Shown here in pieces: positions 1 to 64,000 of a DNA stretch of 64,000 nt. The number at the start of each line of letters is the position of its first letter. The stretch's first letter is position 1. The stretch is from an uncultured Lacrimispora sp. (GTDB lineage: Bacteria > Bacillota > Clostridia > Lachnospirales > Lachnospiraceae). The notes under the pieces are model-generated. The model did no database searches. It had not been told where the DNA came from and worked only from the letters and a program-made list of their open reading frames with translations. The stretch lies in NCBI GenBank assembly GCA_964402355.1, contig CAYOCB010000019.1, positions 9,684 through 73,683 of the forward strand, read 5' to 3'. Both the position numbers and the translations under genes were made by a program.

Positions 1-7
1 TTCCTTG

Positions 8-1927
8 TTACATATTAGGATAACTAACGTCAGAAGGCATTCTCCAATCTCCTCTTGGGGATAAAGATACCGTACCGATCTTTGGTCCGTCCGGCAGACA
101 GGACCGTTTAAACTGCTGGCTGTAAAATCGTCTGTAAAACGTATTCTGTGTTTTTTTAATTTCTTCCCTGTCTAAATCCGGAAATGCGATGTACGCAAGC
201 TCCAGTATTTTCTGCTTCCCGAAGCCATTTCTCAGATAATGATACAGGAAAAAGTCGTGCAGGTCGTATTTTCCGATCGTTTCCTCTGTTGATTGTGTGA
301 TATTACCATCTGTGTCAGGAGGCAGCAGTTCCGGGCTGATTATCGTATTGCAGATGGACTTTAAGATTTCAGACAAATCCGGATGTAACTCCCCATATGT
401 AGATACCAAATATTTTACAAGTGTTTTAGGAACCCCGACGTTAACGCTATACATGGACATATGGTCGCCGTTATAGGTACACCAGCCTAAAGCCAGTTCA
501 GACATGTCGCCAGTGCCGATAACCAGTCCGCCCTCCTTATTTGCAATATCCATCAGAATCTGCGTACGTTCACGCGCCTGAACGTTCTCATAGGTCACAT
601 CATACTGTTCTGTATCATGTCCGATATCTTTAAAATGCTGCATACAGGCTGCTTTAATATCAATTGTCCTTGCCGTAATTCCCAGTGTTTCCATAAGGAG
701 TTCGGAATTATTCTTTGTTGACTTTGTAGTACCGAATCCAGGCATCGTAATGCCGATTATGTTTTCAGATGGAATCCCTAAATTATGAAAAGCTTCGAAT
801 GTTACTAATAGTGCCAGCGTAGAATCCAATCCACCAGAAACTCCAATGACGCACTTTTTGATTCCGATCTTTCGAATACGTTCCATAAGCCCGGTTTCCT
901 GAAGCTTTAAAATTTCCTTGCAGCGATCCTTACGTTTATGCCCTCCGGGTACGAATGGAAATGGATTTACATAGTCAGGTTTATGCAGGCTTCCTGAATT
1001 TACAGCATTCCCTTTAACAATTACATAATCCATCTCTTTTACCAATCTGTTTTCATAAGAACTGCTGTTATACTTCACTCTGTCGTTTTCAAGCCGTTCC
1101 ATATCAATAACTGCGGTCATAAGCGCTGTTTCTTCAATACGTTCCCCGATGATAGCTCCGTTACTTGCAATCATGCAGTGTCCGGAAAAAATCAAATCCG
1201 TAGTACTCTCCCCCATTCCGGAGGAACAGTAAGCATAAGCGCACATGCATCGTCCGGACTGCATTTTAACTAAATCCCTGCGGTATGCTGATTTGGTAGC
1301 GACTTCGTTTGATGCGGATGGATTCACTATCAGATTTGCTCCATGCATGGTATGGAATGAACTCGGCGGACAGTTTACCCATAAATCCTCACATATCTCA
1401 CAAGCCATGCGGATTCCGTTATTTCCTTCTACGATCAGGTTCGGAGTGAAGGGGACAGGCTTTTCAGACATACCGTCAAAACGGATTGTACAAGTATCGG
1501 AAAGTCGTGAGGAAGCTGGTACGAACCATCGTTTTTCATAAAACTCTGCATAGTTTGGAATAAAGCTTTTTGGAACGAATCCTACAATTTCACCGTTCAT
1601 GATGATAACCGCCGTATTAAAAAGCATTCCATCCTTTTTAAACGGTGCACCGATAACCAGAATGGTATCCGGTGCCATATACATATCTGCAGTATCTAAT
1701 AAAAGAAACAAAGCTTCCTCTACCATGTCTTCCATGTAGGACTGCAGAAATAAATCGCCGCATGTATACCCAGTAAGTGAAAGTTCCGGAAAAACCAATA
1801 CATCCACATTCAGATTTTTCGCCTCCTGGATAAGCTTCCCGATTCGTTTAGCATTCTTTATAGGATTGCCAACCACGACATCAAAATTTGCAGTTGCAAT
1901 CTTCGCCATTCTTAAATCTACGGACAT
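8..1927 (-). CDS. nadE: Glutamine-dependent NAD+ synthetase
   Basis: N-terminal nitrilase domain (FPEL, K in VPKSFIPNY, EICEDLW) plus synthetase domain (GVSGGLDST, ENVQARER, SELALGW, QQFKRSCLPDGPK). Confidence 0.97.
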   Translation of the reverse strand: MSVDLRMAKIATANFDVVVGNPIKNAKRIGKLIQEAKNLNVDVLVFPELSLTGYTCGDLFLQSYMEDMVEEALFLLLDTADMYMAPDTILVIGAPFKKDGMLFNTAVIIMNGEIVGFVPKSFIPNYAEFYEKRWFVPASSRLSDTCTIRFDGMSEKPVPFTPNLIVEGNNGIRMACEICEDLWVNCPPSSFHTMHGANLIVNPSASNEVATKSAYRRDLVKMQSGRCMCAYAYCSSGMGESTTDLIFSGHCMIASNGAIIGERIEETALMTAVIDMERLENDRVKYNSSSYENRLVKEMDYVIVKGNAVNSGSLHKPDYVNPFPFVPGGHKRKDRCKEILKLQETGLMERIRKIGIKKCVIGVSGGLDSTLALLVTFEAFHNLGIPSENIIGITMPGFGTTKSTKNNSELLMETLGITARTIDIKAACMQHFKDIGHDTEQYDVTYENVQARERTQILMDIANKEGGLVIGTGDMSELALGWCTYNGDHMSMYSVNVGVPKTLVKYLVSTYGELHPDLSEILKSICNTIISPELLPPDTDGNITQSTEETIGKYDLHDFFLYHYLRNGFGKQKILELAYIAFPDLDREEIKKTQNTFYRRFYSQQFKRSCLPDGPKIGTVSLSPRGDWRMPSDVSYPNM

Positions 1928-1928
1928 A

Positions 1929-2555
1929 TTAGCACTTCCTTTCTAATTCCTGGTATACGATATCCGGAATGATTTCTTTTACATCTTCAAGTTTTCTTTC
2001 TTTTATGGCATCCCGTACCATCGTCGAACTAATTGATTGGTTTTCAGGAGAACTGTCCATGATAATAAAATGCTCCCTCCGCTTTTCCAGGAATGAATTC
2101 TTTTGGATAATTTCTTCCACATCATCGAAATTTCTCCTTACGATCAGAAACTGGTATTCATTTACCAGTTTTTCTGCGTATGACCATCGGTTTAGTTCCG
2201 ACAGTTTATCTGAACCACATACGTAATAAACATCCTGTTTTCTCATCTTGTATTTATCGGCCAGATATTCCAGGGTCAGATACGTATTCCCTGGTACCGT
2301 ATCATAAATTTCGCATGAATCACAAAGAAATCCGTTCTTTGAAGCTGCCTGCATTAGCATCTGATACCGGTCAGCATCCGGGATGATATCCTTGCTTTCC
2401 ATATGCTTCCATGTACGGAGGAAGCTTGCTTTAGCAGGGACGTATACTACCTGACAGCTATCACCCAGTTTTTCCTTCGCAAACTTTCCGAGTTCCATAT
2501 GTGCATTCGTGACAGGATTAAAAGTTCCGGTAATTACAGCAAGCTTCCTTTTCAT
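1929..2555 (-). CDS. nadD: Nicotinate/nicotinamide mononucleotide adenylyltransferase
   Basis: GTFNPVTNAH (HxGH-like), CGSDKL, ISSTMVR motifs; NAD operon context. Confidence 0.88.
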   Translation of the reverse strand: MKRKLAVITGTFNPVTNAHMELGKFAKEKLGDSCQVVYVPAKASFLRTWKHMESKDIIPDADRYQMLMQAASKNGFLCDSCEIYDTVPGNTYLTLEYLADKYKMRKQDVYYVCGSDKLSELNRWSYAEKLVNEYQFLIVRRNFDDVEEIIQKNSFLEKRREHFIIMDSSPENQSISSTMVRDAIKERKLEDVKEIIPDIVYQELERKC

Positions 2556-2564
2556 AATGCTCTC

Positions 2565-4019
2565 CTATTCTGCCCGCATTTCATGCAGCAGGCTCATCTT
2601 CAGCTCATAATATTCCGGGCTCATATCAAGGTAATGTTTATGAGGGTTTTCAAAACGCTGCTCTTCTTCCCATACCTCATGTTCCAACTGATTTTTAACA
2701 TAGTTTTTGATCTCATCTAAAGCTATCGGTTCTGTAACCCTTTTTCCTCCTTTTAAAACCAATTCCAGAAGAGGACGTATGGTACAGTTTTCAAAATAAC
2801 GGTTCTTCCAAGGCTTTTCCGGGTCTACGTATCGGTACGGTTTTGTCATATCGATAATCTCATCTTCCTTTGCAATAAGGTCAGCGACTGCATGTCCGGA
2901 CTTATCATATACACGATATACTTTTTTAAACCCCGGATTAGTAATCTTCTCCACATTTTCAGATACTTTGATACGTGGTTTGAACATTCCATTCTCTTCC
3001 ACGGCACTTATTTTATAGACCGCACCGAAAACCGGGTCAGATTTCGCAGTGATCAAGCGTTCACCAACTCCGAAACTATCGATACATGCACCTTGGCGGA
3101 GAATGGACTCGATAATGTATTCATCCAGGCTGTTGGAGGCAATGATCTTACAGTCCGTAAGTCCAGCTTTATCAAGCATCTTGCGTACTTTCTTGGACAA
3201 ATAAGCAAGGTCACCGGAGTCCAGGCGTACGCCTTTAAGGCGCTTTCCCATAGGCTCCAGTACTTCTCTGGCTATACGGATTGAATTGGGAATTCCAGAT
3301 TTTAAAACATCATAGGTATCTACTAACAGTACAGTATTATCCGGATAATTTACTGCATAGTGTCTAAAAGCTTCATATTCATCTTTGTAATACATCACCC
3401 AGGAATGTGCCATAGTCCCATTTATAGGAATACCAAACTTCTGCCCGGCAAGAACGGTGGCAGTTCCATCTACACCACCAATAAAGGCAGCCCTTGCACC
3501 ATATACAGCAGCATCAATGTTATGGGCACGTCTCGCTCCGAAGTCAGAAACAATACGATTCTCAGCTGCCCGTACAATACGGCAGGCTTTGGTAGTAATA
3601 AGAGACTGATGGTTCACCTGTGTCAGGATAGCGGTCTCTATAAGCTGCGCATCGATGAGTGGTGCTACAATCGTCATGATGGGTTCATTTGGATACATCA
3701 CGGTACCTTCCCGGAATGCAAAAATGTCACCTTTAAAATGAAATTCCTTTAAATAAACAAGAAATTCCTCAGAGAATAAGTTGAGAGACTTTAAATATTC
3801 AATATCCTCCTTATCAAAATGCATGTTCTCTACGTATTCCATAATCTGTTCCAGGCCGGCAAAGATTGCAAAGCCACCGTCATCCGGGTTTTTACGATAA
3901 AAAACATCAAATGCCACCTTTGTGTTTTGATCCTGATCAGCGAAATAGCCGTTCGCCATGGTCATTTCATATAAATCCATCATCATGCTGATATTTCTTT
4001 TATCAAATTGAGTTCTCAT
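2565..4019 (-). CDS. pncB: Nicotinate phosphoribosyltransferase
   Basis: DLYEMTM, DFGARRAH, GTMAHSWV, VDTYD, VRLDSGDL; start moved to ATG 4019 behind GGAGG. Confidence 0.96.
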   Translation of the reverse strand: MRTQFDKRNISMMMDLYEMTMANGYFADQDQNTKVAFDVFYRKNPDDGGFAIFAGLEQIMEYVENMHFDKEDIEYLKSLNLFSEEFLVYLKEFHFKGDIFAFREGTVMYPNEPIMTIVAPLIDAQLIETAILTQVNHQSLITTKACRIVRAAENRIVSDFGARRAHNIDAAVYGARAAFIGGVDGTATVLAGQKFGIPINGTMAHSWVMYYKDEYEAFRHYAVNYPDNTVLLVDTYDVLKSGIPNSIRIAREVLEPMGKRLKGVRLDSGDLAYLSKKVRKMLDKAGLTDCKIIASNSLDEYIIESILRQGACIDSFGVGERLITAKSDPVFGAVYKISAVEENGMFKPRIKVSENVEKITNPGFKKVYRVYDKSGHAVADLIAKEDEIIDMTKPYRYVDPEKPWKNRYFENCTIRPLLELVLKGGKRVTEPIALDEIKNYVKNQLEHEVWEEEQRFENPHKHYLDMSPEYYELKMSLLHEMRAE

Positions 4020-4079
4020 TTTTTTCCTCCTATACAGCAATGCCGTTTTCTTTATTCTTATTATTTGTGCCCTGCCTTA

Positions 4080-4610
4080 TTATTTTACAAGGATCTGACA
4101 ACTTCTCATGGTTTCCAATGCAGCTTCCTGCTTTTCTGGCGTGGTACCGGCGCAGCAGCCGGAACCAACGATGACAGGTACTTCAGGTATGTATGCCTTT
4201 AACAGCAATGCATTGGATACTACACAAATATCTGTGCAGACGCCGATGAGTTCGATAGATTCGATGTCCTGTTTGATATTCTCAGCTCTCAAATCAATCG
4301 CAAGATTCACGCAGCCAAACGTACCTTTTGTATAACTCGGCCATTTTCCTTTCATACATATGTCCTCCAGCGGCTCAATTAAATCCCACCCATCGGAATA
4401 GGCAATGCAGTGTTCAACCGGGAGATTCCTCCCTTCCTGTGTCTGCAGATAGTTTTCACGGTGAGTATCTTTTGTAAAGATAACTGTCCCATCGAAATTC
4501 TTTACTTTCTCAATAACAGCTGGTACGATCTGACGCGCTTCCTTAGAACCAAGCGATCCGTAAATGAAATCTTCCTGCATATCAACTACAATCAAATATT
4601 TTCTTGCCAT
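4080..4610 (-). CDS. pncA: Nicotinamidase (isochorismatase family cysteine hydrolase)
   Basis: VVDMQEDF, DTH, EHC, K, GVCTDICV motifs; start moved to ATG 4610 to remove overlap with nrtR. Confidence 0.9.
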   Translation of the reverse strand: MARKYLIVVDMQEDFIYGSLGSKEARQIVPAVIEKVKNFDGTVIFTKDTHRENYLQTQEGRNLPVEHCIAYSDGWDLIEPLEDICMKGKWPSYTKGTFGCVNLAIDLRAENIKQDIESIELIGVCTDICVVSNALLLKAYIPEVPVIVGSGCCAGTTPEKQEAALETMRSCQILVK

Positions 4611-4623
4611 TCTCTTTTCTCCT

Positions 4624-5361
4624 TCATCCGTTAAACCGATAACATTTTGCTTCTCTTGCTGAATGCTTCGTACTGGTTTCATTAAGCTCTGTGACAATTC
4701 CCTCATTTAAATATCTGCTTTTAAATACTCTGCGGAAGTTGCTGGCATTAAGCGCTTTTCCTTTAATCGCCTCATGGATCTGCTGAAGTTCATAAATAGA
4801 GAAACAGTGTTTATCTTCTAAGAGCTCAAACGCAATATCCGTATAATCAAGTTTTCCCGCCAAACGTTTTAATCCCATCTGAATTATTTTTTCATGATCA
4901 AATGCCAGATCATTTACATTCAGTTTTGTACCGTCTTCTGATTTGAATTTCAGTTCCCAGTTATCAAGTGAGATTTCAAAGAGCTTAGCTTCCGAGGCAT
5001 CGTCACCAGCCGCAAACTGAAGTTTTTCTTTTGGCACCAATGCAATGTATGCCACTGAGATGACACGCATTCTCGGGTCTCTGTCAACCTCCCCAAATGT
5101 GTATAACTGTTCTAAGTAGATATCTGACACCCCTGTCTCTTCCTGCAGTTCTCTCTTTGCGGCATCATCAACAGACTCTTCCAGATTCACGAATCCACCG
5201 GGGATAGCCCATTTACCGGCAAAAGGATGTCCTCCCCGTTTGATAAGGAGCAGTTCGAGGCTATGTGATTCGTTCATGGTGAACACAAGGATATCAGCTG
5301 TTACAGACGGCTTCTTGTATTGATCCGGATTATAGGAAGCTAAAAATTCTTTTTCTGTCAT
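4624..5361 (-). CDS. nrtR: Nudix-related transcriptional regulator of NAD metabolism
   Basis: Nudix box (GGFV..ES...AAKRELQEETGV), RDPR, AFDH, C-terminal winged HTH (NFRR); first gene of NAD operon. Confidence 0.9.
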   Translation of the reverse strand: MTEKEFLASYNPDQYKKPSVTADILVFTMNESHSLELLLIKRGGHPFAGKWAIPGGFVNLEESVDDAAKRELQEETGVSDIYLEQLYTFGEVDRDPRMRVISVAYIALVPKEKLQFAAGDDASEAKLFEISLDNWELKFKSEDGTKLNVNDLAFDHEKIIQMGLKRLAGKLDYTDIAFELLEDKHCFSIYELQQIHEAIKGKALNASNFRRVFKSRYLNEGIVTELNETSTKHSAREAKCYRFNG

Positions 5362-5376
5362 ATTCCCTCACCTTTC

Positions 5377-5397
5377 ATATGGTCTATGCGACTATTT
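5377..5397. promoter_or_regulatory. Second (degenerate) NrtR operator
   Basis: ATATGGTCTATGCGACTATTT contains GT-N7-AC core, 36 bp from the main site. Confidence 0.6.
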
Positions 5398-5411
5398 ATT
5401 ATATATTTTGT

Positions 5412-5440
5412 ATTATAGTCATAATGACTATATATGTCAA
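5412..5440 (-). promoter_or_regulatory. Sigma-A promoter with overlapping NrtR operator
   Basis: TTGACA (5440-5435)-17 bp-TATAAT (5417-5412); perfect 9-1-9 palindrome TATAGTCAT-A-ATGACTATA at 5414-5432 with GT-N7-AC core. Confidence 0.88.
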
Positions 5441-5445
5441 TAGGT

Positions 5446-5631
5446 TCAGAGAAAAAAATAAAAATATACAACTTTATTTATCTGCAAAAAGCTTTTCATG
5501 ATTCTTTCTCTTTCTTTTTTATACAGTAGGAGGTAAGCGGCAATTGTTATCGGATCGTCACCATTTGTATATCTTACCTCAGTATCTCTTGATAATTGGC
5601 CGCTTAACTGTACTTTATTCAACTTTTTCAT
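5446..5631 (-). pseudogene. ssb: Truncated single-stranded DNA-binding protein (N-terminal ~35 aa only)
   Basis: LNKVQLSGQLSRDTEVRYT resembles SSB N-terminus (NKV.L.GRLTRDPE.RY); similarity lost after ~35 codons. Confidence 0.7.
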
Positions 5632-5727
5632 TTCTTTCTCTTATATTCCGCAATTTCTCTGATTCATTATGCTTTCCCTTAACTCATAGATTGATAACCT
5701 TAATATGCAAAGGGACTGGTATGTAAG

Positions 5728-5753
5728 CAAAAAGGACACCCGCAGGTGCCTTT
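5728..5753 (-). terminator. Probable intrinsic terminator
   Basis: Minus strand AAAGGCACC-TGC-GGGTGTCCTTTTT hairpin with U tract. Confidence 0.5.
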
Positions 5754-5974
5754 ATCACACATTATAAGCAATAATAAAATTTTGGAATAAACATTCGATT
5801 ACTTCTTCTCTGTATTGTATGCTAAAAATTAATCCCATCTATCTATTTTATATAATAGAGTTCCAGTATCTGTTAACACTTTAAATACTTCGTTCCATTC
5901 ACTACCTTTGAAGTTTTATACCACAAGCCTATAAGCAGGCAAAAACGAAAAAGAATAGAAAAAAATTATGGCAT

Positions 5975-6649
5975 TTATTTGTTTTTCAGGTATTTACATA
6001 TATTGTCAATTGTAAGGTCTTTTTCTTCAATAGCATTTGTTATGTCATCAATTAAATCCGTTGCCAGATAAAATCCTTTTTTATCAGCTAAGAATATTCT
6101 GGCTCTGGGTCGTGGCATCAGACCTTGAGGACCGGCACCTGTGATGTAATTAATTATTACTATTACATCTTTGTGATTATCATTGTTTACATCCTCAAAA
6201 CCAACAGCTGCCACACTATCATAAAGACCTGCATAATTATCCGTTCTGTTATTTTCACAATAATATGGAAAAGAATATACAATTTTATCATCTTTTATCA
6301 ATAAAAATGAAACATCTTCAAAATCAATACTGGTATCTGGTTCATATGAAATAAACTTTACTTTTCCCCAATCATTTAGTTCTATATCAAACGATTGGGT
6401 TTGTATAATTCGATTTTCTTCCAGAGATTCTTCTGAAGAATCATCTGTTTCCCGTTTTCCGTTTTCACTAACCAGGCTCTCTTTTGATTCCTTCTTTTCA
6501 TCTTCCTGTTTTAATTCTGTATTCATACTAACGCTTTCTCGTTGTTTATCATCTGACTGATTTAATCTTCCATTACTTGATTTCTGACATCCAGCAATAA
6601 AACACACACTCATTAAAGTTATTACAAATAAAATAATGTTTCTTTTCAT
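5975..6649 (-). CDS. Hypothetical lipoprotein
   Basis: Signal peptide with lipobox FIAGC, acidic linker, DVNNDNHKD Ca-binding-like motif. Confidence 0.8.
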   Translation of the reverse strand: MKRNIILFVITLMSVCFIAGCQKSSNGRLNQSDDKQRESVSMNTELKQEDEKKESKESLVSENGKRETDDSSEESLEENRIIQTQSFDIELNDWGKVKFISYEPDTSIDFEDVSFLLIKDDKIVYSFPYYCENNRTDNYAGLYDSVAAVGFEDVNNDNHKDVIVIINYITGAGPQGLMPRPRARIFLADKKGFYLATDLIDDITNAIEEKDLTIDNICKYLKNK

Positions 6650-6942
6650 TTTCTAAAACCTTTCATTTTTTTATGTAAGCACAATCAAATAGATCTTTGT
6701 TATGTATTTCATATTGTTTATTCATTGCTAAATTCCCCCCACAGATATATGAAACTAAATAATGTTCAACTTCTTTTTCAAATGTTGTCATTGCCCCTCT
6801 AAAACAGTCCATCTTCAAATTGCAGACAAATAATAGTATTGAATAAATACCAATTATAAGTTCTTAGTTTACATTTAAATAAAATTCTTCTTTTTAATTA
6901 TTGAATTTGCAAATTCAAAAAAATAAAAAAGGAGAAAAAATT

Positions 6943-7710
6943 ATGGCAGATTATGACAATTCAAGGTACACATATGCGCAGGTGCTTGCTGGTACCGGCT
7001 ATTATATGAAGGATGATAAACTTCGTTACAGCGCAGGCGTAAAAACAATGCAGGGAAAACTGAATACAGCAGGATATAACTGTGGTACTCCTGATGGAAA
7101 ATTCGGCAGTGGTACGGATACTGGAGTTAGAAATTTCCAGAGAGCCAAAGGTCTTACCGTGGATGGCAAGGCTGGTAAAGCTACTCTAACAACCCTTGAT
7201 GCAGCAGGTTCAGGCAGTGGATCAACCTATTGCAGCAATAGTTATTTGACAACGAAACAAATGACCGTGAATGCTCAATATATCCTTAATTATTTACGAG
7301 GTAAGGGCTGGACCAAAAATGCTGTCTGCGGAATGCTTGGAAATATGCAGACAGAAAGTACGATAAATCCAGGTATCTGGCAGAGTCTGAAGGTGAATAA
7401 CATGAATGGAGGGTTTGGTTTAGTCCAATGGACACCTGCAACAAAATATATAGACTGGGCTAATAGCAATAATCTGGCGGTTGCTAATATGGATAGTGAA
7501 TTGAAACGTATTCTGTATGAGGTAAGCAATAGGTTACAGTTTTATTCTACTTCTAAGTATAATATGACTTTCTCACAATTTACTCATTCTACAGAAAGTG
7601 CCTATTACCTGGCCTGTGCTTTTTTACATAATTACGAAAGACCGGCCAATGCTTCACAGGATCAGACACGGGGTAATCAGGCAGCCAATTGGTATAATAC
7701 ATTAAATTAA
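6943..7710 (+). CDS. Peptidoglycan-binding domain + phage tail lysozyme-like muramidase
   Basis: PG_binding_1 signature (DGKFG..T...VRNFQ...GL.VDG.AG..T) then [13 protein letters not shown]...GLVQWT...YERP; ATG 6943 after AGGAG; no signal peptide. Confidence 0.88.
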
Positions 7711-7748
7711 AGGCAGCCAATTATAGGATGCTCTAAAAATAAACGATT

Positions 7749-7771
7749 GGCCAAGGGCAGAACCCTTGGCC
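7749..7771. terminator. Terminator between convergent genes
   Basis: GGCCAAGGG-CAGAA-CCCTTGGCC perfect 9-bp stem. Confidence 0.75.
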
Positions 7772-7841
7772 GGTTGTTGTTATTAAGTATAAAAAGATTT
7801 TGTTTGAACATGCGTATTCAAATTGTGTCCTGTGGACATCA

Positions 7842-8750
7842 TTAATCTTCCCAATAATTCTGTTCGAGGAGATAAAACTGCTGTATATCACTGTATTTAA
7901 GCTGAGCTTCAAAGTGATCATTTCCGGTTGCGTGAACAGCAGGCATACTCAGCACAATGCCGTCAGGCTTTAGGAAACAAGAAATGTTATCAGCTATGCT
8001 AAAAGGGTCTACTGTCTGATATTCCGACGTTTGAAGGTTGAGCATTTCCGGGAAACTGGCTTCATCATATGAAGTTATTGGATTCGCAGGAAAAAAAGCT
8101 TTATCAAAAAACACCTTTTCAAAATCAGCATTGGTTGTATACAAATCTTTGAGGGTAATTTCTTTCATAGACTGTAAGTCTACGTTGAGTGCGATTAGAT
8201 TATTGGACGTATATGCACCACCTTCCATATAACTTGTTCCCCAAAAAACAATGCTTACTATTTTATTGTTTTGCAATGTAACTGCAGACTGATAATCAAT
8301 GGTCAAACCGGCATCACTTGAGAATAGAGATGTATCAATTTTTGCAAAACTCTGCACTTTATCATAAACCAGTGTATTTAACGTATCAAAATCATTACCA
8401 GAGAAATTTGGATATTGAATTTTTATTGAACTGTTTTTATTGGGCGCTTCTGTATAAATCGACATCGTGTAACTTTCATCAGAAGTATTAGAAGTTACTG
8501 ACTCCTCGGAATTGTTTGTAGTTACTGACTCTTCTGAAGTATCAGAAGTTACTGACTCCTCGGAATTGTTTACAGTTACTGACTCCTCGGAATTACTTGT
8601 GGTTTTTGACTCATCAGAATGATTTGAAGTCTCCGACTCCTGTACAGCTGTCTCAGCAGGTGTTTCATCTTTTACAGTTTTTTGTCCACAGCTCACAATA
8701 AAAATACAACAAATCATTATAGAACTTAAAAGAATTATTTTCTTATTCAT
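7842..8750 (-). CDS. Lipoprotein with DUF4163/DUF3298 (RsiV/PdaC-like) domain
   Basis: Lipobox FIVSC; Ser/Thr/Glu repeat linker; IKIQYP...LN...SI.F....Y..GGAY...N.DL...EITLKDL pattern; start ATG 8750 after GGAGG. Confidence 0.7.
   Translation of the reverse strand: MNKKIILLSSIMICCIFIVSCGQKTVKDETPAETAVQESETSNHSDESKTTSNSEESVTVNNSEESVTSDTSEESVTTNNSEESVTSNTSDESYTMSIYTEAPNKNSSIKIQYPNFSGNDFDTLNTLVYDKVQSFAKIDTSLFSSDAGLTIDYQSAVTLQNNKIVSIVFWGTSYMEGGAYTSNNLIALNVDLQSMKEITLKDLYTTNADFEKVFFDKAFFPANPITSYDEASFPEMLNLQTSEYQTVDPFSIADNISCFLKPDGIVLSMPAVHATGNDHFEAQLKYSDIQQFYLLEQNYWED
8494..8601. repeat. 27-bp coding tandem repeat, 4 copies (xxSEESVTx)
   Basis: GTTACTGACTC starts at 8494, 8521, 8548, 8575. Confidence 0.92.
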
Positions 8751-8950
8751 TAATACACCTCCACTTAAATTGATACATATTGTAGCATATTTAAAATAAT
8801 ATATCAATTTTAAATTCCTTAATTTTATATCCTCATTTCCTTAATTTTAGTATCCTCAGTTTTAATATAATTTACAAATTAATAAGAATCCATTTTATTT
8901 ATGTATGTCCGCAATGTTGTTATGACAGCTTCTTATAATCCATCTATCTG

Positions 8951-8999
8951 AAAAATGCCACGAACCCCATCGTTCATTTAAAATGGGGTTCATGGCATT
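8951..8999 (-). terminator. Terminator of BCCT-mttB operon
   Basis: AATGCCACGAACCCCAT...ATGGGGTTCATGGCATT inverted repeat, U tract on minus strand. Confidence 0.8.
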
Positions 9000-9015
9000 A
9001 ATCATGAAAATATAA

Positions 9016-10446
9016 TTATTTATTTGTGATTTCCTTTGTACGGTTCTCAATAAACTTTACTATTTTCTCATTAATTGACGGATCCAGTTCCGGTGCACTG
9101 TACTCTGCAAGAATTGTTTCCCACTTTTTTTCCGCTCTTTGAACAGAATCCATGGAGTTATCAACCCAGACGCCATAAGCACGGCGGTCGCACAGATTCG
9201 TCAGCCTTTGTTCTTTTCTGAAGTTATACAAAGTATGGTCTTCCAGCAGAAAATGTCCGCCCGGGCCGATTTTCTTTATCAGGTCAAAAGCAAACGTTTC
9301 TTCCGAGAATCGAATCCCTTCCAGATACCGTAATACCATTCCGGCAATTTCGTCATCCAGCATAAACTTTTCATAGGACATGGCATTATAAAACTCCAGG
9401 ATACCTGCTGCATGAAGTACAAAATGAATACCAGTAATTCCCGCTGACAACAAGGTCATCATACTTTCAAATCCAGCCTGATTATCCGCAAGCTTGGAAT
9501 CCGTAAGTGCACCGCCGCCCCTGCATGGAACATTGTAATAACGTGCCATTTGTGCACTCGCTGCGGTTAACAGTGCACATTCCGGATTCCCTATTGACAG
9601 CATCGCTTCTGACATATCCGCAATTGCAGATGTTGAACCATATACAACCGGGGTACCGGGATTTACACATTGTGTAAGGGCAATCCCCGCCAGAACCTCC
9701 GCATTTTGTAATGCAAGCGTCCCTGCCAAAGTAACTGGTCCGGTTGTTCCCGCCATAACAAGGGAGGCTATGACGACTGGTTGTCCTGCCGCCGCATAGA
9801 CCATTAATGCACCCAACATCCGGTCATCGTATTTTAAGGGTGTAATGGAGTTAATAAGACTGATTATGACTGGTTTTTCTTTAATCACATCACGTCCGCC
9901 AAAGAGAATGGAGGCAATCTCAATAACATCATTTGCTCTTTCCTCACCGCAGGAGCTTCCCATAAAGCATTTGTCCGAGTTTACGATATGGCTGTAAATC
10001 ATCTTTAAATGCCGTATATCTTCTAAAACATCATTCGGTTCAACTACATTTCCACCCGTCATATGCATGTTGGGGCTTGCGCCTGCAAGTTTGACAAAAT
10101 TATCATAATCCTGCATTGTGGTTTCCCGCCTTGTTCCATCCGCTTCCTGCACAAACGGAGCTCCGTAACCGGGCATAAAAATAATATGATCGCCTCCGCA
10201 AACCAAATTGTTTTTCGGATTGCGTGCATGAAGCGTAAAACTGGAAGGCACTTTCTTTAAGATGTCTTCTAAAAATGCTTTTGTAAAATAAACCCTGTTT
10301 CCCGCCACTTTCAGACCTGCCTTTTGAAATGCTTCCAACGCCGGTTTATAAGAGAATTCAACTCCGACTTCTTCTAATATTTTAACTGTCTGATTATGTA
10401 CACAAATGACTTCCTCTGAAGTCAGAACATTAAATTTAGGTAACAT
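9016..10446 (-). CDS. mtgB: Non-pyrrolysine MttB-family methyltransferase, MtgB-like (probable glycine betaine:corrinoid methyltransferase)
   Basis: PGYGAPF, NSITPL.YD, GTTGPVTLAG..ALQNAE, RGGGALTDSK..D.QAGFE (Leu at Pyl-equivalent site), LHAAG; downstream of BCCT gene. Substrate is inferred. Confidence 0.82.
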   Translation of the reverse strand: MLPKFNVLTSEEVICVHNQTVKILEEVGVEFSYKPALEAFQKAGLKVAGNRVYFTKAFLEDILKKVPSSFTLHARNPKNNLVCGGDHIIFMPGYGAPFVQEADGTRRETTMQDYDNFVKLAGASPNMHMTGGNVVEPNDVLEDIRHLKMIYSHIVNSDKCFMGSSCGEERANDVIEIASILFGGRDVIKEKPVIISLINSITPLKYDDRMLGALMVYAAAGQPVVIASLVMAGTTGPVTLAGTLALQNAEVLAGIALTQCVNPGTPVVYGSTSAIADMSEAMLSIGNPECALLTAASAQMARYYNVPCRGGGALTDSKLADNQAGFESMMTLLSAGITGIHFVLHAAGILEFYNAMSYEKFMLDDEIAGMVLRYLEGIRFSEETFAFDLIKKIGPGGHFLLEDHTLYNFRKEQRLTNLCDRRAYGVWVDNSMDSVQRAEKKWETILAEYSAPELDPSINEKIVKFIENRTKEITNK

Positions 10447-10557
10447 CTTAACCACCTTTTTCCTATTTAATTTATTCATTTTTATGTCCAGAGAAACACT
10501 GATTAAATCAGTGTTTCCATAAGTATCCGTTATAAAGTATTAGGAACCTGCCTTAGA

Positions 10558-12120
10558 CTAATTGTTAAGGACTGATTCAACTGCATGATTATCTTCTGCT
10601 TCCTCTGCTATTTCTGGTTCAGCCTTAGAACAAGCAGTTACGGCCAATTCATTTTTCAGTGATTTAAATAGTGTTACAATAGAGCCTAACATAATAAATG
10701 TAAACGGAAAAGCGCCAACAATGGAAATCGTCTGTAGATTTTGAAGACCATTTGTGCTTACAAGTAATAATACCAGTGCAAGCACTGCTTCCATTGTACC
10801 CCAGATTACTTTTATGTATGTTTTGGGATTTAAATCTCCCCCGGAGGTAAAGATCCCAAGTACAAAGGTTGCAGAATCAGCTGATGTAACAAAGAACGTA
10901 ATTACAAGCAAAATAGTCAGACCGGAAAGAACCAGTGTCAGCGGATAGTGGCTGAATACAACAAAGCATGCCGTTGGAGTAGATTTAATCGCTTCTGATG
11001 CAACCTCTGTTCCCAGATTGATTCCCATGCTTCCAAATACGGCAAACCAGATAAAGGATAAAAGAGACGGAGCCAGAAGCACACCTGCAATGAATTCTCT
11101 AATGGTTCTTCCTTTCGATATTCTTGCAATAAAGGAACCTACAAAAGGTGCCCAGGCAATCCACCACGCCCAATAGAAAATGGTCCAGCTGCCGTACCAG
11201 GCAGTGTTTTTAAATGCTCCGATACTGAATGTTTCCTGAATTATATTCTGGAAGTAGTTGCCGACGCCTTCTGTGAAAGCATTTAAGGATAATAAAGTTG
11301 GTCCAATAATAAATGCCAATCCTAATAATGAAAAAGCTAAGATTAAATTCATATTGGAAAGAAATTTAATACCCTTATCAAGTCCGGATACTGCAGATAA
11401 AAGGAACAGACAAGAAGTAATTAAAATGATAATTGTCTGTATGCCTTTATTAACCGGAATATGAAACAGATAATTCAGACCACTGTTAATTTGTAAGGTT
11501 CCTAAACCTAATGAAGTAGCCCCGCCTGTGATTGTTGCAAAAACGGCAAAAACATCAATTGTCTTGCCAATCCAGCCATTAACCCTTTCCTCACCAAGCA
11601 AAGGAATGAATATACTGCTGATCAGACCGTTCTTCTTTTTTCTGAACTGCATATACGCTAATGCCAACCCCATTAAGGCATAACAGGACCAGGGATGAAG
11701 TGCCCAGTGTAAAAATGTTTTATTAATTGCAAACTCTGCAGCTTCCGGTGTTCCTGCTTTAGCATTCAGCGGTGCCATAAAATGGTTTAAAGGTTCTGCA
11801 ACCCCCCAGAATATCAGGCCGATTCCCATACCGGCAGAAAATAACATGGCAAACCAGGAAACATTACTATATTCCGGTTTTGAATCATCTTGTCCAAGTT
11901 TGATTTTTCCGTATTTACTCACACTAAGCCATATGCAGAAAAAAAGGAAAGCACCCATGGATACATTGTAGAACCAGCCGAATTTACCGGTTAAAAATGC
12001 ATATGTGAAATCTGCAACCGATTGGTAGCTGCTTGGAAATGCAACACACCATATAACGATTAAAAGTATAATCGCTAAGGAAACAGCAAATACGGAGTTG
12101 ATTTTTTTTGTCTTGTTCAT
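10558..12120 (-). CDS. BCCT-family transporter (OpuD/BetP-like, probable Na+/glycine betaine)
   Basis: WFAMLFSAGMGIGL.FWGVAEP, WTIFYWAWWIAWAPFVG.FIARISKGRTIREF, TSADS; start ATG 12120 after AGGAGG. Confidence 0.93.
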   Translation of the reverse strand: MNKTKKINSVFAVSLAIILLIVIWCVAFPSSYQSVADFTYAFLTGKFGWFYNVSMGAFLFFCIWLSVSKYGKIKLGQDDSKPEYSNVSWFAMLFSAGMGIGLIFWGVAEPLNHFMAPLNAKAGTPEAAEFAINKTFLHWALHPWSCYALMGLALAYMQFRKKKNGLISSIFIPLLGEERVNGWIGKTIDVFAVFATITGGATSLGLGTLQINSGLNYLFHIPVNKGIQTIIILITSCLFLLSAVSGLDKGIKFLSNMNLILAFSLLGLAFIIGPTLLSLNAFTEGVGNYFQNIIQETFSIGAFKNTAWYGSWTIFYWAWWIAWAPFVGSFIARISKGRTIREFIAGVLLAPSLLSFIWFAVFGSMGINLGTEVASEAIKSTPTACFVVFSHYPLTLVLSGLTILLVITFFVTSADSATFVLGIFTSGGDLNPKTYIKVIWGTMEAVLALVLLLVSTNGLQNLQTISIVGAFPFTFIMLGSIVTLFKSLKNELAVTACSKAEPEIAEEAEDNHAVESVLNN

Positions 12121-12183
12121 ATATTCCTCCTTGATTTTTATATAATAACTTGATTTATTCCTTACGTAAGCAGCTAATAACAC

Positions 12184-12295
12184 AAAAAAAGAAGCCAACA
12201 TCCATCCAAAAGACGGACATACGACTTCTTCGTCATTACAAAACCTTGGTAAAATACTGACTAAAGATCTAACCTGATTTTTTGTTTGCTAAGTA
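12184..12295 (-). promoter_or_regulatory. 5' leader with intrinsic terminator (attenuator of unrecognised class)
   Basis: Minus strand AAGAAGTCGTATGTCCGTC-TTTT-GGATGGATGTTGGCTTC-T7 lies between promoter and BCCT start; competing hairpin ATGAC-GAAGAA-GTCGT overlaps its 5' arm. Confidence 0.7.
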
Positions 12296-12300
12296 TATTA

Positions 12301-12329
12301 ATAATATACAATTTAAATGTATATGTCAA
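12301..12329 (-). promoter_or_regulatory. Sigma-A promoter of BCCT-mttB operon
   Basis: TTGACA (12329-12324)-17 bp-TATTAT (12306-12301). Confidence 0.75.
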
Positions 12330-12515
12330 ATAGGTGACATCTATTTAAAAGAAACTAAATTAACAGATTATTTATCCAAAAGAAACTTATTGCAGTTTTT
12401 TCCCGTTGTTTTCAATTAATAAATAAATTTGTTGCAATAAATCAATAACCTTTGTATTTATGCGAAACAAAGGTTCATAAGCTGAAACGAAAACTTCCTG
12501 ATTTGAACCTATTCC

Positions 12516-13475
12516 CTAATCCTCTTCCAATAAAATTTCATCGCTGAATATACTTTTCCAGGTCTCCCTGATAGATTTTGTCAGATTTTGTTCTGATAAG
12601 CCAATCACAACTATTTTCATATCTTCATCCGATAATTGCCGGGTGCTGCATCGTTCAGACTGTACGTCATCACCAACACAGTCAAATCTCATAATACAGC
12701 TTTCGGTTCTGACAAATCCTTTTAGTCTTAATGTTTCTTTCGATATCAGATATATAAACTGATTGATCATCTTACTGTCATAAGGCTTATTAAATGAGAT
12801 AATACAGCCGTATGGTCTCCCCATGTGATTACTGGAATCACCATCCTGTGATTTCCCTTCAGGCAGATACTCTTTGATAACTTTTTCTGTTATCCTGCCA
12901 AAATTGGTATCCACTATTCTGACTTCAGAATTAATTTCTGAAAGGCTCTTATGCAGTTCATGAATTGTATCCTCCGTAACTTGATCGATTTTATTTAATA
13001 TCACAAGATTACTCTTCTTTACCTGGTTCTTGACGGATAATAACACATCTTTTATATTCAGAAACCTCACGGCATCAACAATGCAGATAGAACCTTTGTA
13101 TTGATATGTTCTGGTAATATCCCTTTTTGTAAGGAACTGACGCAGTTCCCCCAGAAGATTTTCTATACTGGATGGATCTGCCATACCTGAAGCTTCAATG
13201 TATAAGATATCAACCGGCTGTCCAAGAAAAGCCACTAATGTTTTAATAAATCCAGTCTTTAAACAGGCACAGAATATGGAACCATTATTAATCTCAACAA
13301 GTCTGACATCGTTGCTTTCGATAACCTTACCATCAATGCCAATACTCCCAAACTCATTCACAAGAACCCCGACTCGTTTATTCCTGGACATTTCTAACAG
13401 ATTGCGTAAAAATGTTGTTTTTCCTGAACCCAGAAATCCGGAAATCAAATACAGCTCAATTGGTTTTTGTTCCAT
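12516..13475 (-). CDS. CobW/COG0523-family G3E GTPase (metal chaperone)
   Basis: SGFLGSGKTT, NEFG..GIDG, GSIFCAC, EASGMADP, NKID; start moved to ATG 13475. Confidence 0.9.
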   Translation of the reverse strand: MEQKPIELYLISGFLGSGKTTFLRNLLEMSRNKRVGVLVNEFGSIGIDGKVIESNDVRLVEINNGSIFCACLKTGFIKTLVAFLGQPVDILYIEASGMADPSSIENLLGELRQFLTKRDITRTYQYKGSICIVDAVRFLNIKDVLLSVKNQVKKSNLVILNKIDQVTEDTIHELHKSLSEINSEVRIVDTNFGRITEKVIKEYLPEGKSQDGDSSNHMGRPYGCIISFNKPYDSKMINQFIYLISKETLRLKGFVRTESCIMRFDCVGDDVQSERCSTRQLSDEDMKIVVIGLSEQNLTKSIRETWKSIFSDEILLEED

Positions 13476-13770
13476 TATTTTCACCATCCTCAACATATCC
13501 AAGAACATCCCCGCAGCTAAATTCTTCTTCGTCATTTATACAAATCTCAGAAATGATACCGCTTACAGGACTTAAGAGCTCAATTGTCTTTTTCTCAACC
13601 TCACCCTCACATACAACCTGATCTTTTTGAACTGTATCACCAACTTGAGCCAGCCATGTAAGCACACCGGTCTTATTCTTTAGCTTAACCGGCCGGAACT
13701 GACAAGGGCATGGATTCACCGGATCTTTTTTAGGCATTGCTGTCTCTGGAATTTTCATTGCATGCTTCAT
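13456..13770 (-). CDS. Stand-alone lipoyl/biotinyl-attachment domain protein
   Basis: W..QVGDTV.KDQVVCE.EVEK...EL.SPVSG.I..I......GDVL pattern; N-terminal CPC. Confidence 0.8.
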   Translation of the reverse strand: MKHAMKIPETAMPKKDPVNPCPCQFRPVKLKNKTGVLTWLAQVGDTVQKDQVVCEGEVEKKTIELLSPVSGIISEICINDEEEFSCGDVLGYVEDGENNGTKTN

Positions 13771-13785
13771 AAAAAGTCTCCTTTC

Positions 13786-14376
13786 TTATTCAGAAAAATA
13801 AGGACATTTTACTTTTTTACATTGCTGATTGCGGTCATGATATTTACACTTTATATTATCTTCCATTGACAGATGCAGTTCCAGCTTATCATTAATATAT
13901 GGAATAGCTTCTTCCAGAGAAAGAAATGCAGTCCGCTTACAGCATCTTGGCCCAGGTACTTTTGATAATGCCACAAGGCACTTTCCGGTAATCTCATTGG
14001 CCCACTGCCAGGTTTTTACAGACATTGGAGTGGTATCCGTAAACACGCTCATGAAAATACCAGCTCCTACTCCGGCCCCACAAGCACCATAATATCCGCA
14101 AAAACCACCCAGAATATTTTTTGAACGTTCTTCTACCTGCTTTAACATATCCATGAAATCTTCCGTTTCTGTCTCTGCCTGTACCGCTGCTGCTGTCAGC
14201 AGCGCTGCAGGTATAATAAAATGATGATAAGGATAGTGCATGGGCACTTCCGGATTATCCATCATTTCCATAAGCAGTTCCGATACATTCATTTCCGCTT
14301 TCTCAGTAAATGCCTTTTTACAGACATCTTTGAGTTCTTTATAAACGGCTTCCTCTAATTTAAATTGACTTTCCAT
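13786..14376 (-). CDS. DUF5714-like Cys/His-rich protein
   Basis: MH.P.HH..PAALL, GGFCG..GACGAGVG.G, GPRCCKR, C....N..C....CPY. Confidence 0.75.
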   Translation of the reverse strand: MESQFKLEEAVYKELKDVCKKAFTEKAEMNVSELLMEMMDNPEVPMHYPYHHFIIPAALLTAAAVQAETETEDFMDMLKQVEERSKNILGGFCGYYGACGAGVGAGIFMSVFTDTTPMSVKTWQWANEITGKCLVALSKVPGPRCCKRTAFLSLEEAIPYINDKLELHLSMEDNIKCKYHDRNQQCKKVKCPYFSE

Positions 14377-14404
14377 ATTTTCGTACCTTCCTTCATCAAA
14401 AGAA

Positions 14405-14659
14405 TCATATATTTTTCATTTTAAGGAATTTTATAATTCTGTCATAATTTTCCGGCTCATGGGGAAATGTACATTCTTTACAGTCTTTTATGGTTTTGCC
14501 TGAACTCATCTTAATAAATTTGGGAGTACCTGGGCAATCATCGTAGCAGTTCAATGGACAATAGCAGAACAAACAGTTAAAATCGCCGCCCTTTATCATA
14601 TCGTGGCATGGATAATATTTACATTCTGTATTCTTAAAATAGCGATCACTATTCTTCAT
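14405..14659 (-). CDS. Cysteine-rich small domain (zf-like) protein
   Basis: N.EC.YYPCH, FNCLFCYCPL, KDC..C.FPH. Confidence 0.85.
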   Translation of the reverse strand: MKNSDRYFKNTECKYYPCHDMIKGGDFNCLFCYCPLNCYDDCPGTPKFIKMSSGKTIKDCKECTFPHEPENYDRIIKFLKMKNI

Positions 14660-14680
14660 GGCTCTCCCCTTTTTCCTTTA

Positions 14681-16519
14681 TTATTCACAGGCATTTGCAA
14701 ACAGCATGCTATCAATATAATAGTCCTGAAAGTCATCATTTTTAGATAATTCAACATGTCGTATTTGTTTAGTCAGCAACTCCGCCTGTTCCCGGCAGTT
14801 TATGGATAACAAAGCCATGGAAGCGCCTACTCCGGCGCCATTCCCGATTGAGATTACCTTATCTGGGGATATTGACGGTAACAATCCCATTCTTATTGCG
14901 CTTTCCTTATTTATGTAACTTCCAAATGCTCCTGCGACGATCACTCTGTCTATCTGATCAACTGTAAAATCAAGATTCTTCATTAAGGTCATCATACCTC
15001 CAAGAATAGCTCCCTTTGCCAATTGTACTTCTCTGATGTCCTGCTGCAATAGTACAATGGAATCCTTTCCGGCACTCCTGAATAGAACAATTCCGGTATC
15101 TTTCCCTTTGCCAAATAACCGGTCACATATGGCTGGTGCTATTCCTTTATTCCTGGCTTCGTCCTGTGTCAGCAGATTCCCCCTCTTATTAATGAGTCCT
15201 GCTTTTATCAGTTCTCCGATTGCATCAATCAGTCCTGATCCGCATATACCGGATGGTTCTCCGTCTTCTATTACTTTTAACGAGATATCTTCATTAATCG
15301 TTATTCCTTCAATTGCTCCTTTGGCTGCCCGCATCCCATGATGAATACATGCTCCCTCAAATGCAGGTCCTGCCGCTGTTGAACATGCTTCCACCGTACC
15401 ATTTTTTGCAACCAGGATTTCTCCATTTGTTCCCACATCTATAATAATCGTATTTCCAGGAAGTCCAAATACATTCGTTGCCAGCATTACTCCCGTAATA
15501 TCCGATCCAACGTGGCCTGCTATATTAGGAAGTGTATATACATTTGCATTGGCATTCACGCCGATTCCCAGCTGACCAGCTTTCAGATGAATTCCTTCAC
15601 AGTAAACCGGGGCAAATGGTACCCTTGACATACTGACCGGATTGACTCCTAAAAATAAGTGGCTCATGGTCGTATTCCCTACAACAGTCATATCATATAT
15701 ATGATTATTCTTTATTCCGTTTCTTTCACAGAATTTCCGGATCATCTCATTAAAGCATTCCACTATTTTCTTCTGCATCTCTTTGGTGTGGCTTACTTCC
15801 TCTATGCAGTACTGGATTCTGGATATGACATCTGAACCAAAAACACTCTGGGGATTTGTTGCAGCTTCTACATCAGCCATTTTCTTTTCAATTAAATCCC
15901 ACAATATACCAACCACTGTAGTCGTTCCGATATCGAATGCCAGCCCATAACACTGGGAAGAAGTATCATCAGCTTCTATGGCAATCAAGTGATCATCACT
16001 AAGAACAACTGTCAGTTTTCCCCTCTTAGCGGTTATTGCCTTTTGAATATCAGGAAGAAGTACATGATCAAATTTCATATCAGGACAGCTGGCTGCCTCA
16101 CGGATTCTGTCAATATCGTTAATCTGTGTCTCTATAACCGCTTTCGGAACTTTTATAAATCTCTTTTGTATGGTAATATTGGGAACAAATGAATCCGGAA
16201 GCTTATTCATACGTTTCTTTCGTTGGGAACTGCCATGAATATCCGGTATCATCACAACTAAATCAGTATTCACAGTAATCTGGCAGGCAAGCCGGTATCC
16301 TTCCTCTTTTTCTTTATCTGAAAGTGCATGTTCTTCCAGACTATTCAAGTTTCCGGCATCACCTTCCAGTATTATCACTTTACACTTCCCACATAAACCT
16401 TTTCCAGCACAACTGCCATCTATAAGCACGCCTGCTTCTGCCGCGGCATGTAACAGATTCGTTCCTTCCTCTGTAACTGTATTTTTATTATTGGGCAAAT
16501 ATAAAACGGAAACTGCCAT
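14681..16519 (-). CDS. RamA/RACo-type ATP-dependent reductive activator of corrinoid proteins (ASKHA, N-terminal 2Fe-2S)
   Basis: C.G.G.CGKC...RLACQ ferredoxin; DIGTTT, G.DVISRI, D.GTNGE, AGPAFEG, GICGSG, AGAFG. Confidence 0.93.
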   Translation of the reverse strand: MAVSVLYLPNNKNTVTEEGTNLLHAAAEAGVLIDGSCAGKGLCGKCKVIILEGDAGNLNSLEEHALSDKEKEEGYRLACQITVNTDLVVMIPDIHGSSQRKKRMNKLPDSFVPNITIQKRFIKVPKAVIETQINDIDRIREAASCPDMKFDHVLLPDIQKAITAKRGKLTVVLSDDHLIAIEADDTSSQCYGLAFDIGTTTVVGILWDLIEKKMADVEAATNPQSVFGSDVISRIQYCIEEVSHTKEMQKKIVECFNEMIRKFCERNGIKNNHIYDMTVVGNTTMSHLFLGVNPVSMSRVPFAPVYCEGIHLKAGQLGIGVNANANVYTLPNIAGHVGSDITGVMLATNVFGLPGNTIIIDVGTNGEILVAKNGTVEACSTAAGPAFEGACIHHGMRAAKGAIEGITINEDISLKVIEDGEPSGICGSGLIDAIGELIKAGLINKRGNLLTQDEARNKGIAPAICDRLFGKGKDTGIVLFRSAGKDSIVLLQQDIREVQLAKGAILGGMMTLMKNLDFTVDQIDRVIVAGAFGSYINKESAIRMGLLPSISPDKVISIGNGAGVGASMALLSINCREQAELLTKQIRHVELSKNDDFQDYYIDSMLFANACE

Positions 16520-16525
16520 ACTATT

Positions 16526-18544
16526 TCACCTCTGCTCCAGATTCTCTAAGTTTAACTCTCCGGTCGCTGTTGCTGTAATTTTATATCCCATATATAAAGG
16601 GCCAAAATCCGTATCCACAAGGTCTTCTTTTTCTTCATATTCTATGTTGGTGTCTTTTGCAGCACCTCTCTGAATGGCTTCTTCCCTAGCTTTATCTGTC
16701 GCTAATTCTTTGGCCATTTTCTTCGCATCTTCAATAGTCTCAACTGTATGGCGTTCGCCGCCGCCAAATACGGTGAAGGTACCGGTATCCTGGTTCATTA
16801 CAATCTCCATGGTAATCTTCGCACACACATTTCCGACAATCGCACCAAGTGCATTGGCAACCATGGAATAATCAGATGTTACAACCTTTGTTCCTAATAA
16901 TCTGCCAACATCCTCAAGAAAGATGTGGGTTGGAGCTCCCACACCTACCAGTACTGCCGGTGTTGAAAATTTCACATTCAGAAATTCTGTTATTTTACCT
17001 GTCCTGGCATTCTCATATGCCTGATTGATTAAAAGTCCCATCTGCTCTCCGATTCCCATTTTTCTTATCTGCGGATTCGAATCTTCAATAATAATCCGGA
17101 CTATATTAAAATACAGCTTTCTCTTAACTTCGTCATAGATTTTATCGCACAGCTCCTGGGCTGTTAACCGCATCACTCTGGCCATTCTACTGATGCCATG
17201 AATGGACGCCTGTCTTTCATATTTTGTAAAATCCCCCACAAAATGCATGACATCTGTGGGTGTAACCCCACAGCGAATAATAATCGTTTCTCTGACAAGT
17301 CTCTCAATCTGGGATTTCAATACGGTTGTATTTAATACTGCACCTATCTCTTCAAGGCTTTTGGGATTCTTTAATACAACTGAGACGATTGCTCTTTCTT
17401 TATCCGTGTAGCTGGCATTCCCACTGATATCTTTCACTCCGAGATAAATTTCGTCTTTCTGATTGGTAATAAAGGAACCCTTTTCATCCGCTTTTTTCAA
17501 ATAATTCAGAAGGTCCGGATAACGCGATGCTGCCATACATAAAGGCATAACCTTCTCATCCTCCAGTGCCACATCCTTATCATTTACCGCAATAACACCA
17601 CTGTCTCCCCCAAGGCCAAAGGTATCAACAAAAAGGCCTTTTACAAATGTATTCCACTTTCCAATATGTACACCATCATTTACCCGTTTTGGCTCACCGT
17701 CTTTTACAAATGCAATATCTGTTGTTGTACCTCCAATGTCTATAATCATACAGTTCTGCTCATCTGTTAATTCAACAGCGCCCATGACACTGGCTACCGG
17801 TCCGCATAGCAGGGTCTCGATTGGACGGGTTTTCGCAAATTTTTCTGTCATAAGACTTCCGTCACTACGTACAATTACAAACGGGACTTTAATATTTAAT
17901 TCCTTCAATGCCTTCTTTACTGCAGCAGTAAATTCTTCAATAATCGATATAAGCCTTGCATTCAGCAGAGTACTGGCTCCCCGTTTCACAATATTATATT
18001 CAGTAAACAATTCATGTCCGCATACAATCGGAATGCTGTATTTTTCATGAATCATGGATGCTGCCTTTTTCTCAAGCTCTCCACCAGTTTTTTTGGCAAA
18101 CATTTCTACAATACCGACAGCATCACAATCAGCAAACCTCTGTTCTGTCTTACTCTGAAAATCATTCCAGTCCGGCGGTTCTACAATCTGCCCATTTGTC
18201 TTTGTTTTACTATCTATAAATACAAGCGTATCATCGAATGAAATACCATAACTTTCTCCTGTCTTTCTGACGGTTTCCGGTGTTATGCCAAACATAACAA
18301 GTTTGGCTCTTCCGCCTTTGTTCTCGACACAGGCATTTGTTGCAAGCGTTGTCGAAAGTGCAATGACCTCCGCCTGATTCACTAATTCCCTTGGAAGTCC
18401 GCTTAACGCTCTTTTTATTCCTCTTGCCAAATCATCTTTTGTTGTATGAGTTTTGGCATATGCAAGAACCTTTTTTTGTTCGAACTGATAAATGACCGCA
18501 TCTGTACAAGTTCCGCCTGTATCGATTCCAATTCCTATCTTCAT
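16526..18544 (-). CDS. Hydantoinase/oxoprolinase A-like ASKHA protein
   Basis: GIDTGGT.TD, STTLATNA.VE, TLLNARL, SDG, CGP.AS..GA, DIGGTTTD, GLGGDS, TPTD, VANALGA. Confidence 0.88.
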   Translation of the reverse strand: MKIGIGIDTGGTCTDAVIYQFEQKKVLAYAKTHTTKDDLARGIKRALSGLPRELVNQAEVIALSTTLATNACVENKGGRAKLVMFGITPETVRKTGESYGISFDDTLVFIDSKTKTNGQIVEPPDWNDFQSKTEQRFADCDAVGIVEMFAKKTGGELEKKAASMIHEKYSIPIVCGHELFTEYNIVKRGASTLLNARLISIIEEFTAAVKKALKELNIKVPFVIVRSDGSLMTEKFAKTRPIETLLCGPVASVMGAVELTDEQNCMIIDIGGTTTDIAFVKDGEPKRVNDGVHIGKWNTFVKGLFVDTFGLGGDSGVIAVNDKDVALEDEKVMPLCMAASRYPDLLNYLKKADEKGSFITNQKDEIYLGVKDISGNASYTDKERAIVSVVLKNPKSLEEIGAVLNTTVLKSQIERLVRETIIIRCGVTPTDVMHFVGDFTKYERQASIHGISRMARVMRLTAQELCDKIYDEVKRKLYFNIVRIIIEDSNPQIRKMGIGEQMGLLINQAYENARTGKITEFLNVKFSTPAVLVGVGAPTHIFLEDVGRLLGTKVVTSDYSMVANALGAIVGNVCAKITMEIVMNQDTGTFTVFGGGERHTVETIEDAKKMAKELATDKAREEAIQRGAAKDTNIEYEEKEDLVDTDFGPLYMGYKITATATGELNLENLEQR

Positions 18545-18667
18545 ATCTCATACACTCCTTTCCCATCTGCCGTACTGACAATCATCTGCTAAAAAGCATA
18601 ATAAGCAGGATAACTGAATCGTTTTTGATTCATTCTCCCGCCTATTACGACTTTTTATATGTATTCA

Positions 18668-20032
18668 TCACTTTTTCATCATACTTTTTACTGTATCAAT
18701 TAACGCCTGCTTACTTGGAATAATTGATACGAATTTGGGTTCTCCATTGATTACCATTGTAGGAAGATTTGGAATTTTCATTTTCTTTGTTCTCGCAATA
18801 TCTTCCTTGTTGTTATAACGATAAACAACATAATCAGCAATATCGCTAATCTCATCAAATATATCAGTTACACTATGTACCATATATGTACAGGCTGCAC
18901 ACTGGTCCGGATCAAGTGTAAATAATTCAATAAGTACCTTATCAAGATGTTCATAATCAGGGATTATAATATCATCAAGATTATCCTCTGCTGCCTCGTA
19001 ATTCTTGACCATTTCACGTACATCAGCCGTATGTAGAACTGCCTGTGAAACAGCTACTGTATTTTCAATGGGCACATCATATGGCATATCACAGCCAGGA
19101 CTCAGAATATAATTCTTATTACTGTTTACGCTGTCGATCAGATCGATGACACACTTCATATTATCCTGCTGTGTTCCGAAAAGCATGGTAGTCGTCAATG
19201 GAATATTACCACCCATAACAATATTAAACTGATCGGTTACTTCCTTAGCTTTCACGATATCCACATTCTCATCAATATGAATGGAATCCGGATTTGTATC
19301 ACACATTACCTTAATCTGACTGGTTGCATTTCCACATACGAAGAATGCAGAAAATACTCCTTTTGACCGGATGTGGTCAAAGACCTCCCTAAAAGAACTG
19401 CCAAGCTGTTCTTCAAATGTTTCAGGTGAGACTTGGCTTACAAGCGGGTCTACAACGGCTATGACATCCATTCCTGCTTCCATATAATAGTCGCACATTT
19501 TGATTGCAACCTTGGTACAGAATTCCATAATCCCTTTTACATATTCCTTGTCTAAAAACATATCTGTAAAGAGATTGCTTCCTCTTAAATGAGAAGCAAG
19601 CGTTAACGGACCACAGATCAAGCCGTATAATGCTGTATCATCCCCTATGGACTTTTTTATTCGTTCCATTGTCCTCAGTATCATTGGAATACGACCTGAC
19701 TCTCTAGTTGGTATCTTATCATCTGATGGCCAGCCGCTTCCATCTGCCATATAGGGATGCTTTCTTACGGATGGCGGATTATTCTCTGCCCACAGCAGCT
19801 TACAGCCAAGTATTTCTGCTTCTACCTGTAAATCAAACAATACCGGCATGCCATCCGGACGATACAGCTTATGGACTTCCATCAGAGATTCATATAATTT
19901 ATCCTCATCAAGCAGAATTTCTTTTGCTGTATATCCTTTTAGCTTTCCCGCATGTACACCTGCAAATGGTACCCATGGTGTTCTTTCTGTTTCTTCATGT
20001 CTTAATGATTGAAAGATTATCTCTTTTCCCAT
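18668..20032 (-). CDS. MtaA/CmuA (URO-D superfamily) methyltransferase with C-terminal thioredoxin-like domain
   Basis: DL.VEAE.LG, GP.TLA..LRG, VCGN, GNI, ILSPGCD; C-terminal IELFT....QCAAC..M...NLPT..ING. Confidence 0.85.
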   Translation of the reverse strand: MGKEIIFQSLRHEETERTPWVPFAGVHAGKLKGYTAKEILLDEDKLYESLMEVHKLYRPDGMPVLFDLQVEAEILGCKLLWAENNPPSVRKHPYMADGSGWPSDDKIPTRESGRIPMILRTMERIKKSIGDDTALYGLICGPLTLASHLRGSNLFTDMFLDKEYVKGIMEFCTKVAIKMCDYYMEAGMDVIAVVDPLVSQVSPETFEEQLGSSFREVFDHIRSKGVFSAFFVCGNATSQIKVMCDTNPDSIHIDENVDIVKAKEVTDQFNIVMGGNIPLTTTMLFGTQQDNMKCVIDLIDSVNSNKNYILSPGCDMPYDVPIENTVAVSQAVLHTADVREMVKNYEAAEDNLDDIIIPDYEHLDKVLIELFTLDPDQCAACTYMVHSVTDIFDEISDIADYVVYRYNNKEDIARTKKMKIPNLPTMVINGEPKFVSIIPSKQALIDTVKSMMKK

Positions 20033-20072
20033 TTTTATCCTCCATAATATTTGTTATTATAAATATATACAA

Positions 20073-20711
20073 TTATCCATTGCAAAGCTTTGCTGCAAGT
20101 TCCACAGCGGAAGGAGCATTTGTACTATATCCGTCAGCGCCAATCTGATCTGCGAACTTCTGGTTAACAGGAGCACCGCCGACCATTACCCGGACCTTAT
20201 CTCTTAATCCTGCTTCTTCCAAAGCTTCAATGGTATCTTTCATTGCATACATGGTTGTGGTGAGCATTGCGGACATACCAACGATTTGAGCATCTTCATT
20301 TTCCTGTACAGCATCTACGATATCTTCCGGATCAACATCCATTCCTAAGTCGATCACTTCAAATCCTGCACTCTCAAGTAAGAGCACAACTAAGTTCTTA
20401 CCAATATCGTGCATATCTCCGGCGACTGTTGCAAAAATTGCCTTACCTGCTTTTTTCTCATCACCAGCCATTAATAATGGCTTAATTTTTGCAACACCAG
20501 ACTTCATTGCTTTTGAAGCAATTAATAATTCCGGAACAAATATTTCTCCGACTCTGAATTTCTCACCTAATACATTGATTGGTGCGACTAAGCCTTCGTT
20601 TAAAATATCCAGTGCTGAATTTCCTTCCTCCAATGCTGCATCAACAGCAGGTAATACACCTGTAACATTTCCTTCTTCAACAATCTTTGCCAGTTCAGAT
20701 AATTTTGACAT
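20073..20711 (-). CDS. Methyltransferase cognate corrinoid protein (copy 1)
   Basis: B12-binding GDMHDIGKNLV, SAML, VMVGGAP; cap domain FVPELL. Confidence 0.95.
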   Translation of the reverse strand: MSKLSELAKIVEEGNVTGVLPAVDAALEEGNSALDILNEGLVAPINVLGEKFRVGEIFVPELLIASKAMKSGVAKIKPLLMAGDEKKAGKAIFATVAGDMHDIGKNLVVLLLESAGFEVIDLGMDVDPEDIVDAVQENEDAQIVGMSAMLTTTMYAMKDTIEALEEAGLRDKVRVMVGGAPVNQKFADQIGADGYSTNAPSAVELAAKLCNG

Positions 20712-20969
20712 CACAAATCCTCCTTATCATCGTTGTTTTTTGTAAAAATAAGATCCCCTCAGACATTATGCTATTAGTTTAAACTTCAATATTTATTTTG
20801 TCAAAATAAATATTATTAAAGTTTAAATAGAACGATATCAGGTTCTTGCAATGTTACAAATTCAATATTTGGAACTATTCATATGGCGTTTCAACCAATT
20901 CTCTGAAATTTATTACATTTTCTGATTTATTCAATACAGACAATATAAGTGTATAATCGAAAAACGCTG

Positions 20970-21270
20970 CTAGTTGTTCTTTTGATTTTGAAATATCTTG
21001 ATCTGAATACATTGCTCGATCATCGAAACACAGCCGTTGTCTTTCAGCGTCTGACTATTCAAAATAATATCGTAATTTCTTCATAACGCCGCCACGTAAC
21101 TTCTCATCGACTTTATTAAACAAAGCTTCTGATATACCACTTTCCATAGATGCCATCTGCAGAATTTCATCCTCATAGCATGGAATTCCCAGTTTACTCC
21201 CTAAAATATCCCCTATTCTTTTTCCTCCACTGCCATATCCCCTGGCAATCGTTACAATATAATTATCCAT
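20970..21270 (-). pseudogene. Cytidylate kinase-like protein, internally deleted
   Basis: N-terminus IVTIARGYGSGG..IG..L joined out of frame to C-terminal NYDIILNSQTL...CV..I (stop at 20972-20970). Confidence 0.8.
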
Positions 21271-21397
21271 TTTTCTCCCTTCCGCGAAAAAAATCTACAA
21301 TTAAATGATGAAGGTAAAAGAGCAAGCGAAAAACAATAAAGTAATTGTATTTTCATCTTGCCCTTATATGTTTTCAAATTATTTCCTGTCTTAATAT

Positions 21398-22867
21398 TTA
21401 TTTACTTTCTTTTTCAGCAGCTGCCTTATCAGCAGCAATTAAGATATCCTCAACAGCCTTATCCTGCACTGGTGTCAGTGGCTTTGGAACATAATTTTCA
21501 ATAATGTCAATTGTTCTTGTCTTTACACGCTGTTCAAATGTGGTTGCTCCAGCCTTCTTCCAGTTGTCATAATCAGCTCTGTCTGTTAAGTCTGGCTGCC
21601 ACATTTCTTTATTATATTCAAGGGTATGTTCCTCCATTAAGTAATGGCCTTTCGGTCCTACTCTCTTCATAACATCCATTGCAAGATGTTCTTTATCAAA
21701 CTGGACACCATCAAATACTCTTCTCATTTGGCCGATTGTTTCATTGGAAGCTACCAGTAATTCATAGGAGAAGGTAAGTCCATAGTTCATAAATCCCACA
21801 TCATGATTCAGATTGGTTCCAGAGAAACCAATGGAATAAATGTATTGAGCAGACTCGTTCATTGCCTGTGCATCAAATACCTTGCCGCCGGAACATCCGG
21901 TGAAGCCCCATGTAGGAACTTTATATAATTCACGGCCAATCTGAGCAAGTGAAATATTATTAACAATTGCTTCCGGTGAACAGTAAGTAGGCTGCATACA
22001 TTTAAGATCCATATTATACATGGAACCGCCAAATACAATTGGTGAACCTGGATGTGCAAGCTGATGTATTACAAGTCCTGCAAGGCATTCTGCATTTGCC
22101 TGAACAATTGCTCCGGCATTTGTTATAGGACCTGTAGCACCAGGCATCATACAAGGGGAATAGTTTGTAGGCAGTTGGTTCTCTGCACAATAAATCAGCT
22201 TATCAACAGCATCATAGCAATGTGTCAAAGGAGAAATTGGTTCATTATACATAATGAACAATGGTTTCTTTGCAAGTTCTTCAAGGTTTCCTCTTATGGC
22301 AACTGCCATTTTTGTAATATTAGCAATGGACTCTCTGTTTGCAGCTGTTACTACCTGGGGTTTCGTAGAGTTACGAAGCATTACGGCATATTGATGTTCA
22401 TAGGATGTTACAGGATAATCATACATTAATCCACAGCACATTAAAAAATCCATCTCTGGCAGGGCATCGATGATTTTAGCACCATCTTCCATATCCTTAT
22501 ATGTAAAAGTCCGATGCTCTCCGGTATAAACATCAAGAATCGTAGGGCAGTCAGAACCTGTTCCATAGTAAACATTTCTACCGCCTAAATCCATTGCAAG
22601 ATCTCCATCCCGATCGTATACATGGAAATGTGACGGTGCTTGTCTTGCAGCCCATTCAACCAATCCTGCCGGGAAAAATACTTTCTTGCCTTTTACGCTG
22701 CATCCGGCTTTCTTAAGCATTTCTCTTGCACCCTCATGGTCAATAATACTTCCAACTTCCTGAAGCAGTTCAAGTGTCTTTGAATGGATTTCTTCCATTT
22801 CCTGCTGGGTCAAAAATCTCAAAGGGGCTGCTGCTTTTAACACGTTATTCTTATCTGATCTATCCAT
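21398..22867 (-). CDS. Non-pyrrolysine MttB-family methyltransferase (Cys at Pyl-equivalent site)
   Basis: YYGTGSD, EPISPL, GATGPIT.AG...ANAE, TWGFTGCSGGK.FDAQA, HDVG, VGP.GHYL. Confidence 0.92.
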   Translation of the reverse strand: MDRSDKNNVLKAAAPLRFLTQQEMEEIHSKTLELLQEVGSIIDHEGAREMLKKAGCSVKGKKVFFPAGLVEWAARQAPSHFHVYDRDGDLAMDLGGRNVYYGTGSDCPTILDVYTGEHRTFTYKDMEDGAKIIDALPEMDFLMCCGLMYDYPVTSYEHQYAVMLRNSTKPQVVTAANRESIANITKMAVAIRGNLEELAKKPLFIMYNEPISPLTHCYDAVDKLIYCAENQLPTNYSPCMMPGATGPITNAGAIVQANAECLAGLVIHQLAHPGSPIVFGGSMYNMDLKCMQPTYCSPEAIVNNISLAQIGRELYKVPTWGFTGCSGGKVFDAQAMNESAQYIYSIGFSGTNLNHDVGFMNYGLTFSYELLVASNETIGQMRRVFDGVQFDKEHLAMDVMKRVGPKGHYLMEEHTLEYNKEMWQPDLTDRADYDNWKKAGATTFEQRVKTRTIDIIENYVPKPLTPVQDKAVEDILIAADKAAAEKESK

Positions 22868-22950
22868 GATCGTTTCCTCCGATTATTTCCGGCAGTTTTC
22901 AATACTGCCAGATATATATTTTATATAAGATACTTTATTATCAGGGGCTG

Positions 22951-23589
22951 TTATTCGGTACAAAGTTTTGTTGCAAGTTCTACAGCGGAAGGAGCATTTG
23001 TACTGTATCCGTCAGCGCCGATCTGATCTGCGAACTTCTGATTAACAGGAGCTCCGCCAACCATTACCCTAACCTTATCTCTTAATCCGGCTTCTTCCAA
23101 TGCTTCAATGGTATCTTTCATTGCATACATGGTGGTCGTGAGCATAGCGGACATACCAACAATTTGAGCATCTTCATTTTCCTGTACAGCATCTACGATG
23201 TCTTCCGGATCAACATCCATTCCTAAATCAATTACTTCAAATCCTGCACTCTCAAGTAACAGCACAACTAAGTTCTTACCGATATCATGCATATCGCCTG
23301 CGACTGTTGCAAAAATTGCCTTGCCTGCTTTTTTCTCATCACCAGCCATTAATAATGGCTTAATCTTTGCAACACCAGACTTCATTGCCTTTGAAGCAAT
23401 TAATAATTCCGGAACAAATATTTCTCCGACTCTGAATTTCTCACCTAATACGTTAATTGGTGCGACTAAGCCTTCGTTTAAAATATCCAGCGCTGAAATT
23501 CCTTCCTCCAATGCTGCTTCAACAGCAGGTAATACGCCTGCAACATTTCCTTCTTCAACAATTTTTGCTAATTCAGATAATTTTGACAT
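22951..23589 (-). CDS. Methyltransferase cognate corrinoid protein (copy 2)
   Basis: DMHDIG motif; differs from copy 1 at 6 of 212 residues. Confidence 0.95.
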   Translation of the reverse strand: MSKLSELAKIVEEGNVAGVLPAVEAALEEGISALDILNEGLVAPINVLGEKFRVGEIFVPELLIASKAMKSGVAKIKPLLMAGDEKKAGKAIFATVAGDMHDIGKNLVVLLLESAGFEVIDLGMDVDPEDIVDAVQENEDAQIVGMSAMLTTTMYAMKDTIEALEEAGLRDKVRVMVGGAPVNQKFADQIGADGYSTNAPSAVELATKLCTE

Positions 23590-24086
23590 ATAAATAATCC
23601 TCCTCTAATTTTGTCCCATACACTGCGTACTGCATGAGTTTTATTAACTAACTCTCTCAAAGTTTAGTACATTTTAATCTACAAAACAGTCATTGTCAAA
23701 GGCGGTAAAGTTTCATTAAAATAAACTATCTTTTTATTTGTTTTCTTTCTAGGAAATTATTATGATGATTCTATAATTTTATAGATTATTTTATAATTAA
23801 TAATTAAAAATTCATTTTTTATAATATTTTAAAGAAACATAAATTTATGATTTTGTTTGAAAGTTTTTGTCTTTAATATGTAAGATAAATTTATATAATT
23901 CTAAAAGAGACAGCTTTTTGATTTTTGTATAATTTATTAAAAATTTAGTTAATATTTTTAGTAAGCAGAGCATCAAAATGGACATCTGTACAGGTAAAAA
24001 CTTTATTGAATATTGTCTTATTTTGTGCTATAATACATCTTATTTAAGGTATTCTTTAATTAAATATTCTTTGATGGAGGTTATAT

Positions 24087-24809
24087 TTGGAAAAAGAATC
24101 TATTTCAAAATTTGTAGGAAGAAAAATAAAATTTTTCCGGAAACAAAAAGGGTTATCCCTTGAGGCCCTGGCTTTCATGATTAATAAGAATAAATCAACG
24201 TTATCGAAATACGAGAACGGGGCCATCTCTATTGATGTAGAGACACTTCTGGATATTTCCCGAAGTCTCAATGTGGACATAACTAATTTTATCGATTATA
24301 AGGTTGACGGATCCTCTCATCGTGTTTTTTCATCCAACCCTTTCAAAAGCAATGAGTTATATCTTTATTATTACGATGGAAGAAAAAAAAATATCGTTAA
24401 ATCAGTATTGGTATTATTACCTCCTAACAAAATAGGTGCTTCGCAAAAAGCATACTTTTATATGGATGTCCCTTCCATGAAAGAATATGAAAAATGTCGT
24501 TTCTATTACATTGGTGAAATGAATGCATTTGATCTGGTTACTTATCTAACCCTGTTGAATCAGACAAATCCTATGGAACAGCTGGGAATGTGCATTCTTA
24601 ATTCTTTTGATATTAACCAAACTGCATCTACCTGGGGATTTATGTTTGGAATATCCTATAATCCAGTAGCCCCATTCTCACTAAAGTTTTTATTATCAAC
24701 TAGAATATTGACGAATGCTGAGATTAATGTTGATGATTTATTTATTACTAAAGAAGAGTTAAAAACACTGAAGCATTACAATATGATGCTCCTGAATCAT
24801 AATCAGTGA
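24087..24809 (+). CDS. XRE-family HTH transcriptional regulator
   Basis: IK.FRK.KGLSLE.LA..I.K.KSTLSKYENG; TTG start after GGAGG; uncharacterised C-terminal domain. Confidence 0.9.
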   Translation: MEKESISKFVGRKIKFFRKQKGLSLEALAFMINKNKSTLSKYENGAISIDVETLLDISRSLNVDITNFIDYKVDGSSHRVFSSNPFKSNELYLYYYDGRKKNIVKSVLVLLPPNKIGASQKAYFYMDVPSMKEYEKCRFYYIGEMNAFDLVTYLTLLNQTNPMEQLGMCILNSFDINQTASTWGFMFGISYNPVAPFSLKFLLSTRILTNAEINVDDLFITKEELKTLKHYNMMLLNHNQ

Positions 24810-25219
24810 ATTAATCACATTACATACCGATCCTGACTGCTGTTCATGATATACATGCTTCCCTCTGGGAACAGCAGTTTGGAAGGATTGTATGCCACTA
24901 CTCTCTGCTTTTCTTTTTTTTATTCTTTTTATTTGTTTTTTTATAGTCTGCTATTAATATGAATTCTATATTTTCCCCAAAAGTTATAAAATTTTCAAAG
25001 TTCATTCCAAGGTGAAAAACGTTTTTGTTTTTTCATTTTTTATTTTTTTATATTTGATTTCATGTCATATTTATCAAATTTTAGCAATCTGGTGAAACTT
25101 TTTCTCATTTAATGACTCATTATACGATTTGACTAACAATAAAAATATTATTATAATTTATACCACTCAGTTATATATTTCTTATTTAATCAAATAACGT
25201 CTGAAGGAGAAATTTTATT

Positions 25220-26686
25220 ATGAAAAAACACTCGTCATCACAATTCATGGGTAAAAACGGATTGACCTTTTTTACCAAACAGGATATGGAAAAGATTCAT
25301 AGTGCTACCCTGCAGCTTCTGGAGGAAGTTGGATGTGAGGTTCAATATGCACCTGCACTTGATAAATTAAAGGAAGCCGGTGCTTTTGTTCAAAAGAAAC
25401 GAGTTAAATTTCCACCGACACTTGTTGAATGGGCAATCAGACAGGCACCTTCAAGAATCAATCTCTACGACAGAGATGGTAATTTTGCAATGGATTGCAG
25501 CGGCAGGAACGCATATTACGGCGTTGGCTCTGCATGTCCTAACATCCTTGACAGCTATACGGGAGAACACAGACTCTGTAATGAAGAAGACAACAAAAAC
25601 TGCGTTAAGGTTGCCGACGCAATGCCATATATTGATTATATGATGTCAATGGCTCAGGTTTATAACCATCCCAAAACTTCTTATGAGCATGAATATTCTG
25701 CCATGATTCGTTATAGTTCAAAACCACAGGTTGTTATTACCGCTGATCTGGAATCTACGAAAAATGTTGTGGAAATGGCTTCGATCGCAAGAGGCGGATT
25801 AGATAAGCTTCAGGAAAAACCGTTATTTATTCTGTATTGTGAGCCAACGTCTCCAATGGTGTGTACGAAGGAATCCATGGAAAAAGTAATGTACTCTGCC
25901 GAAACAGGTATTCCTGTTTTGTACGCACCAATCCCTATGAATGGTGCAACCGGACCAATGCCGCTTGCTTCCTGCATCATACAGGCCAATGCAGAATGTC
26001 TGGCAGGATTAATCGTCGCTCAGGTTACCAAACCTGGTGCGCCTTTCTTATATGGTGCTATCATAACGAATATGGATATGAGAAGTCTGCAGCCTACATA
26101 TGCTTCCCCGGAAACGATGATTGAATCTCTCGCAATGTCAGAAATCGGACGTGAATTATACCACTTGCCAACATGGGGTACCGCTGGCTGTACAAGTTCT
26201 AAGCTTGCTGACGAACAGGCCGTTCTAGAAGGATCACAATACATAACGCTTGCAGGTCTTTCTGGCGCTAATGTTATTCATGATGTTGGATACACTACAT
26301 TTGGACTCACATTTTCTCTTGACCTTGTTATTATGATGAATGATGTAATCGGACGTGTACGTCGTTTCTTCGACAGCGTAAAGATGGATGACGAGCATAT
26401 CAGTATGAACGAAGATCTTCTCGCTGTTGGTCCCAAAGGACATTATCTTGGTCAAAACTCCACTCTTGTACTGAACAAAGGATATTGGGAATCAAAGCTT
26501 GAAGACAGAAATGAATTCGACAGATGGTCTGCACTTGGATCAAAATCAATGGGACAACGTGCAAATGAGATTGTAAGGGATATCATTGAAAATCAACCGC
26601 TTAACATGCTTCCTCCTGAAATTGATGCACAGATAGTTGAATTAATAGACCGCATTGATAAAAAGGAAACTGCTTCCATGGAGTAA
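25220..26686 (+). CDS. Non-pyrrolysine MttB-family methyltransferase (Cys at Pyl-equivalent site)
   Basis: YYGVGS, EPTSP, GATGP...A....ANAE, TWGTAGCTSSK.ADEQA, HDVG; clear paralog of 21398-22867. Confidence 0.92.
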   Translation: MKKHSSSQFMGKNGLTFFTKQDMEKIHSATLQLLEEVGCEVQYAPALDKLKEAGAFVQKKRVKFPPTLVEWAIRQAPSRINLYDRDGNFAMDCSGRNAYYGVGSACPNILDSYTGEHRLCNEEDNKNCVKVADAMPYIDYMMSMAQVYNHPKTSYEHEYSAMIRYSSKPQVVITADLESTKNVVEMASIARGGLDKLQEKPLFILYCEPTSPMVCTKESMEKVMYSAETGIPVLYAPIPMNGATGPMPLASCIIQANAECLAGLIVAQVTKPGAPFLYGAIITNMDMRSLQPTYASPETMIESLAMSEIGRELYHLPTWGTAGCTSSKLADEQAVLEGSQYITLAGLSGANVIHDVGYTTFGLTFSLDLVIMMNDVIGRVRRFFDSVKMDDEHISMNEDLLAVGPKGHYLGQNSTLVLNKGYWESKLEDRNEFDRWSALGSKSMGQRANEIVRDIIENQPLNMLPPEIDAQIVELIDRIDKKETASME

Positions 26687-26741
26687 TTTTTCTGATCAAA
26701 ATTAATATTTGCATCAAAATAATATTTGTATCAAAAATATA

Positions 26742-26784
26742 AAAAAGAATGCGAAAAATATTTACCATTTTTCGCATTCTTTTT
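26742..26784 (+). terminator. Intrinsic terminator after mttB; target of intron insertion
   Basis: AAAAAGAATGCGAAAAAT-ATTTACC-ATTTTTCGCATTCTTTTT perfect 18-bp stem. Confidence 0.9.
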
Positions 26785-26991
26785 CCTGTGTGCCAGGTAT
26801 GGCACAATCTAGCGAGTGAAAGTATAGCCACGGGTATTTACTGCCAAGTGTAGTGAACCACAAGTTGGTATCAGTAATGGTATAGATGAAGGAAGTGGTG
26901 TAGCAAAATTCTTGAGCCTACGGAGACCCTACCCACATATCAAAAGCACTATTAACTGTTGTAGTTCCAGATGATGTTGGTGCATAACTTG

Positions 26992-27591
26992 TTAGTTCTT
27001 TCCGCCATAGTTTTTGTATGTAGCATATACTGCATCTGCATATTGATCTGCCAGAATTGGGCGTCCATATGAGTCTGTGCAGCCAGGATACCAGTTTGGT
27101 CCTCCATTATAATGCAATAAACCATTGTATATATTACCAAACTGTTTTATATTATCGTTTATAATCATAGCGCCCATATATACTTGATCTTGATAATCAC
27201 CATGATTATAAGCATGTCCATATGTTGAACGGAACTCACCTGAATAAGCATTTCTAGTGTTTGGCTCTACTTGCATTAATCCATCACCAGCAGATGGACT
27301 ACCACCATTTAAAGCTGCGCCAAAGTCACTTTCTTTTTTGATAACAGCGCATACTAATAAAGCAAAATCTCCATTTTCAGCAAATTTGTTATTAGCGTTA
27401 ATTGCATATTCCCATATATCATTTGGAACTTCACCAGGTTTTGATACTGATGGGTTTGCTGAGTTAGTTGTATTCGCTGGTGTTATAGCTGCATTGGCAA
27501 TTACAGTGGATGAGTTTGTTATTACTATCATAGTTAGTAGCCCAAGTACTAAAGAGAAAGTAATTAATTTTTTTGGTTTTTCGTGTTTCAT
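26992..27591 (-). CDS. Secreted GH23 (goose-lysozyme/SLT fold) glycoside hydrolase, Ralstonia ChiC-like chitinase
   Basis: Signal peptide; AVIKKESDFG (catalytic Glu), SPSAGDGLMQVEPNTRNAY, GLLHYNGG..WYPG.TDSYGRPILADQYA recalled from the Ra-ChiC catalytic domain. Confidence 0.8.
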   Translation of the reverse strand: MKHEKPKKLITFSLVLGLLTMIVITNSSTVIANAAITPANTTNSANPSVSKPGEVPNDIWEYAINANNKFAENGDFALLVCAVIKKESDFGAALNGGSPSAGDGLMQVEPNTRNAYSGEFRSTYGHAYNHGDYQDQVYMGAMIINDNIKQFGNIYNGLLHYNGGPNWYPGCTDSYGRPILADQYADAVYATYKNYGGKN

Positions 27592-27939
27592 AATAAATCA
27601 GCTCCTTTTCTAAATTTTATGGAAGGATTATAAGGCACATTCACCTACTAAGTTTTATTAAATTTGGAGTGAATATAACTTACAATCCTTTTATTTTAAG
27701 GCTCAATAGAGTCAAAAAATCAGGATTATACTACAGGTAATATAAAGATTTTGTTATTTTTTAAAATTAGTTTGATTACCATCCAAGCTAAAATTGAAAT
27801 CTATAAATTCGAAAAGAATAATGTTTTTCGGTGAAATAAATTTAATTTTTATGATCTACACAAATTTAGACCACTATCCTATAAAAAGTGTATTTTAAAT
27901 AATATTTCAATTTTTATATTTTGTTCATTGTAATATAAA

Positions 27940-28021
27940 TACACTTGTTTTGTAAATGAAAAATTTTATTAACATTTATCTACACTTGTTTTGTAAATGA
28001 AATTTTTTATTAATATTTATC
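27940..28021. repeat. 41-bp tandem duplication
   Basis: TACACTTGTTTTGTAAATGAAA...TTTATTAA.ATTTATC at 27940-27980 and 27981-28021. Confidence 0.92.
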
Positions 28022-28131
28022 AAATTTTTGTTAATCAGAGCCGCCCCTGTTGACACATAGTGAGCAAGTCATTCTAGTTGAAGGAAATAGCATTTTTATC
28101 ATCTTTTTGGAATAACGCTATCTTTTAAAGC

Positions 28132-28227
28132 GGTTACTTAAATCCTACACTGCTTGAAACAAAAATAAAGGACGGAGCTGGTTTGCTCAATCCTTTAAAT
28201 TATTATCTAAGAAAAGTTGGAATATAA
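28132..28227 (+). pseudogene. C-terminal remnant of intron RT/maturase
   Basis: Reads GYLNPTLLETKIKDGAGLLNPLNYYLRKVGI* and stops 6 nt before domain V, where intron ORFs end. Confidence 0.65.
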
Positions 28228-28343
28228 ATTGCAGAGCCGTATATGAGATCCGTACATACGGTTCAATGAGAGGGAAATAATTCTTAGTAATTATTTCTCT
28301 ACTCTATTTTATAAAGCATGGTTTATTCTACTTTTATGAAATG

Positions 28344-29078
28344 TTATTTTTCATTATTCAAAAAAAACAAATTCATATGTCTGAATCGATTAAACTCTTC
28401 TTTCGTTATCATCATTTCTTTTTTAACCAGATCTTCATCCCTGATAATTTCCGTTGATATAATTACCTTTGTTACATAAGGTGCAATCGGATTTGCAAGG
28501 AGCGCAATTAAGATGCCATATGTCTGTGTATTCTGATGCAGAGGCTTCAGGGCACAAATCGTCAGTCGGTCCACCATATTTACCTGATTAACCAGATTAT
28601 AGTATGTAATAAGATCATATGGAAGCATAGTGCCTTCATATACATAATCACAGTCGTTAAAATCCTGGTACGATTTCAGGCCAAGATAATAATAAGCGTG
28701 AAATTTTTCATCTACACTATCATAAATTGCTTTCAGATAAGACTTTATAACCTGTTTTTTTCTTCCATCATAATAGTATATATAGATATCTTTGTTTTCG
28801 TATGTATGATCCATACTTTGATTATTTGGCAGTTTCTTAGATGACTGAATGGTTTCAGGAAAGAAAACAAGCTTGTATACCGGAACATCTAACGCTTTTG
28901 CAATGTCGGACAGTGTATCAATATCAATTGTAACGCTTCCAAGTTCATACTTTGATACGGATGACTTGCTCTTATATATCTTATTTGCCAGATCTTCAAC
29001 AGACATATTCTTTTGCCGTCTATAATTTCGTATTTTATTACCTGTCATCTTTCGAATATTATCATCTTTAGCCGCCAT
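28344..29078 (-). CDS. XRE-family HTH transcriptional regulator (paralog of 24087-24809)
   Basis: IRNYRR...SVEDLA..I.KSKSSVSKYELG; shares YYYDGRKK, DL.TY..L.NQ.N, NP.AP with paralog. Confidence 0.9.
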   Translation of the reverse strand: MAAKDDNIRKMTGNKIRNYRRQKNMSVEDLANKIYKSKSSVSKYELGSVTIDIDTLSDIAKALDVPVYKLVFFPETIQSSKKLPNNQSMDHTYENKDIYIYYYDGRKKQVIKSYLKAIYDSVDEKFHAYYYLGLKSYQDFNDCDYVYEGTMLPYDLITYYNLVNQVNMVDRLTICALKPLHQNTQTYGILIALLANPIAPYVTKVIISTEIIRDEDLVKKEMMITKEEFNRFRHMNLFFLNNEK

Positions 29079-29163
29079 ACGTTTACACTTCCTTTTATTC
29101 TGCTATACTATTACGAATGAAAAATGTTATTCCATATTATATATCCGATCCTTCCTAAATGCA

Positions 29164-29200
29164 ACATCCTTCCCACATATTTTTTATGTGGAAAGGATGT
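29164..29200 (-). terminator. Probable terminator after liv operon
   Basis: ACATCCTTCCCACATA...TATGTGGAAAGGATGT inverted repeat. Confidence 0.65.
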
Positions 29201-29209
29201 CTGTGTTTA

Positions 29210-30346
29210 TTAATCATTATTTAAGATTACCCATTGATTATTCTCAGCTTTAAATCTCAGATAATCCTTTTGTACGTCTCCGTTTGTAAACTTATTTAAG
29301 CCTGTGATGCCATCATAACTAATATTTTCAAGGGCATCTCTTAAACTCTCTCTTGTAAGATTATTTCCGCATGTCTTCATTGCCTCAAAAGTTGTCATAG
29401 CAGCATCATAAGCAAGACCGGCCCAGTTACATGGTTCCTCATCATAAGCTTTTTTATATTCATCGACAAATGCTTTTACATTCGGTTTATCACTATTGCA
29501 TGTAAAGCCTCCAACTGTGTATGTACCGTCCACATCCTGATATTTAAAGATATCAGGAGAATAAATACTATCTCCCCCTATCATTGCTAAATCAGCACAA
29601 TTGTATGACATTTTCTGAGAACATATCAAGCCGGCCTCTGTTGCGTAACCGGCAATAAATATACCCTGGGCTCCTGAAGTGCTTACTGCTGTCAACTGTG
29701 TACTAAAATCGACTGTCTGAGCCTGAACATAAGATTGCTCGGTTGCTACTGTAATTCCAAGTTCCTTCGCTCTTTGTTCAAACATATCTTTTAACCCTTG
29801 CCCGTAATCATCATTCTGATATAAAACAGCTACTGATTTCAAACCGAGATCATTACAGAAATCCGCACACAAAATACCATTATAATCATCTGAAGCACAG
29901 GTTCTAAAGAAATATTTACTGATTCCTGAAAGTTTTGAATTGGAGGCTGTTGGTGATACTGATGGCAATCCGGCAGAATTAAAAATCGGAACCTGCGCCA
30001 ATGCGCATGAACTGTTGTATGACATAATCACACTCAAAACATTCTTATCATCAGCAAATTTATTTGCAATAGTCGCTGCCACGGTAGGCGTTCCCTGGTC
30101 ATCCTCTGACTTTAATGCAATCTTTTTACCATTAATTCCCCCTTCTGCATTAACCTGGTCGGCTGCCAGTTGAATTGCTTCAACAATCTGATTACCATCC
30201 GCTGCTATATTACCAGTCATTGGAAATGACGTTCCGATATATATGGTATCTGATGATGAATCTGTATTTTTGCATCCTGCGATACTAATAACCAAGGTAA
30301 AAACCAAACACAATACAATAGTCTTTTTTACAAAATTATTCTTCAT
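29210..30346 (-). CDS. livK: Branched-chain amino acid-type ABC transporter substrate-binding lipoprotein
   Basis: Lipobox IAGC; PMTG..A..G, GGINGKKI, DD.G.P, FFRT...D, YDA. Confidence 0.88.
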   Translation of the reverse strand: MKNNFVKKTIVLCLVFTLVISIAGCKNTDSSSDTIYIGTSFPMTGNIAADGNQIVEAIQLAADQVNAEGGINGKKIALKSEDDQGTPTVAATIANKFADDKNVLSVIMSYNSSCALAQVPIFNSAGLPSVSPTASNSKLSGISKYFFRTCASDDYNGILCADFCNDLGLKSVAVLYQNDDYGQGLKDMFEQRAKELGITVATEQSYVQAQTVDFSTQLTAVSTSGAQGIFIAGYATEAGLICSQKMSYNCADLAMIGGDSIYSPDIFKYQDVDGTYTVGGFTCNSDKPNVKAFVDEYKKAYDEEPCNWAGLAYDAAMTTFEAMKTCGNNLTRESLRDALENISYDGITGLNKFTNGDVQKDYLRFKAENNQWVILNND

Positions 30347-30388
30347 TCATGTACCCTCCTACATGTAAATTTCTATTTTAATATTTTT

Positions 30389-31114
30389 TTAAATACCCAA
30401 ATATGCTTTTTTGATTTTATCATCTTTTTTAAGATCCTTTGAATTACCTGAATTCACAATTTTTCCAACTTCAACTACGTAAGCTCTATTAGAAACAGTC
30501 AATGCCATTTGTGCGTTTTGCTCAACAATTAAAATTGTTGTATGATTTTCATTGTTAATTTTTCTGATAATTTTAAAAATTTCTTCTACAATGACTGGTG
30601 CGAGACCCATAGATGGTTCATCAAGCAGCAATACTTTGGGCCGGGCCATCAGCGCTCTTCCAATTGCCAGCATTTGCTGCTCACCACCTGAAAGAGTTCC
30701 GCCTATCTGTTTTTTTCTCTCTAAAAGTCTTGGAAATAAATGGTATACCCACTTCATATCTTTCTTAATTTCTTCTTTGTCTTTTCTAAGATAAGCGCCA
30801 AGACTTAAATTTTCTTCAACTGTCAGGATTGAAAAAATACCTCTTCCTTCCGGAACCTGTGATATTCCCTTTTTAACCAGCTTATGAACATCCACTTTGG
30901 ATATCTCTTCTCCGCAATACATGATGGACCCCTTATTTGGCTTTAATAATCCTGAGATTGTATGAAGTGTAGTTGTCTTTCCCGCTCCATTTGGCCCAAT
31001 GATTGCAACCACTTCCCCCTCATCAACGTCAAATGATATTGCATCAAGTGCAGGTACAATTCCGTAACTTACTGATAAGTCCTTGATTTCTAAAATATGT
31101 TCCACAGCTCTCAC
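30389..31114 (-). CDS. livF: Liv-type ABC transporter ATPase
   Basis: GPNGAGKTT, VPEGRGIF, LSGGEQQMLAIGRALM, LLDEPSMGLAP. Confidence 0.95.
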   Translation of the reverse strand: MRAVEHILEIKDLSVSYGIVPALDAISFDVDEGEVVAIIGPNGAGKTTTLHTISGLLKPNKGSIMYCGEEISKVDVHKLVKKGISQVPEGRGIFSILTVEENLSLGAYLRKDKEEIKKDMKWVYHLFPRLLERKKQIGGTLSGGEQQMLAIGRALMARPKVLLLDEPSMGLAPVIVEEIFKIIRKINNENHTTILIVEQNAQMALTVSNRAYVVEVGKIVNSGNSKDLKKDDKIKKAYLGI

Positions 31115-31932
31115 TCCTTTCCGAAATCTCCGCCATCTTTTTCTGTGTTTTCCTCATTGCTCTCATCCTTAAATTCACCACTTCCAAGATATGCTTCAAT
31201 AACTTTAGGATTAATCTGTATTTCCGAGGGCAAACCCTCTGCAATCTTCATTCCATGATCCAGCACAACAATTCTGTCGGAAATACCCATTACAAATTTC
31301 ATATCATGTTCAATAATTAAAACATTAATCTTCATTTTATTTGTAATACAGTGAATAACATCTGTCAGTTCTTCTTTTTCGAAATTATTCATTCCTGCAC
31401 CAGGCTCATCAAGGAGAAGAAGCCTGGGTTTCGTAGCAAGACCACGGGCAATTTCCAGTAATCTCTGTTTTCCATATGGCAGGTTAATGGCAAGTTCGTC
31501 TACTTTCTCATTAAGTCCAACGATTTTTAATAATTCCTCACATTCATCAATTGTTTTTCTTCTCTTTTTGGATATGGGTGTAAAAATAGCTGAAATTAAC
31601 TTCTCCTGATTGCATCCAGGATGGGCAATTAAAACATTTTCAAGTACTGTCATGCTTTTGATCAACCGGATATTTTGAAATGTTCTCGCAATACCTGCTT
31701 TCACTCTGTCATAAGCTTCCATTTTGGTAATGTCTTTTTCATAGAACTTAATCGTTCCCATCGTTGGCTTATATACGCCTGCCAGCAAATTGAAAAATGT
31801 TGTCTTTCCTGCACCATTTGGCCCTATAAGTGAAACGATTTCTCCTTCATTTTGATCAAAATCCACTTCCTTTACTGCAATTAATCCACCGAACTGGATT
31901 GTTGCTGATTTAATCTGCAATACTTTTTCCAT
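31111..31932 (-). CDS. livG: Liv-type ABC transporter ATPase
   Basis: FGGL.AV, GIARTFQNIRL, LPYG.QR.LEIAR, EHDM, VIEAYLG. Confidence 0.95.
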   Translation of the reverse strand: MEKVLQIKSATIQFGGLIAVKEVDFDQNEGEIVSLIGPNGAGKTTFFNLLAGVYKPTMGTIKFYEKDITKMEAYDRVKAGIARTFQNIRLIKSMTVLENVLIAHPGCNQEKLISAIFTPISKKRRKTIDECEELLKIVGLNEKVDELAINLPYGKQRLLEIARGLATKPRLLLLDEPGAGMNNFEKEELTDVIHCITNKMKINVLIIEHDMKFVMGISDRIVVLDHGMKIAEGLPSEIQINPKVIEAYLGSGEFKDESNEENTEKDGGDFGKE

Positions 31933-32914
31933 ACTTTTTACCTCGCATTGCTTTTATTTTGTATTCATTTTTCATTCTCTTGTTTCTGCCCCACAAACCT
32001 TCTGGTCTGAATATCATCATGATAACCATAGCGATCCCATAGATCACCATTCTCCATTGACTAAAAGACCGAAGTAATTCTGGCAATGCAGTCAATATAC
32101 AGGCACCGATAACGGAACCCGGAATACTTCCTAACCCACCAAGTACAACCATTGAAACCATATTGATGGATTCTGCATAATCAAAACTTTTTGGAGCGAT
32201 AATTGAAAGATATACTGCATAAAAGCTGCCTATTACGGACGCCATACAACCTCCGATAACAAATGCCCATAACTTATATTTTTTCTTATCAAGACCAATG
32301 GCAGTTGCTGCAATATCATCCTCATTAACTGTCATCATAGCCATACCAAATCCCGAATTGTTCAGTCTTAGCATAAAAGCTACAAACAATACCAACAAAA
32401 TAAGTGCAAAATAATAAAACATAGGTTTACCGGTTATCATCACTCCAAATATCACTGGTTTATCAATACCGTAAAATCCGGTCGCACCATTTGTAATCTT
32501 AGAATTTGTAAGGAATAATCGAAATACTTCTCCGAATCCTAATGTAACAACCGCAACATAATCACCCCTCAGCTTTAAAGTGGGTAAACAAAGGAGTGCA
32601 GCAAAAATACCTGTGATTACGACCCCTGCGAGCATTGCCAGAAAAAAATCAACATGATAATTTTTCATAAGAATTGCTGTAACATAGGCTCCCATACCAT
32701 AGAAACATACATGACCCAGTGAAAACTGTCCTGACCAGCCAATAATCAGATTTAAGCTTAATGCTAAACAGGAATACATAAAACATAGAATAATAACATT
32801 TAATATATACTGCTGGCTTATGATCAAAGGAAGAAGTCCTAATATAACAACAAGTATAAGCAAGCATATATTTTTCTGAATATAACTTAGTTTCAACTTT
32901 TTAACTTTTTTCAT
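31910..32914 (-). CDS. livM: Liv-type ABC transporter permease
   Basis: GQFSLGH, LRGDY.AVVTLGFGE, VVLGGLGS..G, RPEGL. Confidence 0.93.
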   Translation of the reverse strand: MKKVKKLKLSYIQKNICLLILVVILGLLPLIISQQYILNVIILCFMYSCLALSLNLIIGWSGQFSLGHVCFYGMGAYVTAILMKNYHVDFFLAMLAGVVITGIFAALLCLPTLKLRGDYVAVVTLGFGEVFRLFLTNSKITNGATGFYGIDKPVIFGVMITGKPMFYYFALILLVLFVAFMLRLNNSGFGMAMMTVNEDDIAATAIGLDKKKYKLWAFVIGGCMASVIGSFYAVYLSIIAPKSFDYAESINMVSMVVLGGLGSIPGSVIGACILTALPELLRSFSQWRMVIYGIAMVIMMIFRPEGLWGRNKRMKNEYKIKAMRGKKYGKSIAD

Positions 32915-32925
32915 TTTCTGCCTCC

Positions 32926-33798
32926 TTACACCTTATCAATATGCTTGGCTCCCATTAGACCGGATGGTCTGATCGCAAGAATGCCAATCATTACAATAAA
33001 TGCATAGGCATCTCTGTAATCCGATGATATGTAACCTGCCCCCAGGCTTTCTATGATACCAATCAGGAATCCACCGGCAACAGAACCCGGAATAGAGCCA
33101 ATTCCTCCTAATATAGCTGCGGCAAACGCTTTCATACCTAACAAATAACCCATTGTTGGATATACTGCATTGTAATAAGTGCCAACACAAACACCTGCAA
33201 CACCTGCCATGAATGCACCAGCTCCAAATGTTAAAGAAATAATTTTATTTGTATTAACACCCATCAGTTTTGCATTCTCAATGCTGACCGAACAAGCTCT
33301 CATTGCAATTCCCATATTTGTTCTATAAACTAATATATAAAGGATTAAAAGCATAAGAGCCGTAACAGTGACAATAATAATCTGAATATTTGTAAAGGTT
33401 ATCCCACCAAACTTATAAATAACGTTGTCTAATGTTACAAAATTCTGATTACTGCTTCCAAATAAAATCTGTGCGAAATTTTGTAAAAATGTTGACATTC
33501 CTAATGCACTTACCAATACAGCCATTCTTCTATTTGTTGATTTAATAGGCCGATACGCGGTTTTTTCTACTGTAATACCTAATACAGCTGTAAATAATGC
33601 TGCCAGCAAAACCATCGGAATGATTGGCAGCCCTAACCTGGTTGTTAAAAGCATTCCAATAAATGTTCCAAACATTAAGACATCTGCATGTGCCCAGTTA
33701 ACGATTTGAAGTACACCATATACCATAGAATATCCTAAAGCAACCATAGCATAGATTCCTCCAACAATGATTCCATTTAATAACTGTTGTGCAAACAT
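32926..33798 (-). CDS. livH: Liv-type ABC transporter permease
   Basis: QQLLNG...G.IYA.VALGY.MVYG, NWAH, KAFAAAILGGIGS, RPSGL. Confidence 0.94.
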   Translation of the reverse strand: MFAQQLLNGIIVGGIYAMVALGYSMVYGVLQIVNWAHADVLMFGTFIGMLLTTRLGLPIIPMVLLAALFTAVLGITVEKTAYRPIKSTNRRMAVLVSALGMSTFLQNFAQILFGSSNQNFVTLDNVIYKFGGITFTNIQIIIVTVTALMLLILYILVYRTNMGIAMRACSVSIENAKLMGVNTNKIISLTFGAGAFMAGVAGVCVGTYYNAVYPTMGYLLGMKAFAAAILGGIGSIPGSVAGGFLIGIIESLGAGYISSDYRDAYAFIVMIGILAIRPSGLMGAKHIDKV

Positions 33799-33823
33799 AT
33801 ACTGACCTCCTTTTTTTCTTTTA

Positions 33824-33905
33824 CATCTTCAATTACATACCCGCCAGTATGTAATTGAAGATGCAAATAAGGCGCATTTAATAATAATTAAATGCGCCTT
33901 TGCAC
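33824..33905 (-). promoter_or_regulatory. Two tandem hairpins upstream of livH; upstream one terminator-like with overlapping ANTAR-like hairpin
   Basis: 17-bp IR 33824-33863; 14-bp IR 33869-33900; GTGC-AAAGGC-GCAT (33905-33892). Confidence 0.6.
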
Positions 33906-33989
33906 TTTGGTAACAATTAACTTTGAGAGATAGTTTTTCGTTTTTCCAAATAGCATATTTTAAAATATAGTCCATATCTGTCTGTAAAA

Positions 33990-34904
33990 CTAATTATAAT
34001 TAATCAACAGCTTATCACATGCATATGATGAAAATGCAATCATTATCAAAATGAAAACCATGCCAGCAATATCATAAACATTTATGGGAGTACCATTAAA
34101 AATCACTGACAATACAAATGTGGCTAATAACTCACTGCTGGACAAAATACTTGCTAAAGCACCATTGATCAGCCGCACCGCACAAGTGTATGTATAGTAT
34201 GGTAAAACTGCGCCTGCAACGATCACAAGTACAAGTGCACAAAAGCTCTTTGCATCAAAATGAACGGAAATTTTCCAAAATCTGGTTATCAGGCCAAGAA
34301 GGGACCCGCCAACCAGCGAAGCCATACCAACGATAAACAGCGTATCCCATTTCAGCGAAAGCCCTTCTGAATTCAACGTATAAAATGCCAGAAATAAAGC
34401 CGAAGCCAATCCTGTAATCATCGCACTGACCGTAAACGTAAGCTTGCTTACGTCTCCATGGGTTGCCAGTAATAGTACACCTGACAGCGCACACAACAGT
34501 GCTATTATCATGGAAATTCCAGGATAACGGAATTTACGTATACATACTATAATCAATACAAAAGCAGGTGCGAGGTATTGTAAAAATGTTGCAGTAGGTG
34601 CGTTAGAATAATCCAGTGTAATCCAGAAAAAATACTGTGCTCCGGCTAACACGACTGATTCAATCCCAATCAGAACCACCCAGTCTTTTTTTGTTATATT
34701 ACCTGTTCGCTTCCCATTTCGCATTCGATAAACGGACAATAGAATGATTCCACTTACAATCATTCTTACAGGAAGGAGCCAATTCACCTCCATATTGTAC
34801 ACATCAAACAGAATTTGTCCGCTGACACTACTGACTGCCCATAAAATACCGCTTAAAAGTGCTAGTAGTATTCCTCTTAGTTCTCCGTTTTTTTTATCTT
34901 TAAT
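33990..34904 (-). CDS. EamA/DMT-family transporter
   Basis: Multiple TM segments, AT.LQYLAP, S.L...E motifs; first helix (RGILLALLSGILWAVS) lies upstream of GTG 34802, so start tentatively set at ATT 34904. Confidence 0.8.
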   Translation of the reverse strand: MKDKKNGELRGILLALLSGILWAVSSVSGQILFDVYNMEVNWLLPVRMIVSGIILLSVYRMRNGKRTGNITKKDWVVLIGIESVVLAGAQYFFWITLDYSNAPTATFLQYLAPAFVLIIVCIRKFRYPGISMIIALLCALSGVLLLATHGDVSKLTFTVSAMITGLASALFLAFYTLNSEGLSLKWDTLFIVGMASLVGGSLLGLITRFWKISVHFDAKSFCALVLVIVAGAVLPYYTYTCAVRLINGALASILSSSELLATFVLSVIFNGTPINVYDIAGMVFILIMIAFSSYACDKLLINYN

Positions 34905-34910
34905 TTTGTT

Positions 34911-36317
34911 TTATCTCCTTTTGGGCATAATATGTATTGCTTCCCCATGACTGTCTTCCACTGCTTCTGCAATTGATTCACTAAAAGTCGGATGTGCTTT
35001 CATTGCTTTTAACATCTGCTTTGAAGTTAAGCCATTTGCAATGGAAAGCGCCATCTCACCTACCAGATCAGTCGCTCTCCCGCACATCATATGAGCACCA
35101 AGAATTTTATCAGTCTCTTTATCAAAAATCAACTTGACAAATCCCCTGTCCTGCTTTTCTATAATGGATTTGGAATTAGCGGTGGTAATAAATTTGCCGA
35201 CACGAGTTGCTATCTGATGATTCTTTGCATACTCTTCTGTTATACCCACACATGCAATCTCCGGATCCGTATATACGCAGGAGGGGACCACACTTAAATC
35301 CTGTTCCGGCGTCAAACCTGACATCTTTTCCACTGCGTAGATTCCCTGTGCACTGGCAACATGTGCCAGTTGAATTCCCTTAATTGCATCTCCAATCGCA
35401 AAAATTCCAGGTATTGATGTTTCGAATGATTCGTTTACCAGAATTTTTCCGTTTTCCATATCCACAGATAACCCTTCTGCGAATAAATCATCTGTATTAG
35501 ACCTTCTGCCGATTGCAGCCATGACATATGCTGCCGTAACCGTATGCATTTCTTCCTTCAACTGGAACACACAATCAAGGCCTTCTTCTGACTGTACAAT
35601 TTTCTCTACCTTGGCATCTGTATAAATCTCAATGCCGCGCTTTTTCATAATCATCTTCAGATTTTGTGAAATATCCTTATCCATCGTTGGCAAGATCCGT
35701 GACATTGCTTCGACAATGGTTACCTTACAGCCGACTGCATTCAGAACAAGAGCAAACTCACAGCTGATAACACCGCCGCCTATAATAATCATACTTCCAT
35801 CACAATAAGAATAATCTGAAAGAAGATCATCACTGGTAATCACACCATTAAGACCGACTCCGGGAATAGAAGGAATCAACGGCTTGGAACCTGTAGCTAT
35901 CATAATTTTACCAGTCTCAAGTGTTATCATTTCCTGCTCACTTTCAACAATTACACGATGATTACTCTCTATTTTAGCCCGCCCCCGTACCAGTGTTACT
36001 TTATTTCCACTCAGTAATTGTTCTACACCGCCTCTGAGCTGTTCTACAACCTCATTCTTATACTGATACATTTGAGGCAGATTGATTGTTACCTTATTTG
36101 CTGATATGCCCATATGTTCTGCCATCTCAAACATTCTGAATGTCTGCAGTGCATGAATCAATGTCTTTGTCGGAACACAACCTCTGTTAAGACATGTACC
36201 TCCAACATCCTGACTTTCTACAATTGCTACTTTCATCCCAAGTTTCGCTGCTTTAATTGCCGAAACATATCCTCCAGGACCTGAGCCAATCATTACAAGA
36301 TCATATTTCTCACTCAT
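34911..36317 (-). CDS. lpdA: Dihydrolipoyl dehydrogenase (L protein)
   Basis: GSGPGGY, GGTCLNRGCVP, AHPT.SE. Confidence 0.96.
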   Translation of the reverse strand: MSEKYDLVMIGSGPGGYVSAIKAAKLGMKVAIVESQDVGGTCLNRGCVPTKTLIHALQTFRMFEMAEHMGISANKVTINLPQMYQYKNEVVEQLRGGVEQLLSGNKVTLVRGRAKIESNHRVIVESEQEMITLETGKIMIATGSKPLIPSIPGVGLNGVITSDDLLSDYSYCDGSMIIIGGGVISCEFALVLNAVGCKVTIVEAMSRILPTMDKDISQNLKMIMKKRGIEIYTDAKVEKIVQSEEGLDCVFQLKEEMHTVTAAYVMAAIGRRSNTDDLFAEGLSVDMENGKILVNESFETSIPGIFAIGDAIKGIQLAHVASAQGIYAVEKMSGLTPEQDLSVVPSCVYTDPEIACVGITEEYAKNHQIATRVGKFITTANSKSIIEKQDRGFVKLIFDKETDKILGAHMMCGRATDLVGEMALSIANGLTSKQMLKAMKAHPTFSESIAEAVEDSHGEAIHIMPKRR

Positions 36318-36329
36318 AATAGTTTCTCC

Positions 36330-37325
36330 TTAGATTTTTTCATTAATCAATGCTTCCATATCTAAAATAATCGTACTTTCATTTTCATCAGATACCTGAA
36401 TTTTGCTGATTATTTCATGAATATCATTTTTGTTATAACGGCATCCAATCAGGGATTCCTTAATTTTTCCGAAAATGAACGGATTCATGGAATCGGAATA
36501 CACTTCACAGGCTTTGATAAGACCTTTGTCTACATGAAAGCAAAATCCAACATCACCCCATAGAAATCTCTTATTAAATTCATATTCAAAGGCGATTTTT
36601 CTTCCATATTTCCATTCCCAGGAATCATATTTCTGCTCAAGGGAAGCAATCTCTTCCTTATTAAATAGGGTTTCATTTAACATGCCAGGCATACCTTCAT
36701 ACACCTCACCAAAAGCTTCAATCAGTTTTTCTTTCAATTCTGCAATGGTAATATCCTTTTTAAAATCTGAAAGATTGGCAACTCTGGACTTCACGGAAGC
36801 CACACCTTTCATCTCCAGTTTGTCTTTCGAAACATTAAGATATCTTGATAATTTTGATACATCTACATTCACCATTATGGTTCCATGATGATAGCTTAAA
36901 TTTCCTTTTTCATAAAATGCATTTCCTGAAAACTTTTTACCATCTACAGTAATATCATTTCTTCCTGTCTTCTGTGCTGTGATTCCAAGCTTTTTGACCG
37001 CTTCAATAATAACCTGAAGCTGTTTATCAAGATTGTAATTTTCTGTTCGGACCAGAAATGTAAAATTCAAATTACCAAGATCATGATATACGGCACCGCC
37101 CCCTGACAGGCGTCTGCAGAGGAAACCGTCATTCTGTTCCAGATCATCAATCTTACATTCCTTCCAACTATTCTGATTTCTTCCAATAACAACCGTATTC
37201 TGGTTCTGCCATAAGTATAGAATACATTCGCTTTCTTTTACGTGAAGAAGCAGATATTCCTCCAGACCAAGATTATGATATGGATTAACGCTGTCACTTA
37301 AGTAGTAAGTCAATTGATTTATCAT
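36330..37325 (-). CDS. lplA: Lipoate-protein ligase A
   Basis: VVIGRNQN, RRLSGGGAVYHDLGN, GRND, KFSGNA, SVKSRV. Confidence 0.95.
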   Translation of the reverse strand: MINQLTYYLSDSVNPYHNLGLEEYLLLHVKESECILYLWQNQNTVVIGRNQNSWKECKIDDLEQNDGFLCRRLSGGGAVYHDLGNLNFTFLVRTENYNLDKQLQVIIEAVKKLGITAQKTGRNDITVDGKKFSGNAFYEKGNLSYHHGTIMVNVDVSKLSRYLNVSKDKLEMKGVASVKSRVANLSDFKKDITIAELKEKLIEAFGEVYEGMPGMLNETLFNKEEIASLEQKYDSWEWKYGRKIAFEYEFNKRFLWGDVGFCFHVDKGLIKACEVYSDSMNPFIFGKIKESLIGCRYNKNDIHEIISKIQVSDENESTIILDMEALINEKI

Positions 37326-37336
37326 ATACTCTCCTA

Positions 37337-38767
37337 TCAAAACTTATATACAAGAACAGTATCCCGGGCAGCTTTTACTTCATCTAGTCTTCCTACAGGC
37401 GTAAATACCGGTGCAGCATGGAGTTCATCTGCATGTGACCTGGCAGTCTCATAGATCTCTCTTAAAACTGCAATAGCTTCATCCAGTGTACTCTTTGATT
37501 CTGTTTCCGTTGGTTCCATCATGAAAGCTTCATGAACAATTAACGGGAAATAAATCGTAGCCGGATGAATTCCCTTATCAAGCAGTCCTTTTGCAATATC
37601 CAGAGCTGATACACCTGTTTCTTTCTTCAAGCGGTCCATTGAAATAACGAATTCGTGCATACAGGTTGTATCAAAAGCAACATCATAAATATCCTTTAGG
37701 CTTGCCATTACATAATTTGCATTTAATACTGCATTCCTGCTTGCCTGCGGGATTCCTTCCCTTCCAAGAGTAAGAACATAAGTCAATGCCTTTACTAGAA
37801 CGGAAAAGTTACCGAAAAAGTTCTTAACTGTGCCTATGCTATTTTTATGCTGCTCAAAGCAATATGTATCATTTTGGCGTACAACCGTATTGCCCGGAAG
37901 GAATTCTGTAAGAAATGCCTTGCAACCGACCGGGCCGCTTCCCGGTCCGCCGCCGCCATGGGGAGTTGAAAAGGTCTTGTGAAGATTAATATGAATAACA
38001 TCATATCCCATATCTCCAGGACGTACCACTCCCATAATTGCATTCAGATTTGCTCCATCATAGTAAGTAAGGCCGCCTGCCTCATGAATGATTTTTGTAA
38101 TCTCAAGTATATTCTTCTCAAACAATCCAACAGTATTGGGATTTGTAAGCATGAGCCCTGCCGTATCATCACCGGCCGCCTCTTTAAGCTTTTCAATATC
38201 AACGCATCCATCATCACCGGAAGGAATGCTTATTACTGTAAATCCTGCCATAACTGCACTGGCTGGATTTGTTCCATGGGCGGAATCCGGAACAATAATC
38301 TTGGTTCTCTTATAATCTTTGCGGCTTTCATGATATGCTTTGATCAGTAAAAGGCCTGTAAATTCACCATGAGCACCTGCTGCGGGCTGAAGTGACATAG
38401 TATCCATACCGGTAATTTCGCACATATATTTTTCTAAACGCTCCATTACTTCCAGGCAGCCCTGAATGCTGTATTCAGGCTGAAGCGGGTGAATTCCTGT
38501 AAAACCTTCCAGATTAGCCATTTCTTCATTTATTTTGGGGTTATATTTCATGGTACAGGAACCCAGTGGATAGAATCCGTTATTTACACCATGTATACAT
38601 TTTGCCAGCTTTGTATAATGTCTGCTGATATCATTCTCTGAAACCTGCGGCAGGTGCATAATCTGATTACGCTTACAGGAATCCGGCAGTTCATATTCCG
38701 GTACATCTGATTCCGGCAGCAATGATAAGTTTCGTCCTTCCTTACCGACTTCAAATATAAGTTTCAT
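37337..38767 (-). CDS. gcvPB: Glycine dehydrogenase subunit 2
   Basis: PLGSCTMKYNP, AHGTNPASA, HINLHKTFSTPHGGGGPG, EPTETES. Confidence 0.97.
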   Translation of the reverse strand: MKLIFEVGKEGRNLSLLPESDVPEYELPDSCKRNQIMHLPQVSENDISRHYTKLAKCIHGVNNGFYPLGSCTMKYNPKINEEMANLEGFTGIHPLQPEYSIQGCLEVMERLEKYMCEITGMDTMSLQPAAGAHGEFTGLLLIKAYHESRKDYKRTKIIVPDSAHGTNPASAVMAGFTVISIPSGDDGCVDIEKLKEAAGDDTAGLMLTNPNTVGLFEKNILEITKIIHEAGGLTYYDGANLNAIMGVVRPGDMGYDVIHINLHKTFSTPHGGGGPGSGPVGCKAFLTEFLPGNTVVRQNDTYCFEQHKNSIGTVKNFFGNFSVLVKALTYVLTLGREGIPQASRNAVLNANYVMASLKDIYDVAFDTTCMHEFVISMDRLKKETGVSALDIAKGLLDKGIHPATIYFPLIVHEAFMMEPTETESKSTLDEAIAVLREIYETARSHADELHAAPVFTPVGRLDEVKAARDTVLVYKF

Positions 38768-40089
38768 GATACCACCTCCTTAAGTGTATGTACTACTTCA
38801 TCCATTTCTTCTTTTGTATTCATCTCGGTGCAACACCATAAAACCTTTCCTTCATATGCACCACTAAGCGGAAGACCTCCTAAAATGCCTTTATCCTCCA
38901 GCGCTTTCATGGCTTCGGACGTATGTCCTTTCATATCAGTAATAAATTCATGAAAGAAATCCTTCTTATTTAAAAGGGTGAATCCGGCTTTATCTAATTC
39001 CGACGCAAGATATCTTGCTTTGGAAATACACAGACTGGCAGCTTCTTTGATTCCCTGATTTCCCATTGCCGCCATATAGACAGATGCCATCAATGCACAC
39101 AACGCTTCATTGGAACAGATGTTGCTGCCTGCCTTTTCTCTTCTGATGTGCTGCTCACGGGCCTGCAGAGTAAGTACATATGCTCTTTCTCCTTTATTGT
39201 CAACTGTCTGACCAACAATTCTGCCTGGGAGCTTTCTTGTCATATCTTCTTTACAGGTCATAAAACCAAGATAAGGACCGCCAAATGCCATTGGAATTCC
39301 AAGTGGCTGCCCTTCACCTACCGCTATATCTGCTCCGCATTCCCCCGGTGTCTTAAGAATACCTAATGAAATTGGGTTCACACCCATAATAAATTTTCCT
39401 TTCACACGATGGATCACTTCAGCCAGGGAATCAGCATTTTCGATTATTCCATAATAATTAGGCTGCTGAACATAAAGACAGGCTGCATCTTCCAAAAGAT
39501 TTGACTTCAGATAGTCATAATCGGTTGTTCCATCTTTTTCGGGAACAATAATAACCTCTGTTCCATTGCCGTGACAATATGTCTTTATTGTCTTTATTAC
39601 ACCTGGATTCGTTGTTGCTGATACATAAGCTTTCTTATGCTTTCTATCCTTACACATGGCAATTGCTTCCGCTGCTGCAGTTGCACCATCGTAAACAGAT
39701 GCATTCGATACATCCATGCCTGTGAGCTGACAGATCATTGTCTGATACTCAAATATTGACTGCAAAATTCCCTGACTGATCTCAGCCTGGTAAGGTGTGT
39801 ATGCGGTTACAAACTCCTCTTTGGATGCGACACTCTTAACAATTGCAGGAATATAGTGATTGTAAGAACCTGCACCTCTGAAAATACTTGAAAATACAAT
39901 ATTCTTTTTTGATATCTGACTGACTTCCCTGCTGACTTCCAGCTCTGATTTCCCATCTGGAATATTTAAAGGATTTTTAAGTTTGACCGAATCGGGTATT
40001 GGATCAAATAATTCATCAATATTATTTTTTCCAATTACATTTAACATTTCCTGACACTCTTCATTAGTTGTTGATAAATAATTTCCCAT
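38764..40089 (-). CDS. gcvPA: Glycine dehydrogenase subunit 1
   Basis: TAYTPYQAEISQG, NASVYDG, FGGP, LQAREQHIRREKA.SNICSN; start ATG 40089 after GGAGG. Confidence 0.97.
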   Translation of the reverse strand: MGNYLSTTNEECQEMLNVIGKNNIDELFDPIPDSVKLKNPLNIPDGKSELEVSREVSQISKKNIVFSSIFRGAGSYNHYIPAIVKSVASKEEFVTAYTPYQAEISQGILQSIFEYQTMICQLTGMDVSNASVYDGATAAAEAIAMCKDRKHKKAYVSATTNPGVIKTIKTYCHGNGTEVIIVPEKDGTTDYDYLKSNLLEDAACLYVQQPNYYGIIENADSLAEVIHRVKGKFIMGVNPISLGILKTPGECGADIAVGEGQPLGIPMAFGGPYLGFMTCKEDMTRKLPGRIVGQTVDNKGERAYVLTLQAREQHIRREKAGSNICSNEALCALMASVYMAAMGNQGIKEAASLCISKARYLASELDKAGFTLLNKKDFFHEFITDMKGHTSEAMKALEDKGILGGLPLSGAYEGKVLWCCTEMNTKEEMDEVVHTLKEVVS

Positions 40090-40125
40090 GCAATCCTCCA
40101 TTCTGCATTTCATGCAAACTGCTTA

Positions 40126-40512
40126 CTACTCAGCACTCTCTTCTTCAACAAATTTCTCATAAGCGTCTGCTTCCATTAATTCCTCTGAAGTTGTGATATC
40201 TGATATTTCAATAAGCCATGCATCATATGGCGCATCGTTAATACGCTGCGGTTCATCAAGGAGTTCTTCATTTATTTTGCTGATGACACCTGACAATGGG
40301 GAATATACGTCAGAAACAGCTTTTACTGATTCAACATCAGAAACAACCTCTTCTTTTTCGATTGCATCTCCTTCTTCCGGAAGATTCACATATACCAAAT
40401 CTCCCAATTGACTTTGTGCATAATCTGTTAAGCCAACGAGTGCTGTCGTATCGTCAATATATTTTACCCACTCATGTGATTTTGTATATTTTAATTCCTT
40501 TGGATAATTCAT
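40126..40512 (-). CDS. gcvH: Glycine cleavage H protein
   Basis: [21 protein letters not shown] lipoyl-lysine motif. Confidence 0.97.
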
Positions 40513-40526
40513 GTTTTTGCTCCTTT

Positions 40527-41627
40527 TTATTTATTAATTTTAGGCTTTATATAGAAAGGAAGGTTAACGACTTCCAATTCAATCTTTCTTCCACGTACAA
40601 TAGCTTCAACCCTGGTTCCAATCTCTGTATACGCAATATTTAAAAGAGCCATTGCAATTGGATAACCCAGATAAGGACAGTGTGTCCCGGAGGTAGTATG
40701 CCCTACCTCTTTATCACCTATGTAAAGCTTTTCATGTTCTCTGACGATCCCTCTTCCAACTACCTTAAGGCCAACTCGTTTTCTTGTTAAGGCTCCCTTA
40801 GCTTCCATTGCCTTCTTGCCAATAAAGTCTTCCTTCTGCATCTTAACTGCAAAACCAAGTCCTGTTTCAATTGGATCGACAGTATCATCCATTTCATGGC
40901 CATAAAGCGGCATTGCCGCTTCCAGACGAAGTGTATCTCTTGCTCCCAGTCCGCAAGGAATCAAGCCTTCTTCTTTTCCAGCTTCTAAAAGTGTTTCCCA
41001 CATGTTGGGTGCATCTTCATTTTTCAGATAGATTTCATATCCATCTTCACCAGTGTAGCCTGTCTGGGAAACCGTACATTTCATGCCGTCCACTACTGCA
41101 TTGAAAACACAGTGATAATATTTCTTTGGTATATTTTCTTCGGTTGTCAGCTTGCAAAGAATCTCTTTTGCTTTTGGTCCCTGCAGTGCAATCTGTGATA
41201 TTGTTGATGAAATATCACTAAATTCCACTTCACCAAACTGATGTGCTTTCATCCATTGGTAATCTTTATCTTTATTAGCTGCATTAACAACAATAACGTA
41301 AATATTATCTGCATACTTATAAACAATTAAATCATCAACCGTACCGCCCTTCTCATTGCACATAGGGCTGTAGCGTGCCTGGCCGTCTGCCATATTGTTA
41401 AAATCATTTGTCAATATCTTCTGCAAATTAGCCAATGCATCTTTTCCTCTGCATAAAATCTCTCCCATATGAGATACATCAAATAATCCTGCCTTTGTTC
41501 TGACTGCCAGATGTTCTGCAACAACGCCAGATTCATATTGAACAGGTAAAAGGTATCCGGCGAATGAAACAATTTTTCCTTTGTACTTAACATGCATGTC
41601 ATAAAGCGGCGTTTTTAAATCTTCCAT
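40527..41627 (-). CDS. gcvT: Glycine cleavage aminomethyltransferase T
   Basis: [30 protein letters not shown]. Confidence 0.97.
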
Positions 41628-41700
41628 AGTTACCTCCTGGTATTTACTTAAACTTTGAGAGTTTATTTAAGATTTAAGTTCTCTTTCTGTTCATTGCAAC

Positions 41701-41895
41701 AAAAAAAGACAGTAAACAAACGTCCACTGTCTCTGTCCTTTAACCTGAAAGATTATCAGCTGATTCTCACAACTGAATTGCCTCTTCGGTACATCATTGT
41801 TCTCCAGAGCATCGTCCAAACTAGATCCTTTTGCCTGAGAGTTTTTTGTTCACCTTCGGCGCATGTTTTTCACATGTCTCTCTCTAGTTTTTCAA
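41701..41895 (-). ncRNA. Tandem glycine riboswitch with terminator expression platform
   Basis: Aptamer 1 GAGAGAC...GCCGAAGGTG...CTCTCAGGCAAAAGGA; aptamer 2 CTCTGGAGA...CCGAAGAGGCAA...CTTTCAGG...GGACAGAG; terminator AGACAGT...ACTGTCT-T7 upstream of gcvT. Confidence 0.95.
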
Positions 41896-41924
41896 CCGAT
41901 TTTCTTAAATTAAATTGTGATTTT

Positions 41925-41953
41925 ATAGTATCAAAGCAATGATTATTTGTCAA
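41925..41953 (-). promoter_or_regulatory. Sigma-A promoter of gcv operon
   Basis: TTGACA (41953-41948)-17 bp-TACTAT (41930-41925). Confidence 0.7.
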
Positions 41954-41992
41954 CTCTTTTTTATTAACATCACATCTTTTTTATAATTTATA

Positions 41993-42021
41993 TTGACAAT
42001 TTTATAATTGATTCTTATAAT
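41993..42021 (+). promoter_or_regulatory. Sigma-A promoter of glyA
   Basis: TTGACA-17 bp-TATAAT consensus. Confidence 0.8.
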
Positions 42022-42086
42022 TAGGAACTAATTTTAGTAACCAGCCTGTCAATAAGTCTATTATGCAAAAAGGGAGAATGAATTTT

Positions 42087-43337
42087 ATGGTACAAGAAGT
42101 TATGGATTTTATTTGTTCCCAGGACTCTGAAACCGGAGCAATATTGAAAAATGAGTTTAACCGTCAGTCGAGAAATATTGAACTGATCGCATCCGAGAAC
42201 ATTGTCTCACCTGCTGTCATGTTAACCATGGGAAGCGTTCTTACGAACAAATATGCAGAAGGCTACCCTAAAAAAAGATATTATGGCGGATGTGAATATG
42301 TTGATGATTTAGAGACATTGGCAATTGAACGAGCAAAGGCATTATTCGGATGCGATTACGCAAATGTGCAGCCACATTCAGGTGCTCAGGCTAATCTTGC
42401 CGTTTTTTTTGCAATGCTGGAACCGGGCGACACCGTGATGGGAATGAATCTGGATCAAGGCGGACATTTAACACATGGAAGCCCTGTAAATATATCCGGC
42501 AAGTATTTTCATGTTGTGCCTTATGGTGTTGACGATCATGGTTTCATCGATTATGATGCATTAAGAAAAACAGCTCATGAATCCAAACCAAAACTTATCA
42601 TTGCCGGTGCCAGTGCCTATGCAAGATCCATTGATTTCAAAATTTTCCGTGAAGTAGCTGATGAAGTCGGCGCCTTCCTGATGGTGGATATGGCTCATAT
42701 TGCCGGTCTCGTCGCTGCCGGTCTTCATCAGTCTCCGATACCATATGCGGATGTTGTCACAACAACGACTCACAAAACCTTAAGAGGTCCAAGAGGCGGT
42801 TTGATCCTTGCTAACCAGGCTGCGGCTGACAAATTTAACTTTAATAAAGCCATTTTTCCCGGAATTCAGGGCGGTCCTTTAATGCATATTATTGCTGCGA
42901 AAACTGTATGCTTTGGGGAAGCACTAAAACCGGAATTCAAGGAATATCAACAGCAGATCATGAAAAATGCTGCTGCTTTATCAAACGCTCTTATCAATCA
43001 GGGATTTGACATAGTTACCGGAGGTACGGACAATCATCTTATGCTTGTCGACTTAAGAAATACCGATATTTCGGGTAAGGATCTTCAGAATAAGTGTGAT
43101 GAAGTATACATAACCCTAAATAAAAATACGGTTCCCAATGACCCCAGAAGTCCTTTCGTTACTTCTGGCGTGCGTATTGGAACGCCTGCTGTCACAGCCA
43201 GAGGAATGAAGGAGGAAGAAATGTCAATTATTGCAGAATTAATCCACGATGCCGCATTTGATTTTGATGCAAAAGCTGACTCAATTCGCACAAGAGTCTG
43301 TGATCTGTGTTCCAAATTTCCTATTTATATACAATAA
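42087..43337 (+). CDS. glyA: Serine hydroxymethyltransferase
   Basis: [36 protein letters not shown]. Confidence 0.98.
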
Positions 43338-43359
43338 TAACATCTGAAGGAGGTTCCTA

Positions 43360-43851
43360 ATGGAAAAAGCACAGGAAGTATATGATTATCTTGATAAGAA
43401 CAAAATCCCGTATGAAATAATCGAACATGAGCCGGTCTATACGATGGAAGAAATGGATGCCTATGGAATTACTGGAAAAGGAAATATATGCAAAAATCTT
43501 TTTCTAAGAGATGCAAAGGGGAAACGTCATTTTCTTGTCGTGCTTGGCAAGGATAAGAAAGCAGATTTAAAGTATATCCGGGAACAGCTTGGCACAACTG
43601 CACTAAGCTTTGCTTCTGATGAGCGTCTATCAAAATATCTTGGACTTACAAAAGGTGCTGTATCTCCAATGGGTCTGATCCATGATGTGGATGCCCAGGT
43701 AGAAGTCGTCATGGATAAGGATTTTATGTTTGAAAAACATTTCGGATGTCACCCGAATGAAAATACAGCAACCATAATTCTTGATTTTAAAGATTTAAAA
43801 AAAATAATTACAAAAAACGGAAATGGTATACATTTTCTGACTTTTAAATAA
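43360..43851 (+). CDS. YbaK/ProX (PrdX)-family aminoacyl-tRNA editing protein
   Basis: CKNLFLRD, LSFAS, G.VSP.GL, HP.ENTAT. Confidence 0.88.
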   Translation: MEKAQEVYDYLDKNKIPYEIIEHEPVYTMEEMDAYGITGKGNICKNLFLRDAKGKRHFLVVLGKDKKADLKYIREQLGTTALSFASDERLSKYLGLTKGAVSPMGLIHDVDAQVEVVMDKDFMFEKHFGCHPNENTATIILDFKDLKKIITKNGNGIHFLTFK

Positions 43852-43908
43852 TTGTTGTATATTCCGTTAATCAGTCGGTAGGGTGATCTGATTTATTCTC
43901 ATCATAAA

Positions 43909-43940
43909 AAAAGGGGTTTTGTAACCAAAACTCCTTTTTT
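43909..43940. terminator. Bidirectional terminator
   Basis: AAAAGGGGTTTTG-TAAC-CAAAACTCCTTTT between convergent genes. Confidence 0.75.
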
Positions 43941-44025
43941 CTGCACCCGAAAAATGCGGTTTCCGAAAAAAACGCATTGGATAAAATCGATAACAGACTG
44001 ACTTGATTTATATTGTTCTCAACGG

Positions 44026-44751
44026 TTAAATCAGTCTTCTCTGCGCTTCCTGATTCTTGATTTTTTTGCCAGCATATCCCGGACAATATTTTCTATGCTC
44101 ACAATAATCACAGGATATCATCTTTTCATGTGCAGCCACAGGTATGACTCCCATTGTACCGGATACGGTCTTTAAGGGAATCATACGCATATGCTTATCC
44201 AGAGTCACTCCAATTGTTTCTGGTTTTAAGATATCAAATAATGGCTTCTGATTAATCAGTTCGAATTTATTCTGTCCGGGGCTCCATACACTTGTACATT
44301 TGCAGCCTTCTTCATTTAAAATACCATTTAACTTCCTGGTCAGCTTCTCTCTGGAGGCATTCAGCATAGACGTAGCCCAATATTCAATAAAGAAAGTCTC
44401 CATCATATCCGGATGTGCTTTTAGAATATCATCAATATTAATAACCGAAGTAACATAAACAAAAAGATGTTTGACTCCGCTGTATGCCTTCTTAATTTGT
44501 TCGCCTTCGAAAATGATATCATTTTCAAGCAGCAGACCCGTATCTGACTCTTCAATAATATCTACTCCACAGTATTTTATTACAATTTTTGCCTGTGATA
44601 ACATCAAATCCATGACGGGCATAATATAGTCTTCAAACTTGGCAGGTATATCATTAATATCTACACCTGTATAACCTTTAAAATACTTTGCTGCTCTCTG
44701 AATATCTTCTTCATCAAATTTCACTTCATATGACTGTTCTGTTTTCTCCAT
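44026..44751 (-). CDS. Methionine synthase activation-domain-like protein
   Basis: SPG, L..Q..LF..L, IGVTL....M.P.K.VSG..G, C-terminal C..C.....C. Confidence 0.75.
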   Translation of the reverse strand: MEKTEQSYEVKFDEEDIQRAAKYFKGYTGVDINDIPAKFEDYIMPVMDLMLSQAKIVIKYCGVDIIEESDTGLLLENDIIFEGEQIKKAYSGVKHLFVYVTSVINIDDILKAHPDMMETFFIEYWATSMLNASREKLTRKLNGILNEEGCKCTSVWSPGQNKFELINQKPLFDILKPETIGVTLDKHMRMIPLKTVSGTMGVIPVAAHEKMISCDYCEHRKYCPGYAGKKIKNQEAQRRLI

Positions 44752-44816
44752 TTTTCATGCCTCCAAGCCTTTTTATGATACCAGAACATTATTAACAACC
44801 GATATGATTTTTTACA

Positions 44817-45551
44817 TTACATTTCATAATGATATCCACGTGGTGTAATCATCTTACCGTTGATATTTTTAGTGACTGAATTCCCGATAAAGACGGTCGT
44901 AAACATATCAACCTGCCTCTTTGCCAATTCTCCCAGTGTACATACGGTAAAGCACTCACCTTCCCGTCCGATATTCTTAACATATCCACAGACAGTGCTT
45001 TCTGGCAATATATTCTTTAGAATGGTACATGCCCGTTCCAGATAATCAGCCCGTTTATGACTGGAGGGATTGTAGATAACCATGGAGAAATCTCCTTCTG
45101 CTGCTTTTATTAGTCTTTTTTCAATCACTTCCCATGGTGTAAGAAGATCGCTTAGGCTGATTACTGCAAAATCATGAATTAACGGAGCGCCGAGAACTGC
45201 ACCGCCGCTGCTGGCAGCCGTTATTCCTGCAATAATTTCAAGTTCAACATCCGGATAAGCAGCACCGATTTCATACATCAGGCCTGACATTCCATAGATC
45301 CCTGCATCTCCGCTGCTGATCATTGCAACCACCTTATTCTTCTGCGCCTCTTTATATGCAAGGTGGCATCGTTCTGCTTCTTCCTTCATCGGAGTACTCA
45401 TGAATTCTTTATCCGGAAAATACTGATGAACAAGATTGACGTATACTTTATAACCAATAATCAAATCACATTTCCTTAAAGTTTCAGCTGCCTTAATTGT
45501 CAGCATCTCATACTCTCCTGGTCCAATTCCTACAACATATAATTTCTTCAT
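44817..45551 (-). CDS. cbiH: Cobalt-precorrin-3 C17-methyltransferase
   Basis: VVGIGPG, SSGDAGIYGM, LGAPL.HDF..ISLSDLLTPW, YNP.S, TPRGY. Confidence 0.95.
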   Translation of the reverse strand: MKKLYVVGIGPGEYEMLTIKAAETLRKCDLIIGYKVYVNLVHQYFPDKEFMSTPMKEEAERCHLAYKEAQKNKVVAMISSGDAGIYGMSGLMYEIGAAYPDVELEIIAGITAASSGGAVLGAPLIHDFAVISLSDLLTPWEVIEKRLIKAAEGDFSMVIYNPSSHKRADYLERACTILKNILPESTVCGYVKNIGREGECFTVCTLGELAKRQVDMFTTVFIGNSVTKNINGKMITPRGYHYEM

Positions 45552-45650
45552 TTTTCCTTCCCTTTCGTTTTCTATGTCTTCTTTTCTTTCGAAATCCTAT
45601 CTAATATATATTAAGTTCATCGCTTCCTATCCGGCACTGCCATTTCTGTA

Positions 45651-46034
45651 TTACTGTTTGATAACCTGTCCCAGTCCGCAGATAATCCGTATAACCTTTC
45701 TGGCATGTATAGCTGCCTGGCATGACATTCTTCCAACTGCTTCACGATATTCTCTTTCAAATGCATCCAAAGGTACAATCCCGTATCCGACTTCATTGGA
45801 TATGAGAATTTTACAATTTCCATTTTCAAATAACTTCTTCACATATGCCTGATAATCTTTCTGTTCCAGCATCAGTCTCCGAATTAACAGGTGAAAATCA
45901 TAAATGCAGGATGCACATAAGATTTTCTCATAATCCTCCTGTTCACCTGATATCATTGTTTCCTGTGTGATTTGATATGTCTTTTTAACATACTGCCGTT
46001 TCCCCTGGTTGTATCCTCCTATAATAAAATCCAT
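45651..46034 (-). CDS. Short CobU-like adenosylcobinamide kinase/guanylyltransferase homolog
   Basis: IIGG..QGK, ISNEVG.G.VP....R.YRE.VGR; only 127 aa. Confidence 0.8.
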   Translation of the reverse strand: MDFIIGGYNQGKRQYVKKTYQITQETMISGEQEDYEKILCASCIYDFHLLIRRLMLEQKDYQAYVKKLFENGNCKILISNEVGYGIVPLDAFEREYREAVGRMSCQAAIHARKVIRIICGLGQVIKQ

Positions 46035-46061
46035 TCTGCGTCTCCTATCCCATCTTATATA

Positions 46062-46835
46062 TCATAAAACCTGCAAAACCGCTGTCATAACGGTACAGGT
46101 AAGAATGACTGCTAATTCACATCTTACGGTGAACCATCCTGCCAGATCACCTGTTATTCCACCAAATTCTTTCATTGCCTTTTTATAATAGTTTAAAAAC
46201 ATCACTGCGGCAACAAGCATGACTGTAACTCCAATGATGGCATGAAGCATAAGCAGCGCGCAGGCATTTATGATACATACCAGCATAAGTACACTCTGTA
46301 CTATCTTTTTAGCTGATGTTGATGAGAAGGCAGCCAGTGTTCCCTCTTTATTGGCAGATTGGAAATTTATTGCCGCTATTCCGCTTAACGCCCTTGAAAT
46401 CATATATCCAGTGGATACCATAAAAACCGTGCGCCATGTATCAACTAAGGTCATGGCTCCATAATACACAAAGAAATATACGACTGTCCATATAATTGCA
46501 AATGCACCGGAATTCGAATCTTTTAAAATAGCAAGTCTCTTCTCTTTTGGCTGAAAAGATGCCAGACCATCCGTTGTATCACAGTAGCCATCCATATGTA
46601 TACCACCAGTAATAATAATTGGAATGACTGAAGCAATTACGGCATAGAATGACTGGGAAAATGCCAGCAGGCCCGCAATGTAAAACCATAACACCTGCAG
46701 CCCTGCAATAACCAGGCCGACTACGGGGAAGAATGCAAGAGAATATTTCATTTTCTCCACACTCCAATCGGTTTTGACCATTGGTATTCTTGAATACATT
46801 GCAATTGCTATCATAAATGACGTGATTACATTCAT
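46062..46835 (-). CDS. cobS: Adenosylcobinamide-GDP ribazoletransferase (cobalamin synthase)
   Basis: SRIP, TGGIH.DG..DT.DG, ILKDS..GAF, FGGITGD..G. Confidence 0.95.
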   Translation of the reverse strand: MNVITSFMIAIAMYSRIPMVKTDWSVEKMKYSLAFFPVVGLVIAGLQVLWFYIAGLLAFSQSFYAVIASVIPIIITGGIHMDGYCDTTDGLASFQPKEKRLAILKDSNSGAFAIIWTVVYFFVYYGAMTLVDTWRTVFMVSTGYMISRALSGIAAINFQSANKEGTLAAFSSTSAKKIVQSVLMLVCIINACALLMLHAIIGVTVMLVAAVMFLNYYKKAMKEFGGITGDLAGWFTVRCELAVILTCTVMTAVLQVL

Positions 46836-47365
46836 ATTAATTTTCCTTTCTGAACAACCGGTATGGTATACACTACCTCGATCACATTATCTGCAAGCAC
46901 AGCCAGTCTCTGATTGATTTGTCCCAGATAGTTAAGATACCGGATTGTTTCATCATCATAGGTTATTCCATCGGAAAACACTTCATTTGTAACAATAACC
47001 AGATTAGCCGATACCGACCGGATGTGATCCACTCCCTGCATAATTGATTCACATACACCATCATGGCTGCCATACTCATGGAACACCTCATTTGCAACAA
47101 GGTTTGACATACACTCCAATAAAACATCGGAACCATCTTCCACTTCCACATCCGACAGATTTAAGTACTGCTCGATGGTCTTAAAATTCCGGTTCTGACG
47201 CTGGTTTCTGTGCTTTTCAATTCTTATTCTTCCTTCCTCTCCAAATGGCATCATTGTAGCAATATAATAACGGTGATTCCTATTTACACTATTTTTCTCA
47301 ATAAGCCTTTCTGCAAATTCGGATTTCCCGCTTCCACTGCCGCCTGTAACTAAGGTAAACATCAC
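46832..47365 (-). CDS. cobU: Adenosylcobinamide kinase/phosphate guanylyltransferase
   Basis: VTGGSGSGKS.FAE, YIAT, RI..H...R, VTNEV. Confidence 0.92.
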   Translation of the reverse strand: MMFTLVTGGSGSGKSEFAERLIEKNSVNRNHRYYIATMMPFGEEGRIRIEKHRNQRQNRNFKTIEQYLNLSDVEVEDGSDVLLECMSNLVANEVFHEYGSHDGVCESIMQGVDHIRSVSANLVIVTNEVFSDGITYDDETIRYLNYLGQINQRLAVLADNVIEVVYTIPVVQKGKLI

Positions 47366-48429
47366 TTAAGCTCCTTATACTGATCAATATCCGTATCGGT
47401 AAAACGATGTGCGCCATGATACTCAGCCAGTGCAATATCAAACAAAGGCAGCAGACACACCCCTCCTGTTCCTTCCCCAAGACGCATATGCCCATAGATT
47501 AACGGATTCAATTTTAATCTTTCCATAAGCAGAATTCCTGCAGGTTCTTCTGACACATGGGATGCAAACATGTATTCCCGGCTTACCGGAGCAATCATCT
47601 GTGACAATAGTGCTGCAATGGATGAAATAACACCATCAATAACGATTGGTATTCTGTATGCACCGCCGCCAAGAAAGATGCCAGTCATTGCTGCAATATC
47701 ATAACCTCCCAATTTGGATAATACATCAACCGCATGATCCTGAACCGGATGGTTCACAGCGATTGCCTGTTTTATCACCTGAATCTTTCTTTTCAAACCA
47801 TCAGAACTCAGTCCTGCACCTTTTCCTGTCACATCCTCCACTGTTTTTCCAAGAAGAACACTTGCAATGGCACTGGAAGTTGTTGTATTTCCAATGCCCA
47901 TTTCTCCGGTGGTAATGATCTGATATCCTTTCTCTTTCATCATTTTAACCAGTTCTATTCCAACTTTTATTCCCTGCATTGCCTGTTCATACGTCATAGC
48001 AGGGCCAACTGCTATATTGCATGTTCCATAGGCGATCTTACGGTTTATGATTCTATTATCATCTATATCTCCATCAATTCCTACATCAACTGCAAATGTA
48101 TCAACATTGGCCGCACCACCCATAACGTTGATATTGGCCTTTCCGTCTGCAATACTTTTTGCTACTGATACCGTAACATCCTTATCAGACTGGGTCACGC
48201 CTTCTGCTATCACACCGTTGTCAGAGCAGACTACCACGGTACATCTTTTTTTCAGCACGATCTTATCTGTCTTAAATATTCCTGCCATTTTAATGACCGC
48301 CTCTTCAAGAAGACCAAGGCTTCCAAGAGGTTTACAGACTGTATTCCAGTTCTTTCCTGCAGTTTCCATTGCCCTTTGATCAGGTTCTTCGATTACAATT
48401 CCAAGTTTCTCACAGATCTCTTTATCCAT
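47362..48429 (-). CDS. cobT: Nicotinate-nucleotide-dimethylbenzimidazole phosphoribosyltransferase
   Basis: KPLGSLG.LE, DNGV..EGV, GEMGIGNTTTS, DG.IS, MRLGEGTG; start moved to ATG 48429 behind AAGGAG. Confidence 0.95.
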   Translation of the reverse strand: MDKEICEKLGIVIEEPDQRAMETAGKNWNTVCKPLGSLGLLEEAVIKMAGIFKTDKIVLKKRCTVVVCSDNGVIAEGVTQSDKDVTVSVAKSIADGKANINVMGGAANVDTFAVDVGIDGDIDDNRIINRKIAYGTCNIAVGPAMTYEQAMQGIKVGIELVKMMKEKGYQIITTGEMGIGNTTTSSAIASVLLGKTVEDVTGKGAGLSSDGLKRKIQVIKQAIAVNHPVQDHAVDVLSKLGGYDIAAMTGIFLGGGAYRIPIVIDGVISSIAALLSQMIAPVSREYMFASHVSEEPAGILLMERLKLNPLIYGHMRLGEGTGGVCLLPLFDIALAEYHGAHRFTDTDIDQYKELK

Positions 48430-48476
48430 CAAAATACTCCTTATACTTTCTTCCTCATCAAATGTACAGGAACCTT

Positions 48477-49115
48477 TTATCTTTCTCCAGCTGCCATATA
48501 AATCAAAGCATTGCATATGGCGGCAGCTACATTGCTTCCTCCCTTTCTTCCCTGAGCCACGATATAATTCATATCTGTTGAAAGAATCAGTTCCTTAGAC
48601 TGTACAACATTAACAAAGCCCACCGGGACTCCAATGACTGCCAGTGGTTTTACAATGCCTTCCTGATACAGTTCATACAGGCGCACCAGAGCTGTTGGCG
48701 CATTTCCGATTGCAAATATCAGCGGCTTGTGACTATTGGCAGCTTTTTCCATGCATACCGTTGCCCTTGTTGTTCTATTTTCCTTTGCCTGCCTTGCAAC
48801 ATCTTCATCCCCCATAAAGCAGAATACTTCACCCCCCAGTCTTAAAAGGGATGTCTTATTGATACCTGCTTTGGCCATATTGGTATCCGTTACAATACTG
48901 GCTCCATTTTTCAGTGCTTCGATTGCTTTATTTACTGCTCCGTCTGAAAACTTCAGATTTTCCAGATAATCAAAATCTGCTGTTGTATGTATGACCCGCT
49001 TAACAACCGGCTTATGTAAGGGCGGGATTGTTGCACCACCTAATTCTTTTTCAATTATTTCAAAACTTCTTTGTTCAATTTGCTCCGGCAATACATTTTC
49101 TAACTCAATTTTCAT
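48477..49115 (-). CDS. cbiC: Precorrin-8X methylmutase
   Basis: IE..SF.II, R.IHTTADF, IGNAPTAL, PVGFV, GRKGGS.VAAA..NA. Confidence 0.96.
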   Translation of the reverse strand: MKIELENVLPEQIEQRSFEIIEKELGGATIPPLHKPVVKRVIHTTADFDYLENLKFSDGAVNKAIEALKNGASIVTDTNMAKAGINKTSLLRLGGEVFCFMGDEDVARQAKENRTTRATVCMEKAANSHKPLIFAIGNAPTALVRLYELYQEGIVKPLAVIGVPVGFVNVVQSKELILSTDMNYIVAQGRKGGSNVAAAICNALIYMAAGER

Positions 49116-49150
49116 GACTGATGCCTCCATTAACGTTTGAATTATGTTTT

Positions 49151-50653
49151 TTAGATTTCTTTATTCAATATCTTATATAACATCTCCATATCCATATTTT
49201 TTCTGACTGCATCCGCTAAGATATCATACTGCTGGTTTTTAAACTCTTCTCTGTCAATGACCTCTACCGTATCAGGATTCATTCCTTTGCGTTCCAGTAA
49301 AGCAGAAATGATTCCCTTCGCTACTTCCTGCTCATCGAATACGCCATGAATATAGCATCCATATACATTTTTTCCGTTCTGTGCGCCATCCGGCTGTCCA
49401 TTTGAAAGGAATGTAATTGGCTCAACACCTTCCTCATAACTTGCCATTCCATGATGGATCTCATAGCCTTTGAACACTGCGCCTGACAGCCTGGATAAAG
49501 GTCCCTGCATGGTATGAAAAGTTCCTGTGACCTGGGTTCTGTGCTTTTCTTCTGCAAAAACTGTTGTAATCGGCAGCAGTCCCATACCTTTAAAAGCACC
49601 CCCATTTTCAATTTCAACGCCATCGGGATCTTCGATCACCTGGCCAAGCATCTGGTAGCCGCCGCATACGCCAAATACAATGGTCCCGCTTTCCGATAAT
49701 TTCTGAACAACAGCCTCCAGTCCATTCTGTCTCATCCACAACAAATCCGCAATGGTACTTTTGGTTCCCGGCAGAATGATCATATCCGGATTTTTCAGCT
49801 GCTCTACAGAGGAAACATAACGTAATGATACATTCTCCATTTGCTCAAATACGGCAAAATCAGTAAAATTCGAAAGCCGCGGGACTCTGATAACTGCAAT
49901 ATCAATGGCACATACCTGATCCGTCTGATTCAAACGTTCTGATAAGCTGTCTTCATCATCAATATCCAGTTTTACATAAGGAATGACCCCTGCGACAGGT
50001 ACCTGGGTCAGTTCTTCCAATTTATCAAGACCTGGGTTGAGGATTGCAGGGTCCCCTCGGAATTTATTCACGATCAGACCTTTTACTCTTTCTTTTTCCT
50101 CTGGATCCATAAGCATAATTGTGCCATACAGCTGCGCAAAAACTCCTCCTCTGTCAATATCCCCCACAAGCAGGACCGGTGAATCCGCCATTTTTGCCAT
50201 ACCCATGTTTACTATATCGTTTTCTTTCAGATTTATTTCAGCCGGACTGCCTGCACCTTCAATCACAATAATATCATATTCCTTTAAAAGTTCATGATAG
50301 GACTTTAGCATATCAGGAATGAACTGATCCTTGTTTTTATAATAATCAAACGCTGACATGTTTCCTCTGACTTCCCCATTTACAATGATCTGAGAACCCG
50401 TATCACTATTGGGTTTGAGAAGAATCGGATTCATCTTGACTGATGGTTTTATGCCTGCGGCTTCCGCCTGCATAACCTGGGCCCGTCCCATTTCCAGTCC
50501 CTCGTTTGTAATATAGGAATTCAATGCCATGTTTTGAGATTTAAAGGGACAGACTGAGTATCCGTCCTGTTTAAAGATCCTGCAAAGTGCAGCTGCAACC
50601 AGACTTTTTCCGGCATTGGACATTGTACCCTGCACCATAATTACTTTTGCCAT
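49151..50653 (-). CDS. cbiP: Cobyric acid synthase
   Basis: [43 protein letters not shown]. Confidence 0.97.
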
Positions 50654-50672
50654 CTTTTTTATCCTCCAATTC

Positions 50673-51647
50673 TTATCTTATTAAAAGCAGTACACCTGAT
50701 CGTATCCATAAAAACAGCAGAAATGCAACAAATACTGTCATATAAAGGAGTTTATTCGCCCTTTGGATATCTTCAGTTTCAACATTCCTGATGTTATCAC
50801 CGATAACTGGTTTGTGATACAGCCTTCCAAAATAATAGGTATCTCCCAGAAGTTCTATATTTAATGCGCCCGCACAAACGGTTTCTGTCTGTGCCGAATT
50901 AGGGCTTGTACTTTTTTTCCAGTCCCTCCTGTGTATGTAAAACGCCTGCTTTGTATCCATTCCGAGTAATTTTGTGGCTATTATCATTGCATACGCTGCA
51001 AGTCTTGCCGGAATAAAATTCACAATATCGTCCAATCTCGCAGATACTCTGCCGAAGTACAGATATTTATCATTCTTATAACCAACCATAGAATCCAGCG
51101 TATTGACTGCTTTATAAAAATATCCCAGAACCGGTCCGCCAATCATCAGATAAAACAAAGGTGCGATACAGCCATCTGACGTATTCTCAGCAACCGTCTC
51201 CACAGCTGCTTTTGTAACCCCTTCTTCATCTAAAATATCCGTATCCCTGCCCACAAGCATGGAGACATGATATCTTGCTTCCTGTAAATCACCCTTTTTA
51301 AGGGATGTATATACCTTCATGCTTTCAACTTTTAAAGATTTTGTCGCCATCAGATAATAACTCATGACAGATGCCACAACATAATACAGCCATGGGTGAA
51401 TTTTCCACGTAACCATTAAGAGAATTGCAGGCATTGCTGTTGACAAGCTTACTACAATAAGCAGGAGAGCTGCCCCTCCCAAAAGCTCCCCTTTCTCTGT
51501 CTTTGGAAACCATGATCTGCAAAAGCATTCTGTTCTGGTTATGAGATTTCCAATGACACGGATTGGATGAAACCATCCCTGTGGATCACCTAATATAAAA
51601 TCTATGATAACTCCTGTTACTATTGCAAATGTCGTATACATTGGCAT
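50673..51647 (-). CDS. cbiB: Adenosylcobinamide-phosphate synthase
   Basis: GDP...[30 protein letters not shown]. Confidence 0.96.
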
Positions 51648-51660
51648 TCCTCTTTTCCTG

Positions 51661-53031
51661 TCATGTAAGAATCAATCTCTTTTTATGGTAGCTGACACAG
51701 CAGTTATAAAATCTTACGGCAAACTGAAGATTTGCATAATAGTGTATATGGGGGAACCCTGCCACGAGATTTTTATAGGCTGCATTGCAAGTCCATGTCT
51801 GATCTCTCTTTTGGGCTGAGAATACATCCTGTGCAACCGTTGACTCATACCTGTGAAACTCATGTGCCCGTATCTGTTCATTTTTATGACATAATACATT
51901 ATCTCTCAATGCCGTAAGCGTCACATATCCAAATCTCTGCAGCCTGTCTGTATAGCAGCATTCCCCATCAAACACTCCGACCATTGGAAAACTCTCGTTA
52001 TCCGGACTCTTTATGATTTTATGAAGATACATAAATCCACCGCATTCTGCATGGGTCACAAGCCCCTGTTCAATCTGCTCTCGTATCTGATGCAGCATAT
52101 TCGTATTGGCAGACAGCTCCTTACTATAAAGTTCCGGATAACCGCCTCCAAGTATAAGGCCATCCAGATCTTCAGGAAGTTTGGTGTCATGAAGAGGAGA
52201 AAAGGGGATAATATCACAACCAAAATTTCTTAAAATATCAAGATTATCTTCATAGTAAAAACAAAAAGCCAGATCTTTTGCTACTCCAATTCGAAGCTTT
52301 GTATCCGTTTTTTCATAATCCGGAAATGCCATCTGTTTATATTCCTCTTGATTTCCGGCACTATTTGACAATTCAAGCAGACCGTCAATATCCAGATATT
52401 GTTCTGCTTTTTCAGCCAGTAAATTCATCTTTTCTCTTAAGTCCGTTATCTCATCAGCAGTAATCAATCCCAGATGCCTGCTGCCTATCTGTGCTTCTTT
52501 TACATTCGGGAAATAGCCAAGCGCCTTTACACCATGCAGTTCACAGAACTTTTTCATTTCCGGATACAGGGATGCCGGCAGCTGATTAAAGATAACACCC
52601 CGGATATGGGATTCTTCCTCAAAATCAAGAAAACCTTTCAGGAAAGCCTGTACCGATCTGCTCATCCCCTTGCATGGCAGAATGAGTACTACCGGCGTGT
52701 CCGTATTTTTCGCAATCTCATAAGAACTGCCCGTATCCTCCATACCAAGGCCATCAAAATACCCCATAACGCCTTCGATAACCGACATCTGTGCATCTTC
52801 ACTGTTTTTATGCAGCAGGTAATTAAGAACCGGAGGTTCCATAAAAAAACCATCCAGATTTCTTGATTTGGTCCCAATAATCTTACTGTGAAACATTGGA
52901 TCAATATAATCAGGCCCGCATTTAAAGCTTACTGTTTTAATCTGTCTGTTTACCAATGCCTGTAATATGGCACATACAATTGTGGTTTTTCCACATCCGC
53001 TGGATGTACCTGAAATCATGATTCTTCCCAT
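51661..53031 (-). CDS. cbiA: Cobyrinate a,c-diamide synthase
   Basis: SG.GKTT, FKCGPDYIDP, EGVMG, SRHLGL, GGGYPE, AECGG.MYL, HEFH. Confidence 0.96.
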   Translation of the reverse strand: MGRIMISGTSSGCGKTTIVCAILQALVNRQIKTVSFKCGPDYIDPMFHSKIIGTKSRNLDGFFMEPPVLNYLLHKNSEDAQMSVIEGVMGYFDGLGMEDTGSSYEIAKNTDTPVVLILPCKGMSRSVQAFLKGFLDFEEESHIRGVIFNQLPASLYPEMKKFCELHGVKALGYFPNVKEAQIGSRHLGLITADEITDLREKMNLLAEKAEQYLDIDGLLELSNSAGNQEEYKQMAFPDYEKTDTKLRIGVAKDLAFCFYYEDNLDILRNFGCDIIPFSPLHDTKLPEDLDGLILGGGYPELYSKELSANTNMLHQIREQIEQGLVTHAECGGFMYLHKIIKSPDNESFPMVGVFDGECCYTDRLQRFGYVTLTALRDNVLCHKNEQIRAHEFHRYESTVAQDVFSAQKRDQTWTCNAAYKNLVAGFPHIHYYANLQFAVRFYNCCVSYHKKRLILT

Positions 53032-53068
53032 AGTTTCCTCTTTTCTGAAAACATATCCCCGCCTTTTT

Positions 53069-53821
53069 TCATTGCAGCGCTGCTAAATATGCTTTTGCCT
53101 TATCAATTGTCATACCATACTCTTCCACAGGTCTTTCAATGATCAGTAATTTGACACCTAAAAGCTTTGCCGCCTGACACTTTTCAGGAAATCCGCCTTC
53201 CCTGCCTGTATCTTTTGTTACCATGTATCCGGCATTGCACTCACGCAGCTGATTTAAATTCTGTTCTACAGAAAACGGACCCTGCATTCCGATAATATGT
53301 TCCTTTGGAAATCCATTCTGACAGCATTCTTCTATGATTTTATGAATGGGAAGTACCCTTGCATAAATGTACTTCTCATAATGGCCGACCTTTTTAAAAT
53401 GTATCAGTTCTTTACTTCCCGTCGTAACCAATGTGATCTGCGGTTTCGTATTGATATAATCAATCAGTCCATCTAAACTTTGAAAATAAATGCCCTGTTC
53501 TGTTCTTTCGTTGGCTGCCCTGATGATTCTCTTATAGTTGATTTGATTCTTCTTAGCTACTTTCTGAATATTTTTCGTAACATCAACTGCATAGGGATGG
53601 GTAGCATCTAAAATCAGATTAATATGGTATTCCGTAATAAAATCCTGCATTTGTTCTGTGTTCAACCGCCCATTTCTGACCTGACAATACTGAAAGGCTG
53701 GAAGTACTTCTTTACCGTACTCCGTAGCAACGCTTACATAACAGGGAATCTTCATCCGCTCCATAAACATGGCCAGCTGTCTTCCTTCTGTTGTTCCACC
53801 AAATAGTAAAATATTCTTCAT
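53069..53821 (-). CDS. cbiJ: Cobalt-precorrin-6A reductase
   Basis: FGGTTEGR, DATHPYA, TTGSKEL, QGPFS...N, TKD.G..GG..EK. Confidence 0.94.
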   Translation of the reverse strand: MKNILLFGGTTEGRQLAMFMERMKIPCYVSVATEYGKEVLPAFQYCQVRNGRLNTEQMQDFITEYHINLILDATHPYAVDVTKNIQKVAKKNQINYKRIIRAANERTEQGIYFQSLDGLIDYINTKPQITLVTTGSKELIHFKKVGHYEKYIYARVLPIHKIIEECCQNGFPKEHIIGMQGPFSVEQNLNQLRECNAGYMVTKDTGREGGFPEKCQAAKLLGVKLLIIERPVEEYGMTIDKAKAYLAALQ

Positions 53822-53822
53822 A

Positions 53823-54875
53823 TCAGAACCTCAATGTTATATTCTGTATTGCCGCTGCAATGGTAACACCATCTCCTGCCTGTTTGCGAATAAGCAGGGT
53901 CCCATTTGATCCGGCTCCTGCTAATGCACTTCTTTCACATACATTTCCGACACCAGTTATTTTTTTTACAAATTCTGAATCATTAAATTCTCCCTCTATG
54001 GAATTCAGCATCTGACCTGAAAATGTTTCAAATGGTACTTGCAGCATCTGACTTACTATAATCAGCCCCTGCTCTTCACTCTTTAAAGCAATGGAACATA
54101 TCTTACTGACAGCATTCTTATAAATGTGATAACTGGAAAGCACCTCACTGAGCCGTTTTAATATGACACCGGCGGGTGTACCCTTTCTGCAGCCGATTCC
54201 CACTACAATCTGCTTTGGTACAAGCACAAGCGTTTCTTTGAAACAGTCCTCCTTTTGAAATGGCGTGATCATGATTCCAGCATTTATTTCATCACGATTA
54301 CTGAATTCACAGATTAAATAGTCCGGAATATTTTCCAGTGTTATATGTTCCTGACTGAAGGCCAGTCCGGTTTTTTCATTGGCAAGAACAGCGGAGGAAA
54401 TGAACTTTATCTTTCTTATATCCGAAATATATAGATTGTTTACCTTGGCAAACAGATCAACTGCCATTTTCCGATGAATATCGGTTGCCGTTGTAATCAC
54501 CGGCTGTGCTTTCGTGATATCCGCACACAGTGCAGCCAGTTCATTAGCACCTCCCAGATGTCCGGAAAGTAATGAAATAGAAAACAGTCCCTTATCATCC
54601 ATAACCACAACAGCTGAATCCGTCTCTTTCGAATTTACATGGGGTGCCACCTTCCTGACTGCAATTCCGGCCGCACACACGAAAACAATTGCAGAGTTGT
54701 CTCGAAAACTCGCTCCTACCAGCTTGTCTGAATCGGTAAAGGAACTTAGCCCATCCATGTGGTATTTATGAAATAAATATCCCTCACATTCATATCCCTG
54801 TTTCCCCAGTCCCCTGATCAGTTTTTTACTCAATTCTGCACCCTGATCTGTATATGCAATGATTACAATCTTCAT
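53823..54875 (-). CDS. cbiG: Cobalt-precorrin-5A hydrolase
   Basis: GIAVR, LLSGHLGGAN, VITTATD, GIGCRKG, V.E..AL. Confidence 0.94.
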   Translation of the reverse strand: MKIVIIAYTDQGAELSKKLIRGLGKQGYECEGYLFHKYHMDGLSSFTDSDKLVGASFRDNSAIVFVCAAGIAVRKVAPHVNSKETDSAVVVMDDKGLFSISLLSGHLGGANELAALCADITKAQPVITTATDIHRKMAVDLFAKVNNLYISDIRKIKFISSAVLANEKTGLAFSQEHITLENIPDYLICEFSNRDEINAGIMITPFQKEDCFKETLVLVPKQIVVGIGCRKGTPAGVILKRLSEVLSSYHIYKNAVSKICSIALKSEEQGLIIVSQMLQVPFETFSGQMLNSIEGEFNDSEFVKKITGVGNVCERSALAGAGSNGTLLIRKQAGDGVTIAAAIQNITLRF

Positions 54876-54888
54876 ATATACCACCTGC

Positions 54889-55650
54889 TTACTTCACTGC
54901 CTCTCTGAATTCTGTTGTGAATCCAGCATCATATAGCTTTGAAAGTTCATAATGATCTCCAAGAAAATCACCTACTGCAATTAACGCTGTTTTTTTAATA
55001 TGATTTTCTTTTGCTCTTTCTTCCAATTCTTCAATCGTACATCTAATAATCTTCTGATCTTCCCATGTTGCCTTATATACAATGGCTGCCGGAGTCTTTG
55101 CATTATAGCCGCCTGCAATCAGTTCTTCTGATAATTCTTTCAGCATCCCTGTACTCAAAAATATAACCATCGTTGCATGGTGAGCTGCAAAGCTTCTTAT
55201 GCTCTCTTCTTCTCTTACCGCAGTTCTGCCCGCCATTCTTGTTATGATCACTGACTGGGAAACATCAGGCAGTGTATATTCCGCTTTTAAGGCGGCCGCT
55301 GCTCCACAAAAGGAGCTTACACCAGGGCATACATCATACTCTATATTCATTTCATCCAGTTTATCCATCTGCTCACGGATTGCTCCATATATGGAAGGAT
55401 CTCCAGTATGCAGTCGTACTGTCATCTTTCCTTCCCTTTCAGCCTTCTTCATCACTTCCATAACATCCTCCAGTGTCATATATGCACTATTTGACACTTC
55501 ACACTCTTTCTTTGCATAGGATAATAATTCCGGATTTACTAAAGAACCTGCGTAAATAATCACATCTGCATTCTCTATTAATTTTTTTCCCCGGATTGTT
55601 ATTAAATCAACCGCACCGCTGCCTGCACCTACAAAATGTACCATATTCAT
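54889..55650 (-). CDS. cbiF: Cobalt-precorrin-4 C11-methyltransferase
   Basis: VHFVGAG.G, YAGSLVN, RLHTGDPSIYGAI.EQ, S.LY...F. Confidence 0.96.
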   Translation of the reverse strand: MNMVHFVGAGSGAVDLITIRGKKLIENADVIIYAGSLVNPELLSYAKKECEVSNSAYMTLEDVMEVMKKAEREGKMTVRLHTGDPSIYGAIREQMDKLDEMNIEYDVCPGVSSFCGAAAALKAEYTLPDVSQSVIITRMAGRTAVREEESIRSFAAHHATMVIFLSTGMLKELSEELIAGGYNAKTPAAIVYKATWEDQKIIRCTIEELEERAKENHIKKTALIAVGDFLGDHYELSKLYDAGFTTEFREAVK

Positions 55651-55662
55651 TTTCTCCTTATC

Positions 55663-56793
55663 TTAATAAAAATCATTCAATAACATGTTATCAGCGTTAT
55701 CTGTCTTTCCCAGCAGCCCATGCTTATTGGAAAATGTTAGAATTCCAATCTCTAACTTATCCATAACCCTATGCCGCATATGCCATTCAATTCTATGCAT
55801 CAATTTATCCATAACCTCTGGGAAAATACCGTATGCTTTTAATAAATCTATGGCGTCATCTGTTGTATTGCACAAAAGCAGCTTCTTAAGTATTTTTATA
55901 TCAGCATTTGCCTCAACTGCACATGCTGTCAATACTTCCATTCTTCCATCTGCATATTTTGAATGTGTATTCATAATTCCAGCGCCTATCTTTACCAGCT
56001 TTCCAATGTGTCCGACAAATAAAAATTTTTCAAATCCTGCATTGACTGCCATATCTAATGTTTCACCAATAAAATTACTGCATTTTACTGCATTTTTATA
56101 AGAAAGCTTCGTATTCCCCTTAACGTAATCAAGCCCGTAATTACCGGGTGTTACCAGAAGATTGCGAAGCCCATTTGCCCTTTTCATATTTATTTCAATC
56201 TGAATCGTATCAATGAGTGCACGTTCACTCATTGGCTCTACGATTCCGCTTGTTCCAAGAATTGATATGCCACCGGCAATTCCAAGCCTTGGGTTGAATG
56301 TACGTTCTGCAACCACAGCACCTTCCGGAACTTCAATAATCACCTGTATGCCCCCTTCATATTTCATGGCTGCACATACGGCTTCTACTTCTTTCCGGAT
56401 CATCATTCTAGGTACAGAATTAATGGCTGATTTTCCAACTGGCTGATTCAGCCCTGGTTTCGTTACTCTGCCAACACCAGCTCCGCCATCTATGATAATT
56501 TTTTTTTCTGAAAGGCAGCTGACACTTGCAAAAATGAGCATATTATCCGTAGCATCAGCATCATCTCCGCCATCTTTTCTGACAGCACAGCGAACAACCG
56601 AGGGCTTTATGTCTATATCCTCAATGTTAAGATTTAACTCAATTCCTTTCGGGGTCATCAGCTTTACGGTATCAACCCTGTCCTTTTTAAGCAGCATCAT
56701 GGCGGCGGCTTTTGCAGCACCTGCAGCACAGCTTCCGGTGGTATATCCGCATCTTAATTTCTGCTGATTCTTATAAACATACTCTTTGAGCAT
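55663..56793 (-). CDS. cbiD: Cobalt-precorrin-5B C1-methyltransferase
   Basis: LR.GYTTGSCA, KD.GDD.D.T, T.N.RLGI.GGISILGTSG, GH.GKL.K. Confidence 0.96.
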   Translation of the reverse strand: MLKEYVYKNQQKLRCGYTTGSCAAGAAKAAAMMLLKKDRVDTVKLMTPKGIELNLNIEDIDIKPSVVRCAVRKDGGDDADATDNMLIFASVSCLSEKKIIIDGGAGVGRVTKPGLNQPVGKSAINSVPRMMIRKEVEAVCAAMKYEGGIQVIIEVPEGAVVAERTFNPRLGIAGGISILGTSGIVEPMSERALIDTIQIEINMKRANGLRNLLVTPGNYGLDYVKGNTKLSYKNAVKCSNFIGETLDMAVNAGFEKFLFVGHIGKLVKIGAGIMNTHSKYADGRMEVLTACAVEANADIKILKKLLLCNTTDDAIDLLKAYGIFPEVMDKLMHRIEWHMRHRVMDKLEIGILTFSNKHGLLGKTDNADNMLLNDFY

Positions 56794-56830
56794 ACAACTT
56801 CACCTCACTTCTTCCATTATCTGATCCCTG

Positions 56831-57880
56831 TTAATTCTGTGCAGTCCGCAGTTCCGCTTCAAGGCTCTCAATAAATGCGCTGTTATCTTCATGACTTTTT
56901 ACAGCCACTCTAAAATGTCCCTTATCAAGATTTTTATAATTGCTGCAGTCTCTGATCAGAATCTGATGTTTAAGCATTCTTTCTTTCAAATTGGTGCTGC
57001 ATTGAAACATAATGTAATTAGCCGCAGACTTCCAGTATTTCACATCTAACCGTTCCAGTTCTTTGTAAAGGTATTCTTTTTCTATCCTTATAAATGATCT
57101 TGTCCTGTTGACAAATTCCTTTTCATCAACGGCTGCAATTCCTGCCGCCTGTGCAGGAATCGATACCGGCCAGGGCTGTCTGTATTTATACATCCTTTCT
57201 ATGATATCCTGATTACTGGTGATTCCATATCCAAGTCTCAGCCCTGCAATTGCAAACATCTTTGTAAAAGACCGCAATATAAAAAGATTATCCCAGTAAC
57301 CAGTCTGATTAATTACGCTGTATTCTTCCGGTTCGTCCAAAAAATCATTAAAGCATTCATCTACGACTAAAAGGGTATGATTTTTTTTACATTTCTTTAT
57401 TATTTTAAGAAGAAGTTCTTTTTCAACAACTGCTCCTGTTGGATTATTAGGCGAACAAATGAATGCCATCTCAATATCAGGTGTAAGCAGTTCCAGATAT
57501 TCCTCGTTCATCTGGTACCCATTATCATCCCGAAGACAATAGTAAATGAGTTCCGTATCAGATGTATGAAGTGCTTCTTCATATTCTGCAAATCCCGGAA
57601 TAACCAGTAACGCTTTCTTTGGTTTTACAGCTGCAGCCAAGGTAAACAGCAGGTCTGCCGCTCCATTTCCACATATAATCCACTCCTGCCTGCTGCCTGT
57701 ATCTTCTGCCAGTTTTTTTCGCAGTCTTCTGCATGCATAGTCCGGATAATTGGATAAATCACACAAGCTCTTACTGATACTTGACATAATTTGTTCCGGT
57801 ACTCCAAAAGGGTTAATATTGGCTGACAAATCCCGGACACCCTGATATGTATAAACATCTCCGCCATGAAGATTCTCCAT
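56831..57880 (-). CDS. cobD: L-threonine-O-3-phosphate decarboxylase
   Basis: HGG, D.SANINP.G, GNGA, PNNPTG, RSFTK.FAIAGLRLGY; cob operon context. Confidence 0.9.
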   Translation of the reverse strand: MENLHGGDVYTYQGVRDLSANINPFGVPEQIMSSISKSLCDLSNYPDYACRRLRKKLAEDTGSRQEWIICGNGAADLLFTLAAAVKPKKALLVIPGFAEYEEALHTSDTELIYYCLRDDNGYQMNEEYLELLTPDIEMAFICSPNNPTGAVVEKELLLKIIKKCKKNHTLLVVDECFNDFLDEPEEYSVINQTGYWDNLFILRSFTKMFAIAGLRLGYGITSNQDIIERMYKYRQPWPVSIPAQAAGIAAVDEKEFVNRTRSFIRIEKEYLYKELERLDVKYWKSAANYIMFQCSTNLKERMLKHQILIRDCSNYKNLDKGHFRVAVKSHEDNSAFIESLEAELRTAQN

Positions 57881-57916
57881 CTGCTTACCTCCATTGTCTA
57901 CTCATGCTAAGGACAT

Positions 57917-59119
57917 TTAAATCGTTATAATAGTAACTGGATTTTGTCCCATTATTAAATGATAGGACCCTGTTTTCTTCGCTTTTGAGACAGCCATCTG
58001 TATGATATCTGCTGTTTCTATCTTTTTCTGCTTTAACAGTTCCATGACTTCGGCAACTGTCTCAAGTGATATTGCATTAATCACGATTCTTGCGCCAGGA
58101 TTCTTGTCCCATACACCGTCTATGATCCTTCTCATATTCCCTTTGCTTCCACCGATAAACACATGTGTGGGCATCGGCAGGTCCTCCAGACAGTCTGGAG
58201 CCAAACCTTCCATTACCGTTAAATTATCAACTGCAAATCTGACTTTGTTTTCTCTGATCAGTTCAACTGCCCTTGGATTTTTCTCAATCGCATATACTCT
58301 GCTGTCAGGATAATTGACAGCTGCCTGAATGCTGACAGACCCTGTTCCGGCACCTATATCATACAATACAGAATCCTGATTCATATGAAGCTTGCTAATA
58401 CTTACGGTCCTGACTTCGCTTTTGGTCATTGGCACTTCATCTCTGATGAATTCGCTGTCTGGAATCTCCATATAGGTTTTGGTGTCGGGATGTGAATTTT
58501 CAGCAACCACAACCAGCAGCCTGCTGAAATTAAAGTCATTAAGCTCGTCCGGACGGATATGTATAATTCTCTCATTTGGGTACGACAGATTTTCCCCGAT
58601 ATGCAGCGTAATATCTTTCATCTTATATAAATTGATCTTGTCACAGAGATCATATAAATCTTCTGCTCCGCTTAGTATTGCAAAGGTTGTTTTCTTACGC
58701 AGAATATGTGAAATCAGATTTTCTTTTCTTCCATGGAGGCTGACAAAATCCATATCATCCCATGGCATCTGCAATTTGGAACAAAAATAATGGAGGGATG
58801 ATATTCCCGGAATCAACTCTACATCATAATCCGTTAATTCTTTGACAATTTTCTTCGCTCCACTATAAAACCCGACATCGCCGGATACCAATATACATGG
58901 ACGTTCATACTCCGTATGTTCTCTTAAAAAACCACCTATCTCAATAGGGTTGTATGCTTTTAGTTTTGCTTTATTTTCCAAAAATGGAAGGTTCAGCATT
59001 CGGTCAGCCCCAATCACTAAATCGGATCTGTTAATGAACTGTTTCGCTTCAACAGTCAATCCGTTCTCTGTTCCCATGCCAATTCCAATTAAAAAAACTT
59101 TTTTTAATAAATGATTCAT
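57917..59119 (-). CDS. cbiET: Bifunctional precorrin-6Y C5,15-methyltransferase (CbiE-CbiT fusion)
   Basis: SGD.GFYS, PGISS, SLHGR; PMTK.EVR, DIGAGTGSVS, FIGGS. Confidence 0.95.
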   Translation of the reverse strand: MNHLLKKVFLIGIGMGTENGLTVEAKQFINRSDLVIGADRMLNLPFLENKAKLKAYNPIEIGGFLREHTEYERPCILVSGDVGFYSGAKKIVKELTDYDVELIPGISSLHYFCSKLQMPWDDMDFVSLHGRKENLISHILRKKTTFAILSGAEDLYDLCDKINLYKMKDITLHIGENLSYPNERIIHIRPDELNDFNFSRLLVVVAENSHPDTKTYMEIPDSEFIRDEVPMTKSEVRTVSISKLHMNQDSVLYDIGAGTGSVSIQAAVNYPDSRVYAIEKNPRAVELIRENKVRFAVDNLTVMEGLAPDCLEDLPMPTHVFIGGSKGNMRRIIDGVWDKNPGARIVINAISLETVAEVMELLKQKKIETADIIQMAVSKAKKTGSYHLIMGQNPVTIITI

Positions 59120-59149
59120 GTTTTTCTCCCATTTTCTAATTAAATCAAA

Positions 59150-59932
59150 CTATAAAGACGTTTTTAAATGGTTCATATAGATGTCCCGAATTGCTGCATA
59201 TTCACCAATACCACGTACAATGCATTCAGGGAAATATCCTTCACTGCTTAACTTTGATACGAACGAGTCTTTCCTGTTTCCGGCCATATCATGATTGGCA
59301 TGGTCTCCTGCAACAAGCATAAATGGAGTAACCAGAACTCTTCCCCTGCTTTCTGATTCTGTTTTCATACGTCTGATGATCGTATCGATCCGAATACTTC
59401 CCTCTACCGTAGCCATATATATTCTGCAGCCGGAATATTTTCTTATTTCATTCTCCAGCCGCGTATAACTCGAATCTGATAAGTGGGTTGTCCCATGTCC
59501 CATCAAAACAACCGGATCCTTCTGCGCTGCCTTCTTTAATTCATCCCACAATGCTTTTGCTACGGAACGGTAATCTTCCTCACTGCTTAATAAAGGCTCG
59601 GAAACGGTAATCTTTGAAAACATAGAAGCACATGTATCCGCAGCTTCTTTTACCAGATTATTCTCTATACCATCAATCACATGGGTTGACAATACAGTAA
59701 CATCTGCCATTCCATCCTCTTTCATCCGGACAAGTGCCTGTTTGATATCAGGAACCTGAATATTATATTTTTCTGATAAGACCTTTCTTACCTGATTGCT
59801 GGAAAATGCCTGATAAACCTGATAATCTGGCATTGCACCCTTTACCTGTTCAGCGATTTTATCGATATTTTTTTTCCTTGTATCTTTATATGTAGTTCCG
59901 AAGCTGGCAATTAATATCCCTTTTTCCCCCAC
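59150..59932 (-). CDS. cbiK: Sirohydrochlorin cobaltochelatase
   Basis: SFGT, MGHGT, TVEG, PFMLVAGDHA..DMAG, G.GE. Confidence 0.93.
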   Translation of the reverse strand: MGEKGILIASFGTTYKDTRKKNIDKIAEQVKGAMPDYQVYQAFSSNQVRKVLSEKYNIQVPDIKQALVRMKEDGMADVTVLSTHVIDGIENNLVKEAADTCASMFSKITVSEPLLSSEEDYRSVAKALWDELKKAAQKDPVVLMGHGTTHLSDSSYTRLENEIRKYSGCRIYMATVEGSIRIDTIIRRMKTESESRGRVLVTPFMLVAGDHANHDMAGNRKDSFVSKLSSEGYFPECIVRGIGEYAAIRDIYMNHLKTSL

Positions 59933-59990
59933 TGGTACCTCCTTCTTATTCTGCGGCGGCTGTCTATAAGTAAACGATTGTATCCCTACA

Positions 59991-60974
59991 CTATCCTATG
60001 ATTCCCTTATCCATACATAACGCCAGTTCCTCAGCGTAATAAGTAATATAAATATCCGCTCCTGCACGATATGCGCTGACAGCAGTTTCACACATCATCT
60101 TTTCCTCATCGACCCATCCATTTAACGCTGCTGCTTTTATCATGGAATATTCACCGCTCACGCTATAGGCTGCAATTGGAACCTTCGTCATAGCTTTAGC
60201 CGTATGGATAAGATCCCCATATGTCATGGAAGGTTTTATCATGATAATATCTGCTCCTTCCTCTAAATCAAGCAGCACTTCCTTCATGGCTTCTCTTCCA
60301 TTGTGATAATCCATCTGATATGATTTTCTGTCACCAAATGCCGGAGCTGAATCTGCCGCTTCCCGAAACGGTCCATAAAATGCGGATGCGAACTTAGCAG
60401 AATAAGACATGATCGGTGTATTTATGGAACCATTGGCGTCAAGATATTTTCGAATACCTAAAATCCTGCCATCCATCATATCTGATGGGGCTATCATATC
60501 TGCGCCTGCCTGAACCTGGCTTAATGCAATCTTTGCCAGCATCTCCACTGTTTTGTCATTGTCTACGTAGTCCCCGCAGAGGATACCGCAATGTCCATGT
60601 GATGTGTATTCACACATACACACATCCCCTATCATATACATATCCGGACAGACCTCTTTTGCCTTCCTGAGACCTTTCTGTATAATACCATCCTGCGCAT
60701 ATGCCTCACTTCCCATTTCATCCTTATGCTGCGGAATTCCGAATAACATAATCTGCCGGATTCCTTTGCTGTGCAGCTCAATCAGTTTCTCTTCCATCAT
60801 GTCTACACTATAACGATACTGACCCGGCATGGAAAGTATCTCTTCTTTTCTATGACTGCCTTCTGCCACGAACATTGGATAGATCAGGGAAGACTTATCC
60901 ATTCTGGTCTCCCTGACCATCTTCCGCATCGTCTCACTTGTCCTTAATCTTCTTGGTCTTTGTAATAAATCCAT
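59991..60974 (-). CDS. hemB: Porphobilinogen synthase
   Basis: RPRRLR, C.CEYTSHGHCG, APSDMMDGR, FYGPFREAA.S, VSGEY. Confidence 0.97.
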   Translation of the reverse strand: MDLLQRPRRLRTSETMRKMVRETRMDKSSLIYPMFVAEGSHRKEEILSMPGQYRYSVDMMEEKLIELHSKGIRQIMLFGIPQHKDEMGSEAYAQDGIIQKGLRKAKEVCPDMYMIGDVCMCEYTSHGHCGILCGDYVDNDKTVEMLAKIALSQVQAGADMIAPSDMMDGRILGIRKYLDANGSINTPIMSYSAKFASAFYGPFREAADSAPAFGDRKSYQMDYHNGREAMKEVLLDLEEGADIIMIKPSMTYGDLIHTAKAMTKVPIAAYSVSGEYSMIKAAALNGWVDEEKMMCETAVSAYRAGADIYITYYAEELALCMDKGIIG

Positions 60975-61024
60975 ATTCAGCCTCTTTTCTTTTACGGGTA
61001 TATAATTCCTGGGTTGTATTCTGC

Positions 61025-62542
61025 TTACGCCATCATTTCCGATACTCTGACCACTTCATCCACCAGACTTTCAATGGTAGCTTCTTTTGATACATAAGTC
61101 TTCATCCCAAGTTCATCCGCTGCTTTTTGGGTCTGTTTTCCGATACAGACTGCACGCACCTTCCTGTATTCCATGTCATCAGTAACTATAGAAAAACCTT
61201 TCACTGTGGAGGCACTGGTAAATACTGTAATTATATTGTCAGAATCCGGTATCCGGCTAATAAGTTCATAGGGTTCTTTCTTTGTATAAATGGTTTCATA
61301 TATCGGAACATCATCGATTACCACAGAATTTACTTTCTGCATTTCTTCCACCAGCTCCTGTCCGCCTTCTTTTGCTCTTAAAATGAGGACATGATCACCT
61401 TCCTGTAACTGTTCTGCCATTATCTTCCCAAGTTCTTTTCCCTCATACTTTTCCGGCATGACATCTACCATGATTCCCCTTTTTTCCAGTTCATGTTTTG
61501 TTGCTTTGCCGATTGCAGCAACTTTTGCGTGAACTAATTTTCGGATATCTATTTTATCATTAATTAATTTATCAAATAAAATATTGACTCCGGATGGGCT
61601 TGTGAATACTAGCCAGCAATACTCTTCCAATTGATTGACTGCCTTATTATATTTGTCGTTTTTTTTAATCTCAGCTGTACGGATTGCAGGAATTTCCAAT
61701 ACTTCTGCGCCTAAATCTCTTAATCGATCTGACAATACACCACTTCGGTCTTTTGGTCTTGTAACAACTATCCGTTTTCCAGACAGGGGCAGTTTTTCAT
61801 ACCATTCAAAATCTTTTGATAAACCACATACATTTCCGATCACAATAATAGCCGGTTTTCTGATTCCTTCTTCCTCAATTCTTGATTCCAGAGTACCGAC
61901 TGTTGCAACGATTCTTTTTTGATAAGAGGTGGTGCCCTGTGCCAGAACAGCGGCCGGCATATCTTTCTTCATTCCTGCATGGATAAAGCCATTACAAATA
62001 TCCGGAAGAGCACTGACACCCATTAAGAATACAAAGGTTCCCTTTATTTTATTGAGTGATTCAAAATCAATATCCAATGGCTCATCCTTTTTCTTATGAC
62101 CCGTTATAATATGTACAGAAGAACAGTAATCCCGATGGGTAACCGGAATGCCATTATAAGCTGGAACTGCAATTGCCGATGGAATTCCAGGAATTATTTC
62201 ATATGGAATGTTCTCCTTTAATAATTCTTCAACCTCTTCCCCGCCTCTTCCAAAAAGAAATGGATCTCCGCCTTTCAATCGGACAACCCGTTTCCCCTGC
62301 TTTGCATATCTGACAAGTGTTTGATTAATAGTTTCCTGAGTCATTGTATGATGACTGGCTCGTTTGCCAACATATACGATCTCAGCATTCGCAGGAATAT
62401 GCGTAAGTATTGCATCTCCAACCAATGCATCATAGACAACCACTTGTGAATTTTCCAAAATTTTCAGACCTTTCACCGTTAACAGTCCTTCATCCCCAGG
62501 TCCCGCACCAACCAGCCAGACTTTACCAGTTTTCATTCGCAT
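61025..62542 (-). CDS. cobA: Uroporphyrinogen-III C-methyltransferase / uroporphyrinogen-III synthase fusion (CobA-HemD)
   Basis: LVGAGPGD, RLKGGDPF.FGRGGEE; then VTRP, FTS..GV, FTS.STV; alternative start 62536. Confidence 0.95.
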   Translation of the reverse strand: MRMKTGKVWLVGAGPGDEGLLTVKGLKILENSQVVVYDALVGDAILTHIPANAEIVYVGKRASHHTMTQETINQTLVRYAKQGKRVVRLKGGDPFLFGRGGEEVEELLKENIPYEIIPGIPSAIAVPAYNGIPVTHRDYCSSVHIITGHKKKDEPLDIDFESLNKIKGTFVFLMGVSALPDICNGFIHAGMKKDMPAAVLAQGTTSYQKRIVATVGTLESRIEEEGIRKPAIIVIGNVCGLSKDFEWYEKLPLSGKRIVVTRPKDRSGVLSDRLRDLGAEVLEIPAIRTAEIKKNDKYNKAVNQLEEYCWLVFTSPSGVNILFDKLINDKIDIRKLVHAKVAAIGKATKHELEKRGIMVDVMPEKYEGKELGKIMAEQLQEGDHVLILRAKEGGQELVEEMQKVNSVVIDDVPIYETIYTKKEPYELISRIPDSDNIITVFTSASTVKGFSIVTDDMEYRKVRAVCIGKQTQKAADELGMKTYVSKEATIESLVDEVVRVSEMMA

Positions 62543-63429
62543 TTACCTTCCTCTAATTTGTTCTTCAGTTCCACAGCAAGCCTGATTCCTAAGCTTTCAG
62601 CCTCCAGAACAGGTCCGCTTATGGTTCCTGTAATATAGTCACTGGATACCATTTCATCATAATAGATTCCCTGAATCTTAAGCATCCCATTTTCAATATG
62701 CGAATATGCTCCAATTGGTGATGAACAGCCTCCATTTAAATACTTCACAAATGCTCGTTCACTGATTGCTTCATAATAAGCTTCCTGATCTAAAAAACCC
62801 TGGACATAGGAGTAATCTTCCCCCTTTTTCCCTTGTAATGCCAATATTCCCTGGCCAGCTGACGGAACAACCTGTGAAGCAGGAAAATACCTGCTGATTC
62901 TATCCTCCAGTCCCAGTCTCTTAAGACCTGCAGCTGCAAGAATCAATGCTCCATACTGACCTTCATCCAATTTGCGAAGTCTGGTCAGTACATTTCCCCT
63001 GACACTTTCAAAGACAGCATGGGGGATTAGTTTCTGTACCTGTATCACTCTTCTTTTACTGGAGCATCCGATTGGTTTTGACAGATCCAGTTCCTTCACA
63101 TTATCAGGTAATACGAGGACATCTCTGGGATCCTCTCTTCTCGAATAGCCAATAACGGGGAGATCATCCGGTATTTCCATAGGCATATCTTTCAGACTAT
63201 GTACTGACAGATCACTTCTGTTATCACGTAATGCAGTATCCAGCTCTTTCACAAATAGTCCCTTGCCGCCAATCTGGTCAAGAGTCCGGTCAAGGATCCT
63301 ATCTCCGGTCGTCTTCATCTTTACAATTTCAACTTGTATATCATAACAGCTTTCAATGTATTCTTTCACCATTTCTGACTGAATGACTGCAAGCTTACTG
63401 TCCCTGCTTCCTATGCGAATTGTTTTCAT
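62533..63429 (-). CDS. hemC: Hydroxymethylbilane synthase
   Basis: IGSR.SKLA..Q, GGKGLFVKEL, VHSLKD, RGNV.TRL.KL, GGCS.PIG. Confidence 0.97.
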   Translation of the reverse strand: MKTIRIGSRDSKLAVIQSEMVKEYIESCYDIQVEIVKMKTTGDRILDRTLDQIGGKGLFVKELDTALRDNRSDLSVHSLKDMPMEIPDDLPVIGYSRREDPRDVLVLPDNVKELDLSKPIGCSSKRRVIQVQKLIPHAVFESVRGNVLTRLRKLDEGQYGALILAAAGLKRLGLEDRISRYFPASQVVPSAGQGILALQGKKGEDYSYVQGFLDQEAYYEAISERAFVKYLNGGCSSPIGAYSHIENGMLKIQGIYYDEMVSSDYITGTISGPVLEAESLGIRLAVELKNKLEEGKCE

Positions 63430-63485
63430 ATATTCCTCCCTGACTCTTATCCCTTCCTTACTTTTGCTTTGTTATTTCAAAACAG

Positions 63486-64000
63486 TTACTGCTGCTCTTT
63501 CAGAATAACCAGTGAATAGTACCCCGCATGTTCATTCATTTGACCGGCACCATAGGTTAGCTTTTCATTTTCTGTTCCGCAATTTTCTACCATGTATATT
63601 TCTCCTCTTTCATTGACCAGCTTTTCCTTAAGAAGTGACATGGTACTGCCGGCTTTCATGAAAACCCTGGTTCCCTCCATCTTTAATGCTTCGTCTACCT
63701 GATAACTCGCAGGAATAATATGCAGCTGTTCTGACTTTTCTGTCAATGAAATATTTAATCTGGCTGCGGCAGCACAGAAAGATGGAATTCCATTTACTAT
63801 TTCTGCTGCATACCCTTTTTCAATTATACCTTTATGAATATATATATAGGTGGAGTAAACGGTCGGATCACCCAGTGTCAGGAATGCTATATCCCGGCCA
63901 GTATCCAGAATCTTTATAATTTTATGGATTCCCTCTGCATGAGAACGATTCAGCTCCTTTGTATCTTTTGTCATTGGCATATAGATGGTCAGACATTCTT
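63486..64000 (-). CDS. cbiL: Cobalt-precorrin-2 C20-methyltransferase (5' end outside window)
   Basis: PM, FLTLGDP..YST, GI.SF.AAAA, MK, YYS. Confidence 0.88.
   Translation of the reverse strand, partial: ECLTIYMPMTKDTKELNRSHAEGIHKIIKILDTGRDIAFLTLGDPTVYSTYIYIHKGIIEKGYAAEIVNGIPSFCAAAARLNISLTEKSEQLHIIPASYQVDEALKMEGTRVFMKAGSTMSLLKEKLVNERGEIYMVENCGTENEKLTYGAGQMNEHAGYYSLVILKEQQ

Follow-up and report, generated by a model that had tools for sequence, protein, structure and literature searches.

Where does the methyl group go in a bacterium that encodes MttB methyltransferases and corrinoid proteins but no stand-alone enzyme (MT2) for methylating tetrahydrofolate (THF)? In all characterised bacterial MttB systems we know of, the methyl group ends on folate. 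The question is raised by a 64,000-nucleotide stretch (the window) of an uncultured Lacrimispora sp. (assembly GCA_964402355.1, contig CAYOCB010000019.1), for which a first-pass annotation had proposed an undescribed transfer of methyl groups to a thiol acceptor. Our preferred reading, to which we assign a probability of only about 0.4, is a sulfur-directed methyl exit by an MtaA-like fusion enzyme, in which lipoyl and thioredoxin groups would supply electrons rather than accept methyl groups.

Gene Content and Placement of the Locus

All eight co-oriented genes reported earlier were confirmed; they lie on the minus strand and follow the order given, from the corrinoid protein to CobW, with intergenic gaps of 6-123 bp. 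They and the relevant remainder of the window are as follows:

9016-10479, minus strand: non-pyrrolysine MttB
10558-12201, minus strand: BCCT transporter (NF047988)
12516-13475, minus strand: CobW/COG0523 G3E GTPase, likely start 13475
13456-13770, minus strand: stand-alone lipoyl-type domain of 104 aa with N-terminal CxC extension (lipoyl protein)
13786-14376, minus strand: DUF5714 Cys/His-rich protein
14405-14659, minus strand: small Cys-rich zf-like protein (PF04071)
14681-16519, minus strand: RACo/RamA-type reductive activator of corrinoid proteins (Fer2 and RACo domains)
16526-18544, minus strand: hydantoinase-A-like protein (domain match)
18668-20032, minus strand: MtaA/URO-D-fold enzyme with C-terminal thioredoxin-fold domain (fusion enzyme)
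20073-20714, minus strand: corrinoid (methyl-carrier) protein (PF02310 and PF02607)
21398-22867, minus strand: non-pyrrolysine MttB
22951-23589, minus strand: second corrinoid protein
25220-26686, plus strand: non-pyrrolysine MttB
34911-41627, minus strand: glycine-cleavage operon, including Lpd (34911-36317) and the lipoate ligase LplA (36330-37340)
41731-41895: tandem glycine riboswitch
44026-44751: MetH-reactivation-like gene

From its likely start, CobW overlaps the lipoyl gene by 20 nt. The two corrinoid proteins are 98% identical, and the three MttB genes of the genome all lie in the window. The BCCT transporter barely clears the cut-off for glycine-betaine uptake (651.7 versus 650 bits), and MttB 9016-10479 shares 64-65% identity with MttBs placed after an MtrH-type MT2 and a BCCT gene in three other genomes. 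In its non-pyrrolysine MttBs, two corrinoid proteins, predicted betaine BCCT and HydA-like gene, a similar one being reported from betaine MttB clusters, the window resembles the glycine-betaine MtgB/MtgC/MtgA clusters of Desulfitobacterium, Acetobacterium woodii and strain DCMF, and its layout is much like that of strain DCMF (PMC9768040). Unlike these systems, it lacks the stand-alone methylcorrinoid:THF methyltransferase, both in the cluster and in the genome, and has the fusion-enzyme operon in its place. The cluster yielded no gene for a sulfur donor. Promoter and terminator scans were overall at chance level (64 versus 62.8; 13 versus 11.4).

The assembly is 99.99% complete with 4.07% contamination. 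The GC content of the contig is low (38% versus about 42%), and mis-binning was considered: The contig's CbiD, which is only 46% identical to that of a genome of the same genus (G378), counts toward it. Against it speak the read depth in the likely source run, which equals that of the MetH locus (17.8 versus 16.8), and the match of the left contig end to contig C17; for these reasons the contig reads as an island. A separate mlp-type cluster that keeps the active site histidine discussed below is located elsewhere in the genome, on contig C3.

Folate-Dependent Exits

The window contains neither a pterin-type nor an MtrH-type MT2, as the first-pass annotation had stated for THF-methylating enzymes. 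A search of the genome for Pterin_bind homologs, which it had suggested, bore this out: PF00809 matched only FolP and an 815-aa MetH and no stand-alone pterin MT2 (MtqA/AcsE), and a local HMM derived from 17 stand-alone MT2 sequences returned the same two proteins. Such a search by itself misses MtrH-type enzymes, for example those preceding BCCT-MttB in three loci (L179-L181); PF02007 (MtrH) had no match in the genome either, so that the MtrH-like MtgA type is likewise absent. It is the position of this MtrH-type MT2 in related BCCT-MttB clusters that the fusion enzyme occupies here. Acetyl-CoA synthase is also absent from the genome.

As a conventional exit there remains MetH, which could serve this purpose. 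Its gene adjoins that of MetF, Fhs is also encoded, and the window carries the MetH-reactivation-like gene. In a rather unlikely alternative, the pterin or homocysteine domain of MetH would take the methyl group from free corrinoid proteins, while the fusion enzyme would act as a first-step methyltransferase on an S-, Se- or N-methyl donor. However, MetH flux is normally of biosynthetic scale, which is ill-suited to hosts that have 6-15 MttB genes while lacking any other MT2.

Fold and Active Site of the Fusion Enzyme

The AF2 model of the fusion enzyme (pLDDT 92.8) has the URO-D/MtaA barrel fold, and the top Foldseek matches are the structures 4ay8 and 4ay7 of the Methanosarcina mazei methylcobamide:coenzyme M methyltransferase MtaA (4ay8: E 7e-23, TM 0.88 on the target, 24% identity). 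MtaA is thus the closest solved fold, in support of the MtaA-like identity assigned from sequence earlier. The residues of interest are Phe231-Val-Cys233, Asp254, Cys314 and, in the thioredoxin domain, C378-AA-C381, a CxxC motif that is invariant in 121/121 and 98/98 sequences. The two cysteines and the acidic residue of the MtaA zinc site align with the fusion enzyme, whereas the zinc-ligand histidine is replaced by phenylalanine (Phe231 here) in 109 of 110 family alignments, so that the His-Cys-Cys zinc site of MtaA/MtbA is not found. The scores stay below all NCBIfam cut-offs of the MtaA/MtbA type (NF040654, 135 < 400; NF041608, 115 < 600; TIGR01463, 147 < 235). Because the histidine of this thiol-activating site is missing, MtaA chemistry should not be assumed for the fusion enzyme, which tells against the first-pass interpretation. 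First-step enzymes of the URO-D fold with altered zinc ligands are known (PMC10418091), which favours the alternative in which MetH is the exit.

Beyond fold and zinc-site residues, the locus resembles those of MtaA/MtbA in that genes for a corrinoid protein, an activase and a COG0523 GTPase accompany the enzyme gene. It differs in the exchange of His for Phe, in the last cysteine, which is often a predicted selenocysteine in relatives, in the fused CxxC thioredoxin, in the lipoyl module and in the bacterial host.

A Predicted Selenocysteine Form of the Family

At position 314, 16 distinct relative loci carry an in-frame TGA that aligns with the conserved cysteine. SelA, by which the Sec machinery was scored (SelB and tRNA-Sec lay outside the search), is encoded in 16/16 genomes with the TGA form and in 19/42 with the Cys form, and a SECIS-like hairpin lies downstream in 15 of 16 TGA loci versus 2 of 88. 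Because of the in-frame TGA, the SelA in all of these genomes and the hairpin in 15 of 16 loci, we predict that the TGA-form relatives are selenoproteins. The SECIS support is a pattern contrast across genes and not a folding energy: The SECIS region of one relative, G644, folds no better than shuffles (z about 0). Cysteine and selenocysteine were exchanged in at least four places on the tree. The family, which is not in the 119-family selenoprotein table of a 2026 review, appears to be an additional selenoprotein family with selenium at an MtaA zinc-ligand position. The window's own copy has a Cys codon in an open frame and its source genome has no SelA; it is not the selenoprotein form.

Neighbours of the Fusion Enzyme and Co-Occurrence with MT2

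The tightest partner of the fusion enzyme is the CobW GTPase (48/53 loci), followed by the corrinoid gene (31/53) and RACo (24/53). The lipoyl protein and the hydantoinase-A-like gene are each present at only 3/53 loci, and the Cys-rich zf-like protein has no counterpart in the 71 related loci examined. COG0523 proteins generally cluster with corrinoid methyltransferases, according to PMC2770081. The tight linkage to CobW and this general association would suit a maintenance module without bulk methyl flux: The GTPase, DUF5714, the CxC-lipoyl protein and thioredoxin would install or mend a metal or thiol site, or else clear corrinoid proteins of methyl groups that have become stuck. The lipoyl domain is moreover fused to CobW in four relatives and to DUF5714 in four, and not to the enzyme, and such a module would be useful with or without MT2. 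Nevertheless, the repeated Cys/Sec exchange points to a catalytic barrel site, and methyl exit in genomes without MT2 would be left unexplained; we regard this explanation as unlikely.

The first-step partners belong to several unrelated families: non-Pyl MttB, Pyl MttB with MtbB (L008, L013) and MtmB-like proteins (L007, L080, L090, L168, L169, L171, L177). This fits an enzyme that acts on a shared methyl-corrinoid and not on one substrate, which argues against a first-step role. None of the 71 loci contains a pterin- or MtrH-type MT2, and within the enzyme-seeded set, in which many loci come from MAGs of unknown completeness, a stand-alone MT2 is encoded in just 7 of the 48 host genomes (8 counting one ambiguous). 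Fourteen of the 19 MttB-bearing hosts lack a stand-alone folate MT2; the isolate G027 has 15 MttB matches and neither a stand-alone MT2 nor ACS.

Strict replacement of the THF MT2 by the fusion enzyme was nonetheless rejected, since the exclusion seen in the enzyme-seeded set failed in an unbiased Clostridia sample: There, a stand-alone MT2 occurs in 8 of 10 MttB genomes with the fusion enzyme (one ambiguous) versus 6 of 8 without. Four of these 18 MttB genomes lack a stand-alone folate MT2, and in all four a gene for a URO-D-fold protein lies close to a corrinoid gene, in three of them within the MttB cluster. Fusion enzyme and THF MT2 even share one cluster in L113 and L114 (side by side in L113), and a near-copy of the window's cluster (L115) lies in a genome with many MT2s. 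This coexistence, together with the absence of MttB from 29 of 49 host genomes, again favours MetH as the exit.

The Lipoyl Protein and Its Proposed Reductive Partners

The protein encoded at 13456-13770 matches the lipoyl profile PF00364 (47.5 bits) and conserves the acceptor Lys60 (53/55) as well as Cys21 (52/55) and Cys23 (53/55). With a ligase gene linked to it, it is a predicted lipoyl carrier; LplA and Lpd, encoded nearby in the glycine-cleavage operon, would likely lipoylate and reduce it. The fusion enzyme is found at 13 of 18 lipoyl-protein loci, the other five being contigs of at most 3.2 kb; among the lipoyl loci, L081-83, L088 and L089 are close kin. LplA is present at 10/18 and Lpd at 2/18. 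At family strength, the lipoyl protein was found in 0 of 400 order-mates. The counts at the lipoyl-protein loci support a linkage of the lipoyl protein to the fusion enzyme across genomes and uphold the partnership first noted, in this direction. A search of the Atlas with DUF5714 returned DUF5714 clusters alone.

Other lineages place related functions beside the enzyme. Four Ruminococcus MAGs encode the fusion enzyme followed by Lpd-like and LplA genes, with no E2- or GcvH-sized lipoyl acceptor seen. A carrier of a different kind, the GcvH type, follows the enzyme in L161, L162 and L167; in the last, genes for LplA, Lpd and a radical-SAM protein are also present. The radical SAM neighbour resembling BioB stays under every family cut-off. 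A complex prediction for the fusion enzyme with the lipoyl protein scored 0.00 and was weighed in neither direction.

In the protein-acceptor version of the original proposal, the methyl group would be put directly on dihydrolipoyl-lysine or a CxxC cysteine and carried to another enzyme. In keeping with this, several lineages have dedicated carriers, GcvH-type ones included, together with ligase and Lpd next to the enzyme. However, with 50 of 53 fusion-enzyme loci lacking the lipoyl protein, it is unlikely to be an obligatory methyl acceptor; moreover, we know of no release step for the S-methyl thioether, and Lpd works on the dithiol/disulfide form. We consider a protein acceptor very unlikely.

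We therefore return to the electron-supplying role of our preferred reading. Here, the three MttBs would likely transfer the methyl groups of betaine-type substrates to the corrinoid proteins; the fusion enzyme would take them off again and pass them to a sulfur acceptor at the remodelled Cys233/Cys314 site, with Cys314 as reactive atom or metal ligand. An NADH-Lpd-lipoyl relay via the small lipoyl protein would keep the thioredoxin domain reduced, CobW and DUF5714 would be responsible for building the metal site or for its upkeep, and the product would most likely be a small methyl-thiol, for example methanethiol, or a methionine precursor. The relay role is a guess, because plain thiol methylation requires no net reductant. 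A precedent exists in NADH-lipoyl relays to the thiol reductases AhpD, Ohr and OsmC, where a lipoylated protein and Lpd feed electrons to a CxxC protein (PMC8945050); the window's carrier differs in being a separate 104-aa domain that brings its own CxC, and its predicted client is a methyltransferase and not a peroxidase.

A reductant would be required if a metal or metalloid (As, Se, Te) were oxidatively methylated with methylamine-derived methyl groups and the product were reduced by thioredoxin and lipoyl before each further round. Through their domains, DUF2284, which occurs at 12/53 fusion-enzyme loci, and DUF5714 are connected to families of arsenite methyltransferases and of metal-binding selenoproteins. 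However, the recurrent annotated neighbours do not include arsenic-resistance or efflux genes; they are transporters for amines and, at some loci, nitrogen genes of the Amt and PII kinds, which renders this explanation highly improbable.

Relation to Bacterial mlp Clusters

The general idea is already published: Kountz and Balskus described bacterial MtaA-like clusters without THF methylase and proposed that sulfide or a thiol receives the methyl group, inferring S/Se-methyl transfer from the His-Cys-Cys site (PMC10418091), so that "undescribed" had been too strong a word for the route. Like their type 1 mlp clusters, the window's locus combines an MtaA-like enzyme with a co-oriented corrinoid protein and Ram and has no THF methylase within 20 kb. 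Type 1 clusters contain at least two Mlps (Mlp2 and Mlp3), nearly all with His-Cys-Cys, whereas the window has a single URO-D gene, whose Mlp lacks the His, and MttBs as its partners. The main text of PMC10418091 contains neither CobW nor lipoyl, and thioredoxin solely in a reference title.

Conclusion

Against our preferred reading stand the coexistence with THF MT2s, MetH as a possible exit, Phe in place of His, the majority of hosts without MttB and the rarity of the lipoyl protein. In an improbable, more far-reaching form, non-acetogenic anaerobes would demethylate betaine and methylamines catabolically and without folate: The Cys/Sec enzyme would move the corrinoid methyl group to enzyme-bound sulfur and an NADH-Lpd-lipoyl-thioredoxin chain would release methanethiol reductively, as an electron sink coupled to glycine cleavage. 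Its extension to a release as methane without methyl-CoM reductase is remote.

Judged by its sequence, the fusion enzyme is a widespread protein resembling vitamin-B12 methyltransferases, in which the active-site cysteine is remodelled; it likely places methyl groups onto sulfur. The window's locus offers a compact, all-cysteine and easily expressed set of enzyme, corrinoid protein, activase, lipoyl carrier, ligase and Lpd. The fate of the methyl group in MttB hosts without MT2 matters for the turnover of betaine and methylamines and for the output of volatile sulfur in sediments, digesters and guts.

The Methyl-Transfer Operon and Its Surroundings

The co-oriented run of eight methyl-transfer genes described in the first-pass annotation is present between positions 20714 and 12516, with the domains assigned to it, in the following order:

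20714 to 12516 (−), whole run
Corrinoid protein
18668-20032 (−), URO-D-fold (MtaA-like) protein with a C-terminal thioredoxin domain (the fusion enzyme)
Hydantoinase-A-like protein
RACo activase
zf-like protein
DUF5714 protein
13456-13770 (−), stand-alone lipoyl domain of 104 aa (the lipoyl protein)
12516-13475 (−), CobW (COG0523 G3E GTPase; start probably at 13475)

Around the run lie three MttB genes with intact reading frames, the sole MttB genes of the whole genome, together with a second corrinoid protein and a BCCT that scores only just above the glycine-betaine uptake cut-off. MttBs 64-65% identical to 9016-10479 come after MtrH-BCCT in three other genomes, and the strain DCMF cluster, CoP-MtgB-CoP-MtgB-HydA-MtgA-MtgB-BCCT, is described (PMC9768040) as including an MT2, i.e., a stand-alone methylcorrinoid:THF methyltransferase. 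In contrast to both arrangements, the window has the fusion-enzyme operon where the MT2 sits there.

The composition of the window contig is atypical for the genome; its depth equals that of the MetH locus, and it is linked to contig C17. Some genes of a NAD salvage cluster at 8-5361 (NadE-, NadD-, PncB-, PncA-, NrtR-like, assigned by inspection) have duplicates at other sites of the genome, which fits an island. TTGACA-17 promoter-like sites lie immediately 5' of each corrinoid gene and the BCCT (23671-23699, 20776-20804, 12301-12329), suggesting three transcription units, with the promoter scan overall at chance level. The spacer 20714-21398 holds a short fragment, probably a gene remnant, which we take to resemble the start of a nucleotide-kinase-like gene. 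Two mutually related HTH regulators (24087-24809, 28344-29078) have homologs near the predicted selenocysteine-form loci L166 and L167.

Methyl Exit and the Missing MT2

The absence of a pterin-type MT2, previously noted for the window, extends to the whole genome (5.28 Mb, 99.99% complete), in which PF00809 (Pterin_bind) retrieved only FolP and MetH, and an HMM from 17 stand-alone MT2 sequences again nothing else. The MtrH family, the other THF methyltransferase type, gave zero matches; neither acetyl-CoA synthase nor GrdA was found in the genome, which encodes Fhs, MetF, and SelD. MetH might itself constitute the methyl exit, with the fusion enzyme acting as first-step transferase, which we consider unlikely; the first-step partners of the enzyme differ by locus (non-Pyl MttB, Pyl MttB/MtbB, MtmB-like).

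A stand-alone MT2 occurs in 7/48 enzyme-seeded genomes (8/48 if one ambiguous 421-aa protein is counted); of the 19 that encode MttB, 14 have none. Of 400 Clostridia drawn without bias, 18 encoded MttB, and 10 of these carried the enzyme; MT2 was present in 8/10 enzyme-bearing vs 6/8 other MttB genomes, and a role as strict MT2 substitute is therefore ruled out. In all four MT2-less MttB genomes of this sample, a gene for a URO-D-fold protein lies close to a corrinoid gene; in two of them this protein is a plain HxC-type enzyme.

Clusters L122:4039-13615 and L123:5040-14518 combine corrinoid protein, DUF2284, plain HxC URO-D enzyme, RACo, MttB, and BCCT in genomes where stand-alone THF MT2 is absent, a second candidate for a folate-free exit. 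In the source genome (G000), a separate URO-D-fold cluster (C3:178978-185477) retains the HIC motif and includes two corrinoid proteins and a RACo; it is similar to a type 1 mlp cluster and may provide another methyl exit. Window gene 44026-44751, with no Pfam match, shows weak similarity (E 3e-5) to a MetH-reactivation-type protein of this genome; similar genes occur close to the enzyme in L008 and L011.

Active Site and Predicted Selenocysteine Forms of the Fusion Enzyme

The enzyme family is large and conserved: the best 120 of 4840 matches are at least 64% identical over the full length, and at E <= 1e-60 it occurs in 18/400 other genomes of the phylum and 9/301 of a second phylum. MtaA is the closest fold to the high-confidence structure model (pLDDT 92.8), and every cut-off of the MtaA-type family models is missed. 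The H-I-C motif of MtaA aligns to F-V-C; Asp254 matches the next acidic ligand and Cys314 the last cysteine, by the MtaA zinc-ligand numbering. Phe231 and Cys233 are kept in 109/110 alignments (duplicates counted), and the thioredoxin CxxC is invariant. The His-Cys-Cys rule for MtaA-like sites follows PMC10418091.

Position 314 is an in-frame TGA at 16 distinct loci from two phyla, and these fall at four or more separate points of a 104-sequence FastTree tree. SelA accompanies 16/16 TGA-form vs 19/42 Cys-form genomes, and a SECIS-like hairpin lies 19-22 nt downstream in 15/16 TGA vs 2/88 Cys-codon genes, kin not being independent; in four of the 16 loci, a distinct thioredoxin-like gene likewise has TGA, there in place of the first cysteine codon of CxxC. 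In the window itself, the enzyme has cysteine, and its genome lacks SelA. The family is missing from the 119-family selenoprotein table in the portion of PMC13188914 consulted and unmentioned in the BSepDB main text; neither an NCBIfam selenoprotein model for its barrel nor, in literature searches, a paper on the family was found.

Conservation of the Module

Neighbors were counted in 53 enzyme-seeded and 18 lipoyl-protein-seeded loci.

Neighboring genes by seed
Enzyme (n=53), common: CobW 48, corrinoid protein 31, RACo 24, PocR-AraC regulator 22
Enzyme, rarer: DUF2284 12, MttB 9, DUF5714 7, Lpd-like 4, LplA 4
Enzyme, rarest: lipoyl protein 3, HydA 3, zf-like 0
Lipoyl protein (n=18): DUF5714 16, enzyme 13, CobW 13, LplA 10, Lpd 2

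By the enzyme-seeded counts, the full eight-gene set, proposed for a conservation test by the annotation, is not conserved (lipoyl protein 3/53, zf-like 0/53); what holds is a core of enzyme and CobW (48/53), usually plus a corrinoid gene. COG0523 genes are reported to cluster with corrinoid methyltransferases (PMC2770081). The unit may be a maintenance module, which appears distinctly unlikely to us.

The 150 profile matches listed for the lipoyl protein include lipoyl-CobW and DUF5714-lipoyl fusions, four of each. Four Ruminococcus MAGs carry enzyme-Lpd-LplA genes facing DUF5714, with lipoyl-CobW in 3/4 loci; these MAGs yielded no lipoyl domain of E2 or GcvH size, and the remaining lipoyl-search matches are presumably biotin carriers. 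In L161, L162, and L167, the enzyme lies next to GcvH-type carriers. Direct placement of the methyl on lipoyl or CxxC is improbable in our estimation.

One operon (L167:1577-18213) unites a predicted selenocysteine-form enzyme, split thioredoxins (one UxxC), GcvH-like carriers, radical-SAM genes, LplA, Lpd, an MtrH-type MT2, and two additional URO-D genes. An NMT1/SsuA-like ABC binding protein adjoins the module in L009, L010, L020, L074, and L167; it could serve to take up a sulfonate or a thiol acceptor. In L006, L007, L010, and L090, the module has genes for an ammonium transporter, PII, and a MocR-type regulator next to it, and L007 and L090 also have MtmB-like genes, which suggests nitrogen scavenging from methylamines.

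A Predicted Sulfur-Directed Exit

The route had been called undescribed; PMC10418091 already proposes bacterial MtaA-like clusters that lack a THF methylase, as well as transfer of the methyl to sulfide. Our literature searches turned up no publication on the thioredoxin fusion without the His, on its Cys/Sec exchange, or on the dedicated lipoyl module. Metalloid methylation seems to us very improbable. With a probability of roughly 40%, we favor a sulfur-directed exit: the fusion enzyme would pass the methyl to a sulfur acceptor, Cys/Sec314 would be its reactive center, and the lipoyl protein and thioredoxin domain would carry electrons, as in the NADH-lipoyl relays feeding thiol reductases (PMC8945050).

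Approximately 14 kb upstream of the run lies a glycine-cleavage operon including Lpd and LplA, preceded by a tandem glycine riboswitch and followed by glyA and then a cobalamin-synthesis cluster. We infer that this layout fits a stepwise demethylation of betaine to glycine, which would then be cleaved.

Follow-up and report, generated by a model that had tools for sequence, protein, structure and literature searches.

A probable group IIC intron relic holding a horizontally gained chitinase gene in an uncultured Lacrimispora

The stretch of DNA analysed here (64,000 nucleotides; the window) carries at 26788..28307 what is most likely the relic of a group IIC intron together with a horizontally gained chitinase gene, rather than a novel mobile element that carries a gene. 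The intron is probably dead, its middle having later been replaced by foreign DNA through illegitimate recombination or break repair. The order of events that we infer begins with the likely insertion of a full-length IIC intron 3' of the mttB terminator. Its middle would then have been replaced, by one of these two routes, with ~1.2 kb of DNA for which a Clostridium is the likely donor. The outcome would be an intron neither splicing nor moving and a chitinase gene whose expression from a promoter of its own is predicted. A dead intron with a replaced centre was one of two readings offered in the original prediction, made from the sequence alone, and it is supported by the loss of EBS1, J2/3, domains III and IV and the reverse transcriptase (RT) and by the foreign nature of the insert.

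Anatomy of the intron shell

The features of the locus, with positions as numbered in the window, were as follows.

26742..26784, no strand: intrinsic-terminator hairpin, the IIC insertion target, 3' of an mttB-family gene
26788..26922, plus strand: IIC intron 5' piece, intron nt 1-136 with one base deleted; GTGTG and domain I 5' half
26923..26946, plus strand: second intron piece, approximately intron nt 261-284; domain I closing strand and domain II start
26947..26991, no strand: 45-nt non-intron piece at the left junction
26992..27591, minus strand: GH23 lysozyme-like chitinase gene, unbroken, 199 aa (Pfam SLT, PDB 3W6B)
27592..27853, minus strand: GH23 upstream leader with ribosome-binding site, homologous to Clostridium GH23 leaders
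27854..28137, no strand: AT-rich foreign DNA with a 41-nt tandem duplication (27924-28005)
28138..28227, plus strand: last 29 codons and stop codon of the RT/maturase (28 of 29 aa match the 447-aa RT of G463)
28234..28307, plus strand: domain V (28234-28264, AGC triad) and domain VI (RF00029, fold)

The mttB-family gene (25220-26686, a Pfam MTTB match) is followed by a perfect hairpin of 18 bp, with arms at 26742-26759 and 26767-26784, which folds at -19.6 kcal/mol (z -8.1; 0 of 200 shuffles equally good). The GTGTG 5' end of the intron was found where it had been predicted, at 26788, 3 nt past this hairpin. Since the hairpin has A/T runs on both sides, it would stop the antisense GH23 transcript too, which would end there, just past the intron 5' piece. 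An insertion into dead intron DNA behind such a two-way terminator may cost nothing, and the gene may need no terminator of its own.

The 5' piece shared 93-94% identity with the full-length G078 and G145 copies, and the second piece matched G463 at 22 of 24 nt (nhmmer E 2.9e-5). Between the two pieces ~125 nt are deleted, and EBS1 was lost with them. Intron sequence ahead of the cargo comes to 159 nt only (26788-26946), not the ~200 nt first counted. At the other end, the search with Rfam proposed for domains V and VI returned a covariance-model match, Intron_gpII (RF00029) at 28232-28307, model positions 1-77 (36.1 bits, E 5.6e-5); because this score is below the gathering score of 40, the match is absent from the gathering scan of the window. 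The two domains fold as expected (z -5.8), with the branch-point bulged A (28301) and the AT 3' end that had been described, and the changes in domain V preserve base pairing. The putative maturase tail of 31 codons was also present, as frame 28132-28224; its last 29 codons are RT, whereas its first two derive from the foreign side, and 29 of the 447 codons of the RT/maturase open reading frame (ORF) remain. The GH23 gene reported on the opposite strand between the intron ends proved to be intact. In all, the shell retains intron nt 1-136, ~261-284 and 1720-1889, that is, 329 of ~1889 nt. Point changes affected 8 of 194 invariant positions, and nine intact copies had 0-8 changes at ~200 positions; this mild point decay was counted against a later replacement of the middle.

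EBS1 was mapped by covariation to intron nt 175-179, inside the stretch that is deleted in the shell. In 15 copies its four bases could pair with the four terminal exon bases at 54 of 60 positions, whereas 10,000 shuffles averaged 31 and never exceeded 47; the related copies are not fully independent. According to PMC1702495, IBS1-EBS1 pairing is essential to IIC splicing, so that with EBS1 deleted the shell would not splice. The suspicion that domains I to III are incomplete was also correct: the 3' half of domain I is missing, and searches of the shell with motifs, Rfam and nhmmer gave no J2/3, no domain III and no domain IV. Of the proposed Rfam group-II-D1D4 match there was only a trace, 16.8 bits to the D1-D4-3 model (RF02001) at 26868-26955, compared with 112.7 bits in G145. 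As judged from what remains of it, the shell would not be a working ribozyme and is predicted neither to splice nor to move. A candidate second degraded domain III at 28050-28085 was rejected, as Rfam and nhmmer gave it no support.

The other reading in the original prediction was that of a non-autonomous intron with a chitinase passenger, dependent on an RT acting in trans for splicing and mobility. The termini, domain V and domain VI do look sound, with pairing kept in domain V, and ORF-less bacterial introns helped in trans exist (PMC4424553). Nevertheless, we consider this reading highly improbable: it is contradicted by the anatomy, with EBS1, J2/3, domain III and domain IV gone, no cognate RT is present in the shell's own 37-contig assembly, beyond which an unassembled copy may exist, and the shell is a single copy for which no second site was found. 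The sole long group II RT in that assembly (C12; 607 aa) was 41% identical over 231 aa to the RT of the family, and its intron (G000:C12:58887-60774, minus strand) is unrelated, with a different domain V. Another type of RT, of 360 aa, lies at G000:C21:43959-44531 (minus strand).

Like class C introns (B.h.I1, O.i.I1), the shell has GUGYG after a terminator hairpin, a short domain V, a bulged A in domain VI, an AY end and an RT stop just before domain V; unlike them, it is without ~1560 of 1889 nt (EBS1, J2/3, domains III-IV and RT) and holds 1191 nt of foreign DNA. By these features it would be classed as derived from a IIC intron, but neither as a functional nor as a non-autonomous one. In two sources (PMC4424553, PMC4028801), most bacterial group II intron copies are described as truncated or inactive. 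The shell resembles such truncated or deleted copies in being an inactive remnant with both termini and differs in that its deletion site is filled by foreign DNA with an unbroken gene. The same sources describe ORF-less bacterial introns as rare and reliant on a related RT in the same genome. The shell is like these in being without its own RT, but they keep the ribozyme and nearly always share the genome with a related RT (PMC4424553), and the shell does neither.

Nature and likely source of the insert

The insert (26947-28137; 1191 nt) has a GC content of 30%, compared with 42% in the genome and 39% in the window, and the GC3 of the GH23 gene is 0.21, compared with 0.29-0.36 in five neighbouring genes. 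The GH23 protein matched Pfam SLT with 34.6 bits (cut-off, 21.3) and PDB 3W6B, which we take to be Ra-ChiC of Ralstonia, over residues 36-198 (E 6e-70). Its catalytic Glu is kept, where a chain of the 3W6D type has Gln, and chitinase activity is predicted. The protein consists of a hydrophobic N-terminus, a short linker and the catalytic domain, and, as in the 200-aa form in L072, there is no carbohydrate-binding module. The N-terminus is basic and then has a hydrophobic stretch (hydropathy only), and the product is predicted to be secreted via a signal peptide.

The GH23 gene and 260 nt of its leader were 72% identical to the C. beijerinckii-type loci L072 and L076-L078, and the catalytic domain was 84-88% identical to those of Clostridium-type loci (84-86% in DNA). 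A tree was built on the last 160 residues of 33 selected rows, made up of 30 of the 97 homologs, the translations of two loci and the query. In it, the query grouped with Clostridium beijerinckii-type proteins with a support of 92/86, short of the mark for strong support (95/80). A clade with three homologs from Anaerocolumna and Mobilisporobacter, which we take to be Lachnospiraceae, was rejected (p-AU 1.8e-9). The gene was found at the DNA level in 0 of 48 other genomes of the genus, and none of 399 further scored genomes of the class had the protein at E 1e-20. The ~1.2-kb insert thus likely derives from a Clostridium. In L072 and L077, the opposite strand carries, ~360 nt ahead of the GH23 start, what by eye resembles the 5' end of another kind of group II intron; 37 nt were 81% identical to the IIC intron, and it does not enclose the GH23 gene. 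L076 and L078 have no such intron-like end and resemble the empty form.

For the 45-nt piece at the left junction two matches were found. It matched a Clostridium pgi gene in the sense direction at 28 of 29 nt (49 bits, compared with a maximum of 35.6 bits in 60 shuffles against its own genome) and, alternatively, in antisense and at 31 of 39 nt, the GH18 tail in L079, where the GH18 gene lies ahead of GH23; one of the two must be due to chance. A circular permutation of the insert, with the GH18 tail split across its ends, was rejected: its right end (28100-28137) had nothing better than E 0.2 among 44 GH18 homologs. To the right of the leader, 27854..28137 had no intron match (nhmmer --max), and a plasmid search with 27590-28140 returned three weak matches (E 3e-3). 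A promoter scan yielded 7 sites, no more than the 11.1 expected in shuffles.

An insertion of the IS or MITE type was not indicated. There was no terminal inverted repeat at 26947/28137 among the 25 longest of 45 inverted pairs and no target duplication there among the repeats listed, no transposase-sized ORF was found within the insert, and intron sequence is lost across the junction. A route at the DNA level is favoured since the insert is antisense to the intron and carries its upstream leader.

Transfer anchored by homology, in which a donor with one or more intron pieces beside GH23 recombined with a resident copy, would be one such route, intron copies common to several genera serving as landing pads. 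The 135-170 nt of homology would suffice to anchor recombination. The intron family was present in the Clostridium-genus set (G924 and G970, 87-91% identical to both ends) and at four loci in viral contigs. In that set (122 of 130 genomes scored, two candidates per genome), however, four genomes matched the gene, two others the intron ends and none both, and no genome or contig had the intron beside GH23; the ends also matched copies from the same family (93-95%) better than the Clostridium ones. None of nine loci with cargo homologs had the ends of the intron around the GH23 gene. We regard such a transfer as unlikely. Viral contigs contained no GH23 relative. A shell with GH23 cargo at other loci, for which the original prediction had called, was likewise seen nowhere else in the genomes searched, and within these the outcome is the one that the prediction had itself set against a mobile unit.

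The insertion site in reads and in a relative

In run X1, a single contig covered 25200-28167 with 0 differences and a depth of 18 (flank, 17.6); it runs from mttB through the 5' piece and the cargo and ends 30 nt within the 3' piece. No RNA run was among those listed for the locus. As X1 may be the source of the window, this checks the assembly and is not independent support; the flat depth across the element argues against misassembly. In run X2, from another study, a 15-kb contig that was ~91% identical (136 differences in 1489 nt) joined 26691 to 28341 with 76 letters in between, where exact removal of the element would leave 129. This join indicates that the relative has mttB and the XRE gene adjoining, without intron or chitinase. 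Of the empty site that the original prediction had suggested looking for (26787 joined to 28308), a relative without the element was thus found, but no base-exact junction. As the gap in X2 has 76 nt rather than 129, gain of the element rather than its loss is inferred. Partial cover inside the insert was also seen in X2 (27738-28019; depth, 5-6).

That the repeat-like intron ends caused Clostridium DNA to be stitched in during assembly might be supposed from the best-matching run, which is a sediment metagenome, and from the fact that 28168-28189 was covered only by a contig shared with the copy on C10. The single X1 contig, even in depth and free of differences over 25200-28167, and the X2 relative, in which mttB and the XRE gene are neighbours as well, make such a chimera very hard to credit.

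The surrounding cluster (window 18668-29078) comprises two genes of the trimethylamine-methyltransferase family, a near-identical pair of corrinoid-protein-like genes, one URO-D-like gene and two HTH regulators that are paralogs. A DNA search did not find this cluster in 40 relatives, yet it is present in the X2 relative. Elsewhere in the window, a tandem glycine riboswitch (Rfam RF00504; 64.8 and 35.9 bits) was found at 41731-41895 (minus strand).

The parent intron family and a second cargo-bearing shell

The same genus and family contain full-length copies of the intron, which are ~1.89 kb long and encode an RT of at most 447 aa; where the flank was seen, each has a terminator-like hairpin on its 5' side. 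The search for RT-bearing copies was thus successful in relatives (the nearest being G078, G145, G463 and G401), but not in the assembly of the shell itself. The ends of the shell were nearest to the G078 lineage (93.3% at the 5' end and 94.7% at the 3' end; G145 reached 94.1% at the 5' end), and both being nearest to one lineage is as expected from a single parent intron. A full-length query matched 67 of 400 other genomes of the family, many of them via short or distant RT pieces.

The shapes of the copies were assessed in 64 fetched stretches and three from the own genome, picked from hits and not at random. Among 22 copies with both ends, 12 were full length, eight were deleted without foreign DNA (L054, L056, L057, L069, the own C10 copy, L101, L150 and L157) and two had cargo; the remaining stretches had a single end, were cut by a contig end or gave no strong match. 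Internal deletions are thus common in the family (8 of 22), which speaks for a later replacement of the middle. The rate of cargo-bearing copies is 2 of 22, or 1 of 21 when the present, selected case is omitted.

The second cargo-bearing copy (L060:3200-4468, minus strand, that is, G329:C1:2805699-2806967) also belongs to this IIC family and follows a terminator-like hairpin; its shell consists of intron nt 1-144 and the last 125 nt around ~1 kb of foreign DNA. Where the RT would be, it carries genes for an AbrB/MazE antitoxin and a PIN toxin, in sense orientation. This shell plus cargo was not found in six other genomes of its genus. Its 5' break is within ~8 nt of that of the shell in the window, which hints at something more regular than chance, although the clustering of breaks is weak: 6 of 30 damaged copies break inside one 12-nt window (nt 136-147), with a scan P of 0.009 over nt 30-560 and of 0.39 over nt 30-180. 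A breakpoint hot spot, significant under one of these two nulls, is not claimed.

The junctions fit RT template switching equally well, which counts against replacement of the middle after insertion. The cargo would then have been captured during insertion, the IIC RT copying from the 3' end of the reverse-spliced intron RNA, jumping off onto foreign nucleic acid, then onto short pieces and returning to the intron 5' part. Such jumps would keep both termini and leave the element dead on arrival. The left junction is indeed a chain of intron 1-136, intron 261-284, the 45-nt piece and GH23, and the deleted copies L101, L150 and L157 retain the exact last 17-24 nt of the intron. Template switching of a IIC RT onto RNA or DNA in vitro is described in 10.1101/792986, whose authors propose that switching lets the IIC RT copy through nicked RNA in vivo. 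Against this, the antisense insert with its non-coding leader would have to be copied from single-stranded DNA of another genus, one retrohoming test noted in that source showed end-joining and not switching, and selection on the flanks would also preserve the termini through later deletions. Capture during insertion therefore seems to us an improbable origin of the cargo, and replacement of the middle in a resident intron is still preferred. Later replacement, template switching and anchored recombination all agree that the element is now immobile.

A broader, tentative and on the whole doubtful proposal is that IIC introns, which target terminators, are recurring points of gene capture, their middle giving way to 1-1.2 kb of foreign DNA either by RT template switching at insertion or by recombination on intron ends shared across genera. 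If this were true, complete genes, such as the chitinase in the window and the toxin-antitoxin pair of G329, would be planted at safe intergenic sites by an unrecognised route of horizontal gene gain, though every product would be immobile. Publications on IIC shells with foreign cargo were not found among the listings and beginnings of abstracts covered, which mostly exclude subscription journals. As it stands, the locus combines an ordinary fate of group II introns, decay by internal deletion, with one horizontal gain of a chitinase gene; it would matter more if the repeated pattern (the same family, a similar 5' break and other cargo in G329) reflects a mechanism.

Several other copies were observed. 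In the own genome, G000:C10:825-1102 (L003) is a 278-nt mini copy with the 5' 67 nt fused to the last ~212 nt, located 3' of the terminator of a tRNA cluster and with damaging changes in domains V and VI. A 55-nt remnant of the 5' end only, without a 3' partner in the assembly, lies behind a terminator at G000:C1:392027-392081 (minus strand); the gene before it, presumably guaA, as its end reads like it, and a convergent ABC-permease-like gene after it flank the remnant. In L101 and L150 the 5' 175 or 61 nt are fused straight to the last 17-20 nt of the intron. L058 (1249-3567) is a tandem insertion, in which an intron 5' piece (nt 2-415) directly follows a more distant RT-bearing group II intron (44% identity). 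In L061, L104, L105, L106, L107 and L109 the last 35-40 nt of the intron matched both strands at one place, suggesting either that domain VI was extended to form a longer hairpin or that it now serves as a terminator.
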